This document shows positions 1-64,000 of a stretch of 64,000 nucleotides of DNA, piece by piece. Within the stretch, counting starts at the first letter, position 1; each line of letters opens with the position of its first letter. Under the pieces are notes generated by a model. It searched no databases, was not told the origin of the DNA, and worked only from the letters and a program-made list of their open reading frames with translations. A program made the position numbers and the translations under genes. Source of the stretch: Kiritimatiellia bacterium (GTDB taxonomy: Bacteria > Verrucomicrobiota > Kiritimatiellia > RFP12 > UBA1067). The stretch is taken from positions 6,051 to 70,050 of the forward strand of contig JAZLMG010000023.1 of assembly GCA_045598585.1 (NCBI GenBank), written 5' to 3'.

Positions 1-148
1 AGGTCGGAGGGGGAATCCCTTCCGAGTTGTTGAGAACCTTTATCTTGATTTTCTCGCTCTCAATAAGTTCCGCGCTCGGCTTAAGTTGCGGCGCGGCAAA
101 AAGACCGAACGAGAAAGTAAGCGCGGCAAAAAATACGCAAGGTTTCAT
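1..148 (-). CDS. N-terminal part of a secreted protein; the gene runs off the left edge (partial)
   Basis: ATG at 148-146 on the minus strand, 4 nt after the stop of the SIMPL gene. My translation MKPCVFFAALTFSFGLFAAPQLKPSAELIESEKIKIKVLNNSEGIPPPT stays open to position 1 and starts with a signal-peptide-like hydrophobic stretch. Too short for a family call. Confidence 0.35.
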   Translation of the reverse strand, partial: MKPCVFFAALTFSFGLFAAPQLKPSAELIESEKIKIKVLNNSEGIPPPT

Positions 149-152
149 CACT

Positions 153-863
153 TCACTTTTCTTCGTCATCGGAGAAGATGATCGTGACCGACTCGGTAAG
201 AACGATGTCATCGACTTCGCTACTCGCCATGCCCATCCCATCCTCCGGTTCCATGCTGAACGCGGCAGCTTTCGCTAGCACCATATTGTTCTGACGATAG
301 GGAGTGACGGACGGAGCGCCATACGAAATCTCTTCGACTTTCCCGAGCGTAAGTCCGCCCGCTTCCGCCAAAGTCGCGGCAGTTTCCATCGCATCCTTGA
401 CCGCTTTCTTTTTGGCTTCGGTACGATAGGGCTTCTCGTTTTTGATCGAGAAGTTCATCGAGATGTCTTCGCTCGCTTTGGTGCCGACAATCGACTTGAA
501 GATCGTCTGAACTCGATCCATGTCGAGGGGAATCGAGATCACGAACGAGCAAGTTTGCTTGTAGCCCTCGAAGGTGCGACCACGCGCGGAGCCGTAGGTG
601 TGCTCCGGGTTCATGCGGATATTGGAAACTTTGATTTCCGATTCTTTGACGCCGATATTTTTAAGCGCCGCGCTGATCGCTTCGTTCTTCGCCTTGAGCT
701 GAGCGAAGCCCTGATCCATTTCTTTATTGAGGGTCGAGACCTCGAACTGGAGCTGCACCACATCGGGCCGCGCTCTCACGGTTCCTTTCCCGGAAACGGT
801 AATCGTACTCGCGACAGCGCAAAGGCTCATCGCCGAGATCATCATCACAACTAACTTTTTCAT
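153..863 (-). CDS. SIMPL/DUF541-family periplasmic protein
   Basis: 236-aa ORF with signal peptide MKKLVVMMISAMSLCAVAS. The body follows the SIMPL pattern (…RTEAKKKAVKDAMETAATLAEAGGLTLGKVEEISYG…). GGAGG lies 7 nt upstream of the ATG. Confidence 0.85.
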   Translation of the reverse strand: MKKLVVMMISAMSLCAVASTITVSGKGTVRARPDVVQLQFEVSTLNKEMDQGFAQLKAKNEAISAALKNIGVKESEIKVSNIRMNPEHTYGSARGRTFEGYKQTCSFVISIPLDMDRVQTIFKSIVGTKASEDISMNFSIKNEKPYRTEAKKKAVKDAMETAATLAEAGGLTLGKVEEISYGAPSVTPYRQNNMVLAKAAAFSMEPEDGMGMASSEVDDIVLTESVTIIFSDDEEK

Positions 864-900
864 TTCTTTTCCTCCTGATGAATGGCTTCTTACCTTATCT

Positions 901-909
901 ATTATATCA
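901..909 (-). promoter_or_regulatory. extended -10 box TGATATAAT upstream of the SIMPL gene
   Basis: Plus strand ATTATATCA is TGATATAAT on the minus strand, 38 nt upstream of the ATG at 863. The same box recurs upstream of most transcription units in the window. Confidence 0.45.
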
Positions 910-1007
910 AATATCCCGCCCTTTAGTCATCAACATTTTGCCGCGGAAGCGACGGCGCGGCACTTTGTTAGAGTAACTCTTGACTCTAGAAAAACCGCGG
1001 CCTCAAC

Positions 1008-1109
1008 TCTAGTCTAGAGAGCGCAACTTTTCTAGTCTAGAACGACACACCCTTCTAACCTAGAAACGACTCGATTTCTAGTCTAGACTTGCGCGCTCTC
1101 TAGCCTAGA
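1008..1109. repeat. iteron-like direct repeat array: five 11-bp near-palindromic units with a 22-23 bp period
   Basis: TCTAGTCTAGA at 1008-1018, 1031-1041 and 1077-1087. TCTAACCTAGA at 1054-1064. TCTAGCCTAGA at 1099-1109. Half-sites CTCTAGA at 984-990 and TCTAGA at 1223-1228. Spacing is 23,23,23,22 bp, about two helical turns. The array lies 130 bp downstream of the Rep-like gene. Confidence 0.85.
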
Positions 1110-1237
1110 ATTTTCCGCAGCCTACGGGGGATTGGTTCAAGCACAGCGAAGCATTAACCGAAAAGCTTGATTATGTCTTCAATTGCGCATTAACCGTATT
1201 AAATAGCAATGGTACCGGGCTCTCTAGACTGTCAGTA

Positions 1238-1933
1238 TCAGGTAATGTTTTTAGTTTGCCTGATAAGTTCATCCGAGAGAAACTTCGGGTTGTTTCTATC
1301 TTCTTCCGAAAGAGTTTCCATCCATTTAATAAACACGTCGACGAAGTGAAGAGCAGACTTCGGCTCTTGCTCAGCTTTAGGGCCGAGAAGAGCTTGAAAG
1401 GCACATTTAGTGCCTTCAATCTGCTCTTTGCTGAGACGACGTAACGAGAGGCTTGTATAAGCTAGCTCCCAAGCTTCGTTTATCTCCGCTTGTGAGCTTG
1501 TGTTGCTTATATTAGGTTGTTCCCGGGACAACTCATTGTTGTTTCCGAGACAACTCACTTCGGTTTTTGCTTTGGGCTTAACTTCCTCTTTTGGAAAACA
1601 TAAACGATAATTGTTGTGCGCATGCTTTGGAACGATTTCTTTTCCGTTAGCTTTGATCTTGACCGGTGATTTCGTTTTCCAAACTTTTACATATCCTTTT
1701 TTCTTAAGGCGCCCAAGTATCCTACTTACCGTTGGCTCATCAGCAAGATGAGTCATTGAGGCAAGCAACAAACCGGAAGGATAGCATTCGTAGGTTTGAT
1801 CATTACACTTATGCGCCAGCGCAGCCAAAAGGGCTTGCTCGGAAACATCAGTGCCGCCATTATCGGAATCGTCACTTAATTTAACGAACTTAGGTACTTC
1901 GTTATAAACTCTGTCAACTAAATGATAGCCCAT
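1238..1933 (-). CDS. winged-helix (HTH_36-like) protein resembling plasmid/phage replication initiators
   Basis: 231-aa ORF. The segment ALLAALAHKCNDQTYECYPSGLLLASMTHLADEPTVSRILGRLKKKGYVKV fits the HTH_36 pattern (…cfPS…la……s..tv.r.i..L.kkGli…). It is adjacent to the iteron array and is the last gene of a tightly packed three-gene operon. Confidence 0.65.
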   Translation of the reverse strand: MGYHLVDRVYNEVPKFVKLSDDSDNGGTDVSEQALLAALAHKCNDQTYECYPSGLLLASMTHLADEPTVSRILGRLKKKGYVKVWKTKSPVKIKANGKEIVPKHAHNNYRLCFPKEEVKPKAKTEVSCLGNNNELSREQPNISNTSSQAEINEAWELAYTSLSLRRLSKEQIEGTKCAFQALLGPKAEQEPKSALHFVDVFIKWMETLSEEDRNNPKFLSDELIRQTKNIT

Positions 1934-1938
1934 AACGA

Positions 1939-2499
1939 TTAGGCCTTCTTTGTCTTCTTGGTTTTCTTGATGGTCTTCTTAGGTTTAAGGATCTCATCAA
2001 GTGAAGGAAGATGCATATACTCGACTTCAGCCCAAAGTTTATTATAGGCAATATCGATTTGAGCAAGAAACTTTTTCATCTCATCTTCACTCATCTTAAA
2101 CGAATCCGACTTTTTAAGACGCTCAAGATAATGAAGGCAATCGACGAATTCGACTGAGGCGTGCTCAGCGCCGATTTCTTTCGAAAGTGCCGCGGTTAAA
2201 AGAAAGGCACGATACAATTTCGAAAAGAACTGTTGCCAAGACTCGAAATATTCGGATGCTCTTCGATGAGAAATCCCGCTACCCTTTTCACCGGGAATAA
2301 AAACTACCGGAGTAGAAGTGAATGCTCTTTTTATTACACCTAGCAGATATTTAGAGGGCTTTTCACAATCATCCAGATCGAGAGCTTCTAACTTCTCAAG
2401 CCACTTGTCGACTTCTTCCATCGTATATGGAATCTGCCTAAGCGCCATCTCATCATCGAAAGCAAGCTTAGGTGTTTCGGTAATCTCATGCGTGTCCAT
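1939..2499 (-). CDS. hypothetical protein with a lysine-rich C-terminus
   Basis: 186-aa ORF, 5 nt from the downstream gene and 16 nt from the upstream gene. I recognise no family. It ends in KPKKTIKKTKKTKKA. Confidence 0.55.
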   Translation of the reverse strand: MDTHEITETPKLAFDDEMALRQIPYTMEEVDKWLEKLEALDLDDCEKPSKYLLGVIKRAFTSTPVVFIPGEKGSGISHRRASEYFESWQQFFSKLYRAFLLTAALSKEIGAEHASVEFVDCLHYLERLKKSDSFKMSEDEMKKFLAQIDIAYNKLWAEVEYMHLPSLDEILKPKKTIKKTKKTKKA

Positions 2500-2515
2500 A
2501 TTGCACCCTACTTCT

Positions 2516-3637
2516 TTATGCCAACTTCTTCAAGTACTCGGCGAGAAAGAAATCGTAAATCTCGTAACCTTCAGTTCCCGGATAGACGATTTCTTTGTCG
2601 ATCAAAATATCCAAAGCCGATTTGACGCTGCTCGCCGCTCTGAGAGCATATTTATTTATAAAGTCTCCCGCTTGAGGGGCTTTAACTCGCCCTTCTTTAG
2701 CAATGGCCTTTGCCAAACGTTGTGCTCCATCCGGTAAAAGCGAGACAACTTGCTGACGATCATATTCATTCGCCTTTACCCGATCCTCGATTACCGCCTC
2801 GACCTGCTCAAAAGTCGTTACGCCTTCATGTGCGGCATAAAGACTCCAGAGTATCGTCTGCATATACCATGTTATGCCGCGGAATCGTGCGTACAGCCGT
2901 GCAAATACTTCGCGGTCCAACTTCAATGAAGCGGCCTTGAAGAACTTATCGGCAAAATCGAAATACGCCTCTTCCTTGATCACATCGAGGGGCATCATCA
3001 AAGTCGATTGATAGAACGGCTTCTTGGGCGAAATGAAAATATCACGAATGATGTGTTGCTTGGAGTCCGAGAAAATGAACTGCGCCGGACAAAACTGAAT
3101 ATGCGAGCGAAGAATTGCTTCGACATCGTGTTCCGGATATTCCCTAACCTGTTGAAATTCGTCGATTGCGATGACCGTCGGACAATTTCGCTCTTTCAAG
3201 TAATCGAAAATTTGCTCGAGCGTATGAACCGAATCGGTACCTGTCGCTAGACCGAAGGTGATCGTTGGCTGACCTGTTTGCGCGTCATAAGAAATAGATC
3301 CACGAGCCGCTTGCATCAAATGTTTTGCCGCGCCTTGCAACTTCTCGAAAGGAGTATCCAACTTGCCTAGCACCGATCTTGCGAAGAGATCGACAAATTC
3401 CGCAAGATTCTTCGTCCCGAAAATATCAATATAAATCGTTTGATACTCATGTTCTTCCGTCAAACGACTAAAGACATTATGAATCAACCCGGTTTTGCCA
3501 TAGCGACGCGGCGCAAGTAAGGTAACATTTGCGCCATTTCGGATATCTTCACAGAGTTTTCGAGTCTCTTCCACACGATCACAGAAGTACTCAGGACCGC
3601 GATAACCGCTAATAACGAAAGGATTGATCATTTTCAT
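2516..3637 (-). CDS. AAA-type ATPase of the Arch_ATPase/DUF234-like family
   Basis: 373-aa ORF. Walker A is LLAPRRYGKTG and Walker B is VIAIDEFQQV. The C-terminal part is wHTH-like. Overall layout is typical of COG1672-type ATP-binding proteins. Confidence 0.8.
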   Translation of the reverse strand: MKMINPFVISGYRGPEYFCDRVEETRKLCEDIRNGANVTLLAPRRYGKTGLIHNVFSRLTEEHEYQTIYIDIFGTKNLAEFVDLFARSVLGKLDTPFEKLQGAAKHLMQAARGSISYDAQTGQPTITFGLATGTDSVHTLEQIFDYLKERNCPTVIAIDEFQQVREYPEHDVEAILRSHIQFCPAQFIFSDSKQHIIRDIFISPKKPFYQSTLMMPLDVIKEEAYFDFADKFFKAASLKLDREVFARLYARFRGITWYMQTILWSLYAAHEGVTTFEQVEAVIEDRVKANEYDRQQVVSLLPDGAQRLAKAIAKEGRVKAPQAGDFINKYALRAASSVKSALDILIDKEIVYPGTEGYEIYDFFLAEYLKKLA

Positions 3638-3644
3638 GCAAGAT

Positions 3645-3673
3645 ATTATATCACATATTTTTCGTCACGTCAA
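3645..3673 (-). promoter_or_regulatory. sigma70-type promoter TTGACG-17 nt-TGATATAAT, positioned for a leaderless ATPase mRNA
   Basis: On the minus strand: -35 TTGACG at 3673-3668, a 17-nt spacer, and extended -10 TGATATAAT at 3653-3645. The ATG (A at 3637) begins 8 nt after the last T of the -10. There is no Shine-Dalgarno sequence in between. Confidence 0.6.
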
Positions 3674-3770
3674 TCCCGTCACGACTTTTCCGTGATGGCC
3701 ATAACGGGCGATAAGCGAAAGGTGTCTCTTTAGCGCTGCAGGGGAATGATGCTTAAATTCCGGCCCAACC

Positions 3771-3808
3771 GGAAAAACAAACCCCGCCGGAGAACGACTC
3801 AAGCGGGG
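3771..3808 (-). terminator. intrinsic terminator downstream of the lipoprotein gene
   Basis: Minus strand reads CCCCGC…loop…GCGGGG followed by TTTGTTTTTCC. Stems are at 3803-3808 and 3782-3787. It lies 29 nt after the stop at 3837. Confidence 0.6.
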
Positions 3809-3836
3809 CTTTATGATATACCAATGCCTCTATTAT

Positions 3837-4256
3837 TTATTCGAGCGTTATATTCTTTTCTTGCAGGGCAGATTTGCCATATTTATCGTATCGATAATAA
3901 TATAACATCTCTCGTTCGTTAAGCGTAATTGCGTCAACTGCACCTTGAGGCACACCCCATACAATCGAGATAGGCCAAAGGAGGAGATTAGTAAATCCGT
4001 AAACACATTGCACGGTATCATTACCCTGTCCAAAGGCAAGGTAGAAATTTCCAATGCCGGGTAAAATATTCAATCCTCCCGCGACGAGTGAAGAATTAGG
4101 CGCTTCAAAATCACCCGCCGGTCGATCTAGCGTTATCCCGTTTGCCCGTAGCATCGCTAAATTACGCTTTTCTTGATATGTTAATGACACGCAACCAGCG
4201 AATATCGTTCCAATCGTGATGCACATCATAGCAATCATTACTCTTGTTTTATCCAT
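3837..4256 (-). CDS. small lipoprotein, unknown function
   Basis: 139-aa ORF. Signal peptide with lipobox (…TIGTIFAGC|VSL). One further hydrophobic or glycine-rich segment (LVAGGLNILPGIGNFYLAFG). Low GC. Confidence 0.7.
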   Translation of the reverse strand: MDKTRVMIAMMCITIGTIFAGCVSLTYQEKRNLAMLRANGITLDRPAGDFEAPNSSLVAGGLNILPGIGNFYLAFGQGNDTVQCVYGFTNLLLWPISIVWGVPQGAVDAITLNEREMLYYYRYDKYGKSALQEKNITLE

Positions 4257-4292
4257 TTATCTTTCCTTCTTTTGTTTGCGCTGTTTTATTGG

Positions 4293-4328
4293 CAAAAAGA
4301 AAGAGCGCAATCTTTCGATTTGCACTCT
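4293..4328 (-). terminator. terminator-like hairpin plus U-run in the leader of the lipoprotein gene
   Basis: Minus strand: AGAGTGCAAATC-gaaa-GATTGCGCTCT followed by TTCTTTTTGCC. The stem is imperfect, with one mismatch and one bulge. Confidence 0.35.
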
Positions 4329-4360
4329 GCTGAAGGTCTTAGGATACCAAAACTGGAATG

Positions 4361-4387
4361 CAAAGAAAGACGCGCTCAAATGAGCGC
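4361..4387 (-). terminator. terminator-like hairpin plus U-rich tract (possible sRNA end or attenuator)
   Basis: Minus strand: GCGCTC-attt-GAGCGC followed by GTCTTTCTTTG. It lies about 150 nt downstream of the putative -10 at 4525-4533. Confidence 0.35.
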
Positions 4388-4524
4388 ATCCTCGCTTACA
4401 TGCCGTTCCAGTTTGAAAGTTTCCTAAGTTTTCAGCAGAACGTTCTGTAGCGTTGACGCTAAATTGTTTTCCGCGGCACTTTTGCCGCGCATTCAAACGG
4501 ATTTCTCCCCGCTGAACGATTTAT

Positions 4525-4533
4525 AGTATATCA
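4525..4533 (-). promoter_or_regulatory. putative extended -10 box TGATATACT
   Basis: Plus strand AGTATATCA is TGATATACT on the minus strand. It points toward the structured 260-nt region upstream of the lipoprotein gene. Confidence 0.3.
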
Positions 4534-4821
4534 TATTTGCCGCGGTGACTTCAACAACATTCGCACGGCCAGTGATGTCAAAACGGGCAAAAGAATAGAG
4601 TGAAAGTGCAAGGTTTTGCCCGAGATGGAGCGAAAAGTCGGGAGCGAAATGGATATCGCTTGAGACTAGTGATTTCGGGGATGGGAGTGTCTAAACTGAC
4701 TCCGTTGACTTTGGTGGATGAGCGGGAGAGCTTTTCGCGGAAGGGTCGGGCAAAACCTGGAACGGACGACGAAATGCGAGATAACTCAATTCGGTACTAT
4801 ACCAAAAGATCGTTTGGTGCT

Positions 4822-4851
4822 GAACAAAAAACAATTTGGTGCCACACCAAA
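4822..4851 (-). terminator. intrinsic terminator after the coiled-coil gene
   Basis: Minus strand: TTTGGTG-tgg-CACCAAA followed by TTGTTTTTGTTC. It lies 40 nt after the stop at 4892. The stem is AT-rich, so confidence is moderate. Confidence 0.4.
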
Positions 4852-4891
4852 ACTTCTTCCGGTGCAGCACCAAATCTAGCTCGGCCTACGC

Positions 4892-5608
4892 TTAGTAAGT
4901 ACGCGTCAGGATTTCGGAGGGGAGGAGGTAGGTCTCGCCGTTCTTGTGGGAGATGCCCGCTTCCTGAAGCTTCGCGAGAACTTCGCCGTCGATGATGTTC
5001 TGATGATCGGCGAAGAACTTTTCGAGCGCGGCGCGGCGCTTTTCGATTTCGTCCGACGACTCGTTCACGACGAGCACACCTTCGAGAATCTGAGCGCGGC
5101 GAATTCGACCGTTCGCACGAGCTTCTTCGAGCGCGACCTTGATCGCATTAATCACATGCTCACGAGTTTCGCCGAAGAAACGGTCGGGAAGTTCGAGGTT
5201 GCGATCCAGGAGCGCGATTTGGTTGGAAGTCGTCGACTCGGTATTCGCGACGAGCGCATCGGAAAGTTTCGCATTCTCTTCCTTGAGCTTAGCATTTTCC
5301 GCTTCGATCTTGACCGAATTGTTCGCGGCGTTTTTGATGACGAGCTTTTCGTCTTCGAGCTTCTTGTTAGCTTCGATTAGCGCCGCCTTCTCGGCTTCGA
5401 GTTCGACGATCTTTTTATTGAGCTCGTCGAGCTTAAGTTCCATCGCGACTTTTTCCGCGGCAAGTTCTTCGACGACCGCTTTCTGGACATCGAGATTTTC
5501 TTCCGCTACAATCTCTTCGGTCTCGACCGCTTCAGCTTCGGCGGGAGCACTCTCGACTTGAGTCGGCTCGACGCTTTCCGGCTTCTTCAAAAAATCAGTG
5601 TAATCCAT
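4892..5608 (-). CDS. acidic coiled-coil protein, unknown function
   Basis: 238-aa ORF. The N-terminal half is E/A/K-rich heptad-like sequence (…ELAAEKVAMELKLDELNKKIVELEAEKAALIEANKKLEDEKL…). Its start overlaps the upstream methyltransferase gene by 14 nt. Confidence 0.75.
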   Translation of the reverse strand: MDYTDFLKKPESVEPTQVESAPAEAEAVETEEIVAEENLDVQKAVVEELAAEKVAMELKLDELNKKIVELEAEKAALIEANKKLEDEKLVIKNAANNSVKIEAENAKLKEENAKLSDALVANTESTTSNQIALLDRNLELPDRFFGETREHVINAIKVALEEARANGRIRRAQILEGVLVVNESSDEIEKRRAALEKFFADHQNIIDGEVLAKLQEAGISHKNGETYLLPSEILTRTY

Positions 5609-6833
5609 TTTGACCTTTCAACTCGCAGCCACCATAGATGAAGAGGCGGCAATCAATCGGACCGTTGAAGAACGGAATGCGAGTTTGGTAGTAAAGATTT
5701 ACGAGATGCGAAAGCTCGGGGCTACCGGTGATGAGAGCACCCGTCCAACCGAAGCACTTCTCATTAAGGAAGGTTCCGATGCGCTCGTAGAGAGGCGCGA
5801 GCTCCTTCGGGTCGCCAAGACGAATACCGTACTCGGGATTGAAGAAGATATGCCCCTTCTCACCTTCGGGAATGGGAGTCTCGGCAAAGTCGCACGCCTT
5901 GAACTCGATGTAAGGAGCGACGCCTGCGGCAATGGCATTCGTGTGAGCGTTCTCGACCGCTTCGGGAGAGATGTCGGTCGCGATGATGCGCGGCAGATTT
6001 TGAGTCGTCTCTTTGTCTTTCGCTTCAAGGACAATCTCTTTCCAAATTTGTTCAGGCGTCGCTCCCGCCATCTGACGAGGCGCGACTTTAGGCGCACGCT
6101 CTCCGGGGATGATACGCTGATAACCTTTCAAACTCTGGAACGCAAAGTGACCCTTCAAACTTCCGGGCGCGCGATTCATCGCCATCATCGTAGCTTCGAT
6201 AGCCGGAGTTCCAGATCCGCACATCGGCGAGAGGAAGGGAGTATTTTTCTTCCAACCCATCGCCATCAAACACGCGGCAGCGAGAGTTTCCTGCATCGGC
6301 GCGGAGCCGGGAATCTTGCGATACCCGCGCTTCGAAAGAGGTTCGCCCGAAGTATCGAGATAGATGATGACTTCATTGCGTTCCCAATAAACGAAAACCG
6401 CGGCACCGATATTCTGACCACCCGAGTCGGGACGACGCTGGCACTTTTCGCGCATTCTGTCGGCAATGGCGTCCTTAGTGTACAACGAAGGAAGACGCGT
6501 ATCGCGAATCGTGTAGTTGTGAACGATCGAAGAAACCGAGAAGTACCCATCGGCATCGAGGAGGTTTTCCCAGTCGATAGAGTACGCCGATTCGTAGAGG
6601 TCGCGAATGTTGCGGCACTCCGTGCGAAGTAATGGAACGAGTACTCGGTGAGCCGTACGAAGCTGAAGATTCAGCTTCATCATGTCTCTCATATCGCCGC
6701 GCACGACGACCGTGTTTTCGGTAACTTCGATGGGCTCGTATCCGAGCTCACGAACTTCGATCTCGGTCCAACGCGAAAGTTCCTTCGCGCAGGAAATGAT
6801 GATCGGATAATTTTTGTCGGTCCAGATTTTCAC
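5595..6833 (-). CDS. THUMP-domain class I SAM-dependent RNA methyltransferase (RlmL/UPF0020-like)
   Basis: SAM-binding motif LSPMCGSGTPAIEA and catalytic-loop motif FFNPEYGIRLG, preceded by a THUMP-like N-terminal half. I moved the start to GTG 6833-6831, which forms a GTGA start/stop overlap with dnaN. The track ATG at 6878 would overlap dnaN by 49 nt. Confidence 0.8.
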   Translation of the reverse strand: MKIWTDKNYPIIISCAKELSRWTEIEVRELGYEPIEVTENTVVVRGDMRDMMKLNLQLRTAHRVLVPLLRTECRNIRDLYESAYSIDWENLLDADGYFSVSSIVHNYTIRDTRLPSLYTKDAIADRMREKCQRRPDSGGQNIGAAVFVYWERNEVIIYLDTSGEPLSKRGYRKIPGSAPMQETLAAACLMAMGWKKNTPFLSPMCGSGTPAIEATMMAMNRAPGSLKGHFAFQSLKGYQRIIPGERAPKVAPRQMAGATPEQIWKEIVLEAKDKETTQNLPRIIATDISPEAVENAHTNAIAAGVAPYIEFKACDFAETPIPEGEKGHIFFNPEYGIRLGDPKELAPLYERIGTFLNEKCFGWTGALITGSPELSHLVNLYYQTRIPFFNGPIDCRLFIYGGCELKGQNGLH

Positions 6834-7924
6834 GAGATACGAAGAGGCATGAGAACGTAGAGGAAAGGAATGGAGCACTTGATAACCGCAGGCGAGTGAC
6901 CGTCGTTCAAGTTGATCGTGACTTCATCATCATCGATGGCCTTCAAAGGATCCATGACGTAAGAAGGATTGAACATAATCTCGATGTTCTCACCCGCGTA
7001 CTTAATCGGCACTTCATCTTTCGCTTCACCGATGTCGGACGCGGCGGAAGTTACGGTAAGCTTGCCGGCGGAGAAAATGAGCTTAGTCGAGTGAGCTTCG
7101 TCCATCGTCATAACGCTCGCACGATCAAGCGCGTTCAAAAGAAGCTGACGATCAATAGTGATCTTTTCCTTCGTTTCCTTCGGGATGACCTGACTATAGT
7201 TCGGATAAGCTTCTTCCATGAGCTTCGAGTAAATCATCATCGAACCCAAGTTGAAAGAAATCTGACCCTTTTGAATCATGAGAGTAATCTCTCCTTCTCC
7301 GGAGAGAGAACGCATAAGTTCCTGAACGGCCTTGAAAGGAAGCACGATGTCCTTTTCGGCAGTCTTCGAAAATTCCATTTCTTTTTCGACGAGAGCGAGA
7401 CGACGACCGTCGGTTGCAACCATCGTAAGCTTCTCATCCTTGAAGCTCATGAGAACACCCTTCAAGCTACGACGAGTATCATCCTGGCTCGCGGCATAGC
7501 TGGTCTTGCGAAGCATTTCGCGTAAGGTTGCCTGCTCAATCGAGTAAATAGAAGCTTCTTCATCTTTAGGAAGACGAGGAAACTCGCTTTCAGCCATACC
7601 GGACAAACGGAACTTCGCACTGCCGGCGGAGATGGTCGCTTTTTCATGAGCGTCAACTTCTACGACAACGGGACCTTCGGCCATCTTCTGAATCGAGGAG
7701 AAAAGAAGCTTGACGGGAAGAGTTGTGGAACCGGCTTCTTCAACTACGCATTCTACGGTCGTCTTGATCGAAATGTCAAGATCGGTAGTGGTCATGGTAA
7801 GCTCTTTACCGACGGCTTCGATTTTGACGTTCTGCAAGATAGGCAAAGAAAGCTTGCCACCTACAATGTTCTGAACACCTTTAAGTCCTTCGATGAACTT
7901 ATTTCTGAGTATTGTGAATTTCAT
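6830..7924 (-). CDS. dnaN: DNA polymerase III beta sliding clamp
   Basis: MKFTILRNKFIEGLKGVQNIV… is the canonical DnaN N-terminus. The length (~364 aa) and position directly downstream of dnaA also fit. The track ORF extends 8 codons further, to a GTG at 7948. Confidence 0.95.
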   Translation of the reverse strand: MKFTILRNKFIEGLKGVQNIVGGKLSLPILQNVKIEAVGKELTMTTTDLDISIKTTVECVVEEAGSTTLPVKLLFSSIQKMAEGPVVVEVDAHEKATISAGSAKFRLSGMAESEFPRLPKDEEASIYSIEQATLREMLRKTSYAASQDDTRRSLKGVLMSFKDEKLTMVATDGRRLALVEKEMEFSKTAEKDIVLPFKAVQELMRSLSGEGEITLMIQKGQISFNLGSMMIYSKLMEEAYPNYSQVIPKETKEKITIDRQLLLNALDRASVMTMDEAHSTKLIFSAGKLTVTSAASDIGEAKDEVPIKYAGENIEIMFNPSYVMDPLKAIDDDEVTINLNDGHSPAVIKCSIPFLYVLMPLRIS

Positions 7925-7948
7925 GTTGCCTGTTCCCTTTTCTACCAC

Positions 7949-8191
7949 CTAACTTGTATTATATCAAATACTGCTACAGAATGAAATACTTATCTTATTA
8001 CTATTATTATTTTGTTGATAGTGTTGATAACTGAGTCTGTAGCCTTGCTTTTATTGATTGAGCCTTTTATTTGATATGTGAATAAGGTTTTTGATTGGAG
8101 GTTTAACTTTGGTTGATTAGTTTAGTCGGTTGTTAAGAGATGTTGATAGGTTATAGCTTTATTGACAATATATATTGGCTTTAAGAGCAAG
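7949..8191. promoter_or_regulatory. AT-rich dnaA-dnaN spacer with a DnaA-box-like cluster (oriC candidate part)
   Basis: TGTTGATAG at 8013-8021, TGTTGATAA at 8022-8030 and TGTTGATAG at 8141-8149. These are the reverse complement of (T/C)TATCAACA, one mismatch from TTATCCACA. Four weaker TTGAT(T/A) copies start near 8054, 8070, 8090 and 8112. Confidence 0.55.
7958..7966 (-). promoter_or_regulatory. extended -10 box TGATATAAT upstream of dnaN
   Basis: Plus strand ATTATATCA at 7958-7966, 34 nt upstream of the ATG at 7924. Confidence 0.4.
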
Positions 8192-9601
8192 TTATTTGGT
8201 TATCTCATCGGAGAGTTGATAACCTAAAGATCCTAAGATTTCCGAGATTGAATTCTTAAGTTCAGGTTCGGTTTCGATGCGCTTTTCAATAGTTCGTACG
8301 CCATGGAGAATGGTAGCATGAGACTTATCGAAGCTCTTGGCAATCTCCGGAAGAGAGTGAACGGTATACTTTCTACTGATGAACATCGATACTTGGCGCG
8401 GAGTTACCAAGGTTTGAGTTCTTTCGGCTGAAAGAATCTGAGACATGGTAACATTGTACTTCTTAGCTACTGCGCTTTGAATTTCTTCAACCGTAAGACG
8501 CTTTCGAGATTGTTCTTTTTCGATGGAGTCTTTAAGTAAGTATTGAAGCATGTTGTTATCGAGTCTCACATTAGGTTGTGAGGATAAGAAGATGGCAACT
8601 TTACTTAAAGCCCCTTCCATAGCTCTTACATGGCTCTTAATGTGATAAGCGATAAACTCGAGAAATGTACTTTCTATTTGAAGATTGGAGTCTTCACATT
8701 TCTTTTTAAGAATGGCTAATCGAGTTTCATAGCTAGGAGATTCGACTTCTTGAACAAAGCCGCCTTCAAAGCGAGAAATAAGACGAGCTTCCAAAGCAGG
8801 TAAGTACTTAGGAGCTACATCGCTCGTCATTACGATCTGCTTCTTAGCTTGCTGAAGAGCATTGAAAGTATTGAAGTATTCTTCCTGAATATCTTTACCA
8901 CGCTGGAAGAACTGAATGTCGTCTAATAGCAGTACGTCTACGGAACGATACTTGTTTCTGAAAACAGGTAACTCGTTTCTTTGCATGTAGTTGACGTACT
9001 CATTCAGAAACTGTTCGGCTGTAAGATAGCAGATTGCAAGCGACGGATTTTTTTCCTTAAGTTCATTTCCGATGGCTTGCATAAGATGGGTCTTACCAAG
9101 ACCTGTACCGCCATGAATGAATAAAGGATTATATCCGGTCTTGCCAGGATTTTCAACTACCGCCTTGGCAGCTGCAAAAGCGAAACTGTTAGAGGGACCT
9201 TTGACGAACTTTTCGAAAGTATAATCGTCATTAAGAGGCATTGTAGAGACGAAGCTTGCAGCTTTTGGAGACTCTATAGGAGAAATCATCTGAGTCTTGG
9301 TTTTCTCAACCAGAATCGGAGCTATAGGTTCTTCTACTTTGAAGATCATGCCTTTATTGCCGGCTCCCGCAAGCATCATGCAGCTTTTGATCTTATCAAG
9401 ATGATTTTCACGGAACTTTTCCGCGGCGTATTCGTTACTGCAGTAAACGACAATATCACTCGAAGTTTCTTCGAGCTTATTAACCAAACCGAAAAGTCTT
9501 TCAACTTGGCTCTTTTCTTCGGCACTTTGAATAGTCATTATGTAGAACTGCTTCACGCGGTCCCACATCGAGTTCAAAGCTTCATTTGGACTTGTATTCA
9601 T
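8192..9601 (-). CDS. dnaA: chromosomal replication initiator DnaA
   Basis: 469 aa. Walker A is GGTGLGKTHLMQAIGNEL. Also seen are the box VII region and the C-terminal DNA-binding helix-turn-helix (…SLPEIAKSFDKSHATILHGVRTIEKR…). Confidence 0.97.
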   Translation of the reverse strand: MNTSPNEALNSMWDRVKQFYIMTIQSAEEKSQVERLFGLVNKLEETSSDIVVYCSNEYAAEKFRENHLDKIKSCMMLAGAGNKGMIFKVEEPIAPILVEKTKTQMISPIESPKAASFVSTMPLNDDYTFEKFVKGPSNSFAFAAAKAVVENPGKTGYNPLFIHGGTGLGKTHLMQAIGNELKEKNPSLAICYLTAEQFLNEYVNYMQRNELPVFRNKYRSVDVLLLDDIQFFQRGKDIQEEYFNTFNALQQAKKQIVMTSDVAPKYLPALEARLISRFEGGFVQEVESPSYETRLAILKKKCEDSNLQIESTFLEFIAYHIKSHVRAMEGALSKVAIFLSSQPNVRLDNNMLQYLLKDSIEKEQSRKRLTVEEIQSAVAKKYNVTMSQILSAERTQTLVTPRQVSMFISRKYTVHSLPEIAKSFDKSHATILHGVRTIEKRIETEPELKNSISEILGSLGYQLSDEITK

Positions 9602-9784
9602 CTTCTTTACTCTATTTCAAATTTTCGAGCAATATTATATCATATATTATGAGGAGTGAGTAAAATAAAGATGTCTTCTTATGTATACAAGTTATCAACA
9701 AATATTGTAGATATCAACAGAAAATGTTAATATGTTAATTATTTTTTGGATATTCCTGCCAGATATTGTCGGATATAGGTGGAC
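9602..9784. promoter_or_regulatory. AT-rich mnmG-dnaA spacer with DnaA-box-like sites and a tandem AT-rich repeat (oriC/DUE candidate part)
   Basis: TTATCAACA at 9692-9700 and ATATCAACA at 9711-9719. A tandem ATGTTAAT-ATGTTAAT at 9724-9739 is followed by TATTTTTT. Confidence 0.5.
9634..9642 (-). promoter_or_regulatory. extended -10 box TGATATAAT upstream of dnaA
   Basis: Plus strand ATTATATCA at 9634-9642, 32 nt upstream of the dnaA ATG at 9601. Confidence 0.45.
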
Positions 9785-11581
9785 TTAAATGTGTCCCCTT
9801 TTAATGATAATAGCGAGGACGGAAATGTCGGCAGGATTCACTCCCGAGATTCTCGAGGCCTGTGCGAGAGTTTCCGGACGATACTTTTTCAGCTTTTCAC
9901 GACTTTCGAAACGAACTGCGTTGCACTTATCGTAGTCGAGCCAATGAGGAATCTTGATGTTTTCGTCGAGCTTTGCCTTTTCAGCCGCCTTGCGCTCTTG
10001 TTCGATGTATGGAGCATAATGACGCATAATATCCAATTCTCCACTGGCTCGTTCGGAGAGTGTTGACTCGATATCCGGATCGTTCTCAGTAACGAGTTTG
10101 TTGAGTAAGGCGTACTCTTGTTTAAAGCAAGATATTTCTTCTTTACTTCTCACACCGATTTTTTCAGCATAGGGAAGCAAGCGATAGATTGCATTATCTT
10201 GTCTTAAGAGTAATCTGCGTTCAGCGCGGCTGGTGAACATTCGATAAGGCTCATCAGTCCCCTTTGTTACCAAGTCATCTATCATTACACCGATGTAGGC
10301 GTCCTGACGACTGAGCACTATTTGATTCTCGCCTTTTACATTTAGCGCGGCATTTATACCTGCCATGATACCTTGCGCAGCAGCTTCTTCATAGCCCGTT
10401 GTACCGTTAATTTGACCGGCGAAGTATAGATTGGAAATTCGCTTTGATTCGAGCGTATGTTTCAGTTCACGCGCATCTATTCCGTCGTATTCAATTGCGT
10501 ATGCATAGGCAAGAAATTCGGCGGCTTCCAATCCGGGTACAGATCTTACCATCTTCTCCTGAATTTCTTTAGGTAAACAGCAACTCAATCCATTAGGATA
10601 TATTATTTCTCCTTCTGAATCTTCCGGCTCGAGCATTACATGATGCTGCTCTGCGGTTGCAAATCTTACAATTTTATCTTCAATACTTGGGCAATATCTT
10701 ACACCCGTACCCTCAATCGCCCCACCATAAAGAGCGGACTTATCCAGATTATCTCTTATGATTTGGTGGGTTATTGGGGTTGTATGAGTCATCCAACACG
10801 GCTTCTCAGGTAGTGTTCCACATGGAACACCGCCCAATTTTACTTGATTTGTTCCACGTGGAACAGTTGAATTTCCGATAAGGTTATTATGTTGCACGTG
10901 GAACAGAGGGCGAGGTAAAAGACCATCTTGTCGCGTACAAACCTTAAAATTGCAGCTTGATGCAGTGAGTCGTGGAGGTGTTCCGGTCTTGAGGCGGATT
11001 AATTTAAATCCGAGTTGAGATAAAGAAGTTGATAATTCATCAACCGCAGGACGATTATCGCCTCCTGATTTTTCGGATTCTTTGCCGATCCAAGTTCTGC
11101 CGCGAAGGGTAGTGCCGGCAGTAATAACGACGGTTTTTGAGTTGATTTCACCGTGATTTTCGGTGGCTATTCCGATGACTTTATTGTCCGATGTAAGTAT
11201 GCGAATCGCGGCATCTTCGATAACCGTAAGATTAGTTTGATTTAATACAACCGATTGCATGCGCTCTGTATACTCATTCTTAGCGCATTGAGTACGGGTT
11301 GCGTGAACTGCCGGACCACGAGAAAGATTGAGAGTCTTCGATTGAAGGGCGGTGGCATCAGCGTTTTTACCCATCTCTCCACCTAATGCATCAAGCTCGT
11401 AAACGAGGTGACTTTTGGCTAGCCCGCCGATTGAAGGGTTGCACGGCATACGCCCGATAGCATCGATTCGGGTTGTGATGAGAAGGGTATTGAGGCCCAT
11501 ACGAGCTGAAACGAGAGATGCTTCGCTTCCGGCATGACCGCCTCCAACTACGATAACGTCAAATACAGGATAATTATTCAT
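9785..11581 (-). CDS. mnmG: tRNA uridine 5-carboxymethylaminomethyl modification enzyme MnmG (GidA)
   Basis: 598 aa. N-terminal FAD motif is [15 protein letters not shown]. Also present are [25 protein letters not shown] and [18 protein letters not shown]. Confidence 0.97.
10814..10905. other. cluster of three parS-like 16-bp palindromes inside mnmG
   Basis: TGTTCCACATGGAACA at 10814-10829, TGTTCCACGTGGAACA at 10850-10865 (perfect palindrome) and TGTTGCACGTGGAACA at 10890-10905. The known ParB-site consensus is TGTTNCACGTGAAACA. Confidence 0.6.
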
Positions 11582-11591
11582 AGCACTGATT

Positions 11592-11600
11592 ATTATATCA
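11592..11600 (-). promoter_or_regulatory. extended -10 box TGATATAAT upstream of mnmG (near-leaderless)
   Basis: Plus strand ATTATATCA at 11592-11600. The last T of the -10 lies 11 nt from the A of the ATG at 11581, which leaves a leader of only a few nt. Confidence 0.4.
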
Positions 11601-11769
11601 AATTATACACTGATTTGTGAACAACTTTAGCGGAATAATTATGAGACAAATTAATATTGCAAAACTTGCAGTTTTGTAATGATTTCCGCGATAATAGTTA
11701 ATTATTATACCTTGTCAAGAGGGAAAATGGCGACTGATATCATCCGATATCTTCAAGTTATCAACAGGC

Positions 11770-11798
11770 TTGCGATTTGGTGGAGAATATGATATAAT
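11770..11798 (+). promoter_or_regulatory. sigma70-type promoter TTGCGA-17 nt-TGATATAAT for the plus-strand metabolic block
   Basis: -35 TTGCGA at 11770-11775 and extended -10 TGATATAAT at 11790-11798, 28 nt upstream of the GTG at 11826. A TTATCAACA box at 11758-11766 abuts the -35. Confidence 0.5.
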
Positions 11799-11825
11799 AT
11801 CAGCGGAAATTGAGAGTTAAGCCAA

Positions 11826-12683
11826 GTGAAAGTAATATATCTTTTTATCGATGGCGTAGGTGTCGCGGCACCTTCTGTTGATAACCCGGTCAATCCCGAG
11901 GTTTGCCCTACGCTTTGTCGATTGATAAAAAATCACTCTAAACCGATTGACGCGTGTCTAGGCGTGGAAGGGCTTCCTCAATCCGCTACCGGTCAGGCCA
12001 CGATGTTCACCGGCAAAAACTGCCCCGAGTTGATGGGAAAGCATTGCGAAGGTTTTCCGGGACCCGCCTTAAGAAAGATAATCGAAGATAACAATATTTT
12101 TCTCCAGCTCAAGCGCCGCGGAAAGAAAGTGAAATTCGCCGATGCGTACTTGATCGATGATGTGGGCCTACTCGAGAATCAGCGTTTCAAGTCGGTAACG
12201 ACCGTAATGGCGCTTACAATGCCGGAAGTCATTTCTACCGTTGAAGATCTAGTGAGCGACGGGGCGGTAATGCAGGATTTGACGCGGGAAACCATTCAAG
12301 ATCGATACCCGGAAATCCCCGTCATCAGTCCCCAGCGCGCGGCTGAGCATCTTTTCCAAGTCGCTCAGAAGAATGATTTCACCTTGTTCGAGTTCTTCCA
12401 GACCGACGTTTCCGGACACTCGATGGACTATGAAAGAGCATGCAATGTTCTACGCACCTACGATAAATTCCTTGCCGTGTTGCTGCGATTCGTCGAAGCG
12501 GCGGGTATAACGTTGGTCATGACCGCAGATCACGGGAATATAGAATGCATGAATGAAAGAGGGCATACCTTGAATCCGGTTCCCTTTATAACCTTCGGTC
12601 CCCGCGAAAAATTCCTCCGCGAGAGAGTGGAAAATCTTACCCAAGTGACCCCCGCATTACTTGCGGCTTTCGATCAATTTTGA
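11826..12683 (+). CDS. metalloenzyme-superfamily protein (alkaline-phosphatase / cofactor-independent phosphomutase-like)
   Basis: 285 aa. N-terminal metal-ligand region is LFIDGVG, followed by LPQSATGQATMFTG and a C-terminal TADHGNIE motif. This is typical of the iPGM/phosphopentomutase-like metalloenzyme domain. The start is GTG. Confidence 0.6.
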   Translation: MKVIYLFIDGVGVAAPSVDNPVNPEVCPTLCRLIKNHSKPIDACLGVEGLPQSATGQATMFTGKNCPELMGKHCEGFPGPALRKIIEDNNIFLQLKRRGKKVKFADAYLIDDVGLLENQRFKSVTTVMALTMPEVISTVEDLVSDGAVMQDLTRETIQDRYPEIPVISPQRAAEHLFQVAQKNDFTLFEFFQTDVSGHSMDYERACNVLRTYDKFLAVLLRFVEAAGITLVMTADHGNIECMNERGHTLNPVPFITFGPREKFLRERVENLTQVTPALLAAFDQF

Positions 12684-12689
12684 TACAAT
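12681..12689 (+). promoter_or_regulatory. putative extended -10 box TGATACAAT upstream of the ROK gene
   Basis: It overlaps the stop codon of the upstream gene. AAAGGAG at 12721-12727 and the ATG at 12736 follow. Confidence 0.3.
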
Positions 12690-12735
12690 ATATAAATAGT
12701 GATTTCAACTAATAATCCATAAAGGAGAAAATACA

Positions 12736-14175
12736 ATGGCCTGCAAATGCAAAAAGTGCTCTTGCAATCATGAGTTCATCGCTCCGATGAGCGTCCTCTG
12801 GGACATCTACTCGGGCATCGAAGGTGACGCGGACGTCGTCTCGATTGCGTGGGAGCGTGAAGAAGGTAAGATTTTCCGCTATGACCTCCCGATTCCGAAG
12901 ACGCTTTCTGCCGATGCGACGAACATCGTCAAGCTCGCCGTCGACCGTATCGCGAAGTTCATCGTTTGGTCCGCGGGTGGTTGGAAGCTTTATCTCTCGG
13001 GTCCCGACAAGATCGTCAAGCCGGTTGCCAAGGCCTACACCAAGAAGGGTGAGCGTGCTTTCGATTATGACTTCTTCACCTCGATCTACGGTCGTCCCGT
13101 CGAAGTCGTCATCGTTCCGCAGGATAAGATGCCCGAGACGAACGAGAAGCCCGCGCTCGTGAAGACTGTTGCCGACGGCTGCCGTATCGGTTTCGACCTC
13201 GGCGCTTCGGACTTCAAGATCTCCGCGCTTAATAAGGGCAAGGTCGTCTTCTCGAAGGAGTTCCCTTGGGATCCCGTTCCTCAGACCGATCCGGAGTATC
13301 ACTATCAGAAGCTCACTGCGGGCCACAAGGAAGCGGCAGCCGCGCTTCCGCGCGTCGATGCTATCGGTGGTTCCACGGCGGGTACGCACGTCGGTCAGAA
13401 GATGGGCATCGCCTCGCTCTTCCGCGGCGTCAAGACCCACAGCCCCGAAAAGTTCGAAACCGCTCAGAACATGTTCTACCGCATCGAAAAGGACTGGGGT
13501 GTTCCGTTCGCGATCTATAACGATGGCGACGTTACCGCACTCGCCGGTATGATCACGATGAACAAGAAGGGCATCCTCGGCGTCGCGATGGGCTCTTCGG
13601 AAGCTGTCGGTTATGTCGACATGAAGGGCCGCATGACGGGCCGCATCTCCGAACTCGCTTTCGCTCCTGTCGACTTCAACCCCCACGCGCCTTGCTGCGA
13701 ATGGTCGGGTGACTTCGGCGTCGGCGCCATGGCGTTCTCGCAGCAGGCCGTCAACTGGCTCGCCCAGAAGTACGGCTTCGAGTTCCCGAAGGAAATGAAG
13801 CTCCCCGAGCGTCTCAAAGTCGTTCAGGCCGCGATGGAGAAGGGCGACAGCCGTGCGCTCAAGGTTTACCTCGAAATCGGCCGCTTCCTCGCGCACGCGA
13901 TTCCGTGGTACAACGAGTTCTACGATTACGAGAACATGATGATTCTCGGTCGCGTCACCTCGGGTCTCGGCGGTGAAGTCATTCTCGAATCGGCGAAGAC
14001 TATCCTCAAGGACGTCTATCCCGAGTGGGCCGAAAAGATCGACATCTTCATGCCCGACGAAAAGGCGCGTCGTCTCGGTCAGTCCGTCGCTGCCGCGCAG
14101 ATTCCGGTCATCAAGGCTGCGAAGGCTCCTGCCAAGAAGCCCTGCGCCAAGAAGTGCTGCAAGAAAGCGAAGTAA
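12736..14175 (+). CDS. ROK-family sugar kinase-like protein with an extra N-terminal domain and Cys/Lys-rich termini
   Basis: 479 aa. The actin-fold/ROK core starts at CRIGFDLGASDFKISAL and includes …IGGSTAGTHV… and YNDGDVTALAG. About 145 aa precede the core. The N-terminus is MACKCKKCSCNHE and the C-terminus is KKPCAKKCCKKAK. Confidence 0.7.
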   Translation: MACKCKKCSCNHEFIAPMSVLWDIYSGIEGDADVVSIAWEREEGKIFRYDLPIPKTLSADATNIVKLAVDRIAKFIVWSAGGWKLYLSGPDKIVKPVAKAYTKKGERAFDYDFFTSIYGRPVEVVIVPQDKMPETNEKPALVKTVADGCRIGFDLGASDFKISALNKGKVVFSKEFPWDPVPQTDPEYHYQKLTAGHKEAAAALPRVDAIGGSTAGTHVGQKMGIASLFRGVKTHSPEKFETAQNMFYRIEKDWGVPFAIYNDGDVTALAGMITMNKKGILGVAMGSSEAVGYVDMKGRMTGRISELAFAPVDFNPHAPCCEWSGDFGVGAMAFSQQAVNWLAQKYGFEFPKEMKLPERLKVVQAAMEKGDSRALKVYLEIGRFLAHAIPWYNEFYDYENMMILGRVTSGLGGEVILESAKTILKDVYPEWAEKIDIFMPDEKARRLGQSVAAAQIPVIKAAKAPAKKPCAKKCCKKAK

Positions 14176-14177
14176 TC

Positions 14178-15215
14178 ATGTCCAATAGAGTCTATTCTAA
14201 GGAAGAGCTTGACCAGGCGCCCGCTCAGTTCGGCATCACCGATCAGACCGACGTCTCGCGTTACGGCTCCGGGCACATCAACGACACTTTCAAAGTCGAA
14301 ACCAAGTCGGGTACGCGCTACATCTTGCAGCGCGTCACCGACGCCTTCGATAAGGAAGTTCTCAAGTCGAACATCATTCGCGTCACGAACCATCTCAAGT
14401 CGAAGGGCGTGAAGACGCTTGAAGTCGTTGGTTACGAGAATCCCTGGCGCGTCTACAAGTTCCTCGAGGGCTATACCTCGGTCGATCAGATCAGCGATCC
14501 CTCTCAGGCGGAACTCGCCGCGGGAGCTTTCGCGGCGTTTCAGAACGCCCTCGCCGATCTCCCCGCGCCCGAGCTTCTCCCCGTCATCAAGAAGTTCCAC
14601 GATACGGTCGATCGTCTTCGCCTCCTCGATGAAGCGAAGAAGGTCAACTACAATAATCGTCTCGCTTTGGTCGAGAAGGAACTCGCGTTCGTCGATGCGC
14701 GCCGCGAAGAAGCGGCGAAGATCGTGACGATGATGGAGAAGGGCGAGATCCCGGTCCGCACGACTCACAACGACACGAAGATCAACAACGTGATGCTCGC
14801 TCCCGACGGCGGGAACGTCGTTATCGACCTCGATACGACGATGCCCGGTTCGGCCCTCTATGACTTCGGCGATATGGTCCGCACCTCGTCCGCCGCTGCC
14901 GCGGAAGACGAAAAGGATCTCTCGAAGGTCTACTCGAAGAAGGAATACTTCGAAGCTCTCGTCAAGGGTTATCTCGCGGGCGCGAAGTTCCTCACGGAAA
15001 ACGAGATTGCGAACCTCGCCTTCTCGGGCCGTCTCATCACGCTCACGATCGGCATCCGCTTCCTCACCGACTTCTTAAACGGCGACACCTACTTCCACAC
15101 GGCCTACGACGACCACAATCTCGTCCGCTGCCGTACCCAGTTCAAGATGGTCGAGTCGATGGAAGAACAGGCGGAGGAATACGAAGCTATCGTAAAGAAG
15201 TATGCCGGAAAATAA
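14178..15215 (+). CDS. N-acetylhexosamine 1-kinase-like phosphotransferase (APH/NahK family)
   Basis: Motifs YGSGHINDTF, RYILQRV, WRVYKF, THNDTKINNVM, IDLDTTMPG, EDEKDLSKV, DHNLVRCRTQFK. From memory these line up along the whole length with Bifidobacterium NahK. The start is set at ATG 14178, 2 nt after the ROK stop. The track ORF begins inside the upstream gene. Confidence 0.75.
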   Translation: MSNRVYSKEELDQAPAQFGITDQTDVSRYGSGHINDTFKVETKSGTRYILQRVTDAFDKEVLKSNIIRVTNHLKSKGVKTLEVVGYENPWRVYKFLEGYTSVDQISDPSQAELAAGAFAAFQNALADLPAPELLPVIKKFHDTVDRLRLLDEAKKVNYNNRLALVEKELAFVDARREEAAKIVTMMEKGEIPVRTTHNDTKINNVMLAPDGGNVVIDLDTTMPGSALYDFGDMVRTSSAAAAEDEKDLSKVYSKKEYFEALVKGYLAGAKFLTENEIANLAFSGRLITLTIGIRFLTDFLNGDTYFHTAYDDHNLVRCRTQFKMVESMEEQAEEYEAIVKKYAGK

Positions 15216-15894
15216 GCGAGTACTCGTTACCGGTTCTTCTCGCGGCATCGGTAAAGCGATCTCGGAGCGCCTCAAAGCGGAGGGCTTCGAGGTCGTCACT
15301 CATGCCGTAAAATCCCCGTCGGCCGATCTTCACTTCGATATCGCGAATCGTGAAGAGACGAGGCGGGTTCTCGAAGAAGAGGTCGAGAAAAACGGCCTCT
15401 TCTTCGGAGTGGTCTTGAACGCGGGCGTGAACGCCGACAACGCCTTTCCCGCGATGGAAGATGAAGAGTGGGATAAAGTCGTCGACACCGACCTCGGCGG
15501 ATTCTACAATGTTCTAAAGCCGCTCGTGATGCCGATGATTTCAAATCGCATCAAAGGGCGCATCGTCGCGATCTCCTCCGTCTCGGGCGTTATCGGGAAT
15601 CGCGGTCAGGTAAATTATTCCGCCGCGAAAGCGGGCGTCCAAGGAGCCGTAAAAGCGCTCGCGGTTGAGCTCGCGCGTCGCGGCATAACGGTTAATGCCG
15701 TCGCTCCCGGTGTAATCGAGACCGACATGATCGACTCGATTATTCCCGAAGCGGTCGATGAAGTGAAGAAGGCGATTCCGATGCGCCGTTTCGGAAAAGC
15801 CGAAGAAGTCGCCGCGACCGTCGCGTTCCTCATGAGCGAAGGGGCCGCGTACATCACGCGCCAAGTGATCTCCGTTAACGGCGGCATGTTCTAA
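15202..15894 (+). CDS. short-chain dehydrogenase/reductase (FabG-like 3-oxoacyl reductase)
   Basis: 230 aa. Contains [14 protein letters not shown], and the catalytic S…YSAAKAG pattern. It overlaps the upstream gene by 14 nt. Confidence 0.85.
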
Positions 15895-15920
15895 GATTTT
15901 CGAAAGGAAGTATCCTAACA

Positions 15921-16946
15921 ATGAAAGCTATCGCAAAGGTCGCCCCTCAGAAGGGCGTCGAACTCGTCGAGAAGCCGATTCCTACCGTCGGCATCAACGA
16001 CGTCCTCATCAAAATCAAGAAGACCGCTATCTGCGGCACCGACGTCCATATCTATGATTGGAACAGCTGGGCTCAGGAAACGATCAAGCCCCCGATGACG
16101 ATCGGTCACGAATATGTCGGTACCGTCGTCGAAGTCGGCTCGAACGTCACCTCCGTTAAGGTCGGTGATCGTGTCTCGGGCGAAGGCCACATCGTTTGCG
16201 GCCACTGCCGCAACTGCCGCGCCGGTCAGCGTCACCTCTGCCCGAACACGAAGGGTGTCGGCGTTAATCGTGACGGCGCTTTCGCTGAATATCTTTGCAT
16301 TCCCGAATCGAACGTTTGGAAGTGCGATCCTTCGATCCCCGACGATCTCTACGCGATCTTCGATCCCTTCGGTAACGCGACGCACACGGCGCTCTCGTTC
16401 AATATGGTCGGCGAAGACGTCCTCATCACGGGCGCGGGTCCGATCGGTTGTATGGCTGCCGGCATTTCGAAGTACGTCGGCGCGCGTAACGTCGTCGTCG
16501 TCGATATCAACGATTATCGTCTCGGCCTCGCGAAGACCCTCGGCGCGACGCGCACGGTCAACTCGAAGAACGAGAAGCTCGAAGACGTCATGAAGGAACT
16601 CGGCATGGTCGAGGGCTTTGACGTCGGTCTCGAAATGTCGGGCGCGGCGCCTTGCCTCAATCAGATGATCGAGACGATGAACACGGGTGGCCGCATCGCG
16701 CTTCTCGGCATTCAGGGCGCCGAAACGAAGGTCAATTGGAACCACATCGTTTGGAAGGGTCTCAAGATCAAGGGTATTTACGGCCGCGAGATGTTCGAGA
16801 CTTGGTACAAGATGGGCGCGATGATCCAGGGTGGCCTCGACATCTCGAAAATCATCACTCACCGCTACCACTACACCGACTTCGAAAAGGGCTTCCAGGA
16901 CATGATTTCGGGTCGCAGCGGAAAGGTTATTCTCGATTGGGAATGA
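15921..16946 (+). CDS. tdh: L-threonine 3-dehydrogenase
   Basis: 341 aa. …[46 protein letters not shown]… and the structural-zinc cysteines ([21 protein letters not shown]) closely follow the Tdh pattern. Confidence 0.9.
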
Positions 16947-16968
16947 TAAACGCATAAAAATCGCGTTT

Positions 16969-17009
16969 CGCCCGTTGGTTTTTTCACTTGCCAACGGGCG
17001 CTTTTTTTT
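16969..17009 (+). terminator. rho-independent terminator after tdh
   Basis: Perfect 10-bp stem CGCCCGTTGG (16969-16978) / CCAACGGGCG (16991-17000), followed by C and T8 (17002-17009). Confidence 0.9.
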
Positions 17010-17017
17010 GGTATAAT
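17009..17017 (+). promoter_or_regulatory. extended -10 box TGGTATAAT positioned for a leaderless transcript of the 863-aa gene
   Basis: TATAAT at 17012-17017. The ATG at 17023 begins 6 nt after the -10 (a second ATG is at 17026). There is no Shine-Dalgarno sequence. Confidence 0.45.
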
Positions 17018-17022
17018 GTGCA

Positions 17023-19614
17023 ATGATGAGAAAGGCACTTTCATTCCTAGGGTGCTTGTTGTTAAGCATAGGTTCGGTAGCCGCCGAGCCTAGCAAATGG
17101 CTTTCTTTCAACGATTATTGGTTCGTTGAGAAAGGTGCTTCGACAAGTACAACCATCGACGGCGAACAGGTCGTAGGGCGCACGCTAACCGCGGGCGATA
17201 CGATAGCGTATTGCACGTTTAAACCGGCGCAAACGCAAGAAGTCGAATCGGATGAAGAGGATGAGGAAGGTTTTCCTCTTTTGACCGATGCGCTCGTTTT
17301 CAACTCGACCGATTTGCTCGACCCTATTCCTGACGGTAGCGGCTACTTCGTCAGGCTTGAGGCGAAGTTCGCCCCGCGCACGACACCGAAAGTGTCCGCT
17401 AGCAGAGACTTCCCTTATCGCACGCTCCTTTATGTTAAGGAGGGCGGTGAGGAAGGTCCGAACCATCTCGCGTTCTTGGAGCGCGAAGATGGTGCGGTGG
17501 CCGCGAAAGAGGTAGTAACCGATATCGAAGCTACCGCTGATACACTCCTCAATATTACTGTCCAGATACTCAAAGATAAAACTTTCCGCGTTTACGTCGG
17601 AGAAAATGAAGTTACGGTTGGCGGTACGACTTATACCTACCTATCGCTTCAAAATGGCGAAGGCAATGGTGAAGGCAGCTACTATTATGCCGAATATTTA
17701 CATTCGTTTGCCTTTACCGGAAGCGTGGAATTTGACAGTATCGAGTTCACGACCGTCAATCCGTTTACTAAGACGGTAACTTCGATACCGTTTAAGTTCG
17801 AATACGATTCCGCCGCGCTTTCCGAGGTAGCCGGTGTCGAGGATACGCTCGATCTCTCCGTAACTAAAACTTATACGGTAACTTTTAAGCGCGATACGGA
17901 TCAATACGATTTCGAGGAGCCTACGCTTACCGGCAATAGTGCGAAGATTGACGAGACTACGGATGATTCGATTACTTTCACCGTTGCCGACACGTTGACC
18001 GACGATAACAAGCTTATTTTGACGCTTCCCTCGAAGGCCTACTTCTTTACCTTCGGTAACGAGAAGTACGGTACTTTCGCTGAGGTTATCGCGGCCGCAT
18101 CGAAAAGCGGGAATCCGATTCAGCTCACTCACGACATCAATCTCGACGGTCCTGTCACGCCAGGCCCTCAGGCGGAAATTACCGATAATCAAGATGTCGT
18201 CATTGACCTTAACGGTAAGACGATTGTCGGTCTTAATTATCGCAAAGATGCCAATGACGCGGCGGTTGTGAACCGCGGCAAATTGAAGATCGTCGACTCC
18301 GATCCGGAGAAGCGGGGTAAGATCGTCGCTAACGGTTATGCGCTTTCCGTGTCGCCCACTTCCGACACGCTCGCGCTCGGAAACTATAATAACGAGACGA
18401 TCATCAAGGCCGGCACATTCGTCGGCATCGTCACCAACGTCGCGGGCCGCATTCAGATCGACGGCGGTAGGTTCTTGAAGGTTTACGGTGCAGATACCGC
18501 TGCCGACTTTTATCTTCGTCGTCAGGCGGGCGTTTACATTGGTGCACGTTTCGATAACGCAATATTCACGACTGAAGAAGTAAATGGTTTCTCGCGAGAC
18601 TTTTGGACCGGTAATGAGAATACTGACTTAATCGAATTCCGCGTCGAAATTCCCTCGTATGCCACGCTTTCTCAGAAGCTTTATACGAAGACCGCTTATG
18701 ATGATGGCTCGCGTCCCGAGGTCACTGCGGCGGGCTACAAGGTCGACGAAGTCAATTGGCTCGCGCCCGACGAATATGGTATTGTCCGCGGCGAACTTAC
18801 CGCCGAGAATTATACTGTTTCTTACGATACCGGAGACAAGGCCGAGGTCTTGTCGTCCGCCCCGACTACTTACACGGTCGACGCTGAGCCCATGGAACTC
18901 CCGACGCTTACCAACGAACTTTGGGAGTTTGTCGGGTGGTATGTTAACGGCAAGGAGATCAAGACGCTCGGCGAATTCGCGACCTTCGATGGAACCGGCG
19001 TACTTCCCGACGATTTGATTTTCGACAACCTCACGCTCGTTGCGAAGTGGAAGCCGATCGAGAAGTCTTGGACGAATGCGATGAAGGGGTCGCGCTATAT
19101 GGCGATGTCCGAGGCGAACGGTTTTTATACCGAATCCACCAAGTGGCAATTCACGATCCCCTCCAATAACGGCTTCGAGTCGGGAGACTCGATTAAACTT
19201 AAGTCGATCACGCTTTCGACGGTTAATGCCTCGCCCAATAATCTCGCTCGTATGGCGCCGACGCTTCGCCTTGCAATCGGTGGCGCGACATACGATGCGA
19301 CTGCCAAGCTCGAGAAGAACGATTCTACCGAGTTCGATTACTTTGAAACGAACTTCGGCTTCCGTCCGAAAGTCGTTTACTCGTTTGATGCCCCTGTGAC
19401 GCTTACCATCGGCGCGCCGTATACGTTCACGCTTGTGAACGCCGAGGGCGCTCACCATCCCGTCCTTCTTCGCTTGGTTAAGAAGACGAGCGATACCGAA
19501 TTTCAGCTTATCGGCACGATCGGCAATAGTGTCCCGTCGCCCGATTATCAATCTTACGTTCCCATGTACGAAATCGTCGGTGAAGCTACCGATGTAATTG
19601 AAGGAGCCGAATAA
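17023..19614 (+). CDS. secreted 863-aa protein with beta-helix-like segments and one Listeria-Bacteroides (Flg_new) repeat
   Basis: Signal peptide MMRKALSFLGCLLLSIGSVAA. Contains an …IDLNGKTIVGLNY…AVVNRGKLKIVD… motif. Flg_new-like unit: YTVSYDTGDKAEVLSSAPTTYTVDAEPMELPTLTNELWEFVGWYVNGKEI. Its stop overlaps the pseudopilin ATG by 1 nt (TAATG). Confidence 0.85.
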   Translation: MMRKALSFLGCLLLSIGSVAAEPSKWLSFNDYWFVEKGASTSTTIDGEQVVGRTLTAGDTIAYCTFKPAQTQEVESDEEDEEGFPLLTDALVFNSTDLLDPIPDGSGYFVRLEAKFAPRTTPKVSASRDFPYRTLLYVKEGGEEGPNHLAFLEREDGAVAAKEVVTDIEATADTLLNITVQILKDKTFRVYVGENEVTVGGTTYTYLSLQNGEGNGEGSYYYAEYLHSFAFTGSVEFDSIEFTTVNPFTKTVTSIPFKFEYDSAALSEVAGVEDTLDLSVTKTYTVTFKRDTDQYDFEEPTLTGNSAKIDETTDDSITFTVADTLTDDNKLILTLPSKAYFFTFGNEKYGTFAEVIAAASKSGNPIQLTHDINLDGPVTPGPQAEITDNQDVVIDLNGKTIVGLNYRKDANDAAVVNRGKLKIVDSDPEKRGKIVANGYALSVSPTSDTLALGNYNNETIIKAGTFVGIVTNVAGRIQIDGGRFLKVYGADTAADFYLRRQAGVYIGARFDNAIFTTEEVNGFSRDFWTGNENTDLIEFRVEIPSYATLSQKLYTKTAYDDGSRPEVTAAGYKVDEVNWLAPDEYGIVRGELTAENYTVSYDTGDKAEVLSSAPTTYTVDAEPMELPTLTNELWEFVGWYVNGKEIKTLGEFATFDGTGVLPDDLIFDNLTLVAKWKPIEKSWTNAMKGSRYMAMSEANGFYTESTKWQFTIPSNNGFESGDSIKLKSITLSTVNASPNNLARMAPTLRLAIGGATYDATAKLEKNDSTEFDYFETNFGFRPKVVYSFDAPVTLTIGAPYTFTLVNAEGAHHPVLLRLVKKTSDTEFQLIGTIGNSVPSPDYQSYVPMYEIVGEATDVIEGAE

Positions 19615-20456
19615 TGAAGAAGGCCTTTACGCTTATTGAACTTTTGATCGTCATCGGCATTCTCGGTGTTTTGATGGGTGTTATTCTTTCTCAGTTCGGC
19701 GGTGCGACCGAAAGCTCGCGCGCGGCGGTTTGTCAGTCTCACATGCGTAACCTCGCTCAGGCCTGCCAGACCTACGCGATGTCCTGCAATTATTATCCGC
19801 GCGCCGGAACCCAGGAATTCGTTGACTATGATTCCAATACCGACCAGATGGTCTACGGTATTAAAGTCGGTTGGATTGCCCGTCTAGGCGACAAGGACAA
19901 TATCGGCCGCGTCGATTCCGGGCGTAAGAGCGGCAACTATAAGAGCGGTCTTACCATGAACGAAGATCAGATTGTCGAGTCGATCACGAACGGATGTCTT
20001 TACGCGACGCTCGGTAAGGATCGCGCTTCCTATACCTGTCCTCATGAAAAGGGCGCCGGTTGGTCGTACGCGATGAACTGCGACTTCGGTTTCACTCCTC
20101 CCGGAGAGAGCGATGCGACCGGTTCGAGGAACCCGGGCGCTATTTACTATAGCTCGATCAGCCGCGCCGACCGCAAGCTTCTCTTCGCCGAAATCGATCG
20201 TACGGATACTTCCGACGCGGCGAACGATCCGGTTCTTGATTACGATAACGAGCACATCGGCTTCAATCACAAGAACGGTAAGCTCACCGTCGCGCATGTC
20301 GTTTTCGCAGATTGTCACACCGCTCGCCTTGCACGTCCGAAGAACGCTTCGGAGAGCAAGCTTAGGGAATTGACCGAATGGCTCTGCCAGGGCTATGACG
20401 TCACTTACGTGGGCGGTCAATACGAAAAGGTGGAAGACTCCGCCACGGAAGATTGA
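19614..20456 (+). CDS. pseudopilin / type IV pilin-like protein with a prepilin-type N-terminal methylation domain
   Basis: N-terminus MKKAFTLIELLIVIGILGVLMGVILSQ is the class III signal (FTLIELL with Glu5), with Ala instead of Gly at -1. The C-terminal NHKNGKLTVAHVVFADCH resembles the H-X9-DG-type tail of PVC DUF1559-like pseudopilins. Confidence 0.85.
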   Translation: MKKAFTLIELLIVIGILGVLMGVILSQFGGATESSRAAVCQSHMRNLAQACQTYAMSCNYYPRAGTQEFVDYDSNTDQMVYGIKVGWIARLGDKDNIGRVDSGRKSGNYKSGLTMNEDQIVESITNGCLYATLGKDRASYTCPHEKGAGWSYAMNCDFGFTPPGESDATGSRNPGAIYYSSISRADRKLLFAEIDRTDTSDAANDPVLDYDNEHIGFNHKNGKLTVAHVVFADCHTARLARPKNASESKLRELTEWLCQGYDVTYVGGQYEKVEDSATED

Positions 20457-20458
20457 TA

Positions 20459-23400
20459 ATGAAGAATCTACTTAACAAACTCTTGATAATGGCTTTAGCG
20501 GGGGGGCTTGGCCTCCTAGCGCGAGCTGCTGCGCCGACGATGTTCGTCGACTCGCTTGAGCTCAAGGTCGGCTCGATAACCGACGAAACCAAGTCGTTCG
20601 AGGGCCTTCCCGTTCTCATTAAGGTCTATGAGTCCGATGAGAAATTCCCGGGCTTTATGATCTCCCGTACCGGTGGCCTTGACGGTAACGGCTCTGACAT
20701 TCGCTTCAGTCAAAATAACGTGATCCTTCCGCACGAAATGGTCGCCGCCGAGGAGGACGAAAACGGTAAGTATGTAAGTTTCTCGTTCTGGGTTCGCGTC
20801 CCGACCGTGGCCAAGGATTCGACGATTACGATGCACTGGGGCGTGAAGGATGGCCAGCGTCCCCCGGCGAACCGCTCCTCGCTCGTTTGGAGCGACTACA
20901 TTGCGGTTTGGCATGATGCGCCTTACTCGGCAAAAACCGTGAAAGATGTCTCCGAAAATAATCGCGATGCTTCCCGTGACGAGGATGGAAATCTCTATGT
21001 TAGCGGGCTCGGTTTAACCGGTCCCTTTACAATCAGCGCTCGATATATCGGTGATGGAATCGATGTTAATGCATATCCCGGCGGTGAAAGCAATATTGAG
21101 AAGAATCTGATCTTCGGTAACTTTCTCCGCAATCAATATGGTTGGGGTGCCGATGTATATTTCGTGAATCAGTATTGTGGCCGTGTAACATCCGGTGGCA
21201 AAAACGGATATGCGGCAAAAGCGAATATGAATCCTAACACGGTTACCGCGTGGCACAATGTGGCTTTTGTCGGTAACGATGATTTTACTTACTCTTTCTA
21301 TGTTGACAACACAAACATCGGACATAATGGTGACACTCAGAACTTTACTCACACCTCTTCCACCGTTCCGCTTCGTTTGGCTCGCGCCGGTTATTCCGCG
21401 AAGGAGATTCGACTCTCGGAAAAGGCGCTTTCGCTTGATCGCTTGAAAGAGGAGGTGAAGGCGGAAGGCGAGAATTATGTGACGCTCGCTGATGGTGCTC
21501 AGCATGTCATTGCCCAAGGCGAGAACTATTGGGTTCGCGAGCCCTCGCTTTCGCCGCTCGCCTTCTCCGATCCTTCGAAGGTTATACTTGATGTCGGACA
21601 GGCGAAGTTCGGTGGCCCTAGCCCGACGAGCTTCTCTGTCCAAGATGCCGCGGGCAAGAAGAAATTCTCCGGCGGCTTTGCTGATTTGGCTGATCCGGAA
21701 AAGAACCCTGCCGGTTTTGGTGCCTATCGTGTCGTGGTCACGACCTCTGATATCGACAATGAAGGCAAGCCGATTAAGCAGTTTCAAAAGATTATCTACT
21801 TCGCTTACGTTTCCGAAGTGATGAGTCAGGATCTTCGCGATAACCAAACGATGCTCTTCAATGACATTGAAGGTAGCGACAAGATCAATGATCAATCCTT
21901 CATCCTGGGCTCCAACTGGATTCATCCGACCGTTGTCGAGACGAATGATGTTGAGTATACGCGCGTCGCCGATGAGCACCTTACTCATAAGCGCGGTTGG
22001 CGCCTTCGTTATGGTACGATCGGCAACAGCCGAGAAAGCGACGCTGTTGGAAGTGATCTCGATCCGCTCAAGAACTACCTTCCCTTCGGTAAAGATGTCG
22101 GTGCTTTGAGCTACAAGAACCCCGGCGCGGCGGCTGAAGACTTGATCGATGCGGGCGCGGCGATTCTCTACAATTACTCCGACAAGACCGACCCTGCGGC
22201 GGTTTACTCTCCCGTCTATACTCAAGGTATCGGTGAAGTTTACTTCGATGCGGTCAATATGGACTGCGACTATCGCAATCGTCTTGAGCTCCAGTACATG
22301 ACGCTGTCGGATGTGACGAACGCTCTAGGGCGTGCCGATGCGACGATGGACGAAATCACGAATGATCTTTGGGCCAACGCGAAGCACACCTTTGGCGCGC
22401 TCGAGATTCTCCAAATTAAAGAGGGCGTGAAGGCTAATGTTTGGACCAATCGTTCTTACGTACCCTTGATGATGACGAAGAATAGTGACAAGGCGAACAC
22501 ATCGAGCTTCTATCGCGTCCGCGCGAAGCTCAATGTCGCCGAGCCCGTAATCTTCCGTATTGCTCGTACCGACTCGAGCTGGGGCGCGGGCGGTCTTACC
22601 GGCCCCGGTAAGATTCTTGTCGATAACATCCTCGTCAGCGATCCGACGACGGTCGTGAAGCTCCACCGCCTCGAGGACACTTGGGATCCCGAGCGTGATT
22701 TCGGCAAGTACCTCCACGGCGACCGCGGCACTTTGACGAAGCGCTTCCCGAAAGTCGGCGATACGAATGTTCGCGCTAAAGTCGCCGTTACTTACGAGGG
22801 CTTCGGTAGTAACGAGCTCGCGACTCGTGCGAAGAATGTCGCGGCGCTTATCTTCAAGTATCGTCGTCGCTACTTGAACGCGAATCTCGGTGAGAAGGGC
22901 GAGTGGAAGTCGGTTCGCATGGAGTGCGCGGATCCCGAGTCGGGCTCGATCTTTATGACGCCCGAGTCGGAGCCGCTCGATCTCGGCGAAGAGGGAGAAA
23001 GCGCGTTTGATGTCGAATATGCGTTTGAGTATACCCCGAATCCGACGAGCTACGATTACTTCGATTATTTCGGTCTTGCCGATTGCTCGTTTGCCGCCCG
23101 TGCTATGGATAGTGCGACAACCTTGCCTTATCGCGGCGTGGATGAAGGCATAACTCACACGCCTACGCTTGGCGATGACTTCTTCTTCCGTCTTCGCGAA
23201 GGCGCTTCCGACTATGAGCAGATGGAACTTCTTTGGCAGTTTGCTGATGAGAAGGGCGCGACCTCGAGTATCGTCACGAACAATCTTCACCTTATCGACG
23301 ATCATCTCTGGACCGGAGCGATTACGGTCACGAACGCGAACGCTCGCTTCGGTTTCAAGATGCGCGGTGTTAATAAGAATGAGCTTGGTGAGAACGGCTA

Positions 23401-26400
23401 TTGGATTTTGGATACAGACGATAAGGATGTCGAATCTTCGCCTTATTCCACGATTGCGATGGCGCTCCAAGGTGAGCAAGACGAATTGGCCGGCTATAAG
23501 TGGCTCTCGGCTGATGTTGTTAAGAACACTCGTCAGTTCGTCGTTCGCTTCAATGACAATACGGGCGCTTTCTCGATTTGCCGCGGTGACTATCAGGATT
23601 TCAACCACTGGACTGACGCGGCTGCGAAGTCGGAGGATAAGTTCGTTGCTCATGCGGGTCAAGTCGGTGATGATGGTGTGACGATTCCGATTGCGAACTC
23701 GATTCTTCAGCAGCGTTACCCGTCCGATCCCTCCAAGAATGTTTTTGAGGATTGGCAGGAGAATGTTTCCAGCGATGAGCTCTGGCAGGAAAAGTTCACC
23801 ACCACATGGAATGAAAACGAGCAGGCTCGCACCGGCACGACGCTTCTTGGTACGACTACCGGTGAGCGCACCTTCAACAACGGCTGGGTTGGGCATAACT
23901 TCATGTACGTGAACGAGTCGCTTAACAATCTCTTCTCGTCGAGCTATAATTCTCGCGCGGCGCTTTTGGAAGGTAAGGGCCGTGGCTCGTTTGAATGCGA
24001 TGAGTCTTCTCGTTATCCCGATGGTATCGGCGAAATCAACTTCGATGCGCGTCTCGGTCAGCAGCATACATATGACCGAATCTCGACTTATCAACCTAAT
24101 GGTGACGACTTTACCGATAAGGACTATCTTGTCTCGACTCGCGTCGTGATGTCGTCTAGGGCGACGAGCGCGACCGATCTCGGTTTCGATGGTCAGGGCA
24201 CGGTTTCGATCTTCGCTTATCATAACGCTAGCGGATCCTATGAATTTCGCATGAAGCGCCTTTCGCGCAATGAGTTGGAGCTCGGCCTTTATCGTTGGTA
24301 TCAGGAAAAGACCGGTGCGCCTTTGAAGGTGAAGGAGATCTACCGCGCCGTTCGTAATGCCACTAGCTATGATAGCGACACCAACGCGGGGCGTGTTCCC
24401 GGAACGACGCTTTGCTCTACGAAGCTTGCCGACGGCGAAGGTGAGAACACGACCGCGTATGTTGCCTTCTTGAGCGTTAAGTCGATTTATGAAGGAGAGG
24501 GTGCGAATCGCACCTTTGTCGGCAACCAGCTCTATGCCGGTTTCACGAATAACAATGGTGCCGGCGGCGCCTTCAGCAACCGTCCTTCGGTTGCGACCGA
24601 TATTGCCGGTCGTGAAATGAAGTGGCACTCTTTCTACGCTCAGGATCGCGGCTTTACCGATAGTAACAATCGTCAGGTCAAGCCGCTTCGTAACGGTACT
24701 TTCGGCTTCCTTTCGACCGACTGTCCCGCGCGCTTCATGCGTCCTCAGGTTCATAACGCGCTCGATCGCATCTCCGGTAGGAATCTCGCGTATGCCGACA
24801 CGATTGCGCTTCCGCCGGTCCGCGTTGACGATGGTAATACTTACATAAAGAGTCAGAAGAACGATAGTGACGCTAAAAACGATTTCTGGGATCACTGGTA
24901 CATTGCACCCTCTGCCGATATCGGTAAGTGGAATGTTTTGAATGAGGATTATTATGGTATCGTGACGCCCGAAGTCACTCAGAAGATCGTTGTCTCGACT
25001 CGCCCGAAGAACAGCTCCGAATGGACCGAGTTCAAGAAAGTCGATGTAGCTTCCTTTAACTATTCTTCGATTACCATCCCCGCTCACACGACAACTCCGA
25101 CTTGCGTCCGTCTCTCGACGTATGATGATGGCGATGATTCGCCGCGTTGTGATGTGATTCTTGACAACCTCGAAATGACTCAGTGGCACGCCACGACTAC
25201 GGCGAATCTTTCTTCGCTTGATAACGACAAGTTCGTGTTTACCGGCGTCTGGACCGAAAGCGTGAAGGGTTCGAAGAAGGCGGAGTTCTGGCCGCTTCGC
25301 GTGGCGACAGATGAGCTGCAGACGATTCGCTCGCCGTTCCTTGAGCACGGCATCGGCGCGATCTCCATCTCTTACGATCTTGAGACGCTTGATGAGCGCG
25401 CCGTGCTTGACATCGAATACGTTTCCGCCGAAGATTTGGCCGATTACAATGTAGTCAATTATACGAACAACAGCCGCTATCAAGACGAGTGGCAACAATA
25501 TAAGCGCTTTAACTACGATGATCTCGTTGCTGCCGGCGGTCGTATAACCGAGTATATCGGTTTGCGCGGCAAGCCGTCGCTCATTCGTCTTCGCGTTCCT
25601 CAGTCCGTAATTGAGGCCGCCCACACAGATACCGACAATGGTAAATACGGTCGTATCGACATTAAGTCGATTGCGGTATGGGACGAGCCGAATGTCGACG
25701 AGCGCTCTTGGACGGCGTGGAACGTTCGCGTCGCTAACGCGAATACTGCCGCGAAGGAATATGTTTCTTACGACAAGCTCCTTAACATCGATAGCTGGCT
25801 TGATCGTAGCGAAACCTCAGGTATGTCGATGGAACTTAATAACGGCATTCTCGATATCGCTGAAAACGATCCCGACTTCTATCGTGCGCACCTCCCGTAC
25901 ATTCAGTCTCCCGCGCTCACGACTCCCGAAGACAAGAACTCCGGCATCACCGTTGGTGAGATTAATTTCCGTGCCCGTAAGAGCGGCTTTGATACGGAAG
26001 ACGCCTGTGTCGGCATTTATGCGGTTAAAGACTTGAAGGGCGACGATAAGGATATGGTGCTTGTCGGTACTACCAATCTTACCTCCACCGCTTGGCAGAA
26101 TATCACGATCAAGAATAAAGAGTCCGGCGTGATGGCGATTCGTCTCGTCATCATGGATAAGGACGCGGAAGGCAATCCTGTTCATTCCGACCGCGCACTC
26201 TTCGATGAACTCTCGGTCACCGAGCGTGTCGACCCGAATGTCGTCGTTACCTTCGCGCGTCCGTTCCGTAGCGATCTTAGCTTCACCGCCCCCGTCGCTA
26301 CGATTACCCTTCCTGAAGAGCAGCCGCTCTGTCGAGAAGAGTTCGGTATCCAATGCGAACTCGCGTTGAAGCAGCTCGAGCCGGTGATTATTCCCGAGAC

Positions 26401-28498
26401 GATTGAAGTTTGGTGTGATTACTATATTGAGAGCTTCTATAACTTGAGCGATAGTAATTGGGGCTACTCTTTATGGAAGGGTGATGATGATTCGAATAAG
26501 CGCGGCACTATCAAGCTTTCGCCTGCGGTGAACGCCGCTGATCCTTCTCGCCTTATCTATCGTATGACTCGCCACACCGATGGCAGCGCCGATTACATTC
26601 CGCCGGTTGAGACGCCGAACACGGTAGTTCAGTATAACTTCCGCATTACCTTCAAGACGACTCAGGATGAAGATATTCATGAGGCCGCGCCGTTCAATCC
26701 TAATGATGTGAACCAGTGGACGATTCCCGAGTGGTACTATCCTGTCGATCTTAATGGCGACTATGCCGGCGCTTCCGCTTATACGATTATCGATAATGTC
26801 GCTCCTAAGCGTGCTTGGATTAACGAAGTTAACGCGTGGGATGCTCGTGACCTTAACCAAGAGGGTGCCATCGAGACTACTACCAACTCCTGGGTTGAAA
26901 TCGCCATTCCCTCCGGCGTAGACATGACCGATTGGCGTCTTGAGGCGGTTTCGACGGTTAATGACAAGAAGAAGATCATGACCTATGCGTTGATGACCTT
27001 CGGAGATGGCTGCGCCTCCTCGCTCTCGTCGAACGATCCTTTCGCGTTCTACGTCGTCGCGAACAAGAAGTCTGCCGTTGCTCATGATGCGGTAATGGAC
27101 ATTCCTTCTTATTCTTCGCTTGGCTATTCCGATCAAATTTTCGATGGTTCCGCTTTGAGCTACTATATGCCTTATGCACTTCGCCTTGTGCGTCCTACCG
27201 GCATTGTCGATCACGAGATACTTGTCGGTGCCGGCAATGAAGTCTATGAGCTTGATTCCATTTACGACGATTTGGTAGATGGCGAGACCGGTCATAATAA
27301 GACTGTGATTACCGCGATGGATAATGCTGCGGACTTTGACGCTCAAGGCAATTCCGTTACCGTTAGCATGAAGAATATCGCGATGTCCACCGATCTGGCG
27401 GCCTCTAAGTCGTGGGATAATACGATGACTGCGACGCCCGGTAAGATTAACATCGATCAGACGATTGCCGATGACTACGTGATCTATCCTAATGACGATA
27501 CTCTTCGCGTCCTTTGCACTGTCAGCGGTGAAGGTGGTATCGAGCAAGATATCGGTAATGGTCGTACAATCGACTCGCAGCTTACGACTGTTGCGAAGGG
27601 CAAGGGTGAAGCTGTTACGATTTGGTATTACCTCGCTCCTTGGTATGAGATCGGGACTATCTTCGTGAATGGTGTTGAGGTTGAGAACCTTCAGCTCGGT
27701 CGTGATGAAAATACCGGGGCTTACTCCTTTAGCTATGTGCCCGAGATGAATACGACGATTGAGGCCGTTTCGCGCACTACGAAGGTGCTTACTGATCTTA
27801 TCAATGACGAAGACTATCCGAACGGCAATCCTTACGAGAGCGCGATTCTTGATTGGATGAGGACGGAATATCCGACTTTGGATCCCGAAAAGCTTGCGAA
27901 TAACCTTACCGAGCTTGTGGATGCGAACGGCAATGTTTATGGTAATCTTACGCTTACAGAGATGTACTGGATTGGCGCTGATCCCTCGACCCCGGAATGG
28001 AAGCTTGTGTTCTGGAACTCCGCTCCTACGCCGGATGATAATATTGTTGACGAATTCGGCGATAGCGTTATCAGAATGACGCTTCACATCGAGTATACGA
28101 ATGGCGCCATCTCCAAGAAGTTGACGAATCTCGCTTCGAGGACCTATGGTATTAACAGTGCTAACTGGAAGAGTTCGGACGTTGAGGTTAAGTTCGAAGA
28201 CTGGACTTCTAATGGCCCGACGCTTCAGGTCATTGGCAGTCTCTGGGCCACGAGTCCGCATGGCGTTTCGCTTGCCGATCGATACGTCCCGATCAAGTGT
28301 TACATCCTCGATGCCAACTCTTTTGATGATAACTGCGAATGTGAGGTCTACTTGCCCGATCCCTTTGGTCCGCTTTCGATTACCGGTGCGTACCTCGATT
28401 GGAATAAGTATTCTCGCGATACCTTCGTCGGCTGGAAACTCCAGCTCGGCGAGCGCTCTGAAAAGCTCCCCGGTTACTCACTCGACTACCTTCGCTAA
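20459..28498 (+). CDS. giant secreted protein (~2,679 aa) with N-terminal DUF2341-like and LamG/ConA-like lectin domains
   Basis: Signal peptide MKNLLNKLLIMALAGGLGLLARAAA. DUF2341-like segment at ~20600-20850 (LPVLIKV…GSDIRFSQNNVILPHEMV…YVSFSFWVRVP…ITMHWG). LamG-like segment at ~20990-21450. The rest is uncharacterised beta-rich sequence. The ATG at 20459 is 2 nt after the pseudopilin stop. The track ORF starts at TTG 20453. Confidence 0.9.
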   Translation: MKNLLNKLLIMALAGGLGLLARAAAPTMFVDSLELKVGSITDETKSFEGLPVLIKVYESDEKFPGFMISRTGGLDGNGSDIRFSQNNVILPHEMVAAEEDENGKYVSFSFWVRVPTVAKDSTITMHWGVKDGQRPPANRSSLVWSDYIAVWHDAPYSAKTVKDVSENNRDASRDEDGNLYVSGLGLTGPFTISARYIGDGIDVNAYPGGESNIEKNLIFGNFLRNQYGWGADVYFVNQYCGRVTSGGKNGYAAKANMNPNTVTAWHNVAFVGNDDFTYSFYVDNTNIGHNGDTQNFTHTSSTVPLRLARAGYSAKEIRLSEKALSLDRLKEEVKAEGENYVTLADGAQHVIAQGENYWVREPSLSPLAFSDPSKVILDVGQAKFGGPSPTSFSVQDAAGKKKFSGGFADLADPEKNPAGFGAYRVVVTTSDIDNEGKPIKQFQKIIYFAYVSEVMSQDLRDNQTMLFNDIEGSDKINDQSFILGSNWIHPTVVETNDVEYTRVADEHLTHKRGWRLRYGTIGNSRESDAVGSDLDPLKNYLPFGKDVGALSYKNPGAAAEDLIDAGAAILYNYSDKTDPAAVYSPVYTQGIGEVYFDAVNMDCDYRNRLELQYMTLSDVTNALGRADATMDEITNDLWANAKHTFGALEILQIKEGVKANVWTNRSYVPLMMTKNSDKANTSSFYRVRAKLNVAEPVIFRIARTDSSWGAGGLTGPGKILVDNILVSDPTTVVKLHRLEDTWDPERDFGKYLHGDRGTLTKRFPKVGDTNVRAKVAVTYEGFGSNELATRAKNVAALIFKYRRRYLNANLGEKGEWKSVRMECADPESGSIFMTPESEPLDLGEEGESAFDVEYAFEYTPNPTSYDYFDYFGLADCSFAARAMDSATTLPYRGVDEGITHTPTLGDDFFFRLREGASDYEQMELLWQFADEKGATSSIVTNNLHLIDDHLWTGAITVTNANARFGFKMRGVNKNELGENGYWILDTDDKDVESSPYSTIAMALQGEQDELAGYKWLSADVVKNTRQFVVRFNDNTGAFSICRGDYQDFNHWTDAAAKSEDKFVAHAGQVGDDGVTIPIANSILQQRYPSDPSKNVFEDWQENVSSDELWQEKFTTTWNENEQARTGTTLLGTTTGERTFNNGWVGHNFMYVNESLNNLFSSSYNSRAALLEGKGRGSFECDESSRYPDGIGEINFDARLGQQHTYDRISTYQPNGDDFTDKDYLVSTRVVMSSRATSATDLGFDGQGTVSIFAYHNASGSYEFRMKRLSRNELELGLYRWYQEKTGAPLKVKEIYRAVRNATSYDSDTNAGRVPGTTLCSTKLADGEGENTTAYVAFLSVKSIYEGEGANRTFVGNQLYAGFTNNNGAGGAFSNRPSVATDIAGREMKWHSFYAQDRGFTDSNNRQVKPLRNGTFGFLSTDCPARFMRPQVHNALDRISGRNLAYADTIALPPVRVDDGNTYIKSQKNDSDAKNDFWDHWYIAPSADIGKWNVLNEDYYGIVTPEVTQKIVVSTRPKNSSEWTEFKKVDVASFNYSSITIPAHTTTPTCVRLSTYDDGDDSPRCDVILDNLEMTQWHATTTANLSSLDNDKFVFTGVWTESVKGSKKAEFWPLRVATDELQTIRSPFLEHGIGAISISYDLETLDERAVLDIEYVSAEDLADYNVVNYTNNSRYQDEWQQYKRFNYDDLVAAGGRITEYIGLRGKPSLIRLRVPQSVIEAAHTDTDNGKYGRIDIKSIAVWDEPNVDERSWTAWNVRVANANTAAKEYVSYDKLLNIDSWLDRSETSGMSMELNNGILDIAENDPDFYRAHLPYIQSPALTTPEDKNSGITVGEINFRARKSGFDTEDACVGIYAVKDLKGDDKDMVLVGTTNLTSTAWQNITIKNKESGVMAIRLVIMDKDAEGNPVHSDRALFDELSVTERVDPNVVVTFARPFRSDLSFTAPVATITLPEEQPLCREEFGIQCELALKQLEPVIIPETIEVWCDYYIESFYNLSDSNWGYSLWKGDDDSNKRGTIKLSPAVNAADPSRLIYRMTRHTDGSADYIPPVETPNTVVQYNFRITFKTTQDEDIHEAAPFNPNDVNQWTIPEWYYPVDLNGDYAGASAYTIIDNVAPKRAWINEVNAWDARDLNQEGAIETTTNSWVEIAIPSGVDMTDWRLEAVSTVNDKKKIMTYALMTFGDGCASSLSSNDPFAFYVVANKKSAVAHDAVMDIPSYSSLGYSDQIFDGSALSYYMPYALRLVRPTGIVDHEILVGAGNEVYELDSIYDDLVDGETGHNKTVITAMDNAADFDAQGNSVTVSMKNIAMSTDLAASKSWDNTMTATPGKINIDQTIADDYVIYPNDDTLRVLCTVSGEGGIEQDIGNGRTIDSQLTTVAKGKGEAVTIWYYLAPWYEIGTIFVNGVEVENLQLGRDENTGAYSFSYVPEMNTTIEAVSRTTKVLTDLINDEDYPNGNPYESAILDWMRTEYPTLDPEKLANNLTELVDANGNVYGNLTLTEMYWIGADPSTPEWKLVFWNSAPTPDDNIVDEFGDSVIRMTLHIEYTNGAISKKLTNLASRTYGINSANWKSSDVEVKFEDWTSNGPTLQVIGSLWATSPHGVSLADRYVPIKCYILDANSFDDNCECEVYLPDPFGPLSITGAYLDWNKYSRDTFVGWKLQLGERSEKLPGYSLDYLR

Positions 28499-28583
28499 CA
28501 GGTAGTCGAGAAGTAATCAAAAAGTAATCAACAGACTTGTTCACAAAAAAATCTCTTTTTATTCCCACAAAAGGAGTAAAAAG

Positions 28584-28592
28584 TGGTATAAT
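28584..28592 (+). promoter_or_regulatory. extended -10 box TGGTATAAT upstream of the lipoprotein / 6,654-aa gene pair
   Basis: Located in the 215-bp gap after the 2,679-aa gene, ~120 nt upstream of the ATG at 28714. Confidence 0.4.
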
Positions 28593-28713
28593 ATTAAGTG
28601 AACATGGACATATTGACTCTGCACATATCTACCGTTATAAACATGGTGAATAAATGCGGCGCGTTACACCCTGGTGTGACGCGTGAAGGTCGTTGTTTTT
28701 CGGAGGTGGTGAA

Positions 28714-29100
28714 ATGCGCATAAGACCCTTGATTTTATTGGCTGTAATTGCGCTTGTTGTCGGTTGCGAAAAAGCTCCCGAAGCGCCGAAAGAAGTGCCC
28801 GAAGTGTACACGATGAAAGACAATTCGTACATGGAAGATCCGGCGTTTCAATTAAAACTCCGAGAACTGCGCGAGGCGCGCGGGGGGGTCGAAAGCCGTC
28901 GCGAGAAGATTTTGTCCCGACTCGCCTCTTTGGACGAAAGTGAGAGTGCGAAGCGCGCGGAGCTCCAAAAAATGCTTGATGAAGCAAATACCGAACTCGA
29001 AAATATCCGTCAGCGGGTAATCGTGGTATCGCGTGATCGTATCAACCAAGCCGTCGCCGACACCAAGCTTGTCGAAGAAGGTAAGGCCAAGGCCAAGTAA
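28714..29100 (+). CDS. small coiled-coil lipoprotein
   Basis: MRIRPLILLAVIALVVGC|EK (lipobox), followed by a helical, charged region. GGAGG at 28702-28706. The track ORF starts 7 codons earlier at TTG 28693. Confidence 0.75.
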   Translation: MRIRPLILLAVIALVVGCEKAPEAPKEVPEVYTMKDNSYMEDPAFQLKLRELREARGGVESRREKILSRLASLDESESAKRAELQKMLDEANTELENIRQRVIVVSRDRINQAVADTKLVEEGKAKAK

Positions 29101-29115
29101 GGATTTAAATTTAAC

Positions 29116-32100
29116 ATGAAAGCAGGTAACAATATGATGAAGAAATTCCTCTCGCTCATTGCCGCGTTCACTCTCTCGACGCTTGCGGCTTCCGCTGCCG
29201 ACGTCTGGAAGATGTATACGATTCAGGATCGCTACAATCCTACAACGCCGAAGAAGTATACCGCGGCGACGCCCGTTGTCCCCGGTAATACGGTTACTTT
29301 CGCGGTTGAAATCCTTAACAAGGGTTCGGCTTACAATACTACCAAGGATGATGGGGCTCTTCCCACTACCCTTGGAACACCTTGGGGCTTTGTTAATAGC
29401 GGAACCGGTTTCGATGCCGCTTATCCGACGATTTCCGTAAGTGTCGGCGGTCGCCGCGACGAGGCCTCGATTGTCGGCGTATATACCTCGGCTTCGGCGG
29501 GCTATGCTACGGCTCTCGTCTGCGAATATGTCGTCAAACCCGGCGATTTGGCTCGTCCGCTCAAGATTTGGAATAATGAATTCATCGTTACCCCCACCAT
29601 CGGCGGTACCACTATCGGTATCAAGAATAGCGATGGTACGATTTCGACCCCTCAGTGGGGTGATGGCTGGGTCGCGCCTGTAAAGACCGCTAGCCAGGGC
29701 GCAAAGATCGAAACTTCTGAGTCTTATAACTCGGAAGAACGTTTGAACAAGACGCTCGCCGGTTCCAATATCTATGTCGAAGGCGTTCGTTTTGCGACTT
29801 CCGCCCCTGAAAGTAACTCCGCGCCCGGGACTTGGCTCTCGGTTCGCGCCAACTCGACCGAGCTTTTCGGTGGCGAAGCGGCGATCGAAGTGACCGGTGT
29901 TTCGACCTCGAATGGTGCTTCTACTCTCTATATTTGGTCCGGTAATGAAGATGTTATCGATATCGTCGGCGATTCGAACGTCCTCAAGCTCGTTGAGATC
30001 GATCCGAATGCGGAAGTGATTTACAATCCTAGCGACAATCTCGCCGACAAGAAGACCGCCAATGTTTATCAGCTTGTCTTCGCTCAGGGTTCTTGCCGTT
30101 TCAAGCTTCACGCGAAGGATGGTACTTACGATGCCAATAATCGTAAGAGCGCGAAGATTTATGTTTCCACCATGCCCGGCATGGTTCTCAACAACGCGAC
30201 TACAATTATCAACGACTTCATTGAAGCGACGGTTGATGTCATCGCTCCTTCGAAGCCCTCGGTTTGGGTTCGCCTTGATGGCGCTTATGAGCGCGCCGTT
30301 GTTATCGGCTCCGCTTCCCAGCCCAAGATGACCTTGTCGCTCTCCGGGCGCAGCTTCAATGAAACCGTTAAGGTTGACCTCAAGGTCACCTACAATGGTA
30401 TCGAAGAAGATGCGACGACGCCCGAGTTCATCGTTCTCGGCACCGAGTCGGTTAAGGAAACGCGCAACAACATCCTTTCTTACGAGTTCGACCCCGGTGA
30501 GACCGAGAAGGAGATCCACTATTTCTTGAGAGGTGTCCCGGCGGGCGGCAGCTTCTTAATTACTCCTATTTGCAACAAGGTCGCGACGATCGACTGCCAC
30601 GAAGCGCACATGGTCGTGATGCCGAATCCTGCGATTACGAAGGTTGAGGCGAAGGGCTTCCAATCCGGCCGCGCCGGCAAGGTTACCGTTACGATCACCG
30701 ACTCCGAGCGTAACTTCACGCTTGCCGACGATTACAAGGTCGAGTGGTTCTTGAACACCGCTGATGACACTCCTGCTACGGTCAAGAGCGTTACATTCGC
30801 CGACGGTAAGTTCACGCTCACCGGTATTGAGTATAAGCTTCCGGGTAACTATACGAGCCGTGTCGCGGTTACGACTCCTGATGGTGTTACCGTTTCCACC
30901 GATGTCGAAGTTATCGTCAAGGAACTTACCGTCGCGAAGCTCGTTCGCGCGGATGGTACGGCGCTCAAAGAAGCTGTCGGCGAAGATGGTGCCGAGTATA
31001 AGATCGTTCTCGAGCCGAATCCCGGTCACGAAGGCGACCTCTATGCCTATATCGTGGCGACGGATGACGCGGGCGAAAAGCTTATCAAGACGACCGATCA
31101 GGCGCTTCCTTATGCGATGACTGACCGCGCCGGTCTTGACGTGACGAGCGGCGCGACCGAGCCGTTCATGATTAACTTTAATGATAACGGCGTGGTTTCG
31201 GTCACGGTTGTTCTCTCGACCTCGGCTTACTATGATGATACGACTGATGAGACCTATGGCCTCTCGACCGCTAAGCTCAACGTGAAGAACATCGCGGCGG
31301 TTGTCGGTAAGTTCCGTGTCCAGCCCCATGGCAAGACGACTTGGAGCTCCGCCTCGGCTAAGTCAGTTGCCGGTAAGGAATATGCCTACGAAGCTACCTA
31401 CACGGGAACGCTTAAGAGCGAAGAAGAATACAAGCTTCAGGCCTCGATTACCGATGTCACGAACGATCTCGGCTCCGATGTTATCGTCGAATGGCGCGTT
31501 CTTGATGCCGATGGTAACCAGACGGCTATTTTCTACACGAAGACGAAGCCCACGAGCGGTTGGGTCTCGTGTCCTGAGATTCCCGAGTTGACTTGGGAAG
31601 GCAAGCATTTCGTCGAAGTTCGCGCTCTCGATAAGGATCAGATCGCCGCGCTCGTCGTCGGCAATGAAGCCGTTGAAGCGCTTAACGACGATGCGAATTA
31701 TACCGACGGCTTGTTCAACGAGACCTTCGGCCCTGGCGATACGCCGCTCTTTGAAGACTTCGGTACCAATGTAGTCGCGACCCGCTTGGCTCTTACCGTT
31801 ACCAACAAGCCCGGTATGACGGTTGCGCTTGACCGCTTCGCGTATCCTTCCGAAGACGGCACATACCTCGGCTGGCTCGAAGGCGCCGAAGAGCACGAGG
31901 TCACGATTACGCTCGATCAGAATGTGACCGGTGTCAAGGAATCGAAGTTCGATGTTACAATTCTTACGATCGATGATAAGGTTCCTGCGATTACCGATTT
32001 GGCGATTTCCGGAAGCGCTGTCAATAACAAGACTACCGTCACGATTGCCGCGAACAAGAAGACCGCTTCTTTCAAGCTTGTTACGAAGGACGGCAACAAC

Positions 32101-35100
32101 TCCGCGAAGTATAAGATCAACGTTAAGGAACAGGCGCGTCAGGACGGCTCGGTTCAGTTCGCCGATAGCGAAGGCGATTGCACGTTTGCGATTTATAACC
32201 GCACGCCCCAGCTCACGATTTTGAGCGGCGAAGTTATCTCCGATGACAACAACGTTTCTCTTTCGACGAATGCGATTGTCGTCTCCGTTGGCCAGAAGAT
32301 CAACCTCAAGTGGGGTCTCGTCGATGGTTCCGAGACGAATGTAAACGGTAACTGGGACGGCACGACCGTTACCTGGTATAATGGCGAAACCGGCAAGACG
32401 ATTGTCGATAAAGCTGTCCCGAACGCTGAAGGCGAGGGTGAGCTCTCCGTCGCGTTCAAGTCGCCTACCGCCGAAGGTGTTACCTACTCGCTTCGCGTCA
32501 CTTGGGCCGATAAGGATAAGGCCGGCGCTTCGATGACCTGGAAGATCACGGTCGTCGCCGCAAAGACGATTACCCTCTACCCGATGGGTCCGTCGACCGG
32601 CGTTAACTCCACGGGTCTTAACTACCTCTTCCAGAATGCTCTTGGTCTTGGTGCCGGTAAGGTTGAAGTCTATGAATATGCCAAGAACGAGGTGACCGAG
32701 CCGACGGTCTCTAATCACCGCCAGGAATGGACGCTCCCCGGCAATCCTTCCGCCGTTCAGATTTATGCTGAGGGCTACAAGTGGGCTGACGGCGACAACA
32801 AGGGCTATACCCAGTATGAACAGTTCGGAACTGAAGGCGGCGAAAAGTACACCTATAACTACGCTGATCCGCTTTTGAACCGTGCGCGTGATTCGTTCTT
32901 CTATGGCTGGCTTGAAGCCGCACAGGCTGAGAATTCCTCGGTTTACACGGTTACCCGCGTCGGTATGCCCGCTCCCGGCAAGAGCAACGTCTACGAAGTC
33001 TCGCTTCCTACGACCCGCAATGATGATGGCGCGTTCCCGCGCATCATTTACGAAGCGATCTTCTCGCGCGAATCCCGTGAATCCGATAACTGCGGTGATA
33101 TTAACCAAGATGGCATTCCGGATGCTTATGTGACAAAGTTCAAGTTTGGTGTCATTAACGAGGAGAACGAGCTCGCCGGTACTTCCGTTGATATCGATAC
33201 GAACTTGAAGGACTTCAACGAAGATAACGACTTCCTTCCTAGCGCCTCGAGCCAGGGTGGTATTGTTCCCGGACCTCAGTCCAACTGGGCCAATGAGCAG
33301 CACGCTTTTACCGCTTATCAGGAAATCCGTGGTTTCGGCGATGGTCTCAATAACTTCTACTTTGAGGATAACATGGTCGCGAATGCGTCTCGTGTCGGTC
33401 CTCCCGCTGGCACGGCTCGTGACTTTACCCGCGCTGAAGAAATCGCCTTCCAGTTGGCGACGCGCGAAGCTGAGTCCGCCCTCAGTAATGGTGCTCACTC
33501 GAGCCAGCTTACGAGCTCGGCTACCGATACCGCCGTCTCCGCGATGCAGGAAATCGCGAACGCCTTCGTCGATAAAGAAGACGGCGCGATTAAGGCCTAT
33601 ATCGAGGAGCTTGCTACCGCGTCCGAAATGGACTATGTCTATAGCTATCTTAACAAGCAATATCCGCTTCACGCGCTCAATTCCGCGATGAATCCCGATC
33701 GTACGGCCTACAACGAGTTCCTCGCTGATACCGAGGAGCTTGATAAGAAGAAGGCCGAGGGTCACAACGCTAAGGTTAAGTCGCTTACTTCCTCGCTGAA
33801 GAACTCGATTGCCGAGACGCTTAAGACGGCCTATGAAAACGGCCTAAAGCAGGTGAATAACGACATTTCGACCTACGCTCTTAACCACAAGATTGAGGTT
33901 GAAGGTGTCGAACAGCTCTCGGTTAAAGAAGAGCTTTGGAATCCCGATATCATGGGTGCGAAGTGGGGCAATAAGGGCGGCGACATCGCAGCCGTTACCA
34001 ACAAGTATGTCCTTTGCGTGAAGGAGGGCTTCACCGCGAATGCGACGAAGGTCGTTGAGGATAATGGCGAAACGGCGATTTATATTGCCGTCCGCAGCGC
34101 GCTTGAAAAGATGGCTGAAGAAACCGGTGCTGCTGCTCCTACCGTGTACGATGGAGATATCGAAGTTAATATCGATCTTGAGCAGTTTGCCTCGACGCTC
34201 GACTCGAAGATCAACGTCGATCAGATTGCCGCGACCGCCGAAACGGTTGTCGGTTCGATCTTCCGTTGGACGCCAGAACGTCCTACCGATCCTACCGTTT
34301 CCGATACCGATGGCGACGGAATTCCCGACGGCTATGAATACTGGTACTGGTATCGTGCTCATGTCGGCTGGATGCAGGAATGGTCCTATAATGGTGTAAC
34401 CGTTACGAACTATTGCCGTCTTGGCCTTGATACTCGTGAGTTCGAGTGGACCGAGATGGTTAAGGATGCTGCGGGCAATCTCGTTGAGAAGAAGTTCTCG
34501 AACGATTGGACGAAGCCCGATGGTTGGAGGAATACTCCCGGCAAGCCTATGCCCGGTGACAACCGTTGCAAGAAGTTCGACTACGCCGAACCCTTGTCCT
34601 ACAAGTACATTTCCTCCGCCGAGATCAAGAAGATCTACGACCCGCTCGTTAAATCCGGCATGAACTTCGCGACTGTCGATACCGATAACGACGGTCTTCC
34701 CGACCAGCTCGAACTCGAAATCGGCACCGATCCTTTCAATTGCGATTCCGATGGCGATGACATGATCGATGGTTGGGAACACGCCAATGGTCAGGATCCG
34801 CTTACTTGGAACGATTCGAACGATAAGGACTCGACCTTGCGCAATCGCGACGGCGATATGATGGCGATCGGTAAGATCCACTACCTCGCCTTTACCGCCG
34901 GCGGTAAGAAGCATGTCTGGCTCGTCCCGAATCTTGGTTATACGATAGATGGAAAGGGTCTCGACCTTATCGCGTCCGAGCTTACTCATATCCAGAATGG
35001 TGTCGTTACCCAGCGTGTAACGCTCAAGAACCTTACTACTCCGATTCCCGCTGCCGTCTTCTGCGATGGCGAAGCGGAATATAAGTATCCTACCACGACC

Positions 35101-38100
35101 TTGTTGAGCCACGGTAAGGTTCTCAATGTCGCTCCTGACGCTCTCCGCTCGCGCAAGCTTATTCTTCCTCCCGACGCGACTGATTTCGAGTATGGCGACG
35201 AAATGGTCATCATGCATAGCCAGGTCTATAATTTCTACGGTTTCGACCCGGCTATCGCTTGGTCGCAGAAGTGGGACGGCGCTACCGTCAGCGAGCACTG
35301 CAAAGCGATAATTCGTCGTTTTGACGATGCTTCCGACTATACTTCGATTCCTTACACGGGCTACGATGAGTATGAGCTCGCGTGGTGGAAGCGTTTCTGC
35401 TGCGGTGAAAACGTTTCGAACTTCAATGGCCTCGTTAAGGCGACCACCATTGCCGGTGATATCCGCAATGCAGATGGTGAAGTTACGACTTACGGCGCCG
35501 ATACCGATGGCGACGGCATGCCCGATGGCTGGGAACTCTATGTCGGCCTTAATCCGCGAGATCCCGAGGATGCGAAACGTGGTCAGGATGGCGACGGTCT
35601 CATCAATTCTGCCGAATTCGCCGGTACCGACTCCTGCGCCGCTTACGCGGGCGTTCCTTCAATCGCCTCGAAGCTCGATCGTTCGTGGCCGAACAAGATT
35701 CTTCCTACCGATCCGAACGATGGCGATACCGATGGTGACGGTATTACCGACAGTAACGAAAAATCGTACTTCAATTACGCTTGGCTTGATAAAGACAAAG
35801 ATCATCAGCCTAGTGCCGGAAGCTTCAACTTCATCAGCAATTGCGTCCGAGGCGGTGGCTTGAATCCTTGCTCGGTTGATACTGACCTCGATGGTCTTCC
35901 TGACGGTTGGGAAGTTCAGTACATGGGTCAGACCGTCCAGATGTACACGGAAGGCGCTTACTATCCCTTTGATGAGGAGATCGGTGCCCGCTCCCTTTAC
36001 ACTCCCTATATGGAATCGAAGGAAGCTCAAATCGCTGACGGCTACAAGGGCGATGGTACTTTCACGCTTCCTTTGAACGTTAATGTGATCAAGTTCGTTG
36101 TCATGGGCATGGACGGCACCTTCGCCCAGGATAGCGGCACTCTCGTCGCTCCTGCCGGTGATGCGATTGCCCAAGATCAGCTTACCGATAAGGTTCGTGA
36201 CTATGACTTCGATCATGACGGTCTCGAAAACTATCAGGAATACATGACTCAAACGATTCGTGGCTTCCGCTACGACGATACCGAAACCCCGCTCATGGGC
36301 CATGCGCTTATTTGGAATGGCGATAATGGCGATGCCGCCAATTTGGCGAATGCGACGGATGTCGTGTTGTCGCAGGATGTGGAAGAGCTCGCTCAGGCGC
36401 TTCCCGCGTTCAACTACTCTTCGGCGGAAGACTTCCTCGCTTCGATGACTGTCGAAGATCTTGACCTCGAGGGCAATATCACCACCAAGCCGAGCGAACT
36501 TTATAATGCGATTATGGCCGACGGCGCTAACCGCATGTTTGCTCCTGTCGCCGCGAAGCAGCTTAAGACGCTCTACGCCCGTCACCCGCTCTTCCACAAT
36601 TTCCACTCCGATACGGAGACGTGGTATGTCGATTTGGATGGTGTCCCGACGAATGGTGACGATCTTGATCCTACGATTTACACGAAGATCGAGGCTGAAG
36701 ACGGCTCGAGCTGCAAGTTCACCTACGTTGTCGACGCGATGGTTCCCGGCACTAAGAATACCGTTATCTACACTCCCGGCACCGGTTATGATTACCGTGC
36801 GCTCGGTTACTTCGCCGATGCGAAGCTTGCCAGCGATCCTACGGTCGACCTTGGCTATAAGCACATGTACAAGCCCCAGTCCCAGTCTCATTACATCACC
36901 GAGCTCTCGATGATCAAGAACGTGAGTGACCGCTCGAACGCCGATTGGGATTACTGCGGCTTCGGTCCTAAGCGCACCGCTTCCGATCGCTATATCGGCA
37001 CGAGCCCGCTTGCTCGCGATACCGATGGCGACGGTATGGACGACTACTACGAACTCTTCCACGGCCTCAACCCGCTCTACGGCTCGAGCGACACGATCTC
37101 CGTCGCTTACGGTTCGGCAATTACCGCGAAGGGCTTGAGCAACCTTTGGGTCGGTCTCGTCGGCGAATTCGATGCTCAGATGAACTTGATGCCGAACTAC
37201 CTTACGCTTCCTTGGCTTAACGGTACGACCGGCGCCGACCCCGACGGCGATGGCCTCAGCAACAACGAAGAATCGATCGTTGCTAACTTCACGAGCCCGC
37301 GTCCGTACCATACCGACCCGACGCCTCGTTGGATGACCGACGCTGCCGGTACCTTCTCTTATACCCGTCAGTACTATAAGGATATTACCTCGCTTACCGG
37401 GAAGCTTCCGTGGGTCCGCGTCGAAGATCAGATCGACGAGAAGTACTCGGGTCCTGATCGCTCCGGCGAACGCACGGGCTTCCTCTTCGCGTTCGAAGAG
37501 AACGAAGGTTACGATACCGATGGCGACTGGCGCGGTGACGCCCAGGAACTTATCTCGGGCATTACCTCCGGTTCCGATCCTCAGGACTTCACGAGCCCCG
37601 CGCGTCGCCAGGCGATGTACTTCGACGGCGAACTCGGTTCGGCGATGATGACTCGCTTCGACCAAACCTTTATCTCCTATGACGCTATCGACCAGTTCCG
37701 TCAGTTCACGGTCGAAGCTTGGGTCCGTCCCGACGCTAATGATGTCGAGCAGGTCATTATCGAACGTGACTTCTGGTACGAAGGTTCGACGATGATCAAC
37801 AACGTTGGCCACTATCGCGCCAACTTCCGTCTCGGTATTGCCGCGGATGGCCGCGTCTACGCGCTCTTCGATAACGCGAATCCCGTCGAATCCGCGTCGG
37901 ATCTCGTTAACTCCACCCAGCGCATCTCCGGTGATAAGCTCGAATGCGGCAAGTGGTATCATATCGCCGCGACCTTTGACGGCAAGACGATCCGTCTTAT
38001 GATCAATGGGGTCGCTAAGGCCTGGAGTGAATCGACCTTGATTCCTGCGAACGGCATTACCGACATCAGCTCCGGTCTCGGTACTGACGAGGTGTATCCT

Positions 38101-41100
38101 TCGATGGGTGCGTCTCGTCGTGAAGGCGCCTTCATTATCGGCGCTCACTTGACCGATGCCGCTCACGATAACGTGCCCGCGATGCGCTCGTTTGGCAACG
38201 ACCTCGTCGATTGCTTCTGTGGTTACATCGACGAAGTCCGCGTTTGGGATGGTGCCCGCTCCGTCGCCGAAATCCTCGCCGACCATCAGAAGAGCTACAC
38301 TCGCGCCGATGTCGAAGAAATCCGCGGCACCGTCTACGATGCTTGGGTTGAAAAGTCGACCCGTAATGACAATGTCACGAACTCGATGCTCCCGCCCCAG
38401 CTCATGATCTCCTTGAGCTTCGACACGCTTCCCGCCGCTGACGGTGAAGAGGGTATTTCGACGAGCCCCGTCGGCTTCGAGAACAAGGTCCTCGGTAATA
38501 TTACCTTCAATGGTCAGCCCGTTACCGACGACATGATCGCGATTAACTGGTATAATAAGCTTACGGGTCTCAAGAGCCAGGTCTACACGAATCCTGCGAT
38601 TGTCCCGCGTGCTCGTAATACCGCCGCGCATCTCTCGGCGCTCAATGGTAGCTTCGATGATTCGATGTTCTGGGGCAACAACTTCTCCGGATTCGTACCG
38701 GCTGCCGATCGTAAGCAGTCGAGCTTCGCGATTCCTCAGACGATGAATCCCTATGCCGATAGCTTCATCACTCGTCAGCGCGTCCTCCAGACTTGGAGAA
38801 TGAAGCGTTATTCCAACCAGGCCGGTGACGATTCCGTTGCCAATCTCGTTAAGATGGCTCGTTTCGATAATCGTAGCCGCTTCGATGTCTCGACCGACTT
38901 CTATCCGCTCGGTCATGCTTATGCGAAGACTTGCCCCGACTTCTGGGACAATGCCGGTGCGACCGACAGCTGGCTCGACGCGATGGCTGATACCGACGCC
39001 GATGGTCTCCCCGATTGGTGGGAAATGTATGCGATTGAGAAGTATGGTCTCGATCCCGAAGCCGACATTACCTCGCTTACGCTCATTAATCGCGATGGCG
39101 TCATGATGCTCGCGAAGGACGTTTACCTCCTCGACTATGCGGAGATCTATGGTAATACCTCCACTGCCGATATCAACAAGAACGGCATCCCCGATTGGTG
39201 GGAAGATCTCTACGGCGTCACTGATGCGAATGCCGATGAAGATTCCGATGGTCTCTCGAACTATCAAGAATACTTGATCAGCTATGGTCCGAATGCCTCG
39301 AAGTTCAACCTTAAGCTCGATCCGAAGAATGCCTTCTCTAATCCAAATTTTGCGGTCACTGACTATTTCGCTGAAGGCCCGACCGAGGATGTTGGTATCG
39401 ATGGCAAGCATATCTTCGCTAATGAGTACATCGGCGAGATCATGACCGACCACGACTTCGTTGAAGATTGGTGGGAAAATAAGTATGGTAACGGTTATTC
39501 CAGCGCGAGCATTTACGATCCTTATCTCGATCGTGACGGTGATGGCTGGGATAATTACTCCGAAGTCCGCTCTGCTCTTTGGGGTGGTCTTGTCGCCTCC
39601 AGCTTGATTGACAAGTCGCTTGATAATCACAACTTGGTTACTTGCTATCCCGAGCCGCAGATCGGCCTCCGCGTCACCTACTTTGGCGACAAGGATATTA
39701 CCGGTAAGCCGCTTGTGGCCCGCGCGACGAGTACTCAGACAAAGCGTGTTGATGCCGTTTATAATGTACGTGGGGCAGCTGCATCGGACAATGCTATCGA
39801 ACGTAGCTACTATTTGGCCGGCTCAATGTACGATGAAAACAGCATAATTCGTGGCTCGCTCCATCCCGGCTCTATTCTTCCCGGTGATGCTCGCTTTGAA
39901 TACGTTACTCTATCGGGCGAAAGTTCCTTCGCGTGGATTGTTTGGGAGGATATTGACCACAAGAATGTCCATCATTATGGTTCAGGAACCTTCGATGACT
40001 ACCGTGATGCTGTAAGACGTTATGGACGTCGTCGCGTTGAGCTTCTTGATAGTGTGATCGATTGGCAGCCGCTTGCGAACACCATTTCGGATGGTGAAGG
40101 CGTTGCCGGCAAGATTCTCTGTATTGCCGATAGTGTTAATGGAGCTCCCTTTATTGGTGAGATTAACTTCAATACCGGTGACTTTGAAGTTAATTGCGCG
40201 AAACTCGTTTCGGCAGGTTTTGCAATCAATGATGTACTCCTTCGTGTTAACTACTCCTATAAGATTGGTTACAACTGGCCTCAGACAATTTACTTGAGCG
40301 AGGCTGAGACGGGCCGTATCCTTCAGGGTAAGAATTTCATCGAAGTCTTCATTGATATTGATGAAAATGGAGAGCGTTCCGAAGGCGAACCTTACGCCAT
40401 CGTCAAGAACGTTGAAGTCGGTTGGCACAAGGTCCCGACGATTACCGTCGAACTTAAGGACGGGAACACTGAGTTTGGTATTGAGCGTACGGTCGCGACC
40501 TCGATCTCCCCGATTCACTCCGCACCGGTTTACTCCGCCGCGCCGACCTTCACCTGGTCGACGACGAACGATAACTCGACTGAGTTCGCTGTCCGCATTC
40601 TCGATTCCGAAGGTAAGGTCGTCTTCACCGGCGAACGCCAACGTATTACCGGTCGCGACTCGACGACCGTCGGTGGCTACACTTATAGATATACGGCTCC
40701 CGCTTATGTTGGCGAGGCGCTGAAGGATGGTGAAACCTACACATGGCAGGTTATTGTCGGTAACGCAAAGTTCCCGGTCGACGAAGTTACTATGACGAAC
40801 GATGACTTCTGGTCAATCCCGGCCGAATTCCAGATGGACGTCGCTAACGCCAATCGTTATCCCGGCATCCCGACCGGCCATAAGAGTGCCGAAATTACGG
40901 TTCGTTACTTCGGTCCCGTCGCGAGCGAAGTTACGGCTGATGAAGTTATCGTCGAAGCGTATGAGACGGCCGACTTTACGGGTCAGCCGATGGCGCGTAT
41001 GCCGCTCACCGTTGCCTCGAAGCTCTCGAGCCGCGATGACGTTTCGACCGCTGATGTGACGCTCATCGGTCTCGACAACAAGCCCGTCTACGTGATGGCC

Positions 41101-44100
41101 TATATCGACCGCAATGGCAACGGTAAGCACGATAAGTTCGAACCTTGGGGCTATGTTAACCAGCTCAACATGGGTCTTAAGGCGATCTATCAGCCCAAGG
41201 CGGTTGGGGAAACCGGCTCGATCATCTTCATCGAAGATACTGATGTCAATCAGAACGAGATCCCGGATATCAAGGAATTCGATCTCTTCTCGGCTGAAGA
41301 TGACTCCGATGACATCAGCAGCGACGACTCCGATGGCGATTCGATTCCGGATGAAGCGGAATTGATTATGGGCTCCGATCCGTTCACCGCCGACGCTGAT
41401 GTTGCCGGCGATGGTGATGTGATGGCATACGCCGAGATGCTTTGCGATGTCGCGCTCTTCTCGAATGGTAAGAGCTATGCGATCAATCCCAAGACCAAGG
41501 AGCTCTATACGACCTTCACCTTCGGCGGCAAGATGATTGTCGGCCGTAAGCTCGAGGGTGCTAATGTCGCCGATGCCGTTTCGATTTCGCGTCGCGTTGT
41601 GACGCTTATCCACGGTGCGGTTTGTGATTTCCTCGGCTATGATGATACGACCGCTCGTGCGACGACTTCGATCGGCGAGGATGGCAAGGTTGTCGTTTCA
41701 TTCGGCAAGGATACGATAGCGTTCTCCAATTACTGGAAGTACATCACGAACGAGAAGTATCTCCCCGAATTCGGCGACTACTCCTATCCCGTTTGCTCGA
41801 ACTATGTCGACTCTAACGCCAACGGCATCGACGACGGCTGGGAGCTTTACTTCGGCTTCTCGAATGCGTTGTCCGCCCATCAGTTCCCAATCGGAGCCAA
41901 CAACATTCGCATTGCCGAGATCGTTTACAACCACAAGATGAGCGAGGCCTCGTCCGCGAGCGACGTGATGGCTTACGCCGAAGTTACCGCGAAGATCGCG
42001 GTTGTTGGCAGCGAGAAGTATGTCCTCGTCTATAATAACGACGGCTCGATTCGCACCTTCCTCCGCACGGCTGAAGTTCCCGGCGCGCAGCACCTCGTTG
42101 CCTACGGTCCGGAAACCGCCGTTCAGCTTAAGGATGTCGTCGTCGATATCGAATCCGGCGAAGTTCTTAGCGAAAACTACCGCGGCGACACCTATGTCTA
42201 CGAAGATACGGTCATCCTTATCCACGGCGCCGTCTTGCAGTACTTCGGCTTCAACGGCTCGACTGCCCGCGTCAACGCGCTCTCGACCCACGACGAAGAA
42301 GAGGGCGGTGAAGAAGGTGGTGAAGAAGGCGATGCTGTCGTAACTCCGACCCTTCCCTCGTTCGGTGGTGCTAACACTGTTCCCTTCACGTACTACTGGA
42401 AGTATGTGACGAGAGAGATGCTCGGCCTCACTCTTGCGGATGGCTCGGAGCTTATCTACGACGCGCTCGACTCGCAGCCGAATGGCATCACGGATGGCTG
42501 GGAACTCTACACGGGTAGCGACGATCCGTTCGCCTTCGCGAATGGCTATGATCCCTACAGCGGCGATGCCGATATGGATGGTATCCCGAATGATTGGGAA
42601 ATCGCCCACGGCATGAATCCCGGCAGTATGTTCGATGGCCTCTTCGCCACGAACGACGATGACGTGATGGCCTACGCGGAAGTCGAGATGACGCTCGTCA
42701 CGAATTCCGAAAGCGGCGAGATCTTCGCGACCTTCGGTAAGCCTCAGGTTGGTGACCTCTTCAAGGACGGCAAGTACTATGCTACCTACCGCTATGGCGC
42801 CTCGCTCTTCTCGACGGTGAACTATGGTATCGGTGCAGAAGTTGATCCCGAAATCTATGGTGAGGCGAGAATCGACCAGGTCGTCGAAACTACGGTTGCC
42901 TTAATTCATAACCAGGTTAAGGAATACTTCGGTTTCGATCCCAAGACGGCGAATGCAGCGGTTCCTGAAGCTGAGCGCGTTAATACGAAGGAATTCACGC
43001 CCTTCGACAAGTACATCACGTTCGTTTACGCTCACGCCTGCAAGTTCCTTGATTTCGACAACTACGACCTCGATCCGTTCTCGGTTGATACCGATATGGA
43101 TGGTCTCCCGGATGGTTGGGAACTCTATGTCGGTACGAAGGCCAACACCTTCGACCGCGACGAAGACCTTGATGGCGATGGTCTCTCGAACCTCGAGGAA
43201 TACAACAAGGGTGATAAGCCGCTCGATCCGACCTCCGGTTCGACCCTCGGCGAGCTTACCGACGATATCGTCGCGAAGTTCGGCCTCAAGACCGAAGCCG
43301 ACCGCTTGAGCGATCCTGATATGGATGGTCTTACCAACTATCAGGAATATCTCGCTTATCTCGCGGGCTATGGTGACTTCGACATCACGAAGGCCGACTC
43401 CGATGAGGATGGTGTCCTCGATTACTTCGAAAAGGTCACCTTCAACGGTAAGGATACCTACGTCGGCTTTGCGGTCTCCGACCACGATATGATGCTCGAC
43501 ACGACGGAAGCTGACTACGATCCGACCTATGTCACTACCGCCAAGTATGACCCGAAGGGCGATGTCGATAAGGATGGTTGGTCGAACTACGCGGAAATGA
43601 CCGCCGGCACCGACCCGACCCGCCTTATCACGAAGGGTATCGACGGCTACACCTTGACCGAGCACCCGGTTCCGCACCTCCCGCTCGAGCTCATCAGCGA
43701 AGATGAGATCAAGGCCTCCGACCGTATCTTCATCACCGCTACTCAGAACGGTAAGACCACCGCGAAGTGGGAAATCGGCAAGGGTGAAGAACGCGAAGCC
43801 GGTGAAGTTACGACCACGGCTCGTCAGTACTCAATGTATGTCGGTATGAATCCCGGCGTTAAGAAGACCTTCCGTCTCTCGCCCGGCAACCTCGATCCTC
43901 GCCGCTTCCGCATCCGTGCAATCCCGACCTTGTGGGAATTGACCGGTAAGAAGAAGAAAGACGACGATTCTTATGAGTATAAGTATGCTCACCGCGATAT
44001 TGACTCCGCGACTTGGGCTGAAATCGCTCAGGACGTCACCCATAACGACGATCCTCACACGGGCTACATCCGTCTCGGTGTCGGAACGACGAACATCGGT

Positions 44101-47100
44101 TCGATCAACTATGTGACCGGCGAAGTTACGATTGATTTCGAGTCCTTCTTCGATGGCTCTATGGTCTGGCAGACCGATATGTCGCGCACAGGCCGCGAAT
44201 GGAACCCGGGCGACGGCTACCAGATCTCGTCCGAATACTACTTCGACCAGGCCTACTTCGTCCTTGAATGGGACGCGACGCCTGAATTCGGCGGCTCGAA
44301 GTCGATCTATCGTCTCAACGACGCGAACGAGGGATTCCTCCGCGAAGGTAAGGCCGACTTCACCGTCTTCGTCGACCAGAACGGTAACGGCGAATACGAC
44401 GAGGGCGAACCTCGCGGCACTCAGCACGATGTTGAAATCGGCTGGGATGTTGTCCGCGGCGTCAAGATCAACCTCGCGAAGTCGACGACCGACCTCTCCA
44501 ACGCGAAGCTCGAACTCATCGCCCCGACGGCTGCGGCCGACGCGGTCGTGACGACCGGCTCGCCGATCTTCCGCTTCAAGTCGCTCGATGGCTACGCCTC
44601 CTACGCTTACACGGTTAAGAAGGGCGACGAAATCATCGAAGAGGGCACGAAGCTCATTAATGGTTCTGCCGCGTTCGAACAGAACTTCCGCTTGACGAAG
44701 CCGCTCTCCGAAGCGGGCGAATACACCTGGTCGGTCATGATCGGTAAGACCACGGCTACCGCCTCGTTTGTCCTTGCCGAGGTCGCCGATTGCACCGAAT
44801 GCGGTTCGATCGAAGTCTCGACGAAGTACTTCGGTCCGAAGTCCGGTAAGACGATCGTCCGCGTCTATGACTCGGCCGACTTTACGGGCACCGTTGTTGG
44901 CGAAGCGACTGCCGACTCTGCGAACTCGATCGTCAAGATCGATCGCATCCCCGCGGGTGACCACTATGTCGTCGCCTTCATCGACGATAACTTGAGCGGC
45001 GAGCGCAACGCTTACGAAAGCTGGGGCTATGTCAACTATCTCGGCGAGAACTCACTCATGACCTTTGTTCCGAAGGCCGTCACGGTCGAAAAGGCGAAGA
45101 CAGCCGCCGCGGTTCTCTACATCGAAGATAGCGATCTTAACAATAACGGCATTGCCGATTCGCTCGAAGATCCGTCGCAGTTCGTGATGTATGACGAGGT
45201 TGAAGAACCCGCCGATACCGATGGCGACGGCATCCCGGACGCATGGGAGAACGAGCAGGGTCTCGACTCCGAAGACGCCTCCGACGCCGCTTCTGCGGTT
45301 GAGGGCGATGTGATGGCCTATATCGAAGTTCCGATGTACCTCGTTACGACCGAGAAGGGTACTTACTTGACCGACAAGAAGCTTATCGTCGGCGATGATG
45401 TCAATCGTATTGCCGGTACGACCTTCTACAGCGTCTATAAGTATGGCTCGCTCAGCAATAGCCCGTATGGTCGCGGTGCTGCGGTGGCGGCCGAAGGTAC
45501 GATCTCGAAGATCGAACCTGTCACGGTCGCCCTCGTCCACAAGCAGGTCTACGATAAGTACGGCTTCAACTCGAAGACGGCGAATCCCTCGATTCCCGCG
45601 AGCGAGCTCGTCAACTCGAAGCCCTTCACGGCTCTCGATAAGTACCTCGCTTCCGCCTATGCGAAGGCCAATGGTTTTGAGGTCTCGCTCCGTGCGGGTG
45701 AAGCTGATGTCGATCTCGATGGTATCCCGGATGGTTGGGAACTCTATGTCGGCCTTAACCCGAACTCCTTCGAAGATCGTCTCTCCGATGGCGACGGTGA
45801 CGGCCTCGCGGCTATCGACGAATATAACGGCGGTAACGTTACCGACCCGAATAACGATCATACTCTCGATCCCGGCATTTCCGATAACTTCGTGATGCTC
45901 TACAACCTCACGAAGGCGAGCGCCGATGACGATGGTGACGGTCTTTCGAACTACGCCGAATACTTGATTACCGAAGTCTTCCGCTTTAAGGAGCTTAATC
46001 CGAAGAATGCCGACTCCGACGGTGACGGCGTCTCCGACTACTTCGAAAAGGTCGGTAACTTCTACCTCGGTGAAGTCTTCGCTGACCACGACCAGATCGA
46101 CGATCAGTGGGAACTTGCTCACGCGACGCTCCCGGGCGCCGATAAGATCTTCGCCAACAGCTCGATCTTCGATCCTACTCGCGATGAAGATAACGATGGT
46201 TGGTCGAACTACGCTGAATTCAAGGCGGGCACCGATCCTCGTGGCGAGTTCACTATCGGCCTTGACAACTACACCGTTGCCGAGTATCCGATTCCGCTCG
46301 TGAAGCTCGATGTTCTTGATAATGTGAAGTCGACCAAGGTCGGCGCGCTCAAGATCGTCGCTTGGAACGATGAAAAGGATCCCAACATGACCGGCGTTCC
46401 GGACGCGATCTGGACGATCGGCTCCGGCTCCGAATCCTCGGGCTCCGGCACTGCCGGCTCGACCGGCGCTCAGACGCTTAACGAATCCTCGCGTTATATC
46501 GGTCAGATTCCTATGGGCGGTATCAAGAGCTTCTACATCGGACCCGGCTCCGTCGCGCCTACCTCGATCGAGATTCAGTTCAACGATCCTGCCGCGATCA
46601 AGAACTTCAGCGAAACCTCCGCTGATGACGAGAAGGTCAACGAGAGCGAAACGCTCGATGCTACGTTCGGTTGGTTCGTGGCGATCAAGGATAACGGTCT
46701 CGGCGATTTGATCCTCGGCGGTACGAACGGTCGTGCGGTCGGTAAGATCGACTACTCGACCGGTTACATGATGATCGACTTCGGCGATCCTACCTTCGAT
46801 ATCCGCCTCGTGGGTAACGAGTACAATCCTTCGTCGACGGATACGACGGTCACGCCGATCAATCCTCGTAACTGCCACGCTCTCGTCAGTTGGAAGGCGA
46901 CGAAGCTCTCGAACTCCGTCTCGGGAACTTATTACCTCGCTGATCCCGACAAGGTCGTTGATGGCAATAGCCGCGGCCGTCTCCGTGAAGGCAAGAACAC
47001 GTTCATGGTCTTTGTCGATACCGAGGCCGGCTCGTCTGAAGGTGATGACACCTTCGGCGACAAGATCGGCTTCACCGTCGGCGAGCCCATGGGCATCGTC

Positions 47101-49080
47101 CGTGGCGTTGATGTCGGCTGGGCCGGCGCTTCCCTTAAGGTCGAACTCACTCGTACGAGCCCGATCTTCGAGCGTATCGATATCTTGAACTCGACCTCCG
47201 ACCGCATCGCGGTTCTCTACCCGAACGCGGCGACCGCCGGCTCTTCGAGCTCGACTACGACGACCGAGTCGGAAGATGGTGATGAAACCACGTCCGCTAT
47301 CGGCTCGTCCTCCTCGAGAAAGATCAAGGATTCGCTCGATAAGATCGGTGAGGAAGTGACCGTCCAGATCTACGTCAAGAGCTACGACACGATCGATGGT
47401 GTCCATACGCTCAATCCGGGCGCGCTCGAGACCAAGCATCACGTCATTTCTGAGACGAATCCTTACCGCATTATCCGTTCGATCCGCATGAACCTCCCTG
47501 TCCGTGGCTTCATCACGGAAGCGGATGTCCTTAACGCGGGTGAATATGATGTCGCTTGGAATGTCTTTAAGAACTTGAAGGAAAATACCGGTCATAACAT
47601 CACGTTCATGAACCTCGGTCTCCAGCTCGTTCTCGATAGCCAGGAAACGCTTGACCTCGGATACGATATCGTTCGCTACTTCGATCAGGCCAATGTCCGG
47701 CTTACGCCGAGCAACCTCTCGGTCACCGATGGCGTGGTTTACGGAGCTCGTCCGACCTTCAATTGGGAAATGCCCGAAACGGCCGATACGAATATGCCGT
47801 TCAATACCTATCCCGCCTTCTTGATCGAGATTGCGGAGGTTAACGGCACCACGACCAATAAGGTCTACGATACCGGCATCAAGTCGCTCACCGTCTTCAA
47901 TGAAGGTAAGTACTCGTGGAAGGCCGACTTCTCGGTTGGTGATCAGCTCCTCTATCGTGATGAGGATGACGTCGATTGCGGCTTCGTCTTGAAGCACAAT
48001 GCCAACTATGTCTGGCGTATCGCGATGCTTAATACGAAGTTCAACATCGCCTTCAATAATGAGGACTTCTCGAAGTACGCTCCTCTCGTCACGGCGGTCA
48101 ACGCCGTCCAGGCGATGAACGACCACAACTACGGCTCGATTAAGGTCGATGTCGCTTACGCGGGTTACTCGAAGGTACTCGCCAAGGTTGCCGAGACGGG
48201 CAGCGAGGCGACTGAACTCGCGGGGCAGATCCGTGTCCAGGCCTTCACAGGCGCCGACTTCGCGGGAACTCCCGTTGCGGAATCGATCGCGACCAAGAAC
48301 GCCGACGGTACGATTACCGCGACCCTCCGTGGCCTCGTCATGGGTGGTACCTACTATGTCCGCGCGTACATCGATCAGGATGGCGATCATACGAAGAGCG
48401 CTTGGGAATCGTGGGGTGTCGCGTCCGATGACATCACGCTCTCGGGCAACCTCGTTCCTGAAATCTCGCTCTTCCTTGAAGATTGCGATGTTGATCAGGA
48501 TTGGCTCCCCGACGCTTGGGAATACGAGAATGCTCGTGACTCGAAGACGGGTAAGGTTCCTGCGAACTTCCTCGCCGTCGAAACCGCCGCGGTTGTCGGA
48601 GATGATAAGGTTGCGCTTAAGAAGGATATCTATGAGAGATTCGCCGCGCGTCTCGCCGCGTTCTCGAATGGTCTCCCCGGCGCTTCGCTTACCACCTTTG
48701 AGAATGCGACGTTCGCCGCGAACCTCCTCGGTGTTGCGAAGAACGATCTCGTCACCGGCAAGCTTCCTTACGAAATCGCCGATGGCTCCGTTAAGATCAT
48801 CGACTTCAAGCTCTCCGCGACCAAGGTTTCGCTTACCTTCGGCGCCGAAGTCTTGACGACGGTCGATCCTACCGCGAAGCACCTCTATGATCTCGCGACC
48901 GATGCCAAGGTTACTGTTAAGATTTTGAAGAAGACCAACTTGACTGACGCGACTTGGACGACCGTCACTACCAAGACCGGTGTGTCGATCGGCGCTGATG
49001 GTACGACCGTCGACGTCAACCTCGGAACGACGCTCAATCTCTCGAGTGGCTTCTTCACGATTGAACTCATCAAGGAATAA
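29116..49080 (+). CDS. giant secreted, repeat-rich, probable Ca-binding surface protein (6,654 aa) with TSP type-3-like repeats, a LamG domain and DUF2141-like modules
   Basis: One uninterrupted 19,965-nt ORF. Signal peptide …MMKKFLSLIAAFTLSTLAASAADVW. N-terminal ~1,700 aa are Ig-like, beta-rich sequence. From nt 34303 onward there are more than 25 D-x-D-x-DG-x-x-D-x-x-E motifs (DTDGDGIPDGYE, DSDGDGVSDYFE, DEDNDGWSNYAEF…). LamG-like domain at ~37600-38275 (AMYFDG…FTVEAWVRP…WYHIAATFDG…IDEVRVWDGARS). Three DUF2141-like ends (YVMAYIDRNGNGKHDKFEPWGYVN and paralogues). Confidence 0.93.
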   Translation: MKAGNNMMKKFLSLIAAFTLSTLAASAADVWKMYTIQDRYNPTTPKKYTAATPVVPGNTVTFAVEILNKGSAYNTTKDDGALPTTLGTPWGFVNSGTGFDAAYPTISVSVGGRRDEASIVGVYTSASAGYATALVCEYVVKPGDLARPLKIWNNEFIVTPTIGGTTIGIKNSDGTISTPQWGDGWVAPVKTASQGAKIETSESYNSEERLNKTLAGSNIYVEGVRFATSAPESNSAPGTWLSVRANSTELFGGEAAIEVTGVSTSNGASTLYIWSGNEDVIDIVGDSNVLKLVEIDPNAEVIYNPSDNLADKKTANVYQLVFAQGSCRFKLHAKDGTYDANNRKSAKIYVSTMPGMVLNNATTIINDFIEATVDVIAPSKPSVWVRLDGAYERAVVIGSASQPKMTLSLSGRSFNETVKVDLKVTYNGIEEDATTPEFIVLGTESVKETRNNILSYEFDPGETEKEIHYFLRGVPAGGSFLITPICNKVATIDCHEAHMVVMPNPAITKVEAKGFQSGRAGKVTVTITDSERNFTLADDYKVEWFLNTADDTPATVKSVTFADGKFTLTGIEYKLPGNYTSRVAVTTPDGVTVSTDVEVIVKELTVAKLVRADGTALKEAVGEDGAEYKIVLEPNPGHEGDLYAYIVATDDAGEKLIKTTDQALPYAMTDRAGLDVTSGATEPFMINFNDNGVVSVTVVLSTSAYYDDTTDETYGLSTAKLNVKNIAAVVGKFRVQPHGKTTWSSASAKSVAGKEYAYEATYTGTLKSEEEYKLQASITDVTNDLGSDVIVEWRVLDADGNQTAIFYTKTKPTSGWVSCPEIPELTWEGKHFVEVRALDKDQIAALVVGNEAVEALNDDANYTDGLFNETFGPGDTPLFEDFGTNVVATRLALTVTNKPGMTVALDRFAYPSEDGTYLGWLEGAEEHEVTITLDQNVTGVKESKFDVTILTIDDKVPAITDLAISGSAVNNKTTVTIAANKKTASFKLVTKDGNNSAKYKINVKEQARQDGSVQFADSEGDCTFAIYNRTPQLTILSGEVISDDNNVSLSTNAIVVSVGQKINLKWGLVDGSETNVNGNWDGTTVTWYNGETGKTIVDKAVPNAEGEGELSVAFKSPTAEGVTYSLRVTWADKDKAGASMTWKITVVAAKTITLYPMGPSTGVNSTGLNYLFQNALGLGAGKVEVYEYAKNEVTEPTVSNHRQEWTLPGNPSAVQIYAEGYKWADGDNKGYTQYEQFGTEGGEKYTYNYADPLLNRARDSFFYGWLEAAQAENSSVYTVTRVGMPAPGKSNVYEVSLPTTRNDDGAFPRIIYEAIFSRESRESDNCGDINQDGIPDAYVTKFKFGVINEENELAGTSVDIDTNLKDFNEDNDFLPSASSQGGIVPGPQSNWANEQHAFTAYQEIRGFGDGLNNFYFEDNMVANASRVGPPAGTARDFTRAEEIAFQLATREAESALSNGAHSSQLTSSATDTAVSAMQEIANAFVDKEDGAIKAYIEELATASEMDYVYSYLNKQYPLHALNSAMNPDRTAYNEFLADTEELDKKKAEGHNAKVKSLTSSLKNSIAETLKTAYENGLKQVNNDISTYALNHKIEVEGVEQLSVKEELWNPDIMGAKWGNKGGDIAAVTNKYVLCVKEGFTANATKVVEDNGETAIYIAVRSALEKMAEETGAAAPTVYDGDIEVNIDLEQFASTLDSKINVDQIAATAETVVGSIFRWTPERPTDPTVSDTDGDGIPDGYEYWYWYRAHVGWMQEWSYNGVTVTNYCRLGLDTREFEWTEMVKDAAGNLVEKKFSNDWTKPDGWRNTPGKPMPGDNRCKKFDYAEPLSYKYISSAEIKKIYDPLVKSGMNFATVDTDNDGLPDQLELEIGTDPFNCDSDGDDMIDGWEHANGQDPLTWNDSNDKDSTLRNRDGDMMAIGKIHYLAFTAGGKKHVWLVPNLGYTIDGKGLDLIASELTHIQNGVVTQRVTLKNLTTPIPAAVFCDGEAEYKYPTTTLLSHGKVLNVAPDALRSRKLILPPDATDFEYGDEMVIMHSQVYNFYGFDPAIAWSQKWDGATVSEHCKAIIRRFDDASDYTSIPYTGYDEYELAWWKRFCCGENVSNFNGLVKATTIAGDIRNADGEVTTYGADTDGDGMPDGWELYVGLNPRDPEDAKRGQDGDGLINSAEFAGTDSCAAYAGVPSIASKLDRSWPNKILPTDPNDGDTDGDGITDSNEKSYFNYAWLDKDKDHQPSAGSFNFISNCVRGGGLNPCSVDTDLDGLPDGWEVQYMGQTVQMYTEGAYYPFDEEIGARSLYTPYMESKEAQIADGYKGDGTFTLPLNVNVIKFVVMGMDGTFAQDSGTLVAPAGDAIAQDQLTDKVRDYDFDHDGLENYQEYMTQTIRGFRYDDTETPLMGHALIWNGDNGDAANLANATDVVLSQDVEELAQALPAFNYSSAEDFLASMTVEDLDLEGNITTKPSELYNAIMADGANRMFAPVAAKQLKTLYARHPLFHNFHSDTETWYVDLDGVPTNGDDLDPTIYTKIEAEDGSSCKFTYVVDAMVPGTKNTVIYTPGTGYDYRALGYFADAKLASDPTVDLGYKHMYKPQSQSHYITELSMIKNVSDRSNADWDYCGFGPKRTASDRYIGTSPLARDTDGDGMDDYYELFHGLNPLYGSSDTISVAYGSAITAKGLSNLWVGLVGEFDAQMNLMPNYLTLPWLNGTTGADPDGDGLSNNEESIVANFTSPRPYHTDPTPRWMTDAAGTFSYTRQYYKDITSLTGKLPWVRVEDQIDEKYSGPDRSGERTGFLFAFEENEGYDTDGDWRGDAQELISGITSGSDPQDFTSPARRQAMYFDGELGSAMMTRFDQTFISYDAIDQFRQFTVEAWVRPDANDVEQVIIERDFWYEGSTMINNVGHYRANFRLGIAADGRVYALFDNANPVESASDLVNSTQRISGDKLECGKWYHIAATFDGKTIRLMINGVAKAWSESTLIPANGITDISSGLGTDEVYPSMGASRREGAFIIGAHLTDAAHDNVPAMRSFGNDLVDCFCGYIDEVRVWDGARSVAEILADHQKSYTRADVEEIRGTVYDAWVEKSTRNDNVTNSMLPPQLMISLSFDTLPAADGEEGISTSPVGFENKVLGNITFNGQPVTDDMIAINWYNKLTGLKSQVYTNPAIVPRARNTAAHLSALNGSFDDSMFWGNNFSGFVPAADRKQSSFAIPQTMNPYADSFITRQRVLQTWRMKRYSNQAGDDSVANLVKMARFDNRSRFDVSTDFYPLGHAYAKTCPDFWDNAGATDSWLDAMADTDADGLPDWWEMYAIEKYGLDPEADITSLTLINRDGVMMLAKDVYLLDYAEIYGNTSTADINKNGIPDWWEDLYGVTDANADEDSDGLSNYQEYLISYGPNASKFNLKLDPKNAFSNPNFAVTDYFAEGPTEDVGIDGKHIFANEYIGEIMTDHDFVEDWWENKYGNGYSSASIYDPYLDRDGDGWDNYSEVRSALWGGLVASSLIDKSLDNHNLVTCYPEPQIGLRVTYFGDKDITGKPLVARATSTQTKRVDAVYNVRGAAASDNAIERSYYLAGSMYDENSIIRGSLHPGSILPGDARFEYVTLSGESSFAWIVWEDIDHKNVHHYGSGTFDDYRDAVRRYGRRRVELLDSVIDWQPLANTISDGEGVAGKILCIADSVNGAPFIGEINFNTGDFEVNCAKLVSAGFAINDVLLRVNYSYKIGYNWPQTIYLSEAETGRILQGKNFIEVFIDIDENGERSEGEPYAIVKNVEVGWHKVPTITVELKDGNTEFGIERTVATSISPIHSAPVYSAAPTFTWSTTNDNSTEFAVRILDSEGKVVFTGERQRITGRDSTTVGGYTYRYTAPAYVGEALKDGETYTWQVIVGNAKFPVDEVTMTNDDFWSIPAEFQMDVANANRYPGIPTGHKSAEITVRYFGPVASEVTADEVIVEAYETADFTGQPMARMPLTVASKLSSRDDVSTADVTLIGLDNKPVYVMAYIDRNGNGKHDKFEPWGYVNQLNMGLKAIYQPKAVGETGSIIFIEDTDVNQNEIPDIKEFDLFSAEDDSDDISSDDSDGDSIPDEAELIMGSDPFTADADVAGDGDVMAYAEMLCDVALFSNGKSYAINPKTKELYTTFTFGGKMIVGRKLEGANVADAVSISRRVVTLIHGAVCDFLGYDDTTARATTSIGEDGKVVVSFGKDTIAFSNYWKYITNEKYLPEFGDYSYPVCSNYVDSNANGIDDGWELYFGFSNALSAHQFPIGANNIRIAEIVYNHKMSEASSASDVMAYAEVTAKIAVVGSEKYVLVYNNDGSIRTFLRTAEVPGAQHLVAYGPETAVQLKDVVVDIESGEVLSENYRGDTYVYEDTVILIHGAVLQYFGFNGSTARVNALSTHDEEEGGEEGGEEGDAVVTPTLPSFGGANTVPFTYYWKYVTREMLGLTLADGSELIYDALDSQPNGITDGWELYTGSDDPFAFANGYDPYSGDADMDGIPNDWEIAHGMNPGSMFDGLFATNDDDVMAYAEVEMTLVTNSESGEIFATFGKPQVGDLFKDGKYYATYRYGASLFSTVNYGIGAEVDPEIYGEARIDQVVETTVALIHNQVKEYFGFDPKTANAAVPEAERVNTKEFTPFDKYITFVYAHACKFLDFDNYDLDPFSVDTDMDGLPDGWELYVGTKANTFDRDEDLDGDGLSNLEEYNKGDKPLDPTSGSTLGELTDDIVAKFGLKTEADRLSDPDMDGLTNYQEYLAYLAGYGDFDITKADSDEDGVLDYFEKVTFNGKDTYVGFAVSDHDMMLDTTEADYDPTYVTTAKYDPKGDVDKDGWSNYAEMTAGTDPTRLITKGIDGYTLTEHPVPHLPLELISEDEIKASDRIFITATQNGKTTAKWEIGKGEEREAGEVTTTARQYSMYVGMNPGVKKTFRLSPGNLDPRRFRIRAIPTLWELTGKKKKDDDSYEYKYAHRDIDSATWAEIAQDVTHNDDPHTGYIRLGVGTTNIGSINYVTGEVTIDFESFFDGSMVWQTDMSRTGREWNPGDGYQISSEYYFDQAYFVLEWDATPEFGGSKSIYRLNDANEGFLREGKADFTVFVDQNGNGEYDEGEPRGTQHDVEIGWDVVRGVKINLAKSTTDLSNAKLELIAPTAAADAVVTTGSPIFRFKSLDGYASYAYTVKKGDEIIEEGTKLINGSAAFEQNFRLTKPLSEAGEYTWSVMIGKTTATASFVLAEVADCTECGSIEVSTKYFGPKSGKTIVRVYDSADFTGTVVGEATADSANSIVKIDRIPAGDHYVVAFIDDNLSGERNAYESWGYVNYLGENSLMTFVPKAVTVEKAKTAAAVLYIEDSDLNNNGIADSLEDPSQFVMYDEVEEPADTDGDGIPDAWENEQGLDSEDASDAASAVEGDVMAYIEVPMYLVTTEKGTYLTDKKLIVGDDVNRIAGTTFYSVYKYGSLSNSPYGRGAAVAAEGTISKIEPVTVALVHKQVYDKYGFNSKTANPSIPASELVNSKPFTALDKYLASAYAKANGFEVSLRAGEADVDLDGIPDGWELYVGLNPNSFEDRLSDGDGDGLAAIDEYNGGNVTDPNNDHTLDPGISDNFVMLYNLTKASADDDGDGLSNYAEYLITEVFRFKELNPKNADSDGDGVSDYFEKVGNFYLGEVFADHDQIDDQWELAHATLPGADKIFANSSIFDPTRDEDNDGWSNYAEFKAGTDPRGEFTIGLDNYTVAEYPIPLVKLDVLDNVKSTKVGALKIVAWNDEKDPNMTGVPDAIWTIGSGSESSGSGTAGSTGAQTLNESSRYIGQIPMGGIKSFYIGPGSVAPTSIEIQFNDPAAIKNFSETSADDEKVNESETLDATFGWFVAIKDNGLGDLILGGTNGRAVGKIDYSTGYMMIDFGDPTFDIRLVGNEYNPSSTDTTVTPINPRNCHALVSWKATKLSNSVSGTYYLADPDKVVDGNSRGRLREGKNTFMVFVDTEAGSSEGDDTFGDKIGFTVGEPMGIVRGVDVGWAGASLKVELTRTSPIFERIDILNSTSDRIAVLYPNAATAGSSSSTTTTESEDGDETTSAIGSSSSRKIKDSLDKIGEEVTVQIYVKSYDTIDGVHTLNPGALETKHHVISETNPYRIIRSIRMNLPVRGFITEADVLNAGEYDVAWNVFKNLKENTGHNITFMNLGLQLVLDSQETLDLGYDIVRYFDQANVRLTPSNLSVTDGVVYGARPTFNWEMPETADTNMPFNTYPAFLIEIAEVNGTTTNKVYDTGIKSLTVFNEGKYSWKADFSVGDQLLYRDEDDVDCGFVLKHNANYVWRIAMLNTKFNIAFNNEDFSKYAPLVTAVNAVQAMNDHNYGSIKVDVAYAGYSKVLAKVAETGSEATELAGQIRVQAFTGADFAGTPVAESIATKNADGTITATLRGLVMGGTYYVRAYIDQDGDHTKSAWESWGVASDDITLSGNLVPEISLFLEDCDVDQDWLPDAWEYENARDSKTGKVPANFLAVETAAVVGDDKVALKKDIYERFAARLAAFSNGLPGASLTTFENATFAANLLGVAKNDLVTGKLPYEIADGSVKIIDFKLSATKVSLTFGAEVLTTVDPTAKHLYDLATDAKVTVKILKKTNLTDATWTTVTTKTGVSIGADGTTVDVNLGTTLNLSSGFFTIELIKE
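39531..48420 (+). repeat. three divergent protein-level supermodules within the giant gene (A 39531-41160, B 43561-45040, C 46183-48420)
   Basis: Each starts D(x)DGW(S/D)NY(A/S)E. Each contains a (F)VD…NG(E)…EGEP…VE(I/V)GW element and a (S/A/R)P(I/T)F(R/T/N)(F/W) domain start. Each then has …(Y/V)(F/A)G(P/Y)… leading into a DUF2141-like …A(Y/F)ID…(E/F)(S/P)WG(Y/V). The DNA copies are strongly diverged. Confidence 0.7.
41416..43134 (+). repeat. three tandem copies of an unrecognised ~150-185-aa 'DVMAYAE…LIHxxV…(F/L)G(F/Y)(D/N)…DGWELY' module
   Basis: Copies at 41416-41856, 41962-42516 and 42661-43134. A fourth lies at 45307-45752. A divergent fifth lies at ~34846-35548 (DGDMMAIGKIHY…VIMHSQVYNFYGFDP…PDGWELYVG). 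Confidence 0.7.
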
Positions 49081-49100
49081 TCAAGAGGTTTGTGTATAAA

Positions 49101-50234
49101 ATGAAGAAGGCGATTAAGAACGTTCTTGTTATCAACTCGGGCTCCAGTTCGCTCAAGTACCAGGTCTTTGACATGGTCAAGGGCGAGCGCATCGCGAAGG
49201 GTCTTGTCGAGCGCATCGGCTGCGGTGGTCCTAAGGATCACACCGCCGCGCTCGACCAGGTCGTCGCCGATCTCGGTGAGCTCGCGAAGGGAATTGATGC
49301 TATCGGCCACCGCGTCCTCCACGGCGCGGAGGTCTTCAAGGATTCGGTTAAGGCAACGACGGCGAACATGAAGAAGCTCGAAAAGCTCGTCAAGTTCGGC
49401 CCCTTGCACATGCCTGCGAATCTTGGCGGCATCAAGGCCTGCGAGAAGATCTTCAAGGGCGTTCCCAACGTCGCCGTCTTTGACACGGCTTTCCACCAGA
49501 CGATGCCCGACTGCGCGGCGATGTACGCGATCGACCCGAAGTACTACAAGAAGATGGGTATCCGCAAGTACGGTTTCCACGGTACGAGCCATAAGTTCAT
49601 TACCGCTGCCGCTGCGGCCTTCCTCAAGAAGCCGGTCGATAAGGTCAATCTCGTCACTTGCCACATGGGTAACGGCTCCTCGCTCGCGGCTGTCAAGAAC
49701 GGTCAGTGCGTCGATACTACGATGGGTCTTACCCCGCTCGCGGGTATGGTTATGGGTACGCGTTGCGGCGATATCGACGCCGCGGCGGTTCTCTCGATCA
49801 TGGAAGCTGAAAAGCTTACTCCCGCCGAGACCGACACACTCCTTAACAAGAAGTCGGGCCTCCTCGCGCTTACCGGCTCGAGCGACTGCCGCGATATCGT
49901 CGGTAAGGCCGAGAAGGGCGATAAGGCCGCCGAGCTCGCGCTCGAAATGCTCGCTTATCGTACCGCGCTCTACATCGGTGGCTACAACACGGTTATCGGT
50001 GGCGCCGACGCGATCATCATGACCGGCGGCATCGGCGAAAACTCCTCCGAGGTTCGTGAGCGTATCATCAATCGTCTCGGTGCTCTCGGCATCAAGCTCG
50101 ACAAGAAGGCCAACCAGAAGCGCGGCCAGGTTGTCGTCCTCTCCGCCAAGGGCTCGAAGATCCCCGTCATCGCGATCCCGACGAACGAAGAGCTCGCCAT
50201 CGCCCAAGACACCGTCCGAGTATTAGGAGAGTAA
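49101..50234 (+). CDS. ackA: acetate kinase
   Basis: MKKAIKNVLVINSGSSSLKYQVF…, GHRVLHG, FDTAFHQTMP, YGFHGTSH, GGIGENS. The ATG at 49101 has AAGAGG upstream. The track ORF starts at GTG 49092. Confidence 0.95.
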   Translation: MKKAIKNVLVINSGSSSLKYQVFDMVKGERIAKGLVERIGCGGPKDHTAALDQVVADLGELAKGIDAIGHRVLHGAEVFKDSVKATTANMKKLEKLVKFGPLHMPANLGGIKACEKIFKGVPNVAVFDTAFHQTMPDCAAMYAIDPKYYKKMGIRKYGFHGTSHKFITAAAAAFLKKPVDKVNLVTCHMGNGSSLAAVKNGQCVDTTMGLTPLAGMVMGTRCGDIDAAAVLSIMEAEKLTPAETDTLLNKKSGLLALTGSSDCRDIVGKAEKGDKAAELALEMLAYRTALYIGGYNTVIGGADAIIMTGGIGENSSEVRERIINRLGALGIKLDKKANQKRGQVVVLSAKGSKIPVIAIPTNEELAIAQDTVRVLGE

Positions 50235-50235
50235 A

Positions 50236-51273
50236 ATGGACGCTATCAAGAAGATTATTGAAAACGCCTCGAAGTTGAACGGCACGATCGTTCTTCCTGA
50301 AGGCATGGACCCTCGCGTCATTACCGCCGCGTGCGCTTGCGTTTCGCGCAAGATTTGTACGCCCGTCGTTCTCGGAACCGACGCGGAAATCGCGACTGCC
50401 GAATCGCTCGCTCACATGAAGCTCTCCGACTACGGCATCAAGACGATCGACTATACCGCCGGTGATGCCGAACTCGAAGCCGCCTACCTCGAAGCGTGGA
50501 ACGCGAAGGAATCGAAGAAGCCCGTCGAAAAGCAGAAGATCATCGATCTCGCGACCGCCGAAAAGACTCTCCGCACGAAGCGCATCTACTTCGGCGGTAT
50601 GATGGTCAAGCTCGGCCGCGTCAATGGTCTCGTCGCGGGTTCGATCGCCTCGACGGGCGATATGCTCCGTGCCGCGTTCCACACGCTCGGCACTCAGAAG
50701 GGCGTCAAGACCGCTTCCTCCTGCTTCATCATGGATCTTCAGGCCCCGACCGCTTCGGGTGACTCGGTTCTTGCTTTCGGCGACTGCGCCGTCATTCCTA
50801 ACCCGACCGCCGAACAGCTCGTCGATATCGGCCTCGCTACCGCTCAGACCTACAAGGACTTGACCGGCTGCGAACCGCGCGTTGCGTACCTCTCGTTCTC
50901 CACGAAGGGCTCGGCTGCCGGTGACCTCGTCGAGAAGGTTCAGAAGGCTGTTGAACTCGCGCGTCCCGTTTTCGCCGAAAAGGGCACCAAGATGGATGGC
51001 GAAATGCAGTTCGATGCCGCGATCGTTCCTTCGGTCGGTGAACTCAAGAACCCGAAGGGCGAGATCAAGGGCAACGCCAATGTCTTCATCTTCCCCGACC
51101 TCCAGGCCGGCAACATCGGTTACAAGATCGCCCAGCGTCTCGGTGGCGCGACGGCTATCGGTCCTAACCTCCAGGGTCTTGCGAAGGCGATGAACGATCT
51201 CTCTCGCGGTTGCTCCGCCGAAGATATCGTCGGAACTATCTGTGTAACTTTGTTGCAGTCTGCAACAAAGTGA
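50236..51273 (+). CDS. pta: phosphate acetyltransferase (short form)
   Basis: 345 aa. …GTIVLPEGMDPRVI…, GLVAGSIASTGDMLRAAF, FPDLQAGNIGYKIAQRLGGA. It starts 1 nt after the ackA stop. Confidence 0.93.
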   Translation: MDAIKKIIENASKLNGTIVLPEGMDPRVITAACACVSRKICTPVVLGTDAEIATAESLAHMKLSDYGIKTIDYTAGDAELEAAYLEAWNAKESKKPVEKQKIIDLATAEKTLRTKRIYFGGMMVKLGRVNGLVAGSIASTGDMLRAAFHTLGTQKGVKTASSCFIMDLQAPTASGDSVLAFGDCAVIPNPTAEQLVDIGLATAQTYKDLTGCEPRVAYLSFSTKGSAAGDLVEKVQKAVELARPVFAEKGTKMDGEMQFDAAIVPSVGELKNPKGEIKGNANVFIFPDLQAGNIGYKIAQRLGGATAIGPNLQGLAKAMNDLSRGCSAEDIVGTICVTLLQSATK

Positions 51274-51312
51274 AGGCGTAGGGAAAAGGTGTAGGTGTAG
51301 AGGAGTTGATAA

Positions 51313-52296
51313 ATGACTAAGGACGAACAGCTTAAGCGCGCTTCCGAGGTCTTCGATATCGAGATCGAAGGTCTTAAGAAAGTGAAGGCATCGCTCGGTG
51401 AATCTTTCACCGATTCGATCGAGCTTATGCTCGAATGCGTGAAGAACGATGGCATTATCGTCGTCTCCGGCGTCGGCAAGAATCTTGCGATTGCTGAGAA
51501 GATGTCGGCGATCTTCGCTTCGACCGGCACGCGTTCGATCGTCCTTAATCCTGTCCAAGCGATGCACGGCGACCTCGGTATGGTCGCTCCTCGTGACGTC
51601 CTTATCGCGCTCTCGTTCTCGGGCGAATCGGACGAAATCTTGAAGCTTATTCCCGCGATCCGTCGCCACGGCCTTAAGGTTATTTCGATGACCGGTAAGA
51701 GTGAATCGACGCTTGCGAAACTCTCCGACATTCATCTCGCCATCCCCTGCGGCAAGGAAGCTTGCCCCTTCGGCATGGCCCCGACGAACTCGACTACCGC
51801 CACGATGGCGATGGGCGACGCGCTTGCGATGGTCATGATCGACGCGATGAAGTTCGAGCTTTCTTCCTACGCTCTCAATCACCCGGCGGGCGCCATCGGT
51901 CGCGCGCTTGTCATGAAGGTGACGGATATTATGCGTACGGGCGAAAAGCTCGCGAAGGTAGCGCCTACGGCTACCGTGATGGAAACTCTTATGGCGATGA
52001 CCAAGGCCAAGAGCGGCTCGGCAGTCATTGCAGGCGAAGACGGTAAGCTCCTCGGTATCTTTACCGATGGTGACTTCCGCCGCCAAATCTCCGAAGGCGC
52101 CGAAGTGCTCCTTCACTCCCCGATTTCCGAACACATGACGAAGAGCCCCTCGTTCGTCTTCGATACCGTTTACGCGGCGGAACTTCTTAAGGTCTTCGAG
52201 CGTAAGCATATTGACGATTTGCCGGTTTGCAACGCGGAAGGTAAAGTTGTCGGTCTCGTCGACATCCAGGACCTCCCGAAGATGAAAGTACTTTAA
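51313..52296 (+). CDS. kpsF: arabinose-5-phosphate isomerase (KpsF/GutQ family: SIS domain plus two CBS domains)
   Basis: 327 aa. VVSGVGKNLAIAEKMSAIFASTGTRSIVLNPVQAMHGDLGMV and SFSGESDEI form the SIS domain. A C-terminal CBS pair follows (…AVIAGEDGKLLGIFTDGDFRR… / …LPVCNAEGKVVGLVDIQDL). Confidence 0.9.
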   Translation: MTKDEQLKRASEVFDIEIEGLKKVKASLGESFTDSIELMLECVKNDGIIVVSGVGKNLAIAEKMSAIFASTGTRSIVLNPVQAMHGDLGMVAPRDVLIALSFSGESDEILKLIPAIRRHGLKVISMTGKSESTLAKLSDIHLAIPCGKEACPFGMAPTNSTTATMAMGDALAMVMIDAMKFELSSYALNHPAGAIGRALVMKVTDIMRTGEKLAKVAPTATVMETLMAMTKAKSGSAVIAGEDGKLLGIFTDGDFRRQISEGAEVLLHSPISEHMTKSPSFVFDTVYAAELLKVFERKHIDDLPVCNAEGKVVGLVDIQDLPKMKVL

Positions 52297-52313
52297 CGAA
52301 AGGATATTTGAAC

Positions 52314-53033
52314 ATGAAGAAGATGATGTTTGCTATGGTAACGCTTCTTGCCGCGACGACGGTTATCGCCGCGACTCCCAAGAAGTCCGGTGCGAAGCGC
52401 TCTGCCGCGAAGCCTGCGGCTGCCGCCGAAGCCGATGCTCCCGCGATTGAAGGTCGCGAAGGTCAGGTCTCGATCTCGGCACCCGTTCGCCTCGGTCGTC
52501 AGGCCTGCTTCCCCGCTCCTCAGCTTCAGGGCCAGTCCTCCGTCGGTCAGGTCTTCAAGAAGCCGCGTAGTTGGATCGTTCTCGAAGCGAAGTACGAAAC
52601 CTTTGCGAAGTGGCAGGATCAGCTTACCTTCACGTGGCACGTTCTTCTTGACTCGAAGAGCGCCACCGAGAATAAGGGTGGCGAGGATATCGCGCCTTAC
52701 AGCTATTTCACGACTCAGATCAGCTGCATGAACGTCCCGAAGGGCTTCCATGTTTCTTCCGCTGTTCTTCACCCGAGCTACCTCGAGCGCTTCGGCGAGC
52801 CGAAGGCCGTCGGCGTCGTCATTACCGATAAGAATGGCGCGGTTGTTGGCGGTGACAGCTGGAGCGAGGTCAGCGGCATCAAGTCGGGTACACTCTTCTG
52901 GGACGATCCGAAGATCATGGAAGCGACGAAGGATGGCGCTCCGATGATCGAGCGTCGCACGGGTCTCGTCGATCGCGCGAAAACCATTTGGGGTCTCGTC
53001 AATCCTAACGACTACGAAAACACGGTGCTTTAA
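52314..53033 (+). CDS. secreted hypothetical protein, first gene of the pilus-like cluster (positional equivalent of Akkermansia Amuc_1102)
   Basis: MKKMMFAMVTLLAATTVIAATP signal peptide, then an A/P/K-rich linker and a ~170-aa globular part. It starts 17 nt after the kpsF stop. I recognise no family. Confidence 0.7.
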   Translation: MKKMMFAMVTLLAATTVIAATPKKSGAKRSAAKPAAAAEADAPAIEGREGQVSISAPVRLGRQACFPAPQLQGQSSVGQVFKKPRSWIVLEAKYETFAKWQDQLTFTWHVLLDSKSATENKGGEDIAPYSYFTTQISCMNVPKGFHVSSAVLHPSYLERFGEPKAVGVVITDKNGAVVGGDSWSEVSGIKSGTLFWDDPKIMEATKDGAPMIERRTGLVDRAKTIWGLVNPNDYENTVL

Positions 53034-54679
53034 TGAAAAAGATTCAAACTCTTAACATCGGCTCTTCGTCGGTTCAGCTCGCCGAGTACGAACTCGGTGG
53101 CAAGGGATCGATCAAGCTCGTCAATTATGGCGTAGCTAAGCTCGCTGCTCCGCTCGACAGCGGCAACGCTTCGGCGATTCTTTCACCGGCGATTCTCGAG
53201 ATCGTTCGTGAAAAGGGCATTCGCCCCGGCAATATCGCCGTCTCCCTCCCCGGTCAGATGGTCTTCCCGAAATTCGCCGCGATTCCTTTCGCCGGCGGTC
53301 AGGATAAGTTCGACTCGATGGTTAAGATGGAAATCGAGCAGAACATCCCGTTCCCGATCGACGAAATGGTCTGCGATACTCAGGTCTTGGGAGATACTGA
53401 GTCGGGCGATAAGTCCGTCATGATCATCGCCTCGAAGCTTGATCAGGTCGAACCCATCACGAGCGCGATTTCCGCGTGTGGATTCTCGCCTGTTCTCGTC
53501 GATGCCGCACCGCTCGCCGTTTCGAACGCGCTCCATTTCAACACAATGGGTTCCGATGAGTGCTCGGTTATCCTCGACATCGGCGCGAAGACGTCTTCGC
53601 TTATCATTGTCGAAGGCGATAAGCTCTACAATCGCTCGGTTCCCGTCGCCGGCAATAACTTGACGCGCGAAATCGCCCAGGTTCTTGGTGTCGATCAGGC
53701 TGCGGCCGAAGAGCTCAAGATCTCGAAGGGCTATGTTGCTGCGGGTGGCGTCGAAGAGAATGAAGATCCTGAGGCCGATGCGATTTCGAAGTCCGCGCGC
53801 TCGGTTCTTTCGCGTCTTAACGCCGAAGTCTTGCGTTCAATCAACTTCTATCGCGGTCAGCAAGGCGGCGGTAATCCCACGAAGCTTTACATCACGGGCG
53901 GTACTGCGCTTCTTCCTCAGATCGCAGAGTTCTTCTCCGAGTCGCTCGGAATCGAAGTCGAATTCTTGAATCCTTTTGATCGCATCACGACGGGTGGCTC
54001 GGTTGATGCCGCCTCGCTCGAATCCGACATCGCTTATCTTGCCGCGTCTGCGGGTCTTGCGATTCATGCCGCTAGCGAGTCGCGTTATACGATTAACCTC
54101 CTTCCTCCCGCGATTATCGCCGAGCGCAAGGAAAAAGCTCGTATTCCGTTCGTGATCGTTTCGGCGGTTATGGTTATCGCGGCGGCGGTTTGCTGTTACA
54201 TCGGCGTTCTCCATCGCGGCAGCTCTCTCGCGGCTGAACTCGAAGCCGTCAACGCTCGCTCGACTGCGCTCGAGAATATCGAAAAGAAGATTCAGCTCGC
54301 TCAGAAGAAGGAAGCCGCTGCGACCAAGAAGGCCGAAGAGCTTAAGAGCTACATGCTTCGCCGAGGAGAGGGCGTTGTTCGTACGAACGCGATTCGCAAC
54401 TCGCTAGGCGACGCGTTTTGGATCGACTCGTTTGTCAGCAATCGTGCGACAGTTCGCGGTTGGAAGGACAAGGTCGACAAGGCCGTCCAGAATCACAACG
54501 AAAAGAACGGTGTTAAGCGCACTGCGCCCGAAATCGTCGCTACCCGCTTCGCATCGGCGACGGCGCTCGATCCCGACAACATCAAGATTACCGACATGAC
54601 CAAGCTCGGTAAGAACGGTGAAGTCGAACAGTTCGTTCTTGAACACTACTTCAAACCCACGGAGCCGAATCAGAAATGA
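53033..54679 (+). CDS. pilM: PilM-like actin-fold ATPase fused to a PilN-like transmembrane coiled-coil domain
   Basis: The PilM part is LNIGSSSVQLAEYE…, VLVDAAPLAVSNAL, ILDIGAKTSSLIIV, LYITGGTALLPQIAEFF. Then comes YTINLLPP…IPFVIVSAVMVIAAAVCCYIGVL (PilN signature plus a TM helix), followed by a coiled coil. Its ATG overlaps the upstream stop by 1 nt. Confidence 0.85.
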   Translation: MKKIQTLNIGSSSVQLAEYELGGKGSIKLVNYGVAKLAAPLDSGNASAILSPAILEIVREKGIRPGNIAVSLPGQMVFPKFAAIPFAGGQDKFDSMVKMEIEQNIPFPIDEMVCDTQVLGDTESGDKSVMIIASKLDQVEPITSAISACGFSPVLVDAAPLAVSNALHFNTMGSDECSVILDIGAKTSSLIIVEGDKLYNRSVPVAGNNLTREIAQVLGVDQAAAEELKISKGYVAAGGVEENEDPEADAISKSARSVLSRLNAEVLRSINFYRGQQGGGNPTKLYITGGTALLPQIAEFFSESLGIEVEFLNPFDRITTGGSVDAASLESDIAYLAASAGLAIHAASESRYTINLLPPAIIAERKEKARIPFVIVSAVMVIAAAVCCYIGVLHRGSSLAAELEAVNARSTALENIEKKIQLAQKKEAAATKKAEELKSYMLRRGEGVVRTNAIRNSLGDAFWIDSFVSNRATVRGWKDKVDKAVQNHNEKNGVKRTAPEIVATRFASATALDPDNIKITDMTKLGKNGEVEQFVLEHYFKPTEPNQK

Positions 54680-55704
54680 AGAAACCTTTGATTATTATGG
54701 CCTCGGTCGGTGGCATCGCGCTTGTCGCGGTCGCGCTTATCGGCTACTTGGCTTTTGCCGCTTACTCCGAACAGGAGGAAACGCGTGAGTCGATCGATTC
54801 GGCGCTTTCGAATGTTCAGCGCATCAACTCGCGCCCGGTCGCTCCGATCATGGACAGCGTCACGGCGATCGATGCGAACACCGCGACTCTCGAGAAGTGG
54901 TATGGCGACGCGCTCCAGCTCGTCTCCGTCGGCGATCTCGAAGTCGATTCTTCGCTTACGCCTTCGTCCTTCAAGGAAAAGCTCGTTGAAGAAGCCGCGG
55001 CACTTTCGAAAGCGCCCGGCAACGTCCTCGGCGCGATCGTGAAGGAAGGCTATGCGTTCGGTTTCGATCGTTTCATCACCGGTAGTGATCTTCCCGAAGC
55101 CGAAAAGCTTGCCGAGTATAGCCGTCAGTGGGAAGATATCAAGGTTCTTGTAAAGGCGCTTTCGAACGCGGGCGGTAGCGAGTTCGTCTCCATCGAAATG
55201 AAGGCCGTGCCCGAAATCTTGAAGGCGATCGGCGTTAACGTAGAAGACGATAAGGCCGCAGCGAAGAAAGATGATAAACGCGGCGGCCGCGCAAATCAGC
55301 GCAACAAGAAGAAAGCCGAAGAAGAGAAGCCGGTCGAGAGCTACTCGATGCAGGGTTACCATATCGTCTATCGCGCTCGTCCGCAGGCTCAGGTCAAGTT
55401 CCTTAACGAACTCGCTTCCTGCAAGCGCTTTGTGACGACGTTCTATTTGAACTTCGCGCACGAAGCCGATCCGATCGCGACTGTCCTCGCGCCCGAGAAG
55501 AAGTCCGCCGATACGTCGTCTGCTAAGAAGAGTCGTCGCGGCAAGAAGCGCGCTGAGGCCGAAGAAGCCGAGGTGACCGAGTCGAATGTGAAGGCGCCCT
55601 CGGGCATGGTTATCGATACCGTCAATGGCGGCGAACTCGTCGTTACGCTCGATCTTGCCACTATCGACTTCAAGACCAAGGCCGAAGTGAAGGAGGCTGA
55701 ATAA
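54676..55704 (+). CDS. membrane-anchored Amuc_1100-like / PilO-like protein
   Basis: 342 aa. N-terminal TM anchor (IIMASVGGIALVAVALIGYLAF), a helical region, a polybasic low-complexity insert, and a C-terminal beta segment (GELVVTLDLATIDFKTK). From memory, order and layout parallel Amuc_1100. ATGA overlap with the upstream gene. Confidence 0.75.
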   Translation: MKKPLIIMASVGGIALVAVALIGYLAFAAYSEQEETRESIDSALSNVQRINSRPVAPIMDSVTAIDANTATLEKWYGDALQLVSVGDLEVDSSLTPSSFKEKLVEEAAALSKAPGNVLGAIVKEGYAFGFDRFITGSDLPEAEKLAEYSRQWEDIKVLVKALSNAGGSEFVSIEMKAVPEILKAIGVNVEDDKAAAKKDDKRGGRANQRNKKKAEEEKPVESYSMQGYHIVYRARPQAQVKFLNELASCKRFVTTFYLNFAHEADPIATVLAPEKKSADTSSAKKSRRGKKRAEAEEAEVTESNVKAPSGMVIDTVNGGELVVTLDLATIDFKTKAEVKEAE

Positions 55705-56849
55705 TGAAGACCAAGGGTAATTTCCTCGCCGACTATTGGCATTTCCTCGTCTTGGCGGTTTCGTTCGCGATTCTCGCGCTTGGCGTTGTCTTTATGCTCT
55801 CTTCGCTCTCCGTCGATGCCGATCAGGCGATTCAGGAATCGCTCTCGATGGTCGATAAGAAGCATGTTAAGACCGGTGTTGCCGAAGTCGATATGACCGA
55901 GTACAATGCCGCGTACAAGAATACCTTGACGCCCGGCAAGATTCCCGAAATCGCCGAAGGTGCCGCGAGCTTCTTAGGCCCGGAAAGCCGTGTCTTCTGT
56001 GAACAGGGCGAAGCCGGCAAGGAGCCGAGCTGCGGCATGCCGATTCCGTTCGGTTCGAAGGAGTGCCCCTTGTGTGGCGCTTTGCAGCCCGGCGAAGTCC
56101 AGGCGAACAAGGCTGACGGCGATGAAGACGGTCTTCCCGATGAGTGGGAGAAGAAGTATGGTTTGAGTCTCGCCGAAAATGACGCGAACGGAGACCTCGA
56201 CAATGACGGCTTCACGAACATGGAAGAATTCCTCGCGAAGACGAATCCTGCCGATCCGACGAGCCATCCCCCCTATGTCGCTTCGCTTACCGTCCTTCCT
56301 CAGGTTACCAAGGTCGAAGTTCCGTTTGACTTGAAGCGCGTTCTTGAAATTCCCTCGGGCACTCGTTTCGTCTTCCGCGATCCGAACGCCGAGACGATTA
56401 AGTACGGCAAGAAGGTCAAGGGCGTCGATCACGAATGCGTCGTCGACAAGGCGAAGCCCGAGGCGGTTGCGATCGGCACGACCGGTTATACGCTCAAGTC
56501 GTTCGAAAAGAAAAACGTCAAGAAAGCCAACAAGCGCGTCAAGGGTCTCATGGTCGATACGGTAGTTTTCGAGGTCAAGGCCGAACGCGATAGCGACAAG
56601 AAGGAAGTTGCGTTCAGATACGCGGAAGGGGAGAAATCCAAGCGCGCGGTTATCGATACGCAGGCGACACTCGTCTATAATCGTGGCGGCGTTAAAGAAA
56701 TTCCCGTCGTTCCCGGAACCGAGTTTGAGCTCTCGAATGGCGCCAAATACAAGGTTTTATTGATTGAAACCGCGCAAACGGGCGTTAAGGTCATAGTCAA
56801 AGACTTGACTTCGGGCGAAGAAACTACAATTTCGGCACTTGAACAATAA
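55704..56849 (+). CDS. membrane-anchored protein with a 4-Cys zinc-ribbon-like motif and two TSP type-3-like Ca-binding repeats
   Basis: 381 aa. TM helix (FLADYWHFLVLAVSFAILALGVVFML). C-x10-C-x10-C-x2-C (FCEQGEAGKEPSCGMPIPFGSKECPLCG, nt ~55995-56078). DGDEDGLPDEWEKKYGL…DLDNDGFTNMEEFLAKTNPADP (nt ~56112-56270). A 1-nt start/stop overlap with the upstream gene. Confidence 0.8.
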   Translation: MKTKGNFLADYWHFLVLAVSFAILALGVVFMLSSLSVDADQAIQESLSMVDKKHVKTGVAEVDMTEYNAAYKNTLTPGKIPEIAEGAASFLGPESRVFCEQGEAGKEPSCGMPIPFGSKECPLCGALQPGEVQANKADGDEDGLPDEWEKKYGLSLAENDANGDLDNDGFTNMEEFLAKTNPADPTSHPPYVASLTVLPQVTKVEVPFDLKRVLEIPSGTRFVFRDPNAETIKYGKKVKGVDHECVVDKAKPEAVAIGTTGYTLKSFEKKNVKKANKRVKGLMVDTVVFEVKAERDSDKKEVAFRYAEGEKSKRAVIDTQATLVYNRGGVKEIPVVPGTEFELSNGAKYKVLLIETAQTGVKVIVKDLTSGEETTISALEQ

Positions 56850-56861
56850 TCTAAAATATCG

Positions 56862-56867
56862 TATAAT
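56862..56867 (+). promoter_or_regulatory. possible internal -10 box TATAAT upstream of the secretin gene
   Basis: cGTATAAT in the 44-nt gap. AAGAGGAG at 56876-56883 and the ATG at 56894 follow. Confidence 0.3.
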
Positions 56868-56893
56868 ATCCACATAAGAGGAGTGGGACTATT

Positions 56894-59800
56894 ATGATTA
56901 AAATTAAGACTCTTGTCGCAGTCGGAGCGGCCATGACGCTTACCGTCATGTCGGGCAATAGCTTTGCCCAAGACGATCTCGATGACCTTTTGAAGGATCT
57001 CGAGAGTGAAGCTGTAGCGGAGGCCCCGGCCCCCGACGAAGAAGCTGACGCTGATGAAGCGGAGGTGGAAACGGCCGAACCCGAAGAAACTGTCGAGGAA
57101 GAAGCTGCTGAAGCTGAAGAAGCTACTGATGCGGAAGAACCCGCTGAAGAAGCTGAAGAGCCTGCCGAAGCTGCTGAAGCCGAGGATGCCGAAGAGGCGG
57201 TCGAAGAAGACGCCGTCGACGCCGACGCGGAAGAGCCTGTCGAAGCTGAAGAAGCTACCGACGCGGAAGAACCCGTTGAAGCTGAAGACGCCGACACCGA
57301 CGAGGCTGAGGAAGTCGCCGAGCCCACTGAAGCGACTCCCGAGGAAGAACCCGCCGAAGAAGCTGACACCGACGAAGTTGAGGAAGTCGCCGAGGCTACC
57401 GAAGAGCCCACTGAGGCGACGCCCGAGGCCACTCCCGTCCCCGAGACCGTCCCCGCTCCTGTTGCCGACGATGAAGTCGACGAAGAAGTAGACAATGTCC
57501 TTTCCCTCTTGAGCGAATTGTCTGCCGAAGTCGACGCCAAGCCGGAGCCTGCTGTTGCTGAACCCGCTCCCGCTCCTGCCGTCGAAGAACCTGCTGTTGC
57601 TGAAGAAGAGCCCGCTCCTGCGCCTGCCGCCAAGCCCGCGAAGAGCGCTCATCCCGATGCCGAACTTCTCGCCAACGTCCGCGCGACCGAGAAGATTCGT
57701 ATCGAAGCCCTCGAGATGCAGGCGAAGCGTACGATGAAGGATGCCCAGACCGCGATGAAGTCGGGCGACTATACCGAAGCCGTTCGTCAGTACTCCCTTG
57801 CGTACAAGTGGCTCGGCGATCGTCCCACTAACCGCGACCTCAAGAAGATCTGCGAACATGGTATTGCCGAAGGCCTCTATCGTGAAGCTTGCCAGAACTA
57901 TGAACTCGGCCGCCGCGAAACCGCGAAGTCGATTATGCAGGAAGCCGTCAAGATGCGTCACCCGAAGGCCGCGAAGACCTTGGAGAAGTGGCTCACGACC
58001 GATGAAGAAAGCTTCCGCAAGCCCGACCTCTCCGAAATCACCCACGTCCGTAATGATGCCAAGTACAAGGTTGAGCGTTCGAACATCCGCAAGCACCTCA
58101 AGCGTTCGCGCCAGTACCTCGCCGTCAAGGACATCGATAAGGCGCTTGAAGAGTGCGAACTCGTCATCGTCAACGATCCTTACAATCAGGAAGCGCTTAA
58201 GCTCCGCTCCTCGATCTTGAAGAAGAAGGCCGCCATCCTCCAGCAGGAGCGCGATGTCGCTCGCGAAGGTATGATTGCCGATGTCGATCGCGTTTGGCGT
58301 CCGTTGTATGCTCCGAACTCGACCCAGCTAGACTTCGCTCCCGTCGAAACCCAGAAGGTTCAGATCGGTGAAGATCCCGAGCGCACGATGGAGCAGGACA
58401 TCGAAAAGCGCATGAAAGAAATGCGCCTTCCCACGATCTCGTTCAAGCCGCCGGCCACGATCATCGATGCCATTGACTTCTTCCGTCAGGCCTCGAAGGA
58501 CTATGACCGTCCCGATATCCCGATCGAAAAGCGTGGTTTCAACTTCGTCCTCAAGACCCCCGATCAGGTTCAGGCTGCGGTCGCGTCCTCGTCCGACGAC
58601 GATAGCGATGACTTCTCCTCGACCGATAACGAAGAGGAAGTTGGACCTTCCGTCACTGGCGTCCCCGTCATCCCGACGATCACCGCGAGCGACATTTCCT
58701 TCTATGAAGCTCTTAAGCTCGTCACCGATCAGGTCGGCTACAAGTTCCGTCTCCGTGGCTCGATCATCATGATCATGCCCAAGACGATGTCGATCGATGA
58801 ACTCCTCACCCGCAACTATAACGTTCCTGATTCGCTCTCCGAACGCGTCACTAGCGCTTCGAGCGATATTAAGGAAATGAAGAGCTCTGGCTTCGGTGGC
58901 GGCTCTTCGAAGAGCTCTGGCGATGATGACGAGAATCAGGAACGCGACTGGAAGGATACTTTCAAGCAGCTCGGCGTTGAATGGCCCGAAGGTTCGTCGA
59001 TCATGTACATCAAGTCTCTCGGTAAGCTCCGTGTCCGCAACACGAGCGAGAACTTGGCGCTCATGGAACAGGCGCTCTCCGAACTCGGCGGCGTCGTCAA
59101 GCTCATCGAAATCGAAACCCGCTTCGTCGAAGTTTCTCAGGAAGACTTGAACTCGCTCGGCTTCGAGTGGATTCTCAACAGCGACTACAACCTCGACGTC
59201 GGCTCTAAGCTCGGCAAGGCGCTCGGTGTTCGTCACGCTGGCAATATCACGACGGGTGGCACGACGACGACCGAAATCGTCCCCGTTACCCAAAATGGTC
59301 AAACTACCTACCAGTATCGTGAAACCACCACGGGCGGTGTCACCGGCTGGCAGCGCGGCGGTGATACCCGTAACGTCAACATCGGCGCGATGGGTGGCTC
59401 CTCCGACTATGCTAACGGCAATCGTTACCTCTCCCAGACGGGTAACCACGTCTCCGGTCAGGGTCAGTCGAACAACGACCAGTTCATGCGCGTCAATGCC
59501 TTCCTCGGCAATGCTGACCTCTCGATGATTCTCCACATGCTCTCGCAGCGTAGCGATACGGACCTCCTCTCGGCTCCTAAGGTCGTCACGAAGTCCGGTA
59601 CCGAAGCTACGATCAAGGTCGTGACGGAGTACATCTACCCGACTGATTATAATGTTCAGCTCCAGTCGAGCTCGAGCTCCTCGGGCAACAACGGCGGTAG
59701 CCAGAGCGCGATTCTCGCGATCGTCGAACCTGAAAACTTCCAGACCCGTCCCGTCGGTGTTATCTTGACGGTCACCCCGACCTACACCGAAACGAACGGC

Positions 59801-60388
59801 GGCTTGATTGACCTCGAACTCAATCCTCAGGTCGTTGATGAGCCGACTTGGAAGAACTACGGTATGAAGATTCCGTATTCGGGTAATAGCTCCCTCCAGA
59901 ACTTCGAAGGTATCGGCGACATCTTCTCGGGTCTCGGTTCGATCTTTGAACAGCTCGGTACGGGCTTAAGCGACGCGATTCGCGAAACCTTCGCGACGAA
60001 GGCGCTCGACTCGGCTTCCAACGCTCTCGATGGTCTCACCCGTTCGAACTCCGACAACCTCACCTATTACGATGCCCCGATGGAACAGCCGTTCTTCCAC
60101 GTTCGTGAAGTTTCGACCTCCGTCTCCATCAACCCGGGTTCGACGGTTGTTCTCGGCGGTCTCATCACCGAACAGCGCAAGGCGATGGACGACAAGGTTC
60201 CGTTCCTCGGCGACCTTCCCTTCATCGGCCGCTTGTTCCGCTCGCACGCCGAGCAGACGGTTAAGCGTAACCTTCTCATCTTCGTAACCGGCCGTCTCAT
60301 CACCCCGAGCGGTCGTGAAGTCCGCACGAATGACGCGGTCGATAACATGACAGACGATGAGATCAAGGCGGCGCCTTCTGCCGACTGA
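56894..60388 (+). CDS. secretin (GspD/PilQ family) with a long polyacidic N-terminal extension and a TPR-like region
   Basis: 1,164 aa. Signal peptide MIKIKTLVAVGAAMTLTVMSGNSFA. The C-terminal secretin domain has …LLSAPKVVTKSGTEATIKV…, …VLGGLITEQRK…DKVPFLGDLPFIGRLFRS…RNLLIFVTGRLI. Confidence 0.92.
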   Translation: MIKIKTLVAVGAAMTLTVMSGNSFAQDDLDDLLKDLESEAVAEAPAPDEEADADEAEVETAEPEETVEEEAAEAEEATDAEEPAEEAEEPAEAAEAEDAEEAVEEDAVDADAEEPVEAEEATDAEEPVEAEDADTDEAEEVAEPTEATPEEEPAEEADTDEVEEVAEATEEPTEATPEATPVPETVPAPVADDEVDEEVDNVLSLLSELSAEVDAKPEPAVAEPAPAPAVEEPAVAEEEPAPAPAAKPAKSAHPDAELLANVRATEKIRIEALEMQAKRTMKDAQTAMKSGDYTEAVRQYSLAYKWLGDRPTNRDLKKICEHGIAEGLYREACQNYELGRRETAKSIMQEAVKMRHPKAAKTLEKWLTTDEESFRKPDLSEITHVRNDAKYKVERSNIRKHLKRSRQYLAVKDIDKALEECELVIVNDPYNQEALKLRSSILKKKAAILQQERDVAREGMIADVDRVWRPLYAPNSTQLDFAPVETQKVQIGEDPERTMEQDIEKRMKEMRLPTISFKPPATIIDAIDFFRQASKDYDRPDIPIEKRGFNFVLKTPDQVQAAVASSSDDDSDDFSSTDNEEEVGPSVTGVPVIPTITASDISFYEALKLVTDQVGYKFRLRGSIIMIMPKTMSIDELLTRNYNVPDSLSERVTSASSDIKEMKSSGFGGGSSKSSGDDDENQERDWKDTFKQLGVEWPEGSSIMYIKSLGKLRVRNTSENLALMEQALSELGGVVKLIEIETRFVEVSQEDLNSLGFEWILNSDYNLDVGSKLGKALGVRHAGNITTGGTTTTEIVPVTQNGQTTYQYRETTTGGVTGWQRGGDTRNVNIGAMGGSSDYANGNRYLSQTGNHVSGQGQSNNDQFMRVNAFLGNADLSMILHMLSQRSDTDLLSAPKVVTKSGTEATIKVVTEYIYPTDYNVQLQSSSSSSGNNGGSQSAILAIVEPENFQTRPVGVILTVTPTYTETNGGLIDLELNPQVVDEPTWKNYGMKIPYSGNSSLQNFEGIGDIFSGLGSIFEQLGTGLSDAIRETFATKALDSASNALDGLTRSNSDNLTYYDAPMEQPFFHVREVSTSVSINPGSTVVLGGLITEQRKAMDDKVPFLGDLPFIGRLFRSHAEQTVKRNLLIFVTGRLITPSGREVRTNDAVDNMTDDEIKAAPSAD
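57008..57645 (+). repeat. low-complexity E/A/P/D/T-rich region (~210 aa) with imperfect ~40-bp DNA repeats
   Basis: Example: GAAGCTGAAGAAGCTAC(T/C)GA(T/C)GCGGAAGAACCCG at ~57108 and ~57243. GACACCGACGA(G/A)G(C/T)TGAGGAAGTCGCCGAG occurs twice. The peptide is EAVAEAPAPDEEADADEAEVETAEPEETVEEEAAEAEEATDAEEPAEE…. Confidence 0.85.
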
Positions 60389-60401
60389 TAAGGAACGCTT
60401 A

Positions 60402-63400
60402 ATGCCGATTAAGGCGATACTAAAGCTCCTGCGGCGCACATTTATCTTGTGCGCCGCGCTTTCTTTCTCCGCACCGCTTTATGCGGAGAATGCGCCGGAT
60501 TTTCATCGTTGGAATACGCTTGTAGAAAGTGGCAGTACATTACTCTTCTATAAGACCGAAGCTCAGCTAAAGAACATAACGACCAATAACACGAGCGGTA
60601 GTACTTTGCTTCATGGTAAGAGCGAACTTAAGAGAGAGCCGGCCGCCTCGCCGCTAACCTATACCTATGTGGCTACTCCTGATCTCGGGTATCATTTCGC
60701 TCATTGGAGTTGCACGCCGATTCAAATTACAGAGGTTGAGTCCTCCATTTATCCTTTCTGTTATGGCGAGAATCCGGAGCTTGTTTTTTATGTGAATAAG
60801 GGTTCCGACTCAAGAACGTTTAAGATCAATCTTTGCCCGCTCTTTGAACCTAATGCCTACACGATCAAATTTGCTGCGAATGGTGCATCGGGCTCTATGG
60901 CCAATCTCGCGATGACATATGATACGGCCAAGAATCTCACCGCCAACGGCTTTACCAAGACCGGCTATAGTTTCAAGTCCTGGCTCAATAAGGCCGATAA
61001 TAAGACCTATAATAATAAAGCATCGGTCAAAAATCTTACCTCCGTTAAAGGGGCGACGGTTACGCTTACCGCTCAATGGACTAATAACGTCTATACCGTT
61101 ACCTTCGATACTCGAGGCGGCTCGGACGTTTCCAAGATCAGTGTCCAATTCGATAAGGCCTATAAGGACACTATCGGTACCGCTTTCCCCGGCAGTCCCA
61201 CCAAAACTGGTTATAACTTTATGGGCTGGTCTCTCGAGAGCGACGCGTCCAGCGGCAATATTACCGGTGACTCGACCGTCAAGACTGCAGCTGATCATAT
61301 TCTCTATGCTACGTGGCAAGCTATTCCCTACACAATTACTCTCGATCGCGACGGCGGTAGTGGCGGTAGCGAGACTATTTCAACCGGTTTCGATGAACTG
61401 ATGCCGACTATTACTTCGCCCTCGCGACTCGGCTACAGCTTCGATGGTTATTACAAATTTAAGAACGGCTCCGGAACTAAGTACTATAACGCCGACGGAA
61501 CCGGTGCCCATGTTTGGGATGTAAACTCTTATAACTTCGTTGATACGCTTTACGCGCATTGGATTCCTAACACCTACACTATCGTTTTCGACAAGAACGA
61601 TTCCGATGCCACCGGAACAATGTCCGCTCAGGTAATGACATACGACAAGTCGGCCGCGCTTACGCCGAATGCTTATACGAAGAGCGGCTACGACTTCGCG
61701 GGTTGGACTTCCGATATGGGCGAGTATTCCGATAAGCAAACGGTCTTAAATCTTTCGTCCGAGAACGGTGCGATGATTACGTTAAAAGCGAAGTGGGCTC
61801 CGAAGGGCTATACGGTTAAGTTCGATGGTAACGGTTTCTCTTCCGGAACCATGTATCCTCAATCGGTCGCATATGAGGCCGTCGCTAAGCTTAAGACGAA
61901 CGCCTTCTCAAGGACGGGTTATACTTTCGGTGGTTGGGCGACAACCGCCGCTGGTGATGCCGAATTCGGTAATGAGGAGGAGATAAAAAATCTCGCCTCG
62001 CCGGGAGGAGAAGTTACGCTCTTTGCCGTTTGGACGCCGATCAAGTACAAACTCGCTTTCAATTCGTATGGTGGCGAAGGTAAAATGGATGAGATCGAGC
62101 TCACCTACGACCATGAGACCAAACTTCCCGCCAACACCTTTACTCGCGAACACTATGACTTCAGCGGCTGGAAACTCGATTCCAAGGATTATGCCGACGG
62201 AGCATCGGTGATTAATCTTACGACGAGCGAGACGACGCTTACTTTCTATGCTCAATGGACCGCTAAGACCTGCACGGTAACTTTCGATCCCGGCGAGAGC
62301 ACGATTGCGGTGGAAAATGCCACGAAAACAGTTCAGTATAATACTAAGTACGATGTACTCCCGACACCGGATGAACGACATGGCTACAACTTCATCGGTT
62401 GGCATCTCGAATCGACCAATTATTCGGGTCAGATTTATCCGACCACTTACGTAGGCCTAAGCACCGACCATACTGTTACGGCGATTTGGATGGCGAAGGC
62501 GGAGTTTCTGGTTTCGTTCAATGTCGACGGAGGTGAAGCGCTTGAACCGCGGAAGTATATCGGTGATTACACCTATGGTGACCGCGGACTCCCGACGCCC
62601 GTTAAGACCGGTTATACTTTCGTCAAGTGGCACTATGCGGGTAGTGAAGATGCGGTGACCGACTCTACGCCGATGCTTAAGAAGGATCATATGCTTTATG
62701 CTGCGTGGCAAGCGAATCAATATAGCGTTACCTTCGTTGCCGACGGCGAGACGTATGAAACGATTAACGAGACGTACGACTCGACCTATGCGCTTCCTGC
62801 GACCGATCCGGAGAAGGCGGGTTATACGTTCCTCGGTTGGTATACTGCCGCGACCGAAGGAGTGGAAGTGACGGCTGAAACCAAGGTCGCGATAACTGCC
62901 GCGCAAACTCTCTATGCTCGATTCGGTGCGAAGGAGTACAAGATCGTTTTCGATAAGAATCATCCCAACGCCGTTGCCGCGCCTGCATCCAAGACGCTTA
63001 AGTACGATGATGTATATACTCTTCCCGACTTTGCTGCGGAAGGCGAAGCTCATCCTAATCCCTCGTATCGTTTCGTCGGTTGGAAGCATAATCCCGAAGA
63101 CTCGTCCGATCCGCTTCCTGCGGGTACTGAAGTTTCGAAGCTTTCGACCGGTGATGCTTATATTTTCTACGCGATCTGGGAACTTGATCTCAATGACCTC
63201 TCCGCCGCGGCACATTGTAAGAATGCCGAAGTTTCCTCCGAAGATTGGGAGATCGTCGAAGGCGATCCGACTTCAATTCGCAGCAAGATCTCTGCGATCG
63301 GAGGTAACGCCGACGACAAGGCGTTGACCTTGGCGATTCGTGGCTCCGGCACCTTGTATTTCCTCGCTAAGCAATCTTCAAATATGAGCGAAAACCTGTC

Positions 63401-64000
63401 GCTCCACTTGCGTGGCGAAGACAACGGCGTGAATATTGACGAAACGATTGCTACTACGGCGAACTGGCAGCTCAAATCGTATTCCCTTACCAACGTTACC
63501 AAGGATTTTTGGTTTGCGATAGATTACAAAATTTCATCGGCACCACCGGAGCATCATTACTATCTCGACGAGATCGTTTGGCTTCCGGATGGCGAAAGCT
63601 ACGAGGAGTCTCGCGAGAAATTCGAGGTGACGGTTACCGCGACGAACTTTGAGAGTTGGACTTCGAGTCCGGCGGCCGACGCGGATGGTGTGATTATCGT
63701 TTATGACGGCGACTCCGTTAAAGTCTGGGGCACGCCTCTCGAGGGCTATACGACTTCGTACAAGTCCGAAGAGACAGCATACGTACTTACCTCGGTGAAG
63801 CAGAACGAGACCATCGTTCTGACCGCGACTCAAGATATTAAGCTCAGCGATCTCGCCAAAGCCGCGAACTGCAAGAATATCGACATCACAAGTTCGACTA
63901 ATGGTGGCGCTTGGTCTAAAACCACCTTGGTCGATGCAGTAGGTATTTGGAGCGCTCCCACCACTAGATATACTTCGAATGATGACATTGTCCTGACGGC
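60402..64000 (+). CDS. secreted Listeria-Bacteroides-repeat (Flg_new) protein, C-terminally truncated by the window edge (more than 1,199 aa)
   Basis: It is absent from the ORF track because there is no stop before 64000. I translated the frame by hand from ATG 60402 (MPIKAILKLLRRTFILCAALSFSAPLYAENAP…) to the end and found no stop. It starts 13 nt after the secretin stop. Confidence 0.85.
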   Translation, partial: MPIKAILKLLRRTFILCAALSFSAPLYAENAPDFHRWNTLVESGSTLLFYKTEAQLKNITTNNTSGSTLLHGKSELKREPAASPLTYTYVATPDLGYHFAHWSCTPIQITEVESSIYPFCYGENPELVFYVNKGSDSRTFKINLCPLFEPNAYTIKFAANGASGSMANLAMTYDTAKNLTANGFTKTGYSFKSWLNKADNKTYNNKASVKNLTSVKGATVTLTAQWTNNVYTVTFDTRGGSDVSKISVQFDKAYKDTIGTAFPGSPTKTGYNFMGWSLESDASSGNITGDSTVKTAADHILYATWQAIPYTITLDRDGGSGGSETISTGFDELMPTITSPSRLGYSFDGYYKFKNGSGTKYYNADGTGAHVWDVNSYNFVDTLYAHWIPNTYTIVFDKNDSDATGTMSAQVMTYDKSAALTPNAYTKSGYDFAGWTSDMGEYSDKQTVLNLSSENGAMITLKAKWAPKGYTVKFDGNGFSSGTMYPQSVAYEAVAKLKTNAFSRTGYTFGGWATTAAGDAEFGNEEEIKNLASPGGEVTLFAVWTPIKYKLAFNSYGGEGKMDEIELTYDHETKLPANTFTREHYDFSGWKLDSKDYADGASVINLTTSETTLTFYAQWTAKTCTVTFDPGESTIAVENATKTVQYNTKYDVLPTPDERHGYNFIGWHLESTNYSGQIYPTTYVGLSTDHTVTAIWMAKAEFLVSFNVDGGEALEPRKYIGDYTYGDRGLPTPVKTGYTFVKWHYAGSEDAVTDSTPMLKKDHMLYAAWQANQYSVTFVADGETYETINETYDSTYALPATDPEKAGYTFLGWYTAATEGVEVTAETKVAITAAQTLYARFGAKEYKIVFDKNHPNAVAAPASKTLKYDDVYTLPDFAAEGEAHPNPSYRFVGWKHNPEDSSDPLPAGTEVSKLSTGDAYIFYAIWELDLNDLSAAAHCKNAEVSSEDWEIVEGDPTSIRSKISAIGGNADDKALTLAIRGSGTLYFLAKQSSNMSENLSLHLRGEDNGVNIDETIATTANWQLKSYSLTNVTKDFWFAIDYKISSAPPEHHYYLDEIVWLPDGESYEESREKFEVTVTATNFESWTSSPAADADGVIIVYDGDSVKVWGTPLEGYTTSYKSEETAYVLTSVKQNETIVLTATQDIKLSDLAKAANCKNIDITSSTNGGAWSKTTLVDAVGIWSAPTTRYTSNDDIVLT
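60858..63180 (+). repeat. about ten tandem Flg_new-type repeat units (~70-80 aa each)
   Basis: Units begin YTIKFAANG, YTVTFDTRGG, YTITLDRDGG, YTIVFDKND, YTVKFDGNG, YKLAFNSYGG, CTVTFDPGE, FLVSFNVDGG, YSVTFVADG, YKIVFDKNH. Each contains …(K/R)(T/S)GY.F.GW…. Confidence 0.8.

Follow-up and report, generated by a model that had tools for sequence, protein, structure and literature searches.

The window, a contiguous 64 kb of DNA, carries at 52314–60388 a cluster of five co-directional genes on the + strand, as defined by its ORF layout. In cluster order, the first three junctions are overlaps of 1, 4, and 1 nt, and 44 nt separate the fourth gene from that of the secretin; the ORF coordinates thereby reproduce the 1–4-nt overlaps and 44-nt gap described in the initial annotation. 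The cluster is part of a dense run of co-directional genes that extends from 17023 to beyond 64000. Its upstream neighbors are kpsF, spaced by only 11–17 nt, pta, ackA, and a giant adhesin-like gene, while downstream of the secretin gene, after 13 nt, a large repeat-protein gene is inserted, whose product is at least 1199 aa long and carries Flg_new repeats. The features discussed below are as follows.

19614–20456, +: prepilin-type gene, 280 aa, a candidate partner only; cleavage/methylation motif MKKAFTLIELLIVIG
52314–53033, +: 239-aa protein gene (Amuc_1102-like), ATG start; an alternative TTG start at 52308 would give 241 aa
53033–54679, +: PilM–PilN fusion gene (Amuc_1101-like), 548 aa, ORF
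aa 7–345 of the 548-aa protein, +: actin-like cytoplasmic PilM domain (PilM_2, TIGR01175)
aa 354–358 (54092–54106), +: INLLP motif of the 548-aa protein
aa 368–397 (54134–54223), +: single internal TM helix of the 548-aa protein
3′ of that TM helix, +: periplasmic PilN-like coiled-coil and C-terminal part, from a profile match to PilN
54676–55704, +: Amuc_1100-family protein gene, 342 aa, ORF
55704–56849, +: Amuc_1099-family protein gene, 381 aa, at the pilP position, ORF
aa 7–40 of the 381-aa protein, +: TM anchor, a hydrophobic N-terminal segment
C99–C124 (55998–56075), +: four-cysteine zinc ribbon, from a weak zinc-ribbon match and invariant cysteines
about aa 138–190 (56115–56273), +: TSP3 calcium-binding repeats of the 381-aa protein, above the Pfam cut-off
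C-terminal part of the 381-aa protein, +: domain of no assigned fold; aa 142–362 match the Amuc_1099 model
56839–56867, +: sigma-70-like promoter match, TTGAAC/17 nt/TATAAT, 10/12 positions in a consensus scan, a pattern match only
56894–60388, +: secretin gene (Amuc_1098-like), 1164 aa, ORF
aa 26–255 (56969–57658), +: acidic Glu/Ala/Pro/Asp-rich extension of the secretin, by composition

The promoter match falls at the 44-nt gap and may represent an internal promoter. For the first gene, the NCBI record likewise carries the 239-aa form that begins at the ATG.

The reference for comparison was the locus on an Akkermansia contig, where each gene passes its own curated NCBIfam cut-off. There the genes lie on one strand in the order 1102, 1101, 1100, 1099, 1098, as the initial annotation stated, and the first product falls in the same family as PDB 7DSZ. 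When the five window products were compared with Amuc_1098 through Amuc_1102 by BLASTP, NCBIfam, and hhalign, every counterpart was matched in the same order, so that the proposed colinearity holds for all five homologous pairs. The arrangement is also widely retained: the five genes occur in unchanged order in virtually all of the 80 related loci compared, from gut and rumen Kiritimatiellae species, as well as in Akkermansia. Because the order is kept so consistently, the cluster is no chance arrangement. Synteny with Akkermansia extends to coaE–rho 3′ of the secretin in 34–40 of 58 informative loci; the downstream large gene is missing from most loci, and there coaE directly follows the secretin.

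Residues 7–345 of the 548-aa protein match PF11104 PilM_2 at 129 bits and TIGR01175 pilM at 158.8 bits, above the cut-off of 133, while the C-terminal 200 residues, searched as a 61-sequence profile, find Myxococcus xanthus PilN (3jc8_Na, E 2.2e-7) as their best PDB match, INLLP included. I354, N355, L356, and P358 are invariant among 15 homologues. The protein is a true PilM–PilN fusion, as first annotated, its two parts connected by a single TM helix and the INLLP motif, which has been kept. Against Amuc_1101 it aligns with 28% identity over 446 aa (BLASTP, E 3e-52), and against NCBIfam Amuc_1101_fam it reaches E 2.7e-111 and 373 bits, below the cut-off of 650.

At the other end of the cluster, the 1164-aa product is an Amuc_1098-like outer-membrane secretin of the PilQ/GspD class, in which a signal peptide, the acidic extension, and a TPR region precede the secretin domain at the C-terminus. 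That domain matches PF00263 Secretin at 115 bits, in agreement with the original call, whereas the TPR matches are weak. Class-specific models score about equally (GspD 115 bits, PilQ 109 bits), and a domain search of this protein gave no match to the AMIN model. NCBIfam Amuc_1098_fam is matched with E 2.9e-129 and 432 bits, below the cut-off of 750. BLASTP with Amuc_1098 yields 28% identity over 929 aa (E 8.5e-87), placing aa 265–1146 on 59–885; since the alignment starts at aa 265, the acidic extension is extra with respect to Amuc_1098.

The 342-aa protein is the fastest-evolving cluster member, at 23–38% identity among 80 species, and its likeness to Amuc_1100 is detectable by profile and fold only. 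At that level the evidence is concordant. NCBIfam Amuc_1100_fam aligns over profile positions 10–324 of 326 (E 6.6e-17; 61.9 bits, below the cut-off of 180) and matches 65 of 67 orthologues; Pfam PF28028, named Amuc_1100, is assigned to the identical database protein P0001. The best PDB matches of the 67-sequence family profile are the Amuc_1100 crystal chains 6lad and 6kny (E 7e-4), and direct hhalign comparison of the family with real Amuc_1100 gives 92.7% probability and E 4.4e-7. The AF2 model is of low confidence (mean pLDDT 50.6); used as a Foldseek query, it retrieves published Amuc_1100 structures as all ten best PDB matches (E about 1e-5), followed by PilO (3jc8_Oa, 2rjz, 5uvr). GspM is also matched, weakly, by 3 of the 67 orthologues (E 9.5e-5). 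The product belongs to the Amuc_1100 family and is bitopic and PilO/GspM-like, with a predicted PilO-like fold. The resemblance to Amuc_1100 first noted is therefore real, down to the anchor, helices, low-complexity insert, and terminal strand: an N-terminal TM anchor is followed by a helical part, then by an alpha/beta core of ferredoxin-like type into which two basic low-complexity inserts are set, and lastly by a beta strand.

The neighboring 381-aa product is a bitopic Amuc_1099-family protein. It exceeds the NCBIfam Amuc_1099_fam cut-off of 50 (71.1 bits, E 1.2e-19) and shares 25% identity with Amuc_1099 over 245 aa (BLASTP, E 1.6e-9). The anchor, zinc ribbon, and TSP3 elements read from its sequence are all upheld: TSP3 is present in 75 of 75 orthologues, and the weak zinc-ribbon match is backed by C99, C110, C121, and C124, invariant in the same 75. 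Neither this protein nor its 75 orthologues showed similarity to PilP or GspC; it is the gene position that suggests a PilP role.

The 239-aa product is, as far as its sequence and predicted structure indicate, a Sec-secreted Ig-like beta-sandwich protein and a divergent member of the Amuc_1102 (MUL2A) family. Residues 3–22 form a hydrophobic N-terminus, and the AF2 model is a beta-sandwich (mean pLDDT 72, core about 90). The window's own protein has no match among NCBIfam models, and a structure search with its model returned generic Ig-like folds only, the Amuc_1102 structure 7DSZ lying outside the top 50. Family membership emerges from its relatives: a 67-orthologue profile aligns with real Amuc_1102 (hhalign, 86.5% probability, E 4.6e-6), NCBIfam Amuc_1102_rel is matched by 42 of the 67 (best E 1.5e-8), and Pfam PF28178, named Amuc_1102, is found on close homologues.

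Domains of T2SSE/PilB, T2SSF/PilC, and A24 prepilin peptidase were sought in all ORFs of the window, and none was found within its 64 kb. Classical pilMNOPQ operons are separate from the pilB, pilC, pilD, and pilA loci. Because both these operons and the Akkermansia locus are also devoid of ATPase, platform protein, and peptidase, their absence here is normal. The earlier remark that ATPase, platform, and pilin are lacking is thus correct for the cluster but not as a peculiarity of it, and a prepilin-type gene is present elsewhere in the window, 32 kb upstream. Its 280-aa product bears PF07963 N_methyl, scores 25.1 bits against TIGR02532 (cut-off 16.3), and has a GspG-like N-terminus (E 6.9e-9), implying that a prepilin peptidase exists in the source genome. 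Of the two explanations first offered, a machine whose genes are dispersed over the genome is to be expected, and one that works differently finds no support here. Other Akkermansia pilus genes are indeed located away from the cluster (bioRxiv 10.64898/2025.12.30.696933).

Together, the five genes are likely the Kiritimatiellae orthologue of the Akkermansia MUL2 locus, encoding a type IV pilus-class envelope scaffold in the form of a divergent pilM-N-O-P-Q module. Such a scaffold would span the envelope by combining an inner-membrane alignment complex with the secretin. The PilN part of the fusion would pair with the PilO-like 342-aa protein in the inner membrane, and the 381-aa protein, at the pilP position, might bridge to the secretin. 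The secreted Ig-like protein could be a periplasmic, filament, or surface subunit, and the motor ATPase, platform protein, prepilin peptidase, and pilins would be encoded elsewhere in the genome, as in pilMNOPQ bacteria and Akkermansia. By analogy with Akkermansia, where the locus is reportedly needed for mucin acquisition, the cluster probably helps these gut glycan-degrading bacteria to attach to glycans of host or dietary origin or to capture them. Curated NCBIfam equivalog cut-offs are missed by four of the five products (373 vs. 650, 61.9 vs. 180, 432 vs. 750, and no match for the 239-aa protein); they are distant homologues, and function may have shifted.

Alternatively, the cluster could work in the manner of type II secretion, as an exporter or importer and not as an adhesive pilus, its cargo being the very large secreted products of genes on both sides. 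The fusion would then take the place of GspL, the Amuc_1100-like protein that of GspM, the 381-aa protein that of GspC, and the secretin that of GspD. A PilM-like domain, TM helix, and PilN-like part in one chain is the GspL architecture, and the sporadic GspM matches, the near-equal secretin scores, and the GspG-like N-terminus of the prepilin-type protein point the same way. We nonetheless regard this as unlikely: the gene order is M-N-O-P-Q, not that of gspC–M, the N-terminal domain of the fusion passes the pilM cut-off while its C-terminal part finds PilN, not GspL, as best PDB match, and the fold matches of the 342-aa model after Amuc_1100 are PilO. A giant TSP3/LamG protein is encoded upstream in nearly every related locus, but ackA–pta–kpsF lies between it and the cluster, so that their proximity may simply reflect synteny within the clade; the secretin is often trailed by large Flg_new repeat proteins, yet most loci have coaE in that place.

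The lack of motor parts within 64 kb could also be taken literally, as a self-contained machine without PilB-type ATPase, platform, or class-III-signal pilin, in which the PilMN/O scaffold alone assembles Sec-exported Amuc_1102-like subunits through the secretin. The first gene product does carry an ordinary Sec-type signal and no prepilin signal, and the Akkermansia member of its family has been described as archaeal-pilin-like. A 64-kb absence is, however, uninformative about a whole genome and is shared by classical pilMNOPQ operons, the prepilin-type protein argues for a peptidase, and Akkermansia carries additional pilus and pseudopilus genes at other loci (bioRxiv 10.64898/2025.12.30.696933); we consider this reading very improbable. 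Scarcely credible, finally, is a role as the scaffold of a competence pilus for DNA uptake, as in comM–Q/hofMNOPQ. Competence systems share the pilMNOPQ-type order, and the secretin matches the HofQ model weakly (E 4e-24, far below the cut-off), but comEA, comEC, and dprA were not found nearby in a search of the window, Amuc_1102- and Amuc_1099-type components are not known from competence systems, and the specific kinship is with Akkermansia MUL2 proteins, reported to serve mucin acquisition.

Among known systems, type II secretion shares with the cluster the GspL plan, in which one chain joins a cytoplasmic actin-like domain through a TM to a periplasmic domain, as well as a GspM-like partner (weak matches in three orthologues), and a GspD-class secretin; gene order and best-scoring models are instead of the T4P type, and no gspE, gspF, or gspG–K block adjoins the cluster. 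With the type IVa pilMNOPQ operons of Pseudomonas aeruginosa and M. xanthus, which encode the alignment subcomplex and secretin, the cluster has in common the M-N-O-P-Q order ending in the secretin gene, the PilM domain, the PilN INLLP motif with TM and coiled coil, the predicted PilO-like fold of the third protein, and the presumed placement of ATPase, platform protein, peptidase, and pilins outside the operon. Unlike in type IVa systems, PilM and PilN are fused, an additional first gene encodes the predicted Sec-secreted Ig-like protein, and the fourth protein has a TM anchor, zinc ribbon, and TSP3 in lieu of detectable PilP similarity. Classical PilQ bears AMIN domains at its N-terminus, where the window secretin has TPR and acidic regions.

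The closest relative is the Akkermansia locus. In Akkermansia muciniphila, Amuc_1100 is known as the host-active “pilus-associated signalling” protein. According to a preprint, it resembles PilO/PilN, and its cluster, the MUL2 locus, is needed for mucin acquisition (bioRxiv 10.64898/2025.12.30.696933). Both loci fuse the PilM-like protein to a TM and PilN-like tail, share the motif D-x-D-x-DGFT..EE..KT.P.DP.SHP in the Amuc_1099-type protein, and have a TPR-bearing secretin; coaE–rho after the secretin links Akkermansia to most Kiritimatiellae relatives. The two nevertheless belong to different phyla, with identities of 22–28% or likeness detectable by profile alone, and differ in construction: Akkermansia genes are spaced by 29–71-nt gaps, whereas those of the window overlap by 1–4 nt; Amuc_1099 has no cysteines, while its counterpart adds the invariant four-cysteine zinc ribbon; the window secretin has its extra acidic extension of about 230 aa; and the inserts of the Amuc_1100-like protein are Lys/Arg/Glu-rich instead of Pro/Ala-rich. 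The upstream kpsF, pta, ackA, and giant adhesin-like gene and the Flg_new repeat protein gene after the secretin are likewise features of the window. The cluster extends a known system and reveals no new one, and its parts are already recognized by public protein-family databases.

The pilus-like cluster consists of five open reading frames on the + strand, and the ORF map agrees with the initial annotation in the coordinates of the genes, their overlaps and the one gap between them.

52314-53033, + strand: ORF of the secreted 239-aa protein, the form on record from NCBI
53033-54679, + strand: ORF of the 548-aa PilM-PilN fusion
54676-55704, + strand: ORF of the 342-aa protein
55704-56849, + strand: ORF of the 381-aa protein
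56894-60388, + strand: ORF of the 1164-aa secretin

An alternative TTG start at 52308 lengthens the first product to 241 aa. The junctions are, in order, overlaps of 1, 4 and 1 nt and a 44-nt gap before the secretin gene, and the whole cluster sits within a co-directional, tightly spaced gene array. Simple hydropathy places hydrophobic N-terminal segments in the 239-, 342- and 381-aa proteins and one internal TM segment (residues 368-397) in the 548-aa protein. At the 44-nt gap, a sigma-70-like pattern match (56839-56867) marks a possible internal promoter.

NCBIfam holds dedicated models for the Akkermansia proteins, and the window products match four of them. Akkermansia DNA was found by scanning metagenomes with a back-translated Amuc_1100 peptide, taken from a PDB alignment, which returned 76 Akkermansia contigs. 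On the Akkermansia contig L130, one strand encodes in succession the 1102 (238 aa), 1101 (612 aa), 1100 (317 aa), 1099 (337 aa) and 1098 (907 aa) proteins; all five pass their own NCBIfam cut-offs, and the first matches PDB 7DSZ (E 4e-138). Because of this order, these scores and the 7DSZ match, the Akkermansia gene order given in the initial annotation is correct. In the window cluster, too, all five genes point the same way and run 1102, 1101, 1100, 1099, 1098, and the NCBIfam matches together with the L130 order uphold the proposed colinearity with the Amuc_1102-Amuc_1098 locus of A. muciniphila, known as MUL2. Direct BLASTP against Amuc_1098 to Amuc_1102 carries the correspondence part of the way: it recovers the 548-aa protein, the secretin and the 381-aa protein, while the 342-aa protein has no match to Amuc_1100 and the 241-aa form reaches Amuc_1102 at 22% and E 0.067.

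Residues 7-345 of the 548-aa protein match PilM_2 and FtsA in Pfam (PF11104 at 129 bits), and its TIGR01175 score of 158.8 bits, over a cut-off of 133, identifies it as a PilM actin-like cytoplasmic protein. It matches Amuc_1101_fam (NCBIfam NF045709) at 373.3 bits (E 2.7e-111, profile positions 5-508 of 608) and Amuc_1101 by BLASTP at 28% over 446 aa (E 3e-52). By sequence it is a clear Amuc_1101 homologue, though one under the 650-bit equivalog cut-off of NF045709. When the last 203 residues of the family are used as a profile, the best PDB match is M. xanthus PilN (3jc8_Na, E 2.2e-7). The aligned stretch takes in the marks by which PilN is recognized, namely an N-terminal INLLP motif, a single TM helix and a coiled coil; the motif residues are invariant in the homologues. 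The profile match and the invariant motif show that the protein is a genuine PilM-PilN fusion, a claim of the initial annotation that the TIGR01175 score also favors. The same architecture is that of GspL of type II secretion.

The kinship of the 342-aa protein to Amuc_1100 emerges at the level of families. It covers nearly the whole Amuc_1100_fam profile (NCBIfam NF038287) at 61.9 bits (E 6.6e-17), short of the 180-bit cut-off; 65 of 67 positional orthologues also match this model. The identical database protein P0001 carries the Pfam domain PF28028, named Amuc_1100, as do all 12 database homologues findable by shared sequence words. Against the PDB, a single-sequence phmmer search found nothing and a 9-sequence profile nothing relevant; the 67-sequence profile built from positional orthologues has Amuc_1100 chains 6lad and 6kny as its top matches (E 7e-4), and hhalign of that alignment with real Amuc_1100 gives a probability of 92.7% (E 4.4e-7). 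An AF2 model built from 9 sequences is of low confidence (mean pLDDT 50.6); in Foldseek, Amuc_1100 structures take all ten of its top PDB places, with E 1e-5 to 1e-4 and target TM-scores of 0.53-0.63. The resemblance to Amuc_1100 proposed in the initial annotation is supported by family profile, hhalign and Foldseek. The next matches of the same low-confidence model are PilO of M. xanthus and P. aeruginosa, and these are weak (E 0.065-0.3). The Amuc_1100 family is probably PilO/GspM-like, and Amuc_1100 itself has been likened to PilO/PilN (bioRxiv 10.64898/2025.12.30.696933).

The 239-aa protein by itself has no match in Pfam-A (local copy), NCBIfam or the PDB; this includes NF042424 (Amuc_1102_rel, cut-off 55 bits) and a single-sequence phmmer search of the PDB with the 241-aa form. 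Its relatives are more informative. Amuc_1102_rel is matched by 42 of 67 positional orthologues (best E 1.5e-8), and homologues, including the 91%-identical database protein P0133, carry Pfam PF28178, named Amuc_1102. hhalign of the family with real Amuc_1102 gives 86.5% (E 4.6e-6), over a core with the common motifs KPxxW, LTFxF/W, Y.N(V/I)P.G and ASV.L.PS. A PDB search with a 67-sequence profile of the 241-aa family misses 7DSZ at any E up to 10. The AF2 model is an Ig-like beta-sandwich (core pLDDT about 90) for which the top 50 Foldseek matches do not include 7DSZ and are generic Ig-like folds such as ASF1 and GH2 domains. From the family, orthologue and hhalign matches and from an Ig-like model with generic Foldseek relatives, the protein is a probable, divergent member of the Amuc_1102 family.

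The 381-aa protein belongs to Amuc_1099_fam (NF042425; 71.1 bits, E 1.2e-19, cut-off 50) and matches Amuc_1099 by BLASTP at 25% over 245 aa (E 1.6e-9). In Pfam it has a TSP3 match and a weak zinc-ribbon match.

55998-56075, + strand: four-cysteine zinc ribbon of the 381-aa protein, after the membrane anchor and ahead of the TSP3 calcium-binding repeats
56969-57658, + strand: acidic N-terminal extension of the secretin, ~230 residues (aa 26-255; 30% Glu, 24% Ala, 12% Pro, 11% Asp)

The zinc-ribbon cysteines are invariant in 75 Kiritimatiellae orthologues, and by topology the ribbon would be periplasmic. Akkermansia Amuc_1099, in contrast, has no cysteine and no ribbon. The position of the gene invites comparison with PilP of type IVa pilus modules, with which only that position agrees: classical PilP is a lipoprotein with a secretin-binding beta-sandwich, whereas the 381-aa protein is TM-anchored and not a lipoprotein. 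A search for PilP/GspC similarity in the protein and its 75 orthologues gave no match. The 1164-aa protein is a secretin (PF00263 at 115 bits, with weak TPR matches). Amuc_1098_fam (NF042912; 432.5 bits, E 2.9e-129) and BLASTP against Amuc_1098 (28% over 929 aa, E 8.5e-87) mark it as an Amuc_1098 homologue below the 750-bit equivalog cut-off. A TPR-containing N-terminal region is common to both secretins, whereas the acidic extension is absent from Amuc_1098. Orthologue lengths of 1012-1252 aa suggest that this extension is variable.

A PilM-PilN fusion, a probably PilO-like protein, a protein in the pilP position and a secretin together make the cluster a divergent module of the pilMNOPQ type, an alignment complex plus secretin, with an Amuc_1102-type gene placed ahead of it. 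Domain searches of all ORFs found no T2SSE, T2SSF or A24 peptidase domain, in accord with the earlier statement that PilB/GspE, PilC/GspF and prepilin peptidase are missing from the window. Classical pilMNOPQ operons stand apart from pilB/C/D/A, and the Akkermansia L130 locus likewise lacks T2SSE, T2SSF and A24 peptidase genes. Other Akkermansia pilus genes lie elsewhere in the genome (bioRxiv 10.64898/2025.12.30.696933). For these three reasons, the absence of motor, platform and peptidase genes from the window is expected. The only partner-type gene in the 64 kb encodes a prepilin-type protein (19614-20456), so this genome presumably also encodes a prepilin peptidase.

Conservation was surveyed by scanning species-representative genomes with the PilM-N alignment, which gave 80 loci, all in gut or rumen Kiritimatiellae MAGs and none in Akkermansia. 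In essentially all 80 the order is ackA, pta, kpsF, the 239-aa gene, PilMN, the Amuc_1100-like gene, the Amuc_1099-like gene and the secretin gene.

Identity to the window protein across the 80 loci
ackA: 76-93%
pta: 72-93%
PilMN: 44-66%
239-aa protein: 38-61%
381-aa protein: 30-41%
342-aa protein: 23-38%

The fastest-evolving product, by its lowest identity range, is the Amuc_1100-like protein. In 34-40 of the 58 informative loci the genes immediately 3' of the secretin are coaE and rho. Akkermansia has the same two there, matching the published neighbors of Akkermansiaceae MUL2 loci. Seven genes colinear across two phyla argue for common descent of the locus. Some species-representative genomes with this Kiritimatiellae locus (L024, L044, L047, L059, L062, L068 and L069) were submitted as unrelated taxa (Anaerovoracaceae, Faecalibacterium, Muribaculaceae, Gemmiger, Methanomethylophilaceae and Alistipes) and are probably mislabelled or contaminated bins.

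Several other features of the window frame the cluster.

6830-7948, - strand: dnaN
8192-9601, - strand: dnaA
9785-11581, - strand: mnmG/gidA
17023-28498, + strand: three-gene cassette of an 863-aa secreted, a 280-aa prepilin-type and a 2681-aa protein, with junctions of -1 and -4 nt
19614-20456, + strand: the 280-aa prepilin-type protein, with a GspG-like N-terminus
29116-49080, + strand: giant secreted protein of 6654 aa, with TSP3 repeats and a Laminin_G_3 domain, ending 11 nt before ackA
60402 to beyond 64000, + strand: ORF of at least 1199 aa, with a signal peptide and nine Listeria-Bacteroides (Flg_new) repeats
60430-60458, + strand: terminator-like hairpin, an 11-bp stem with 8 G-C pairs and then a T-rich tail; a pattern match, the strongest in the region

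In nearly every related Kiritimatiellae locus, ackA-pta-kpsF and the cluster are preceded by a homologue of this giant gene, which may have a functional link to the cluster or may simply be conserved in synteny with it. The Flg_new ORF begins 13 nt past the secretin stop and is cut off by the end of the window. It seems to have been inserted at the border of the secretin and coaE-rho, which directly neighbor each other in Akkermansia and most relatives; like the window, a minority of loci have a large surface-protein gene inserted at this point. The idea that the many small ORFs of the 60.4-64 kb stretch reflect an rRNA/tRNA region was rejected: there is no Rfam or tRNA match, and the stretch is one long ORF. 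The hairpin lies 42 nt past the secretin stop and inside the signal-peptide codons of this ORF; it may act as a partial terminator or an attenuator, or else the start codon of the ORF may be wrongly called. The 863- and 2681-aa cassette proteins have no family matches, and the cassette may be a pseudopilin-associated giant-protein cassette of a kind common in PVC bacteria. G+C drops to 0.39-0.44 at 8-12 kb, and the window probably adjoins the chromosomal replication origin.

In Akkermansia, the five MUL2 proteins are reported to be abundant in the envelope, Amuc_1100 is reported to activate TLR2, and Amuc_1102 has been likened to an archaeal type IV pilin; a preprint describes MUL2 as needed for mucin acquisition (bioRxiv 10.64898/2025.12.30.696933). 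By analogy, the gut Kiritimatiellae locus could plausibly serve glycan attachment or acquisition; a search for literature on pili in Kiritimatiellae found nothing specific. A far bolder reading, which we consider improbable, would make the module an ancestral PVC-wide apparatus for glycan capture or import, vertically inherited since before the Verrucomicrobiota-Kiritimatiellota split because of the common 1102-1101-1100-1099-1098-coaE-rho order. Its filament or conduit would then consist of Sec-exported Ig-fold Amuc_1102-type subunits instead of class-III-signal pilins. The module would draw on a non-canonical energy source and might work together with the giant TSP3/LamG adhesins that flank it. 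If this were true, gut bacteria other than Akkermansia would widely carry a host-facing ligand of the TLR2 type, namely the fast-evolving Amuc_1100-like protein.

Amuc_1100 is a next-generation probiotic's best-studied host-active protein, and its locus, MUL2, has been tied to mucin foraging. Other gut glycan degraders carry Amuc_1100-like surface or periplasmic proteins, which are candidates for host signalling and glycan capture. The practical gain is modest, as Pfam and NCBIfam models for these families exist and already tag Kiritimatiellae proteins. A 2026 survey of MUL2 took in Verrucomicrobiota orders only; in the literature the locus is described as conserved in Verrucomicrobiales and to a lesser degree in Chthoniobacterales, while Methylacidiphilales lack it. 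The whole locus and its coaE-rho neighbors are kept in at least 80 gut or rumen Kiritimatiellae species, and this conservation places its origin before the split of the two PVC phyla. The evidence supports the cluster as the orthologue, in a sister phylum, of the known Akkermansia cluster with peripheral variations: it departs from MUL2 in its zinc ribbon, the acidic extension of its secretin, its translational coupling and its other genomic context.
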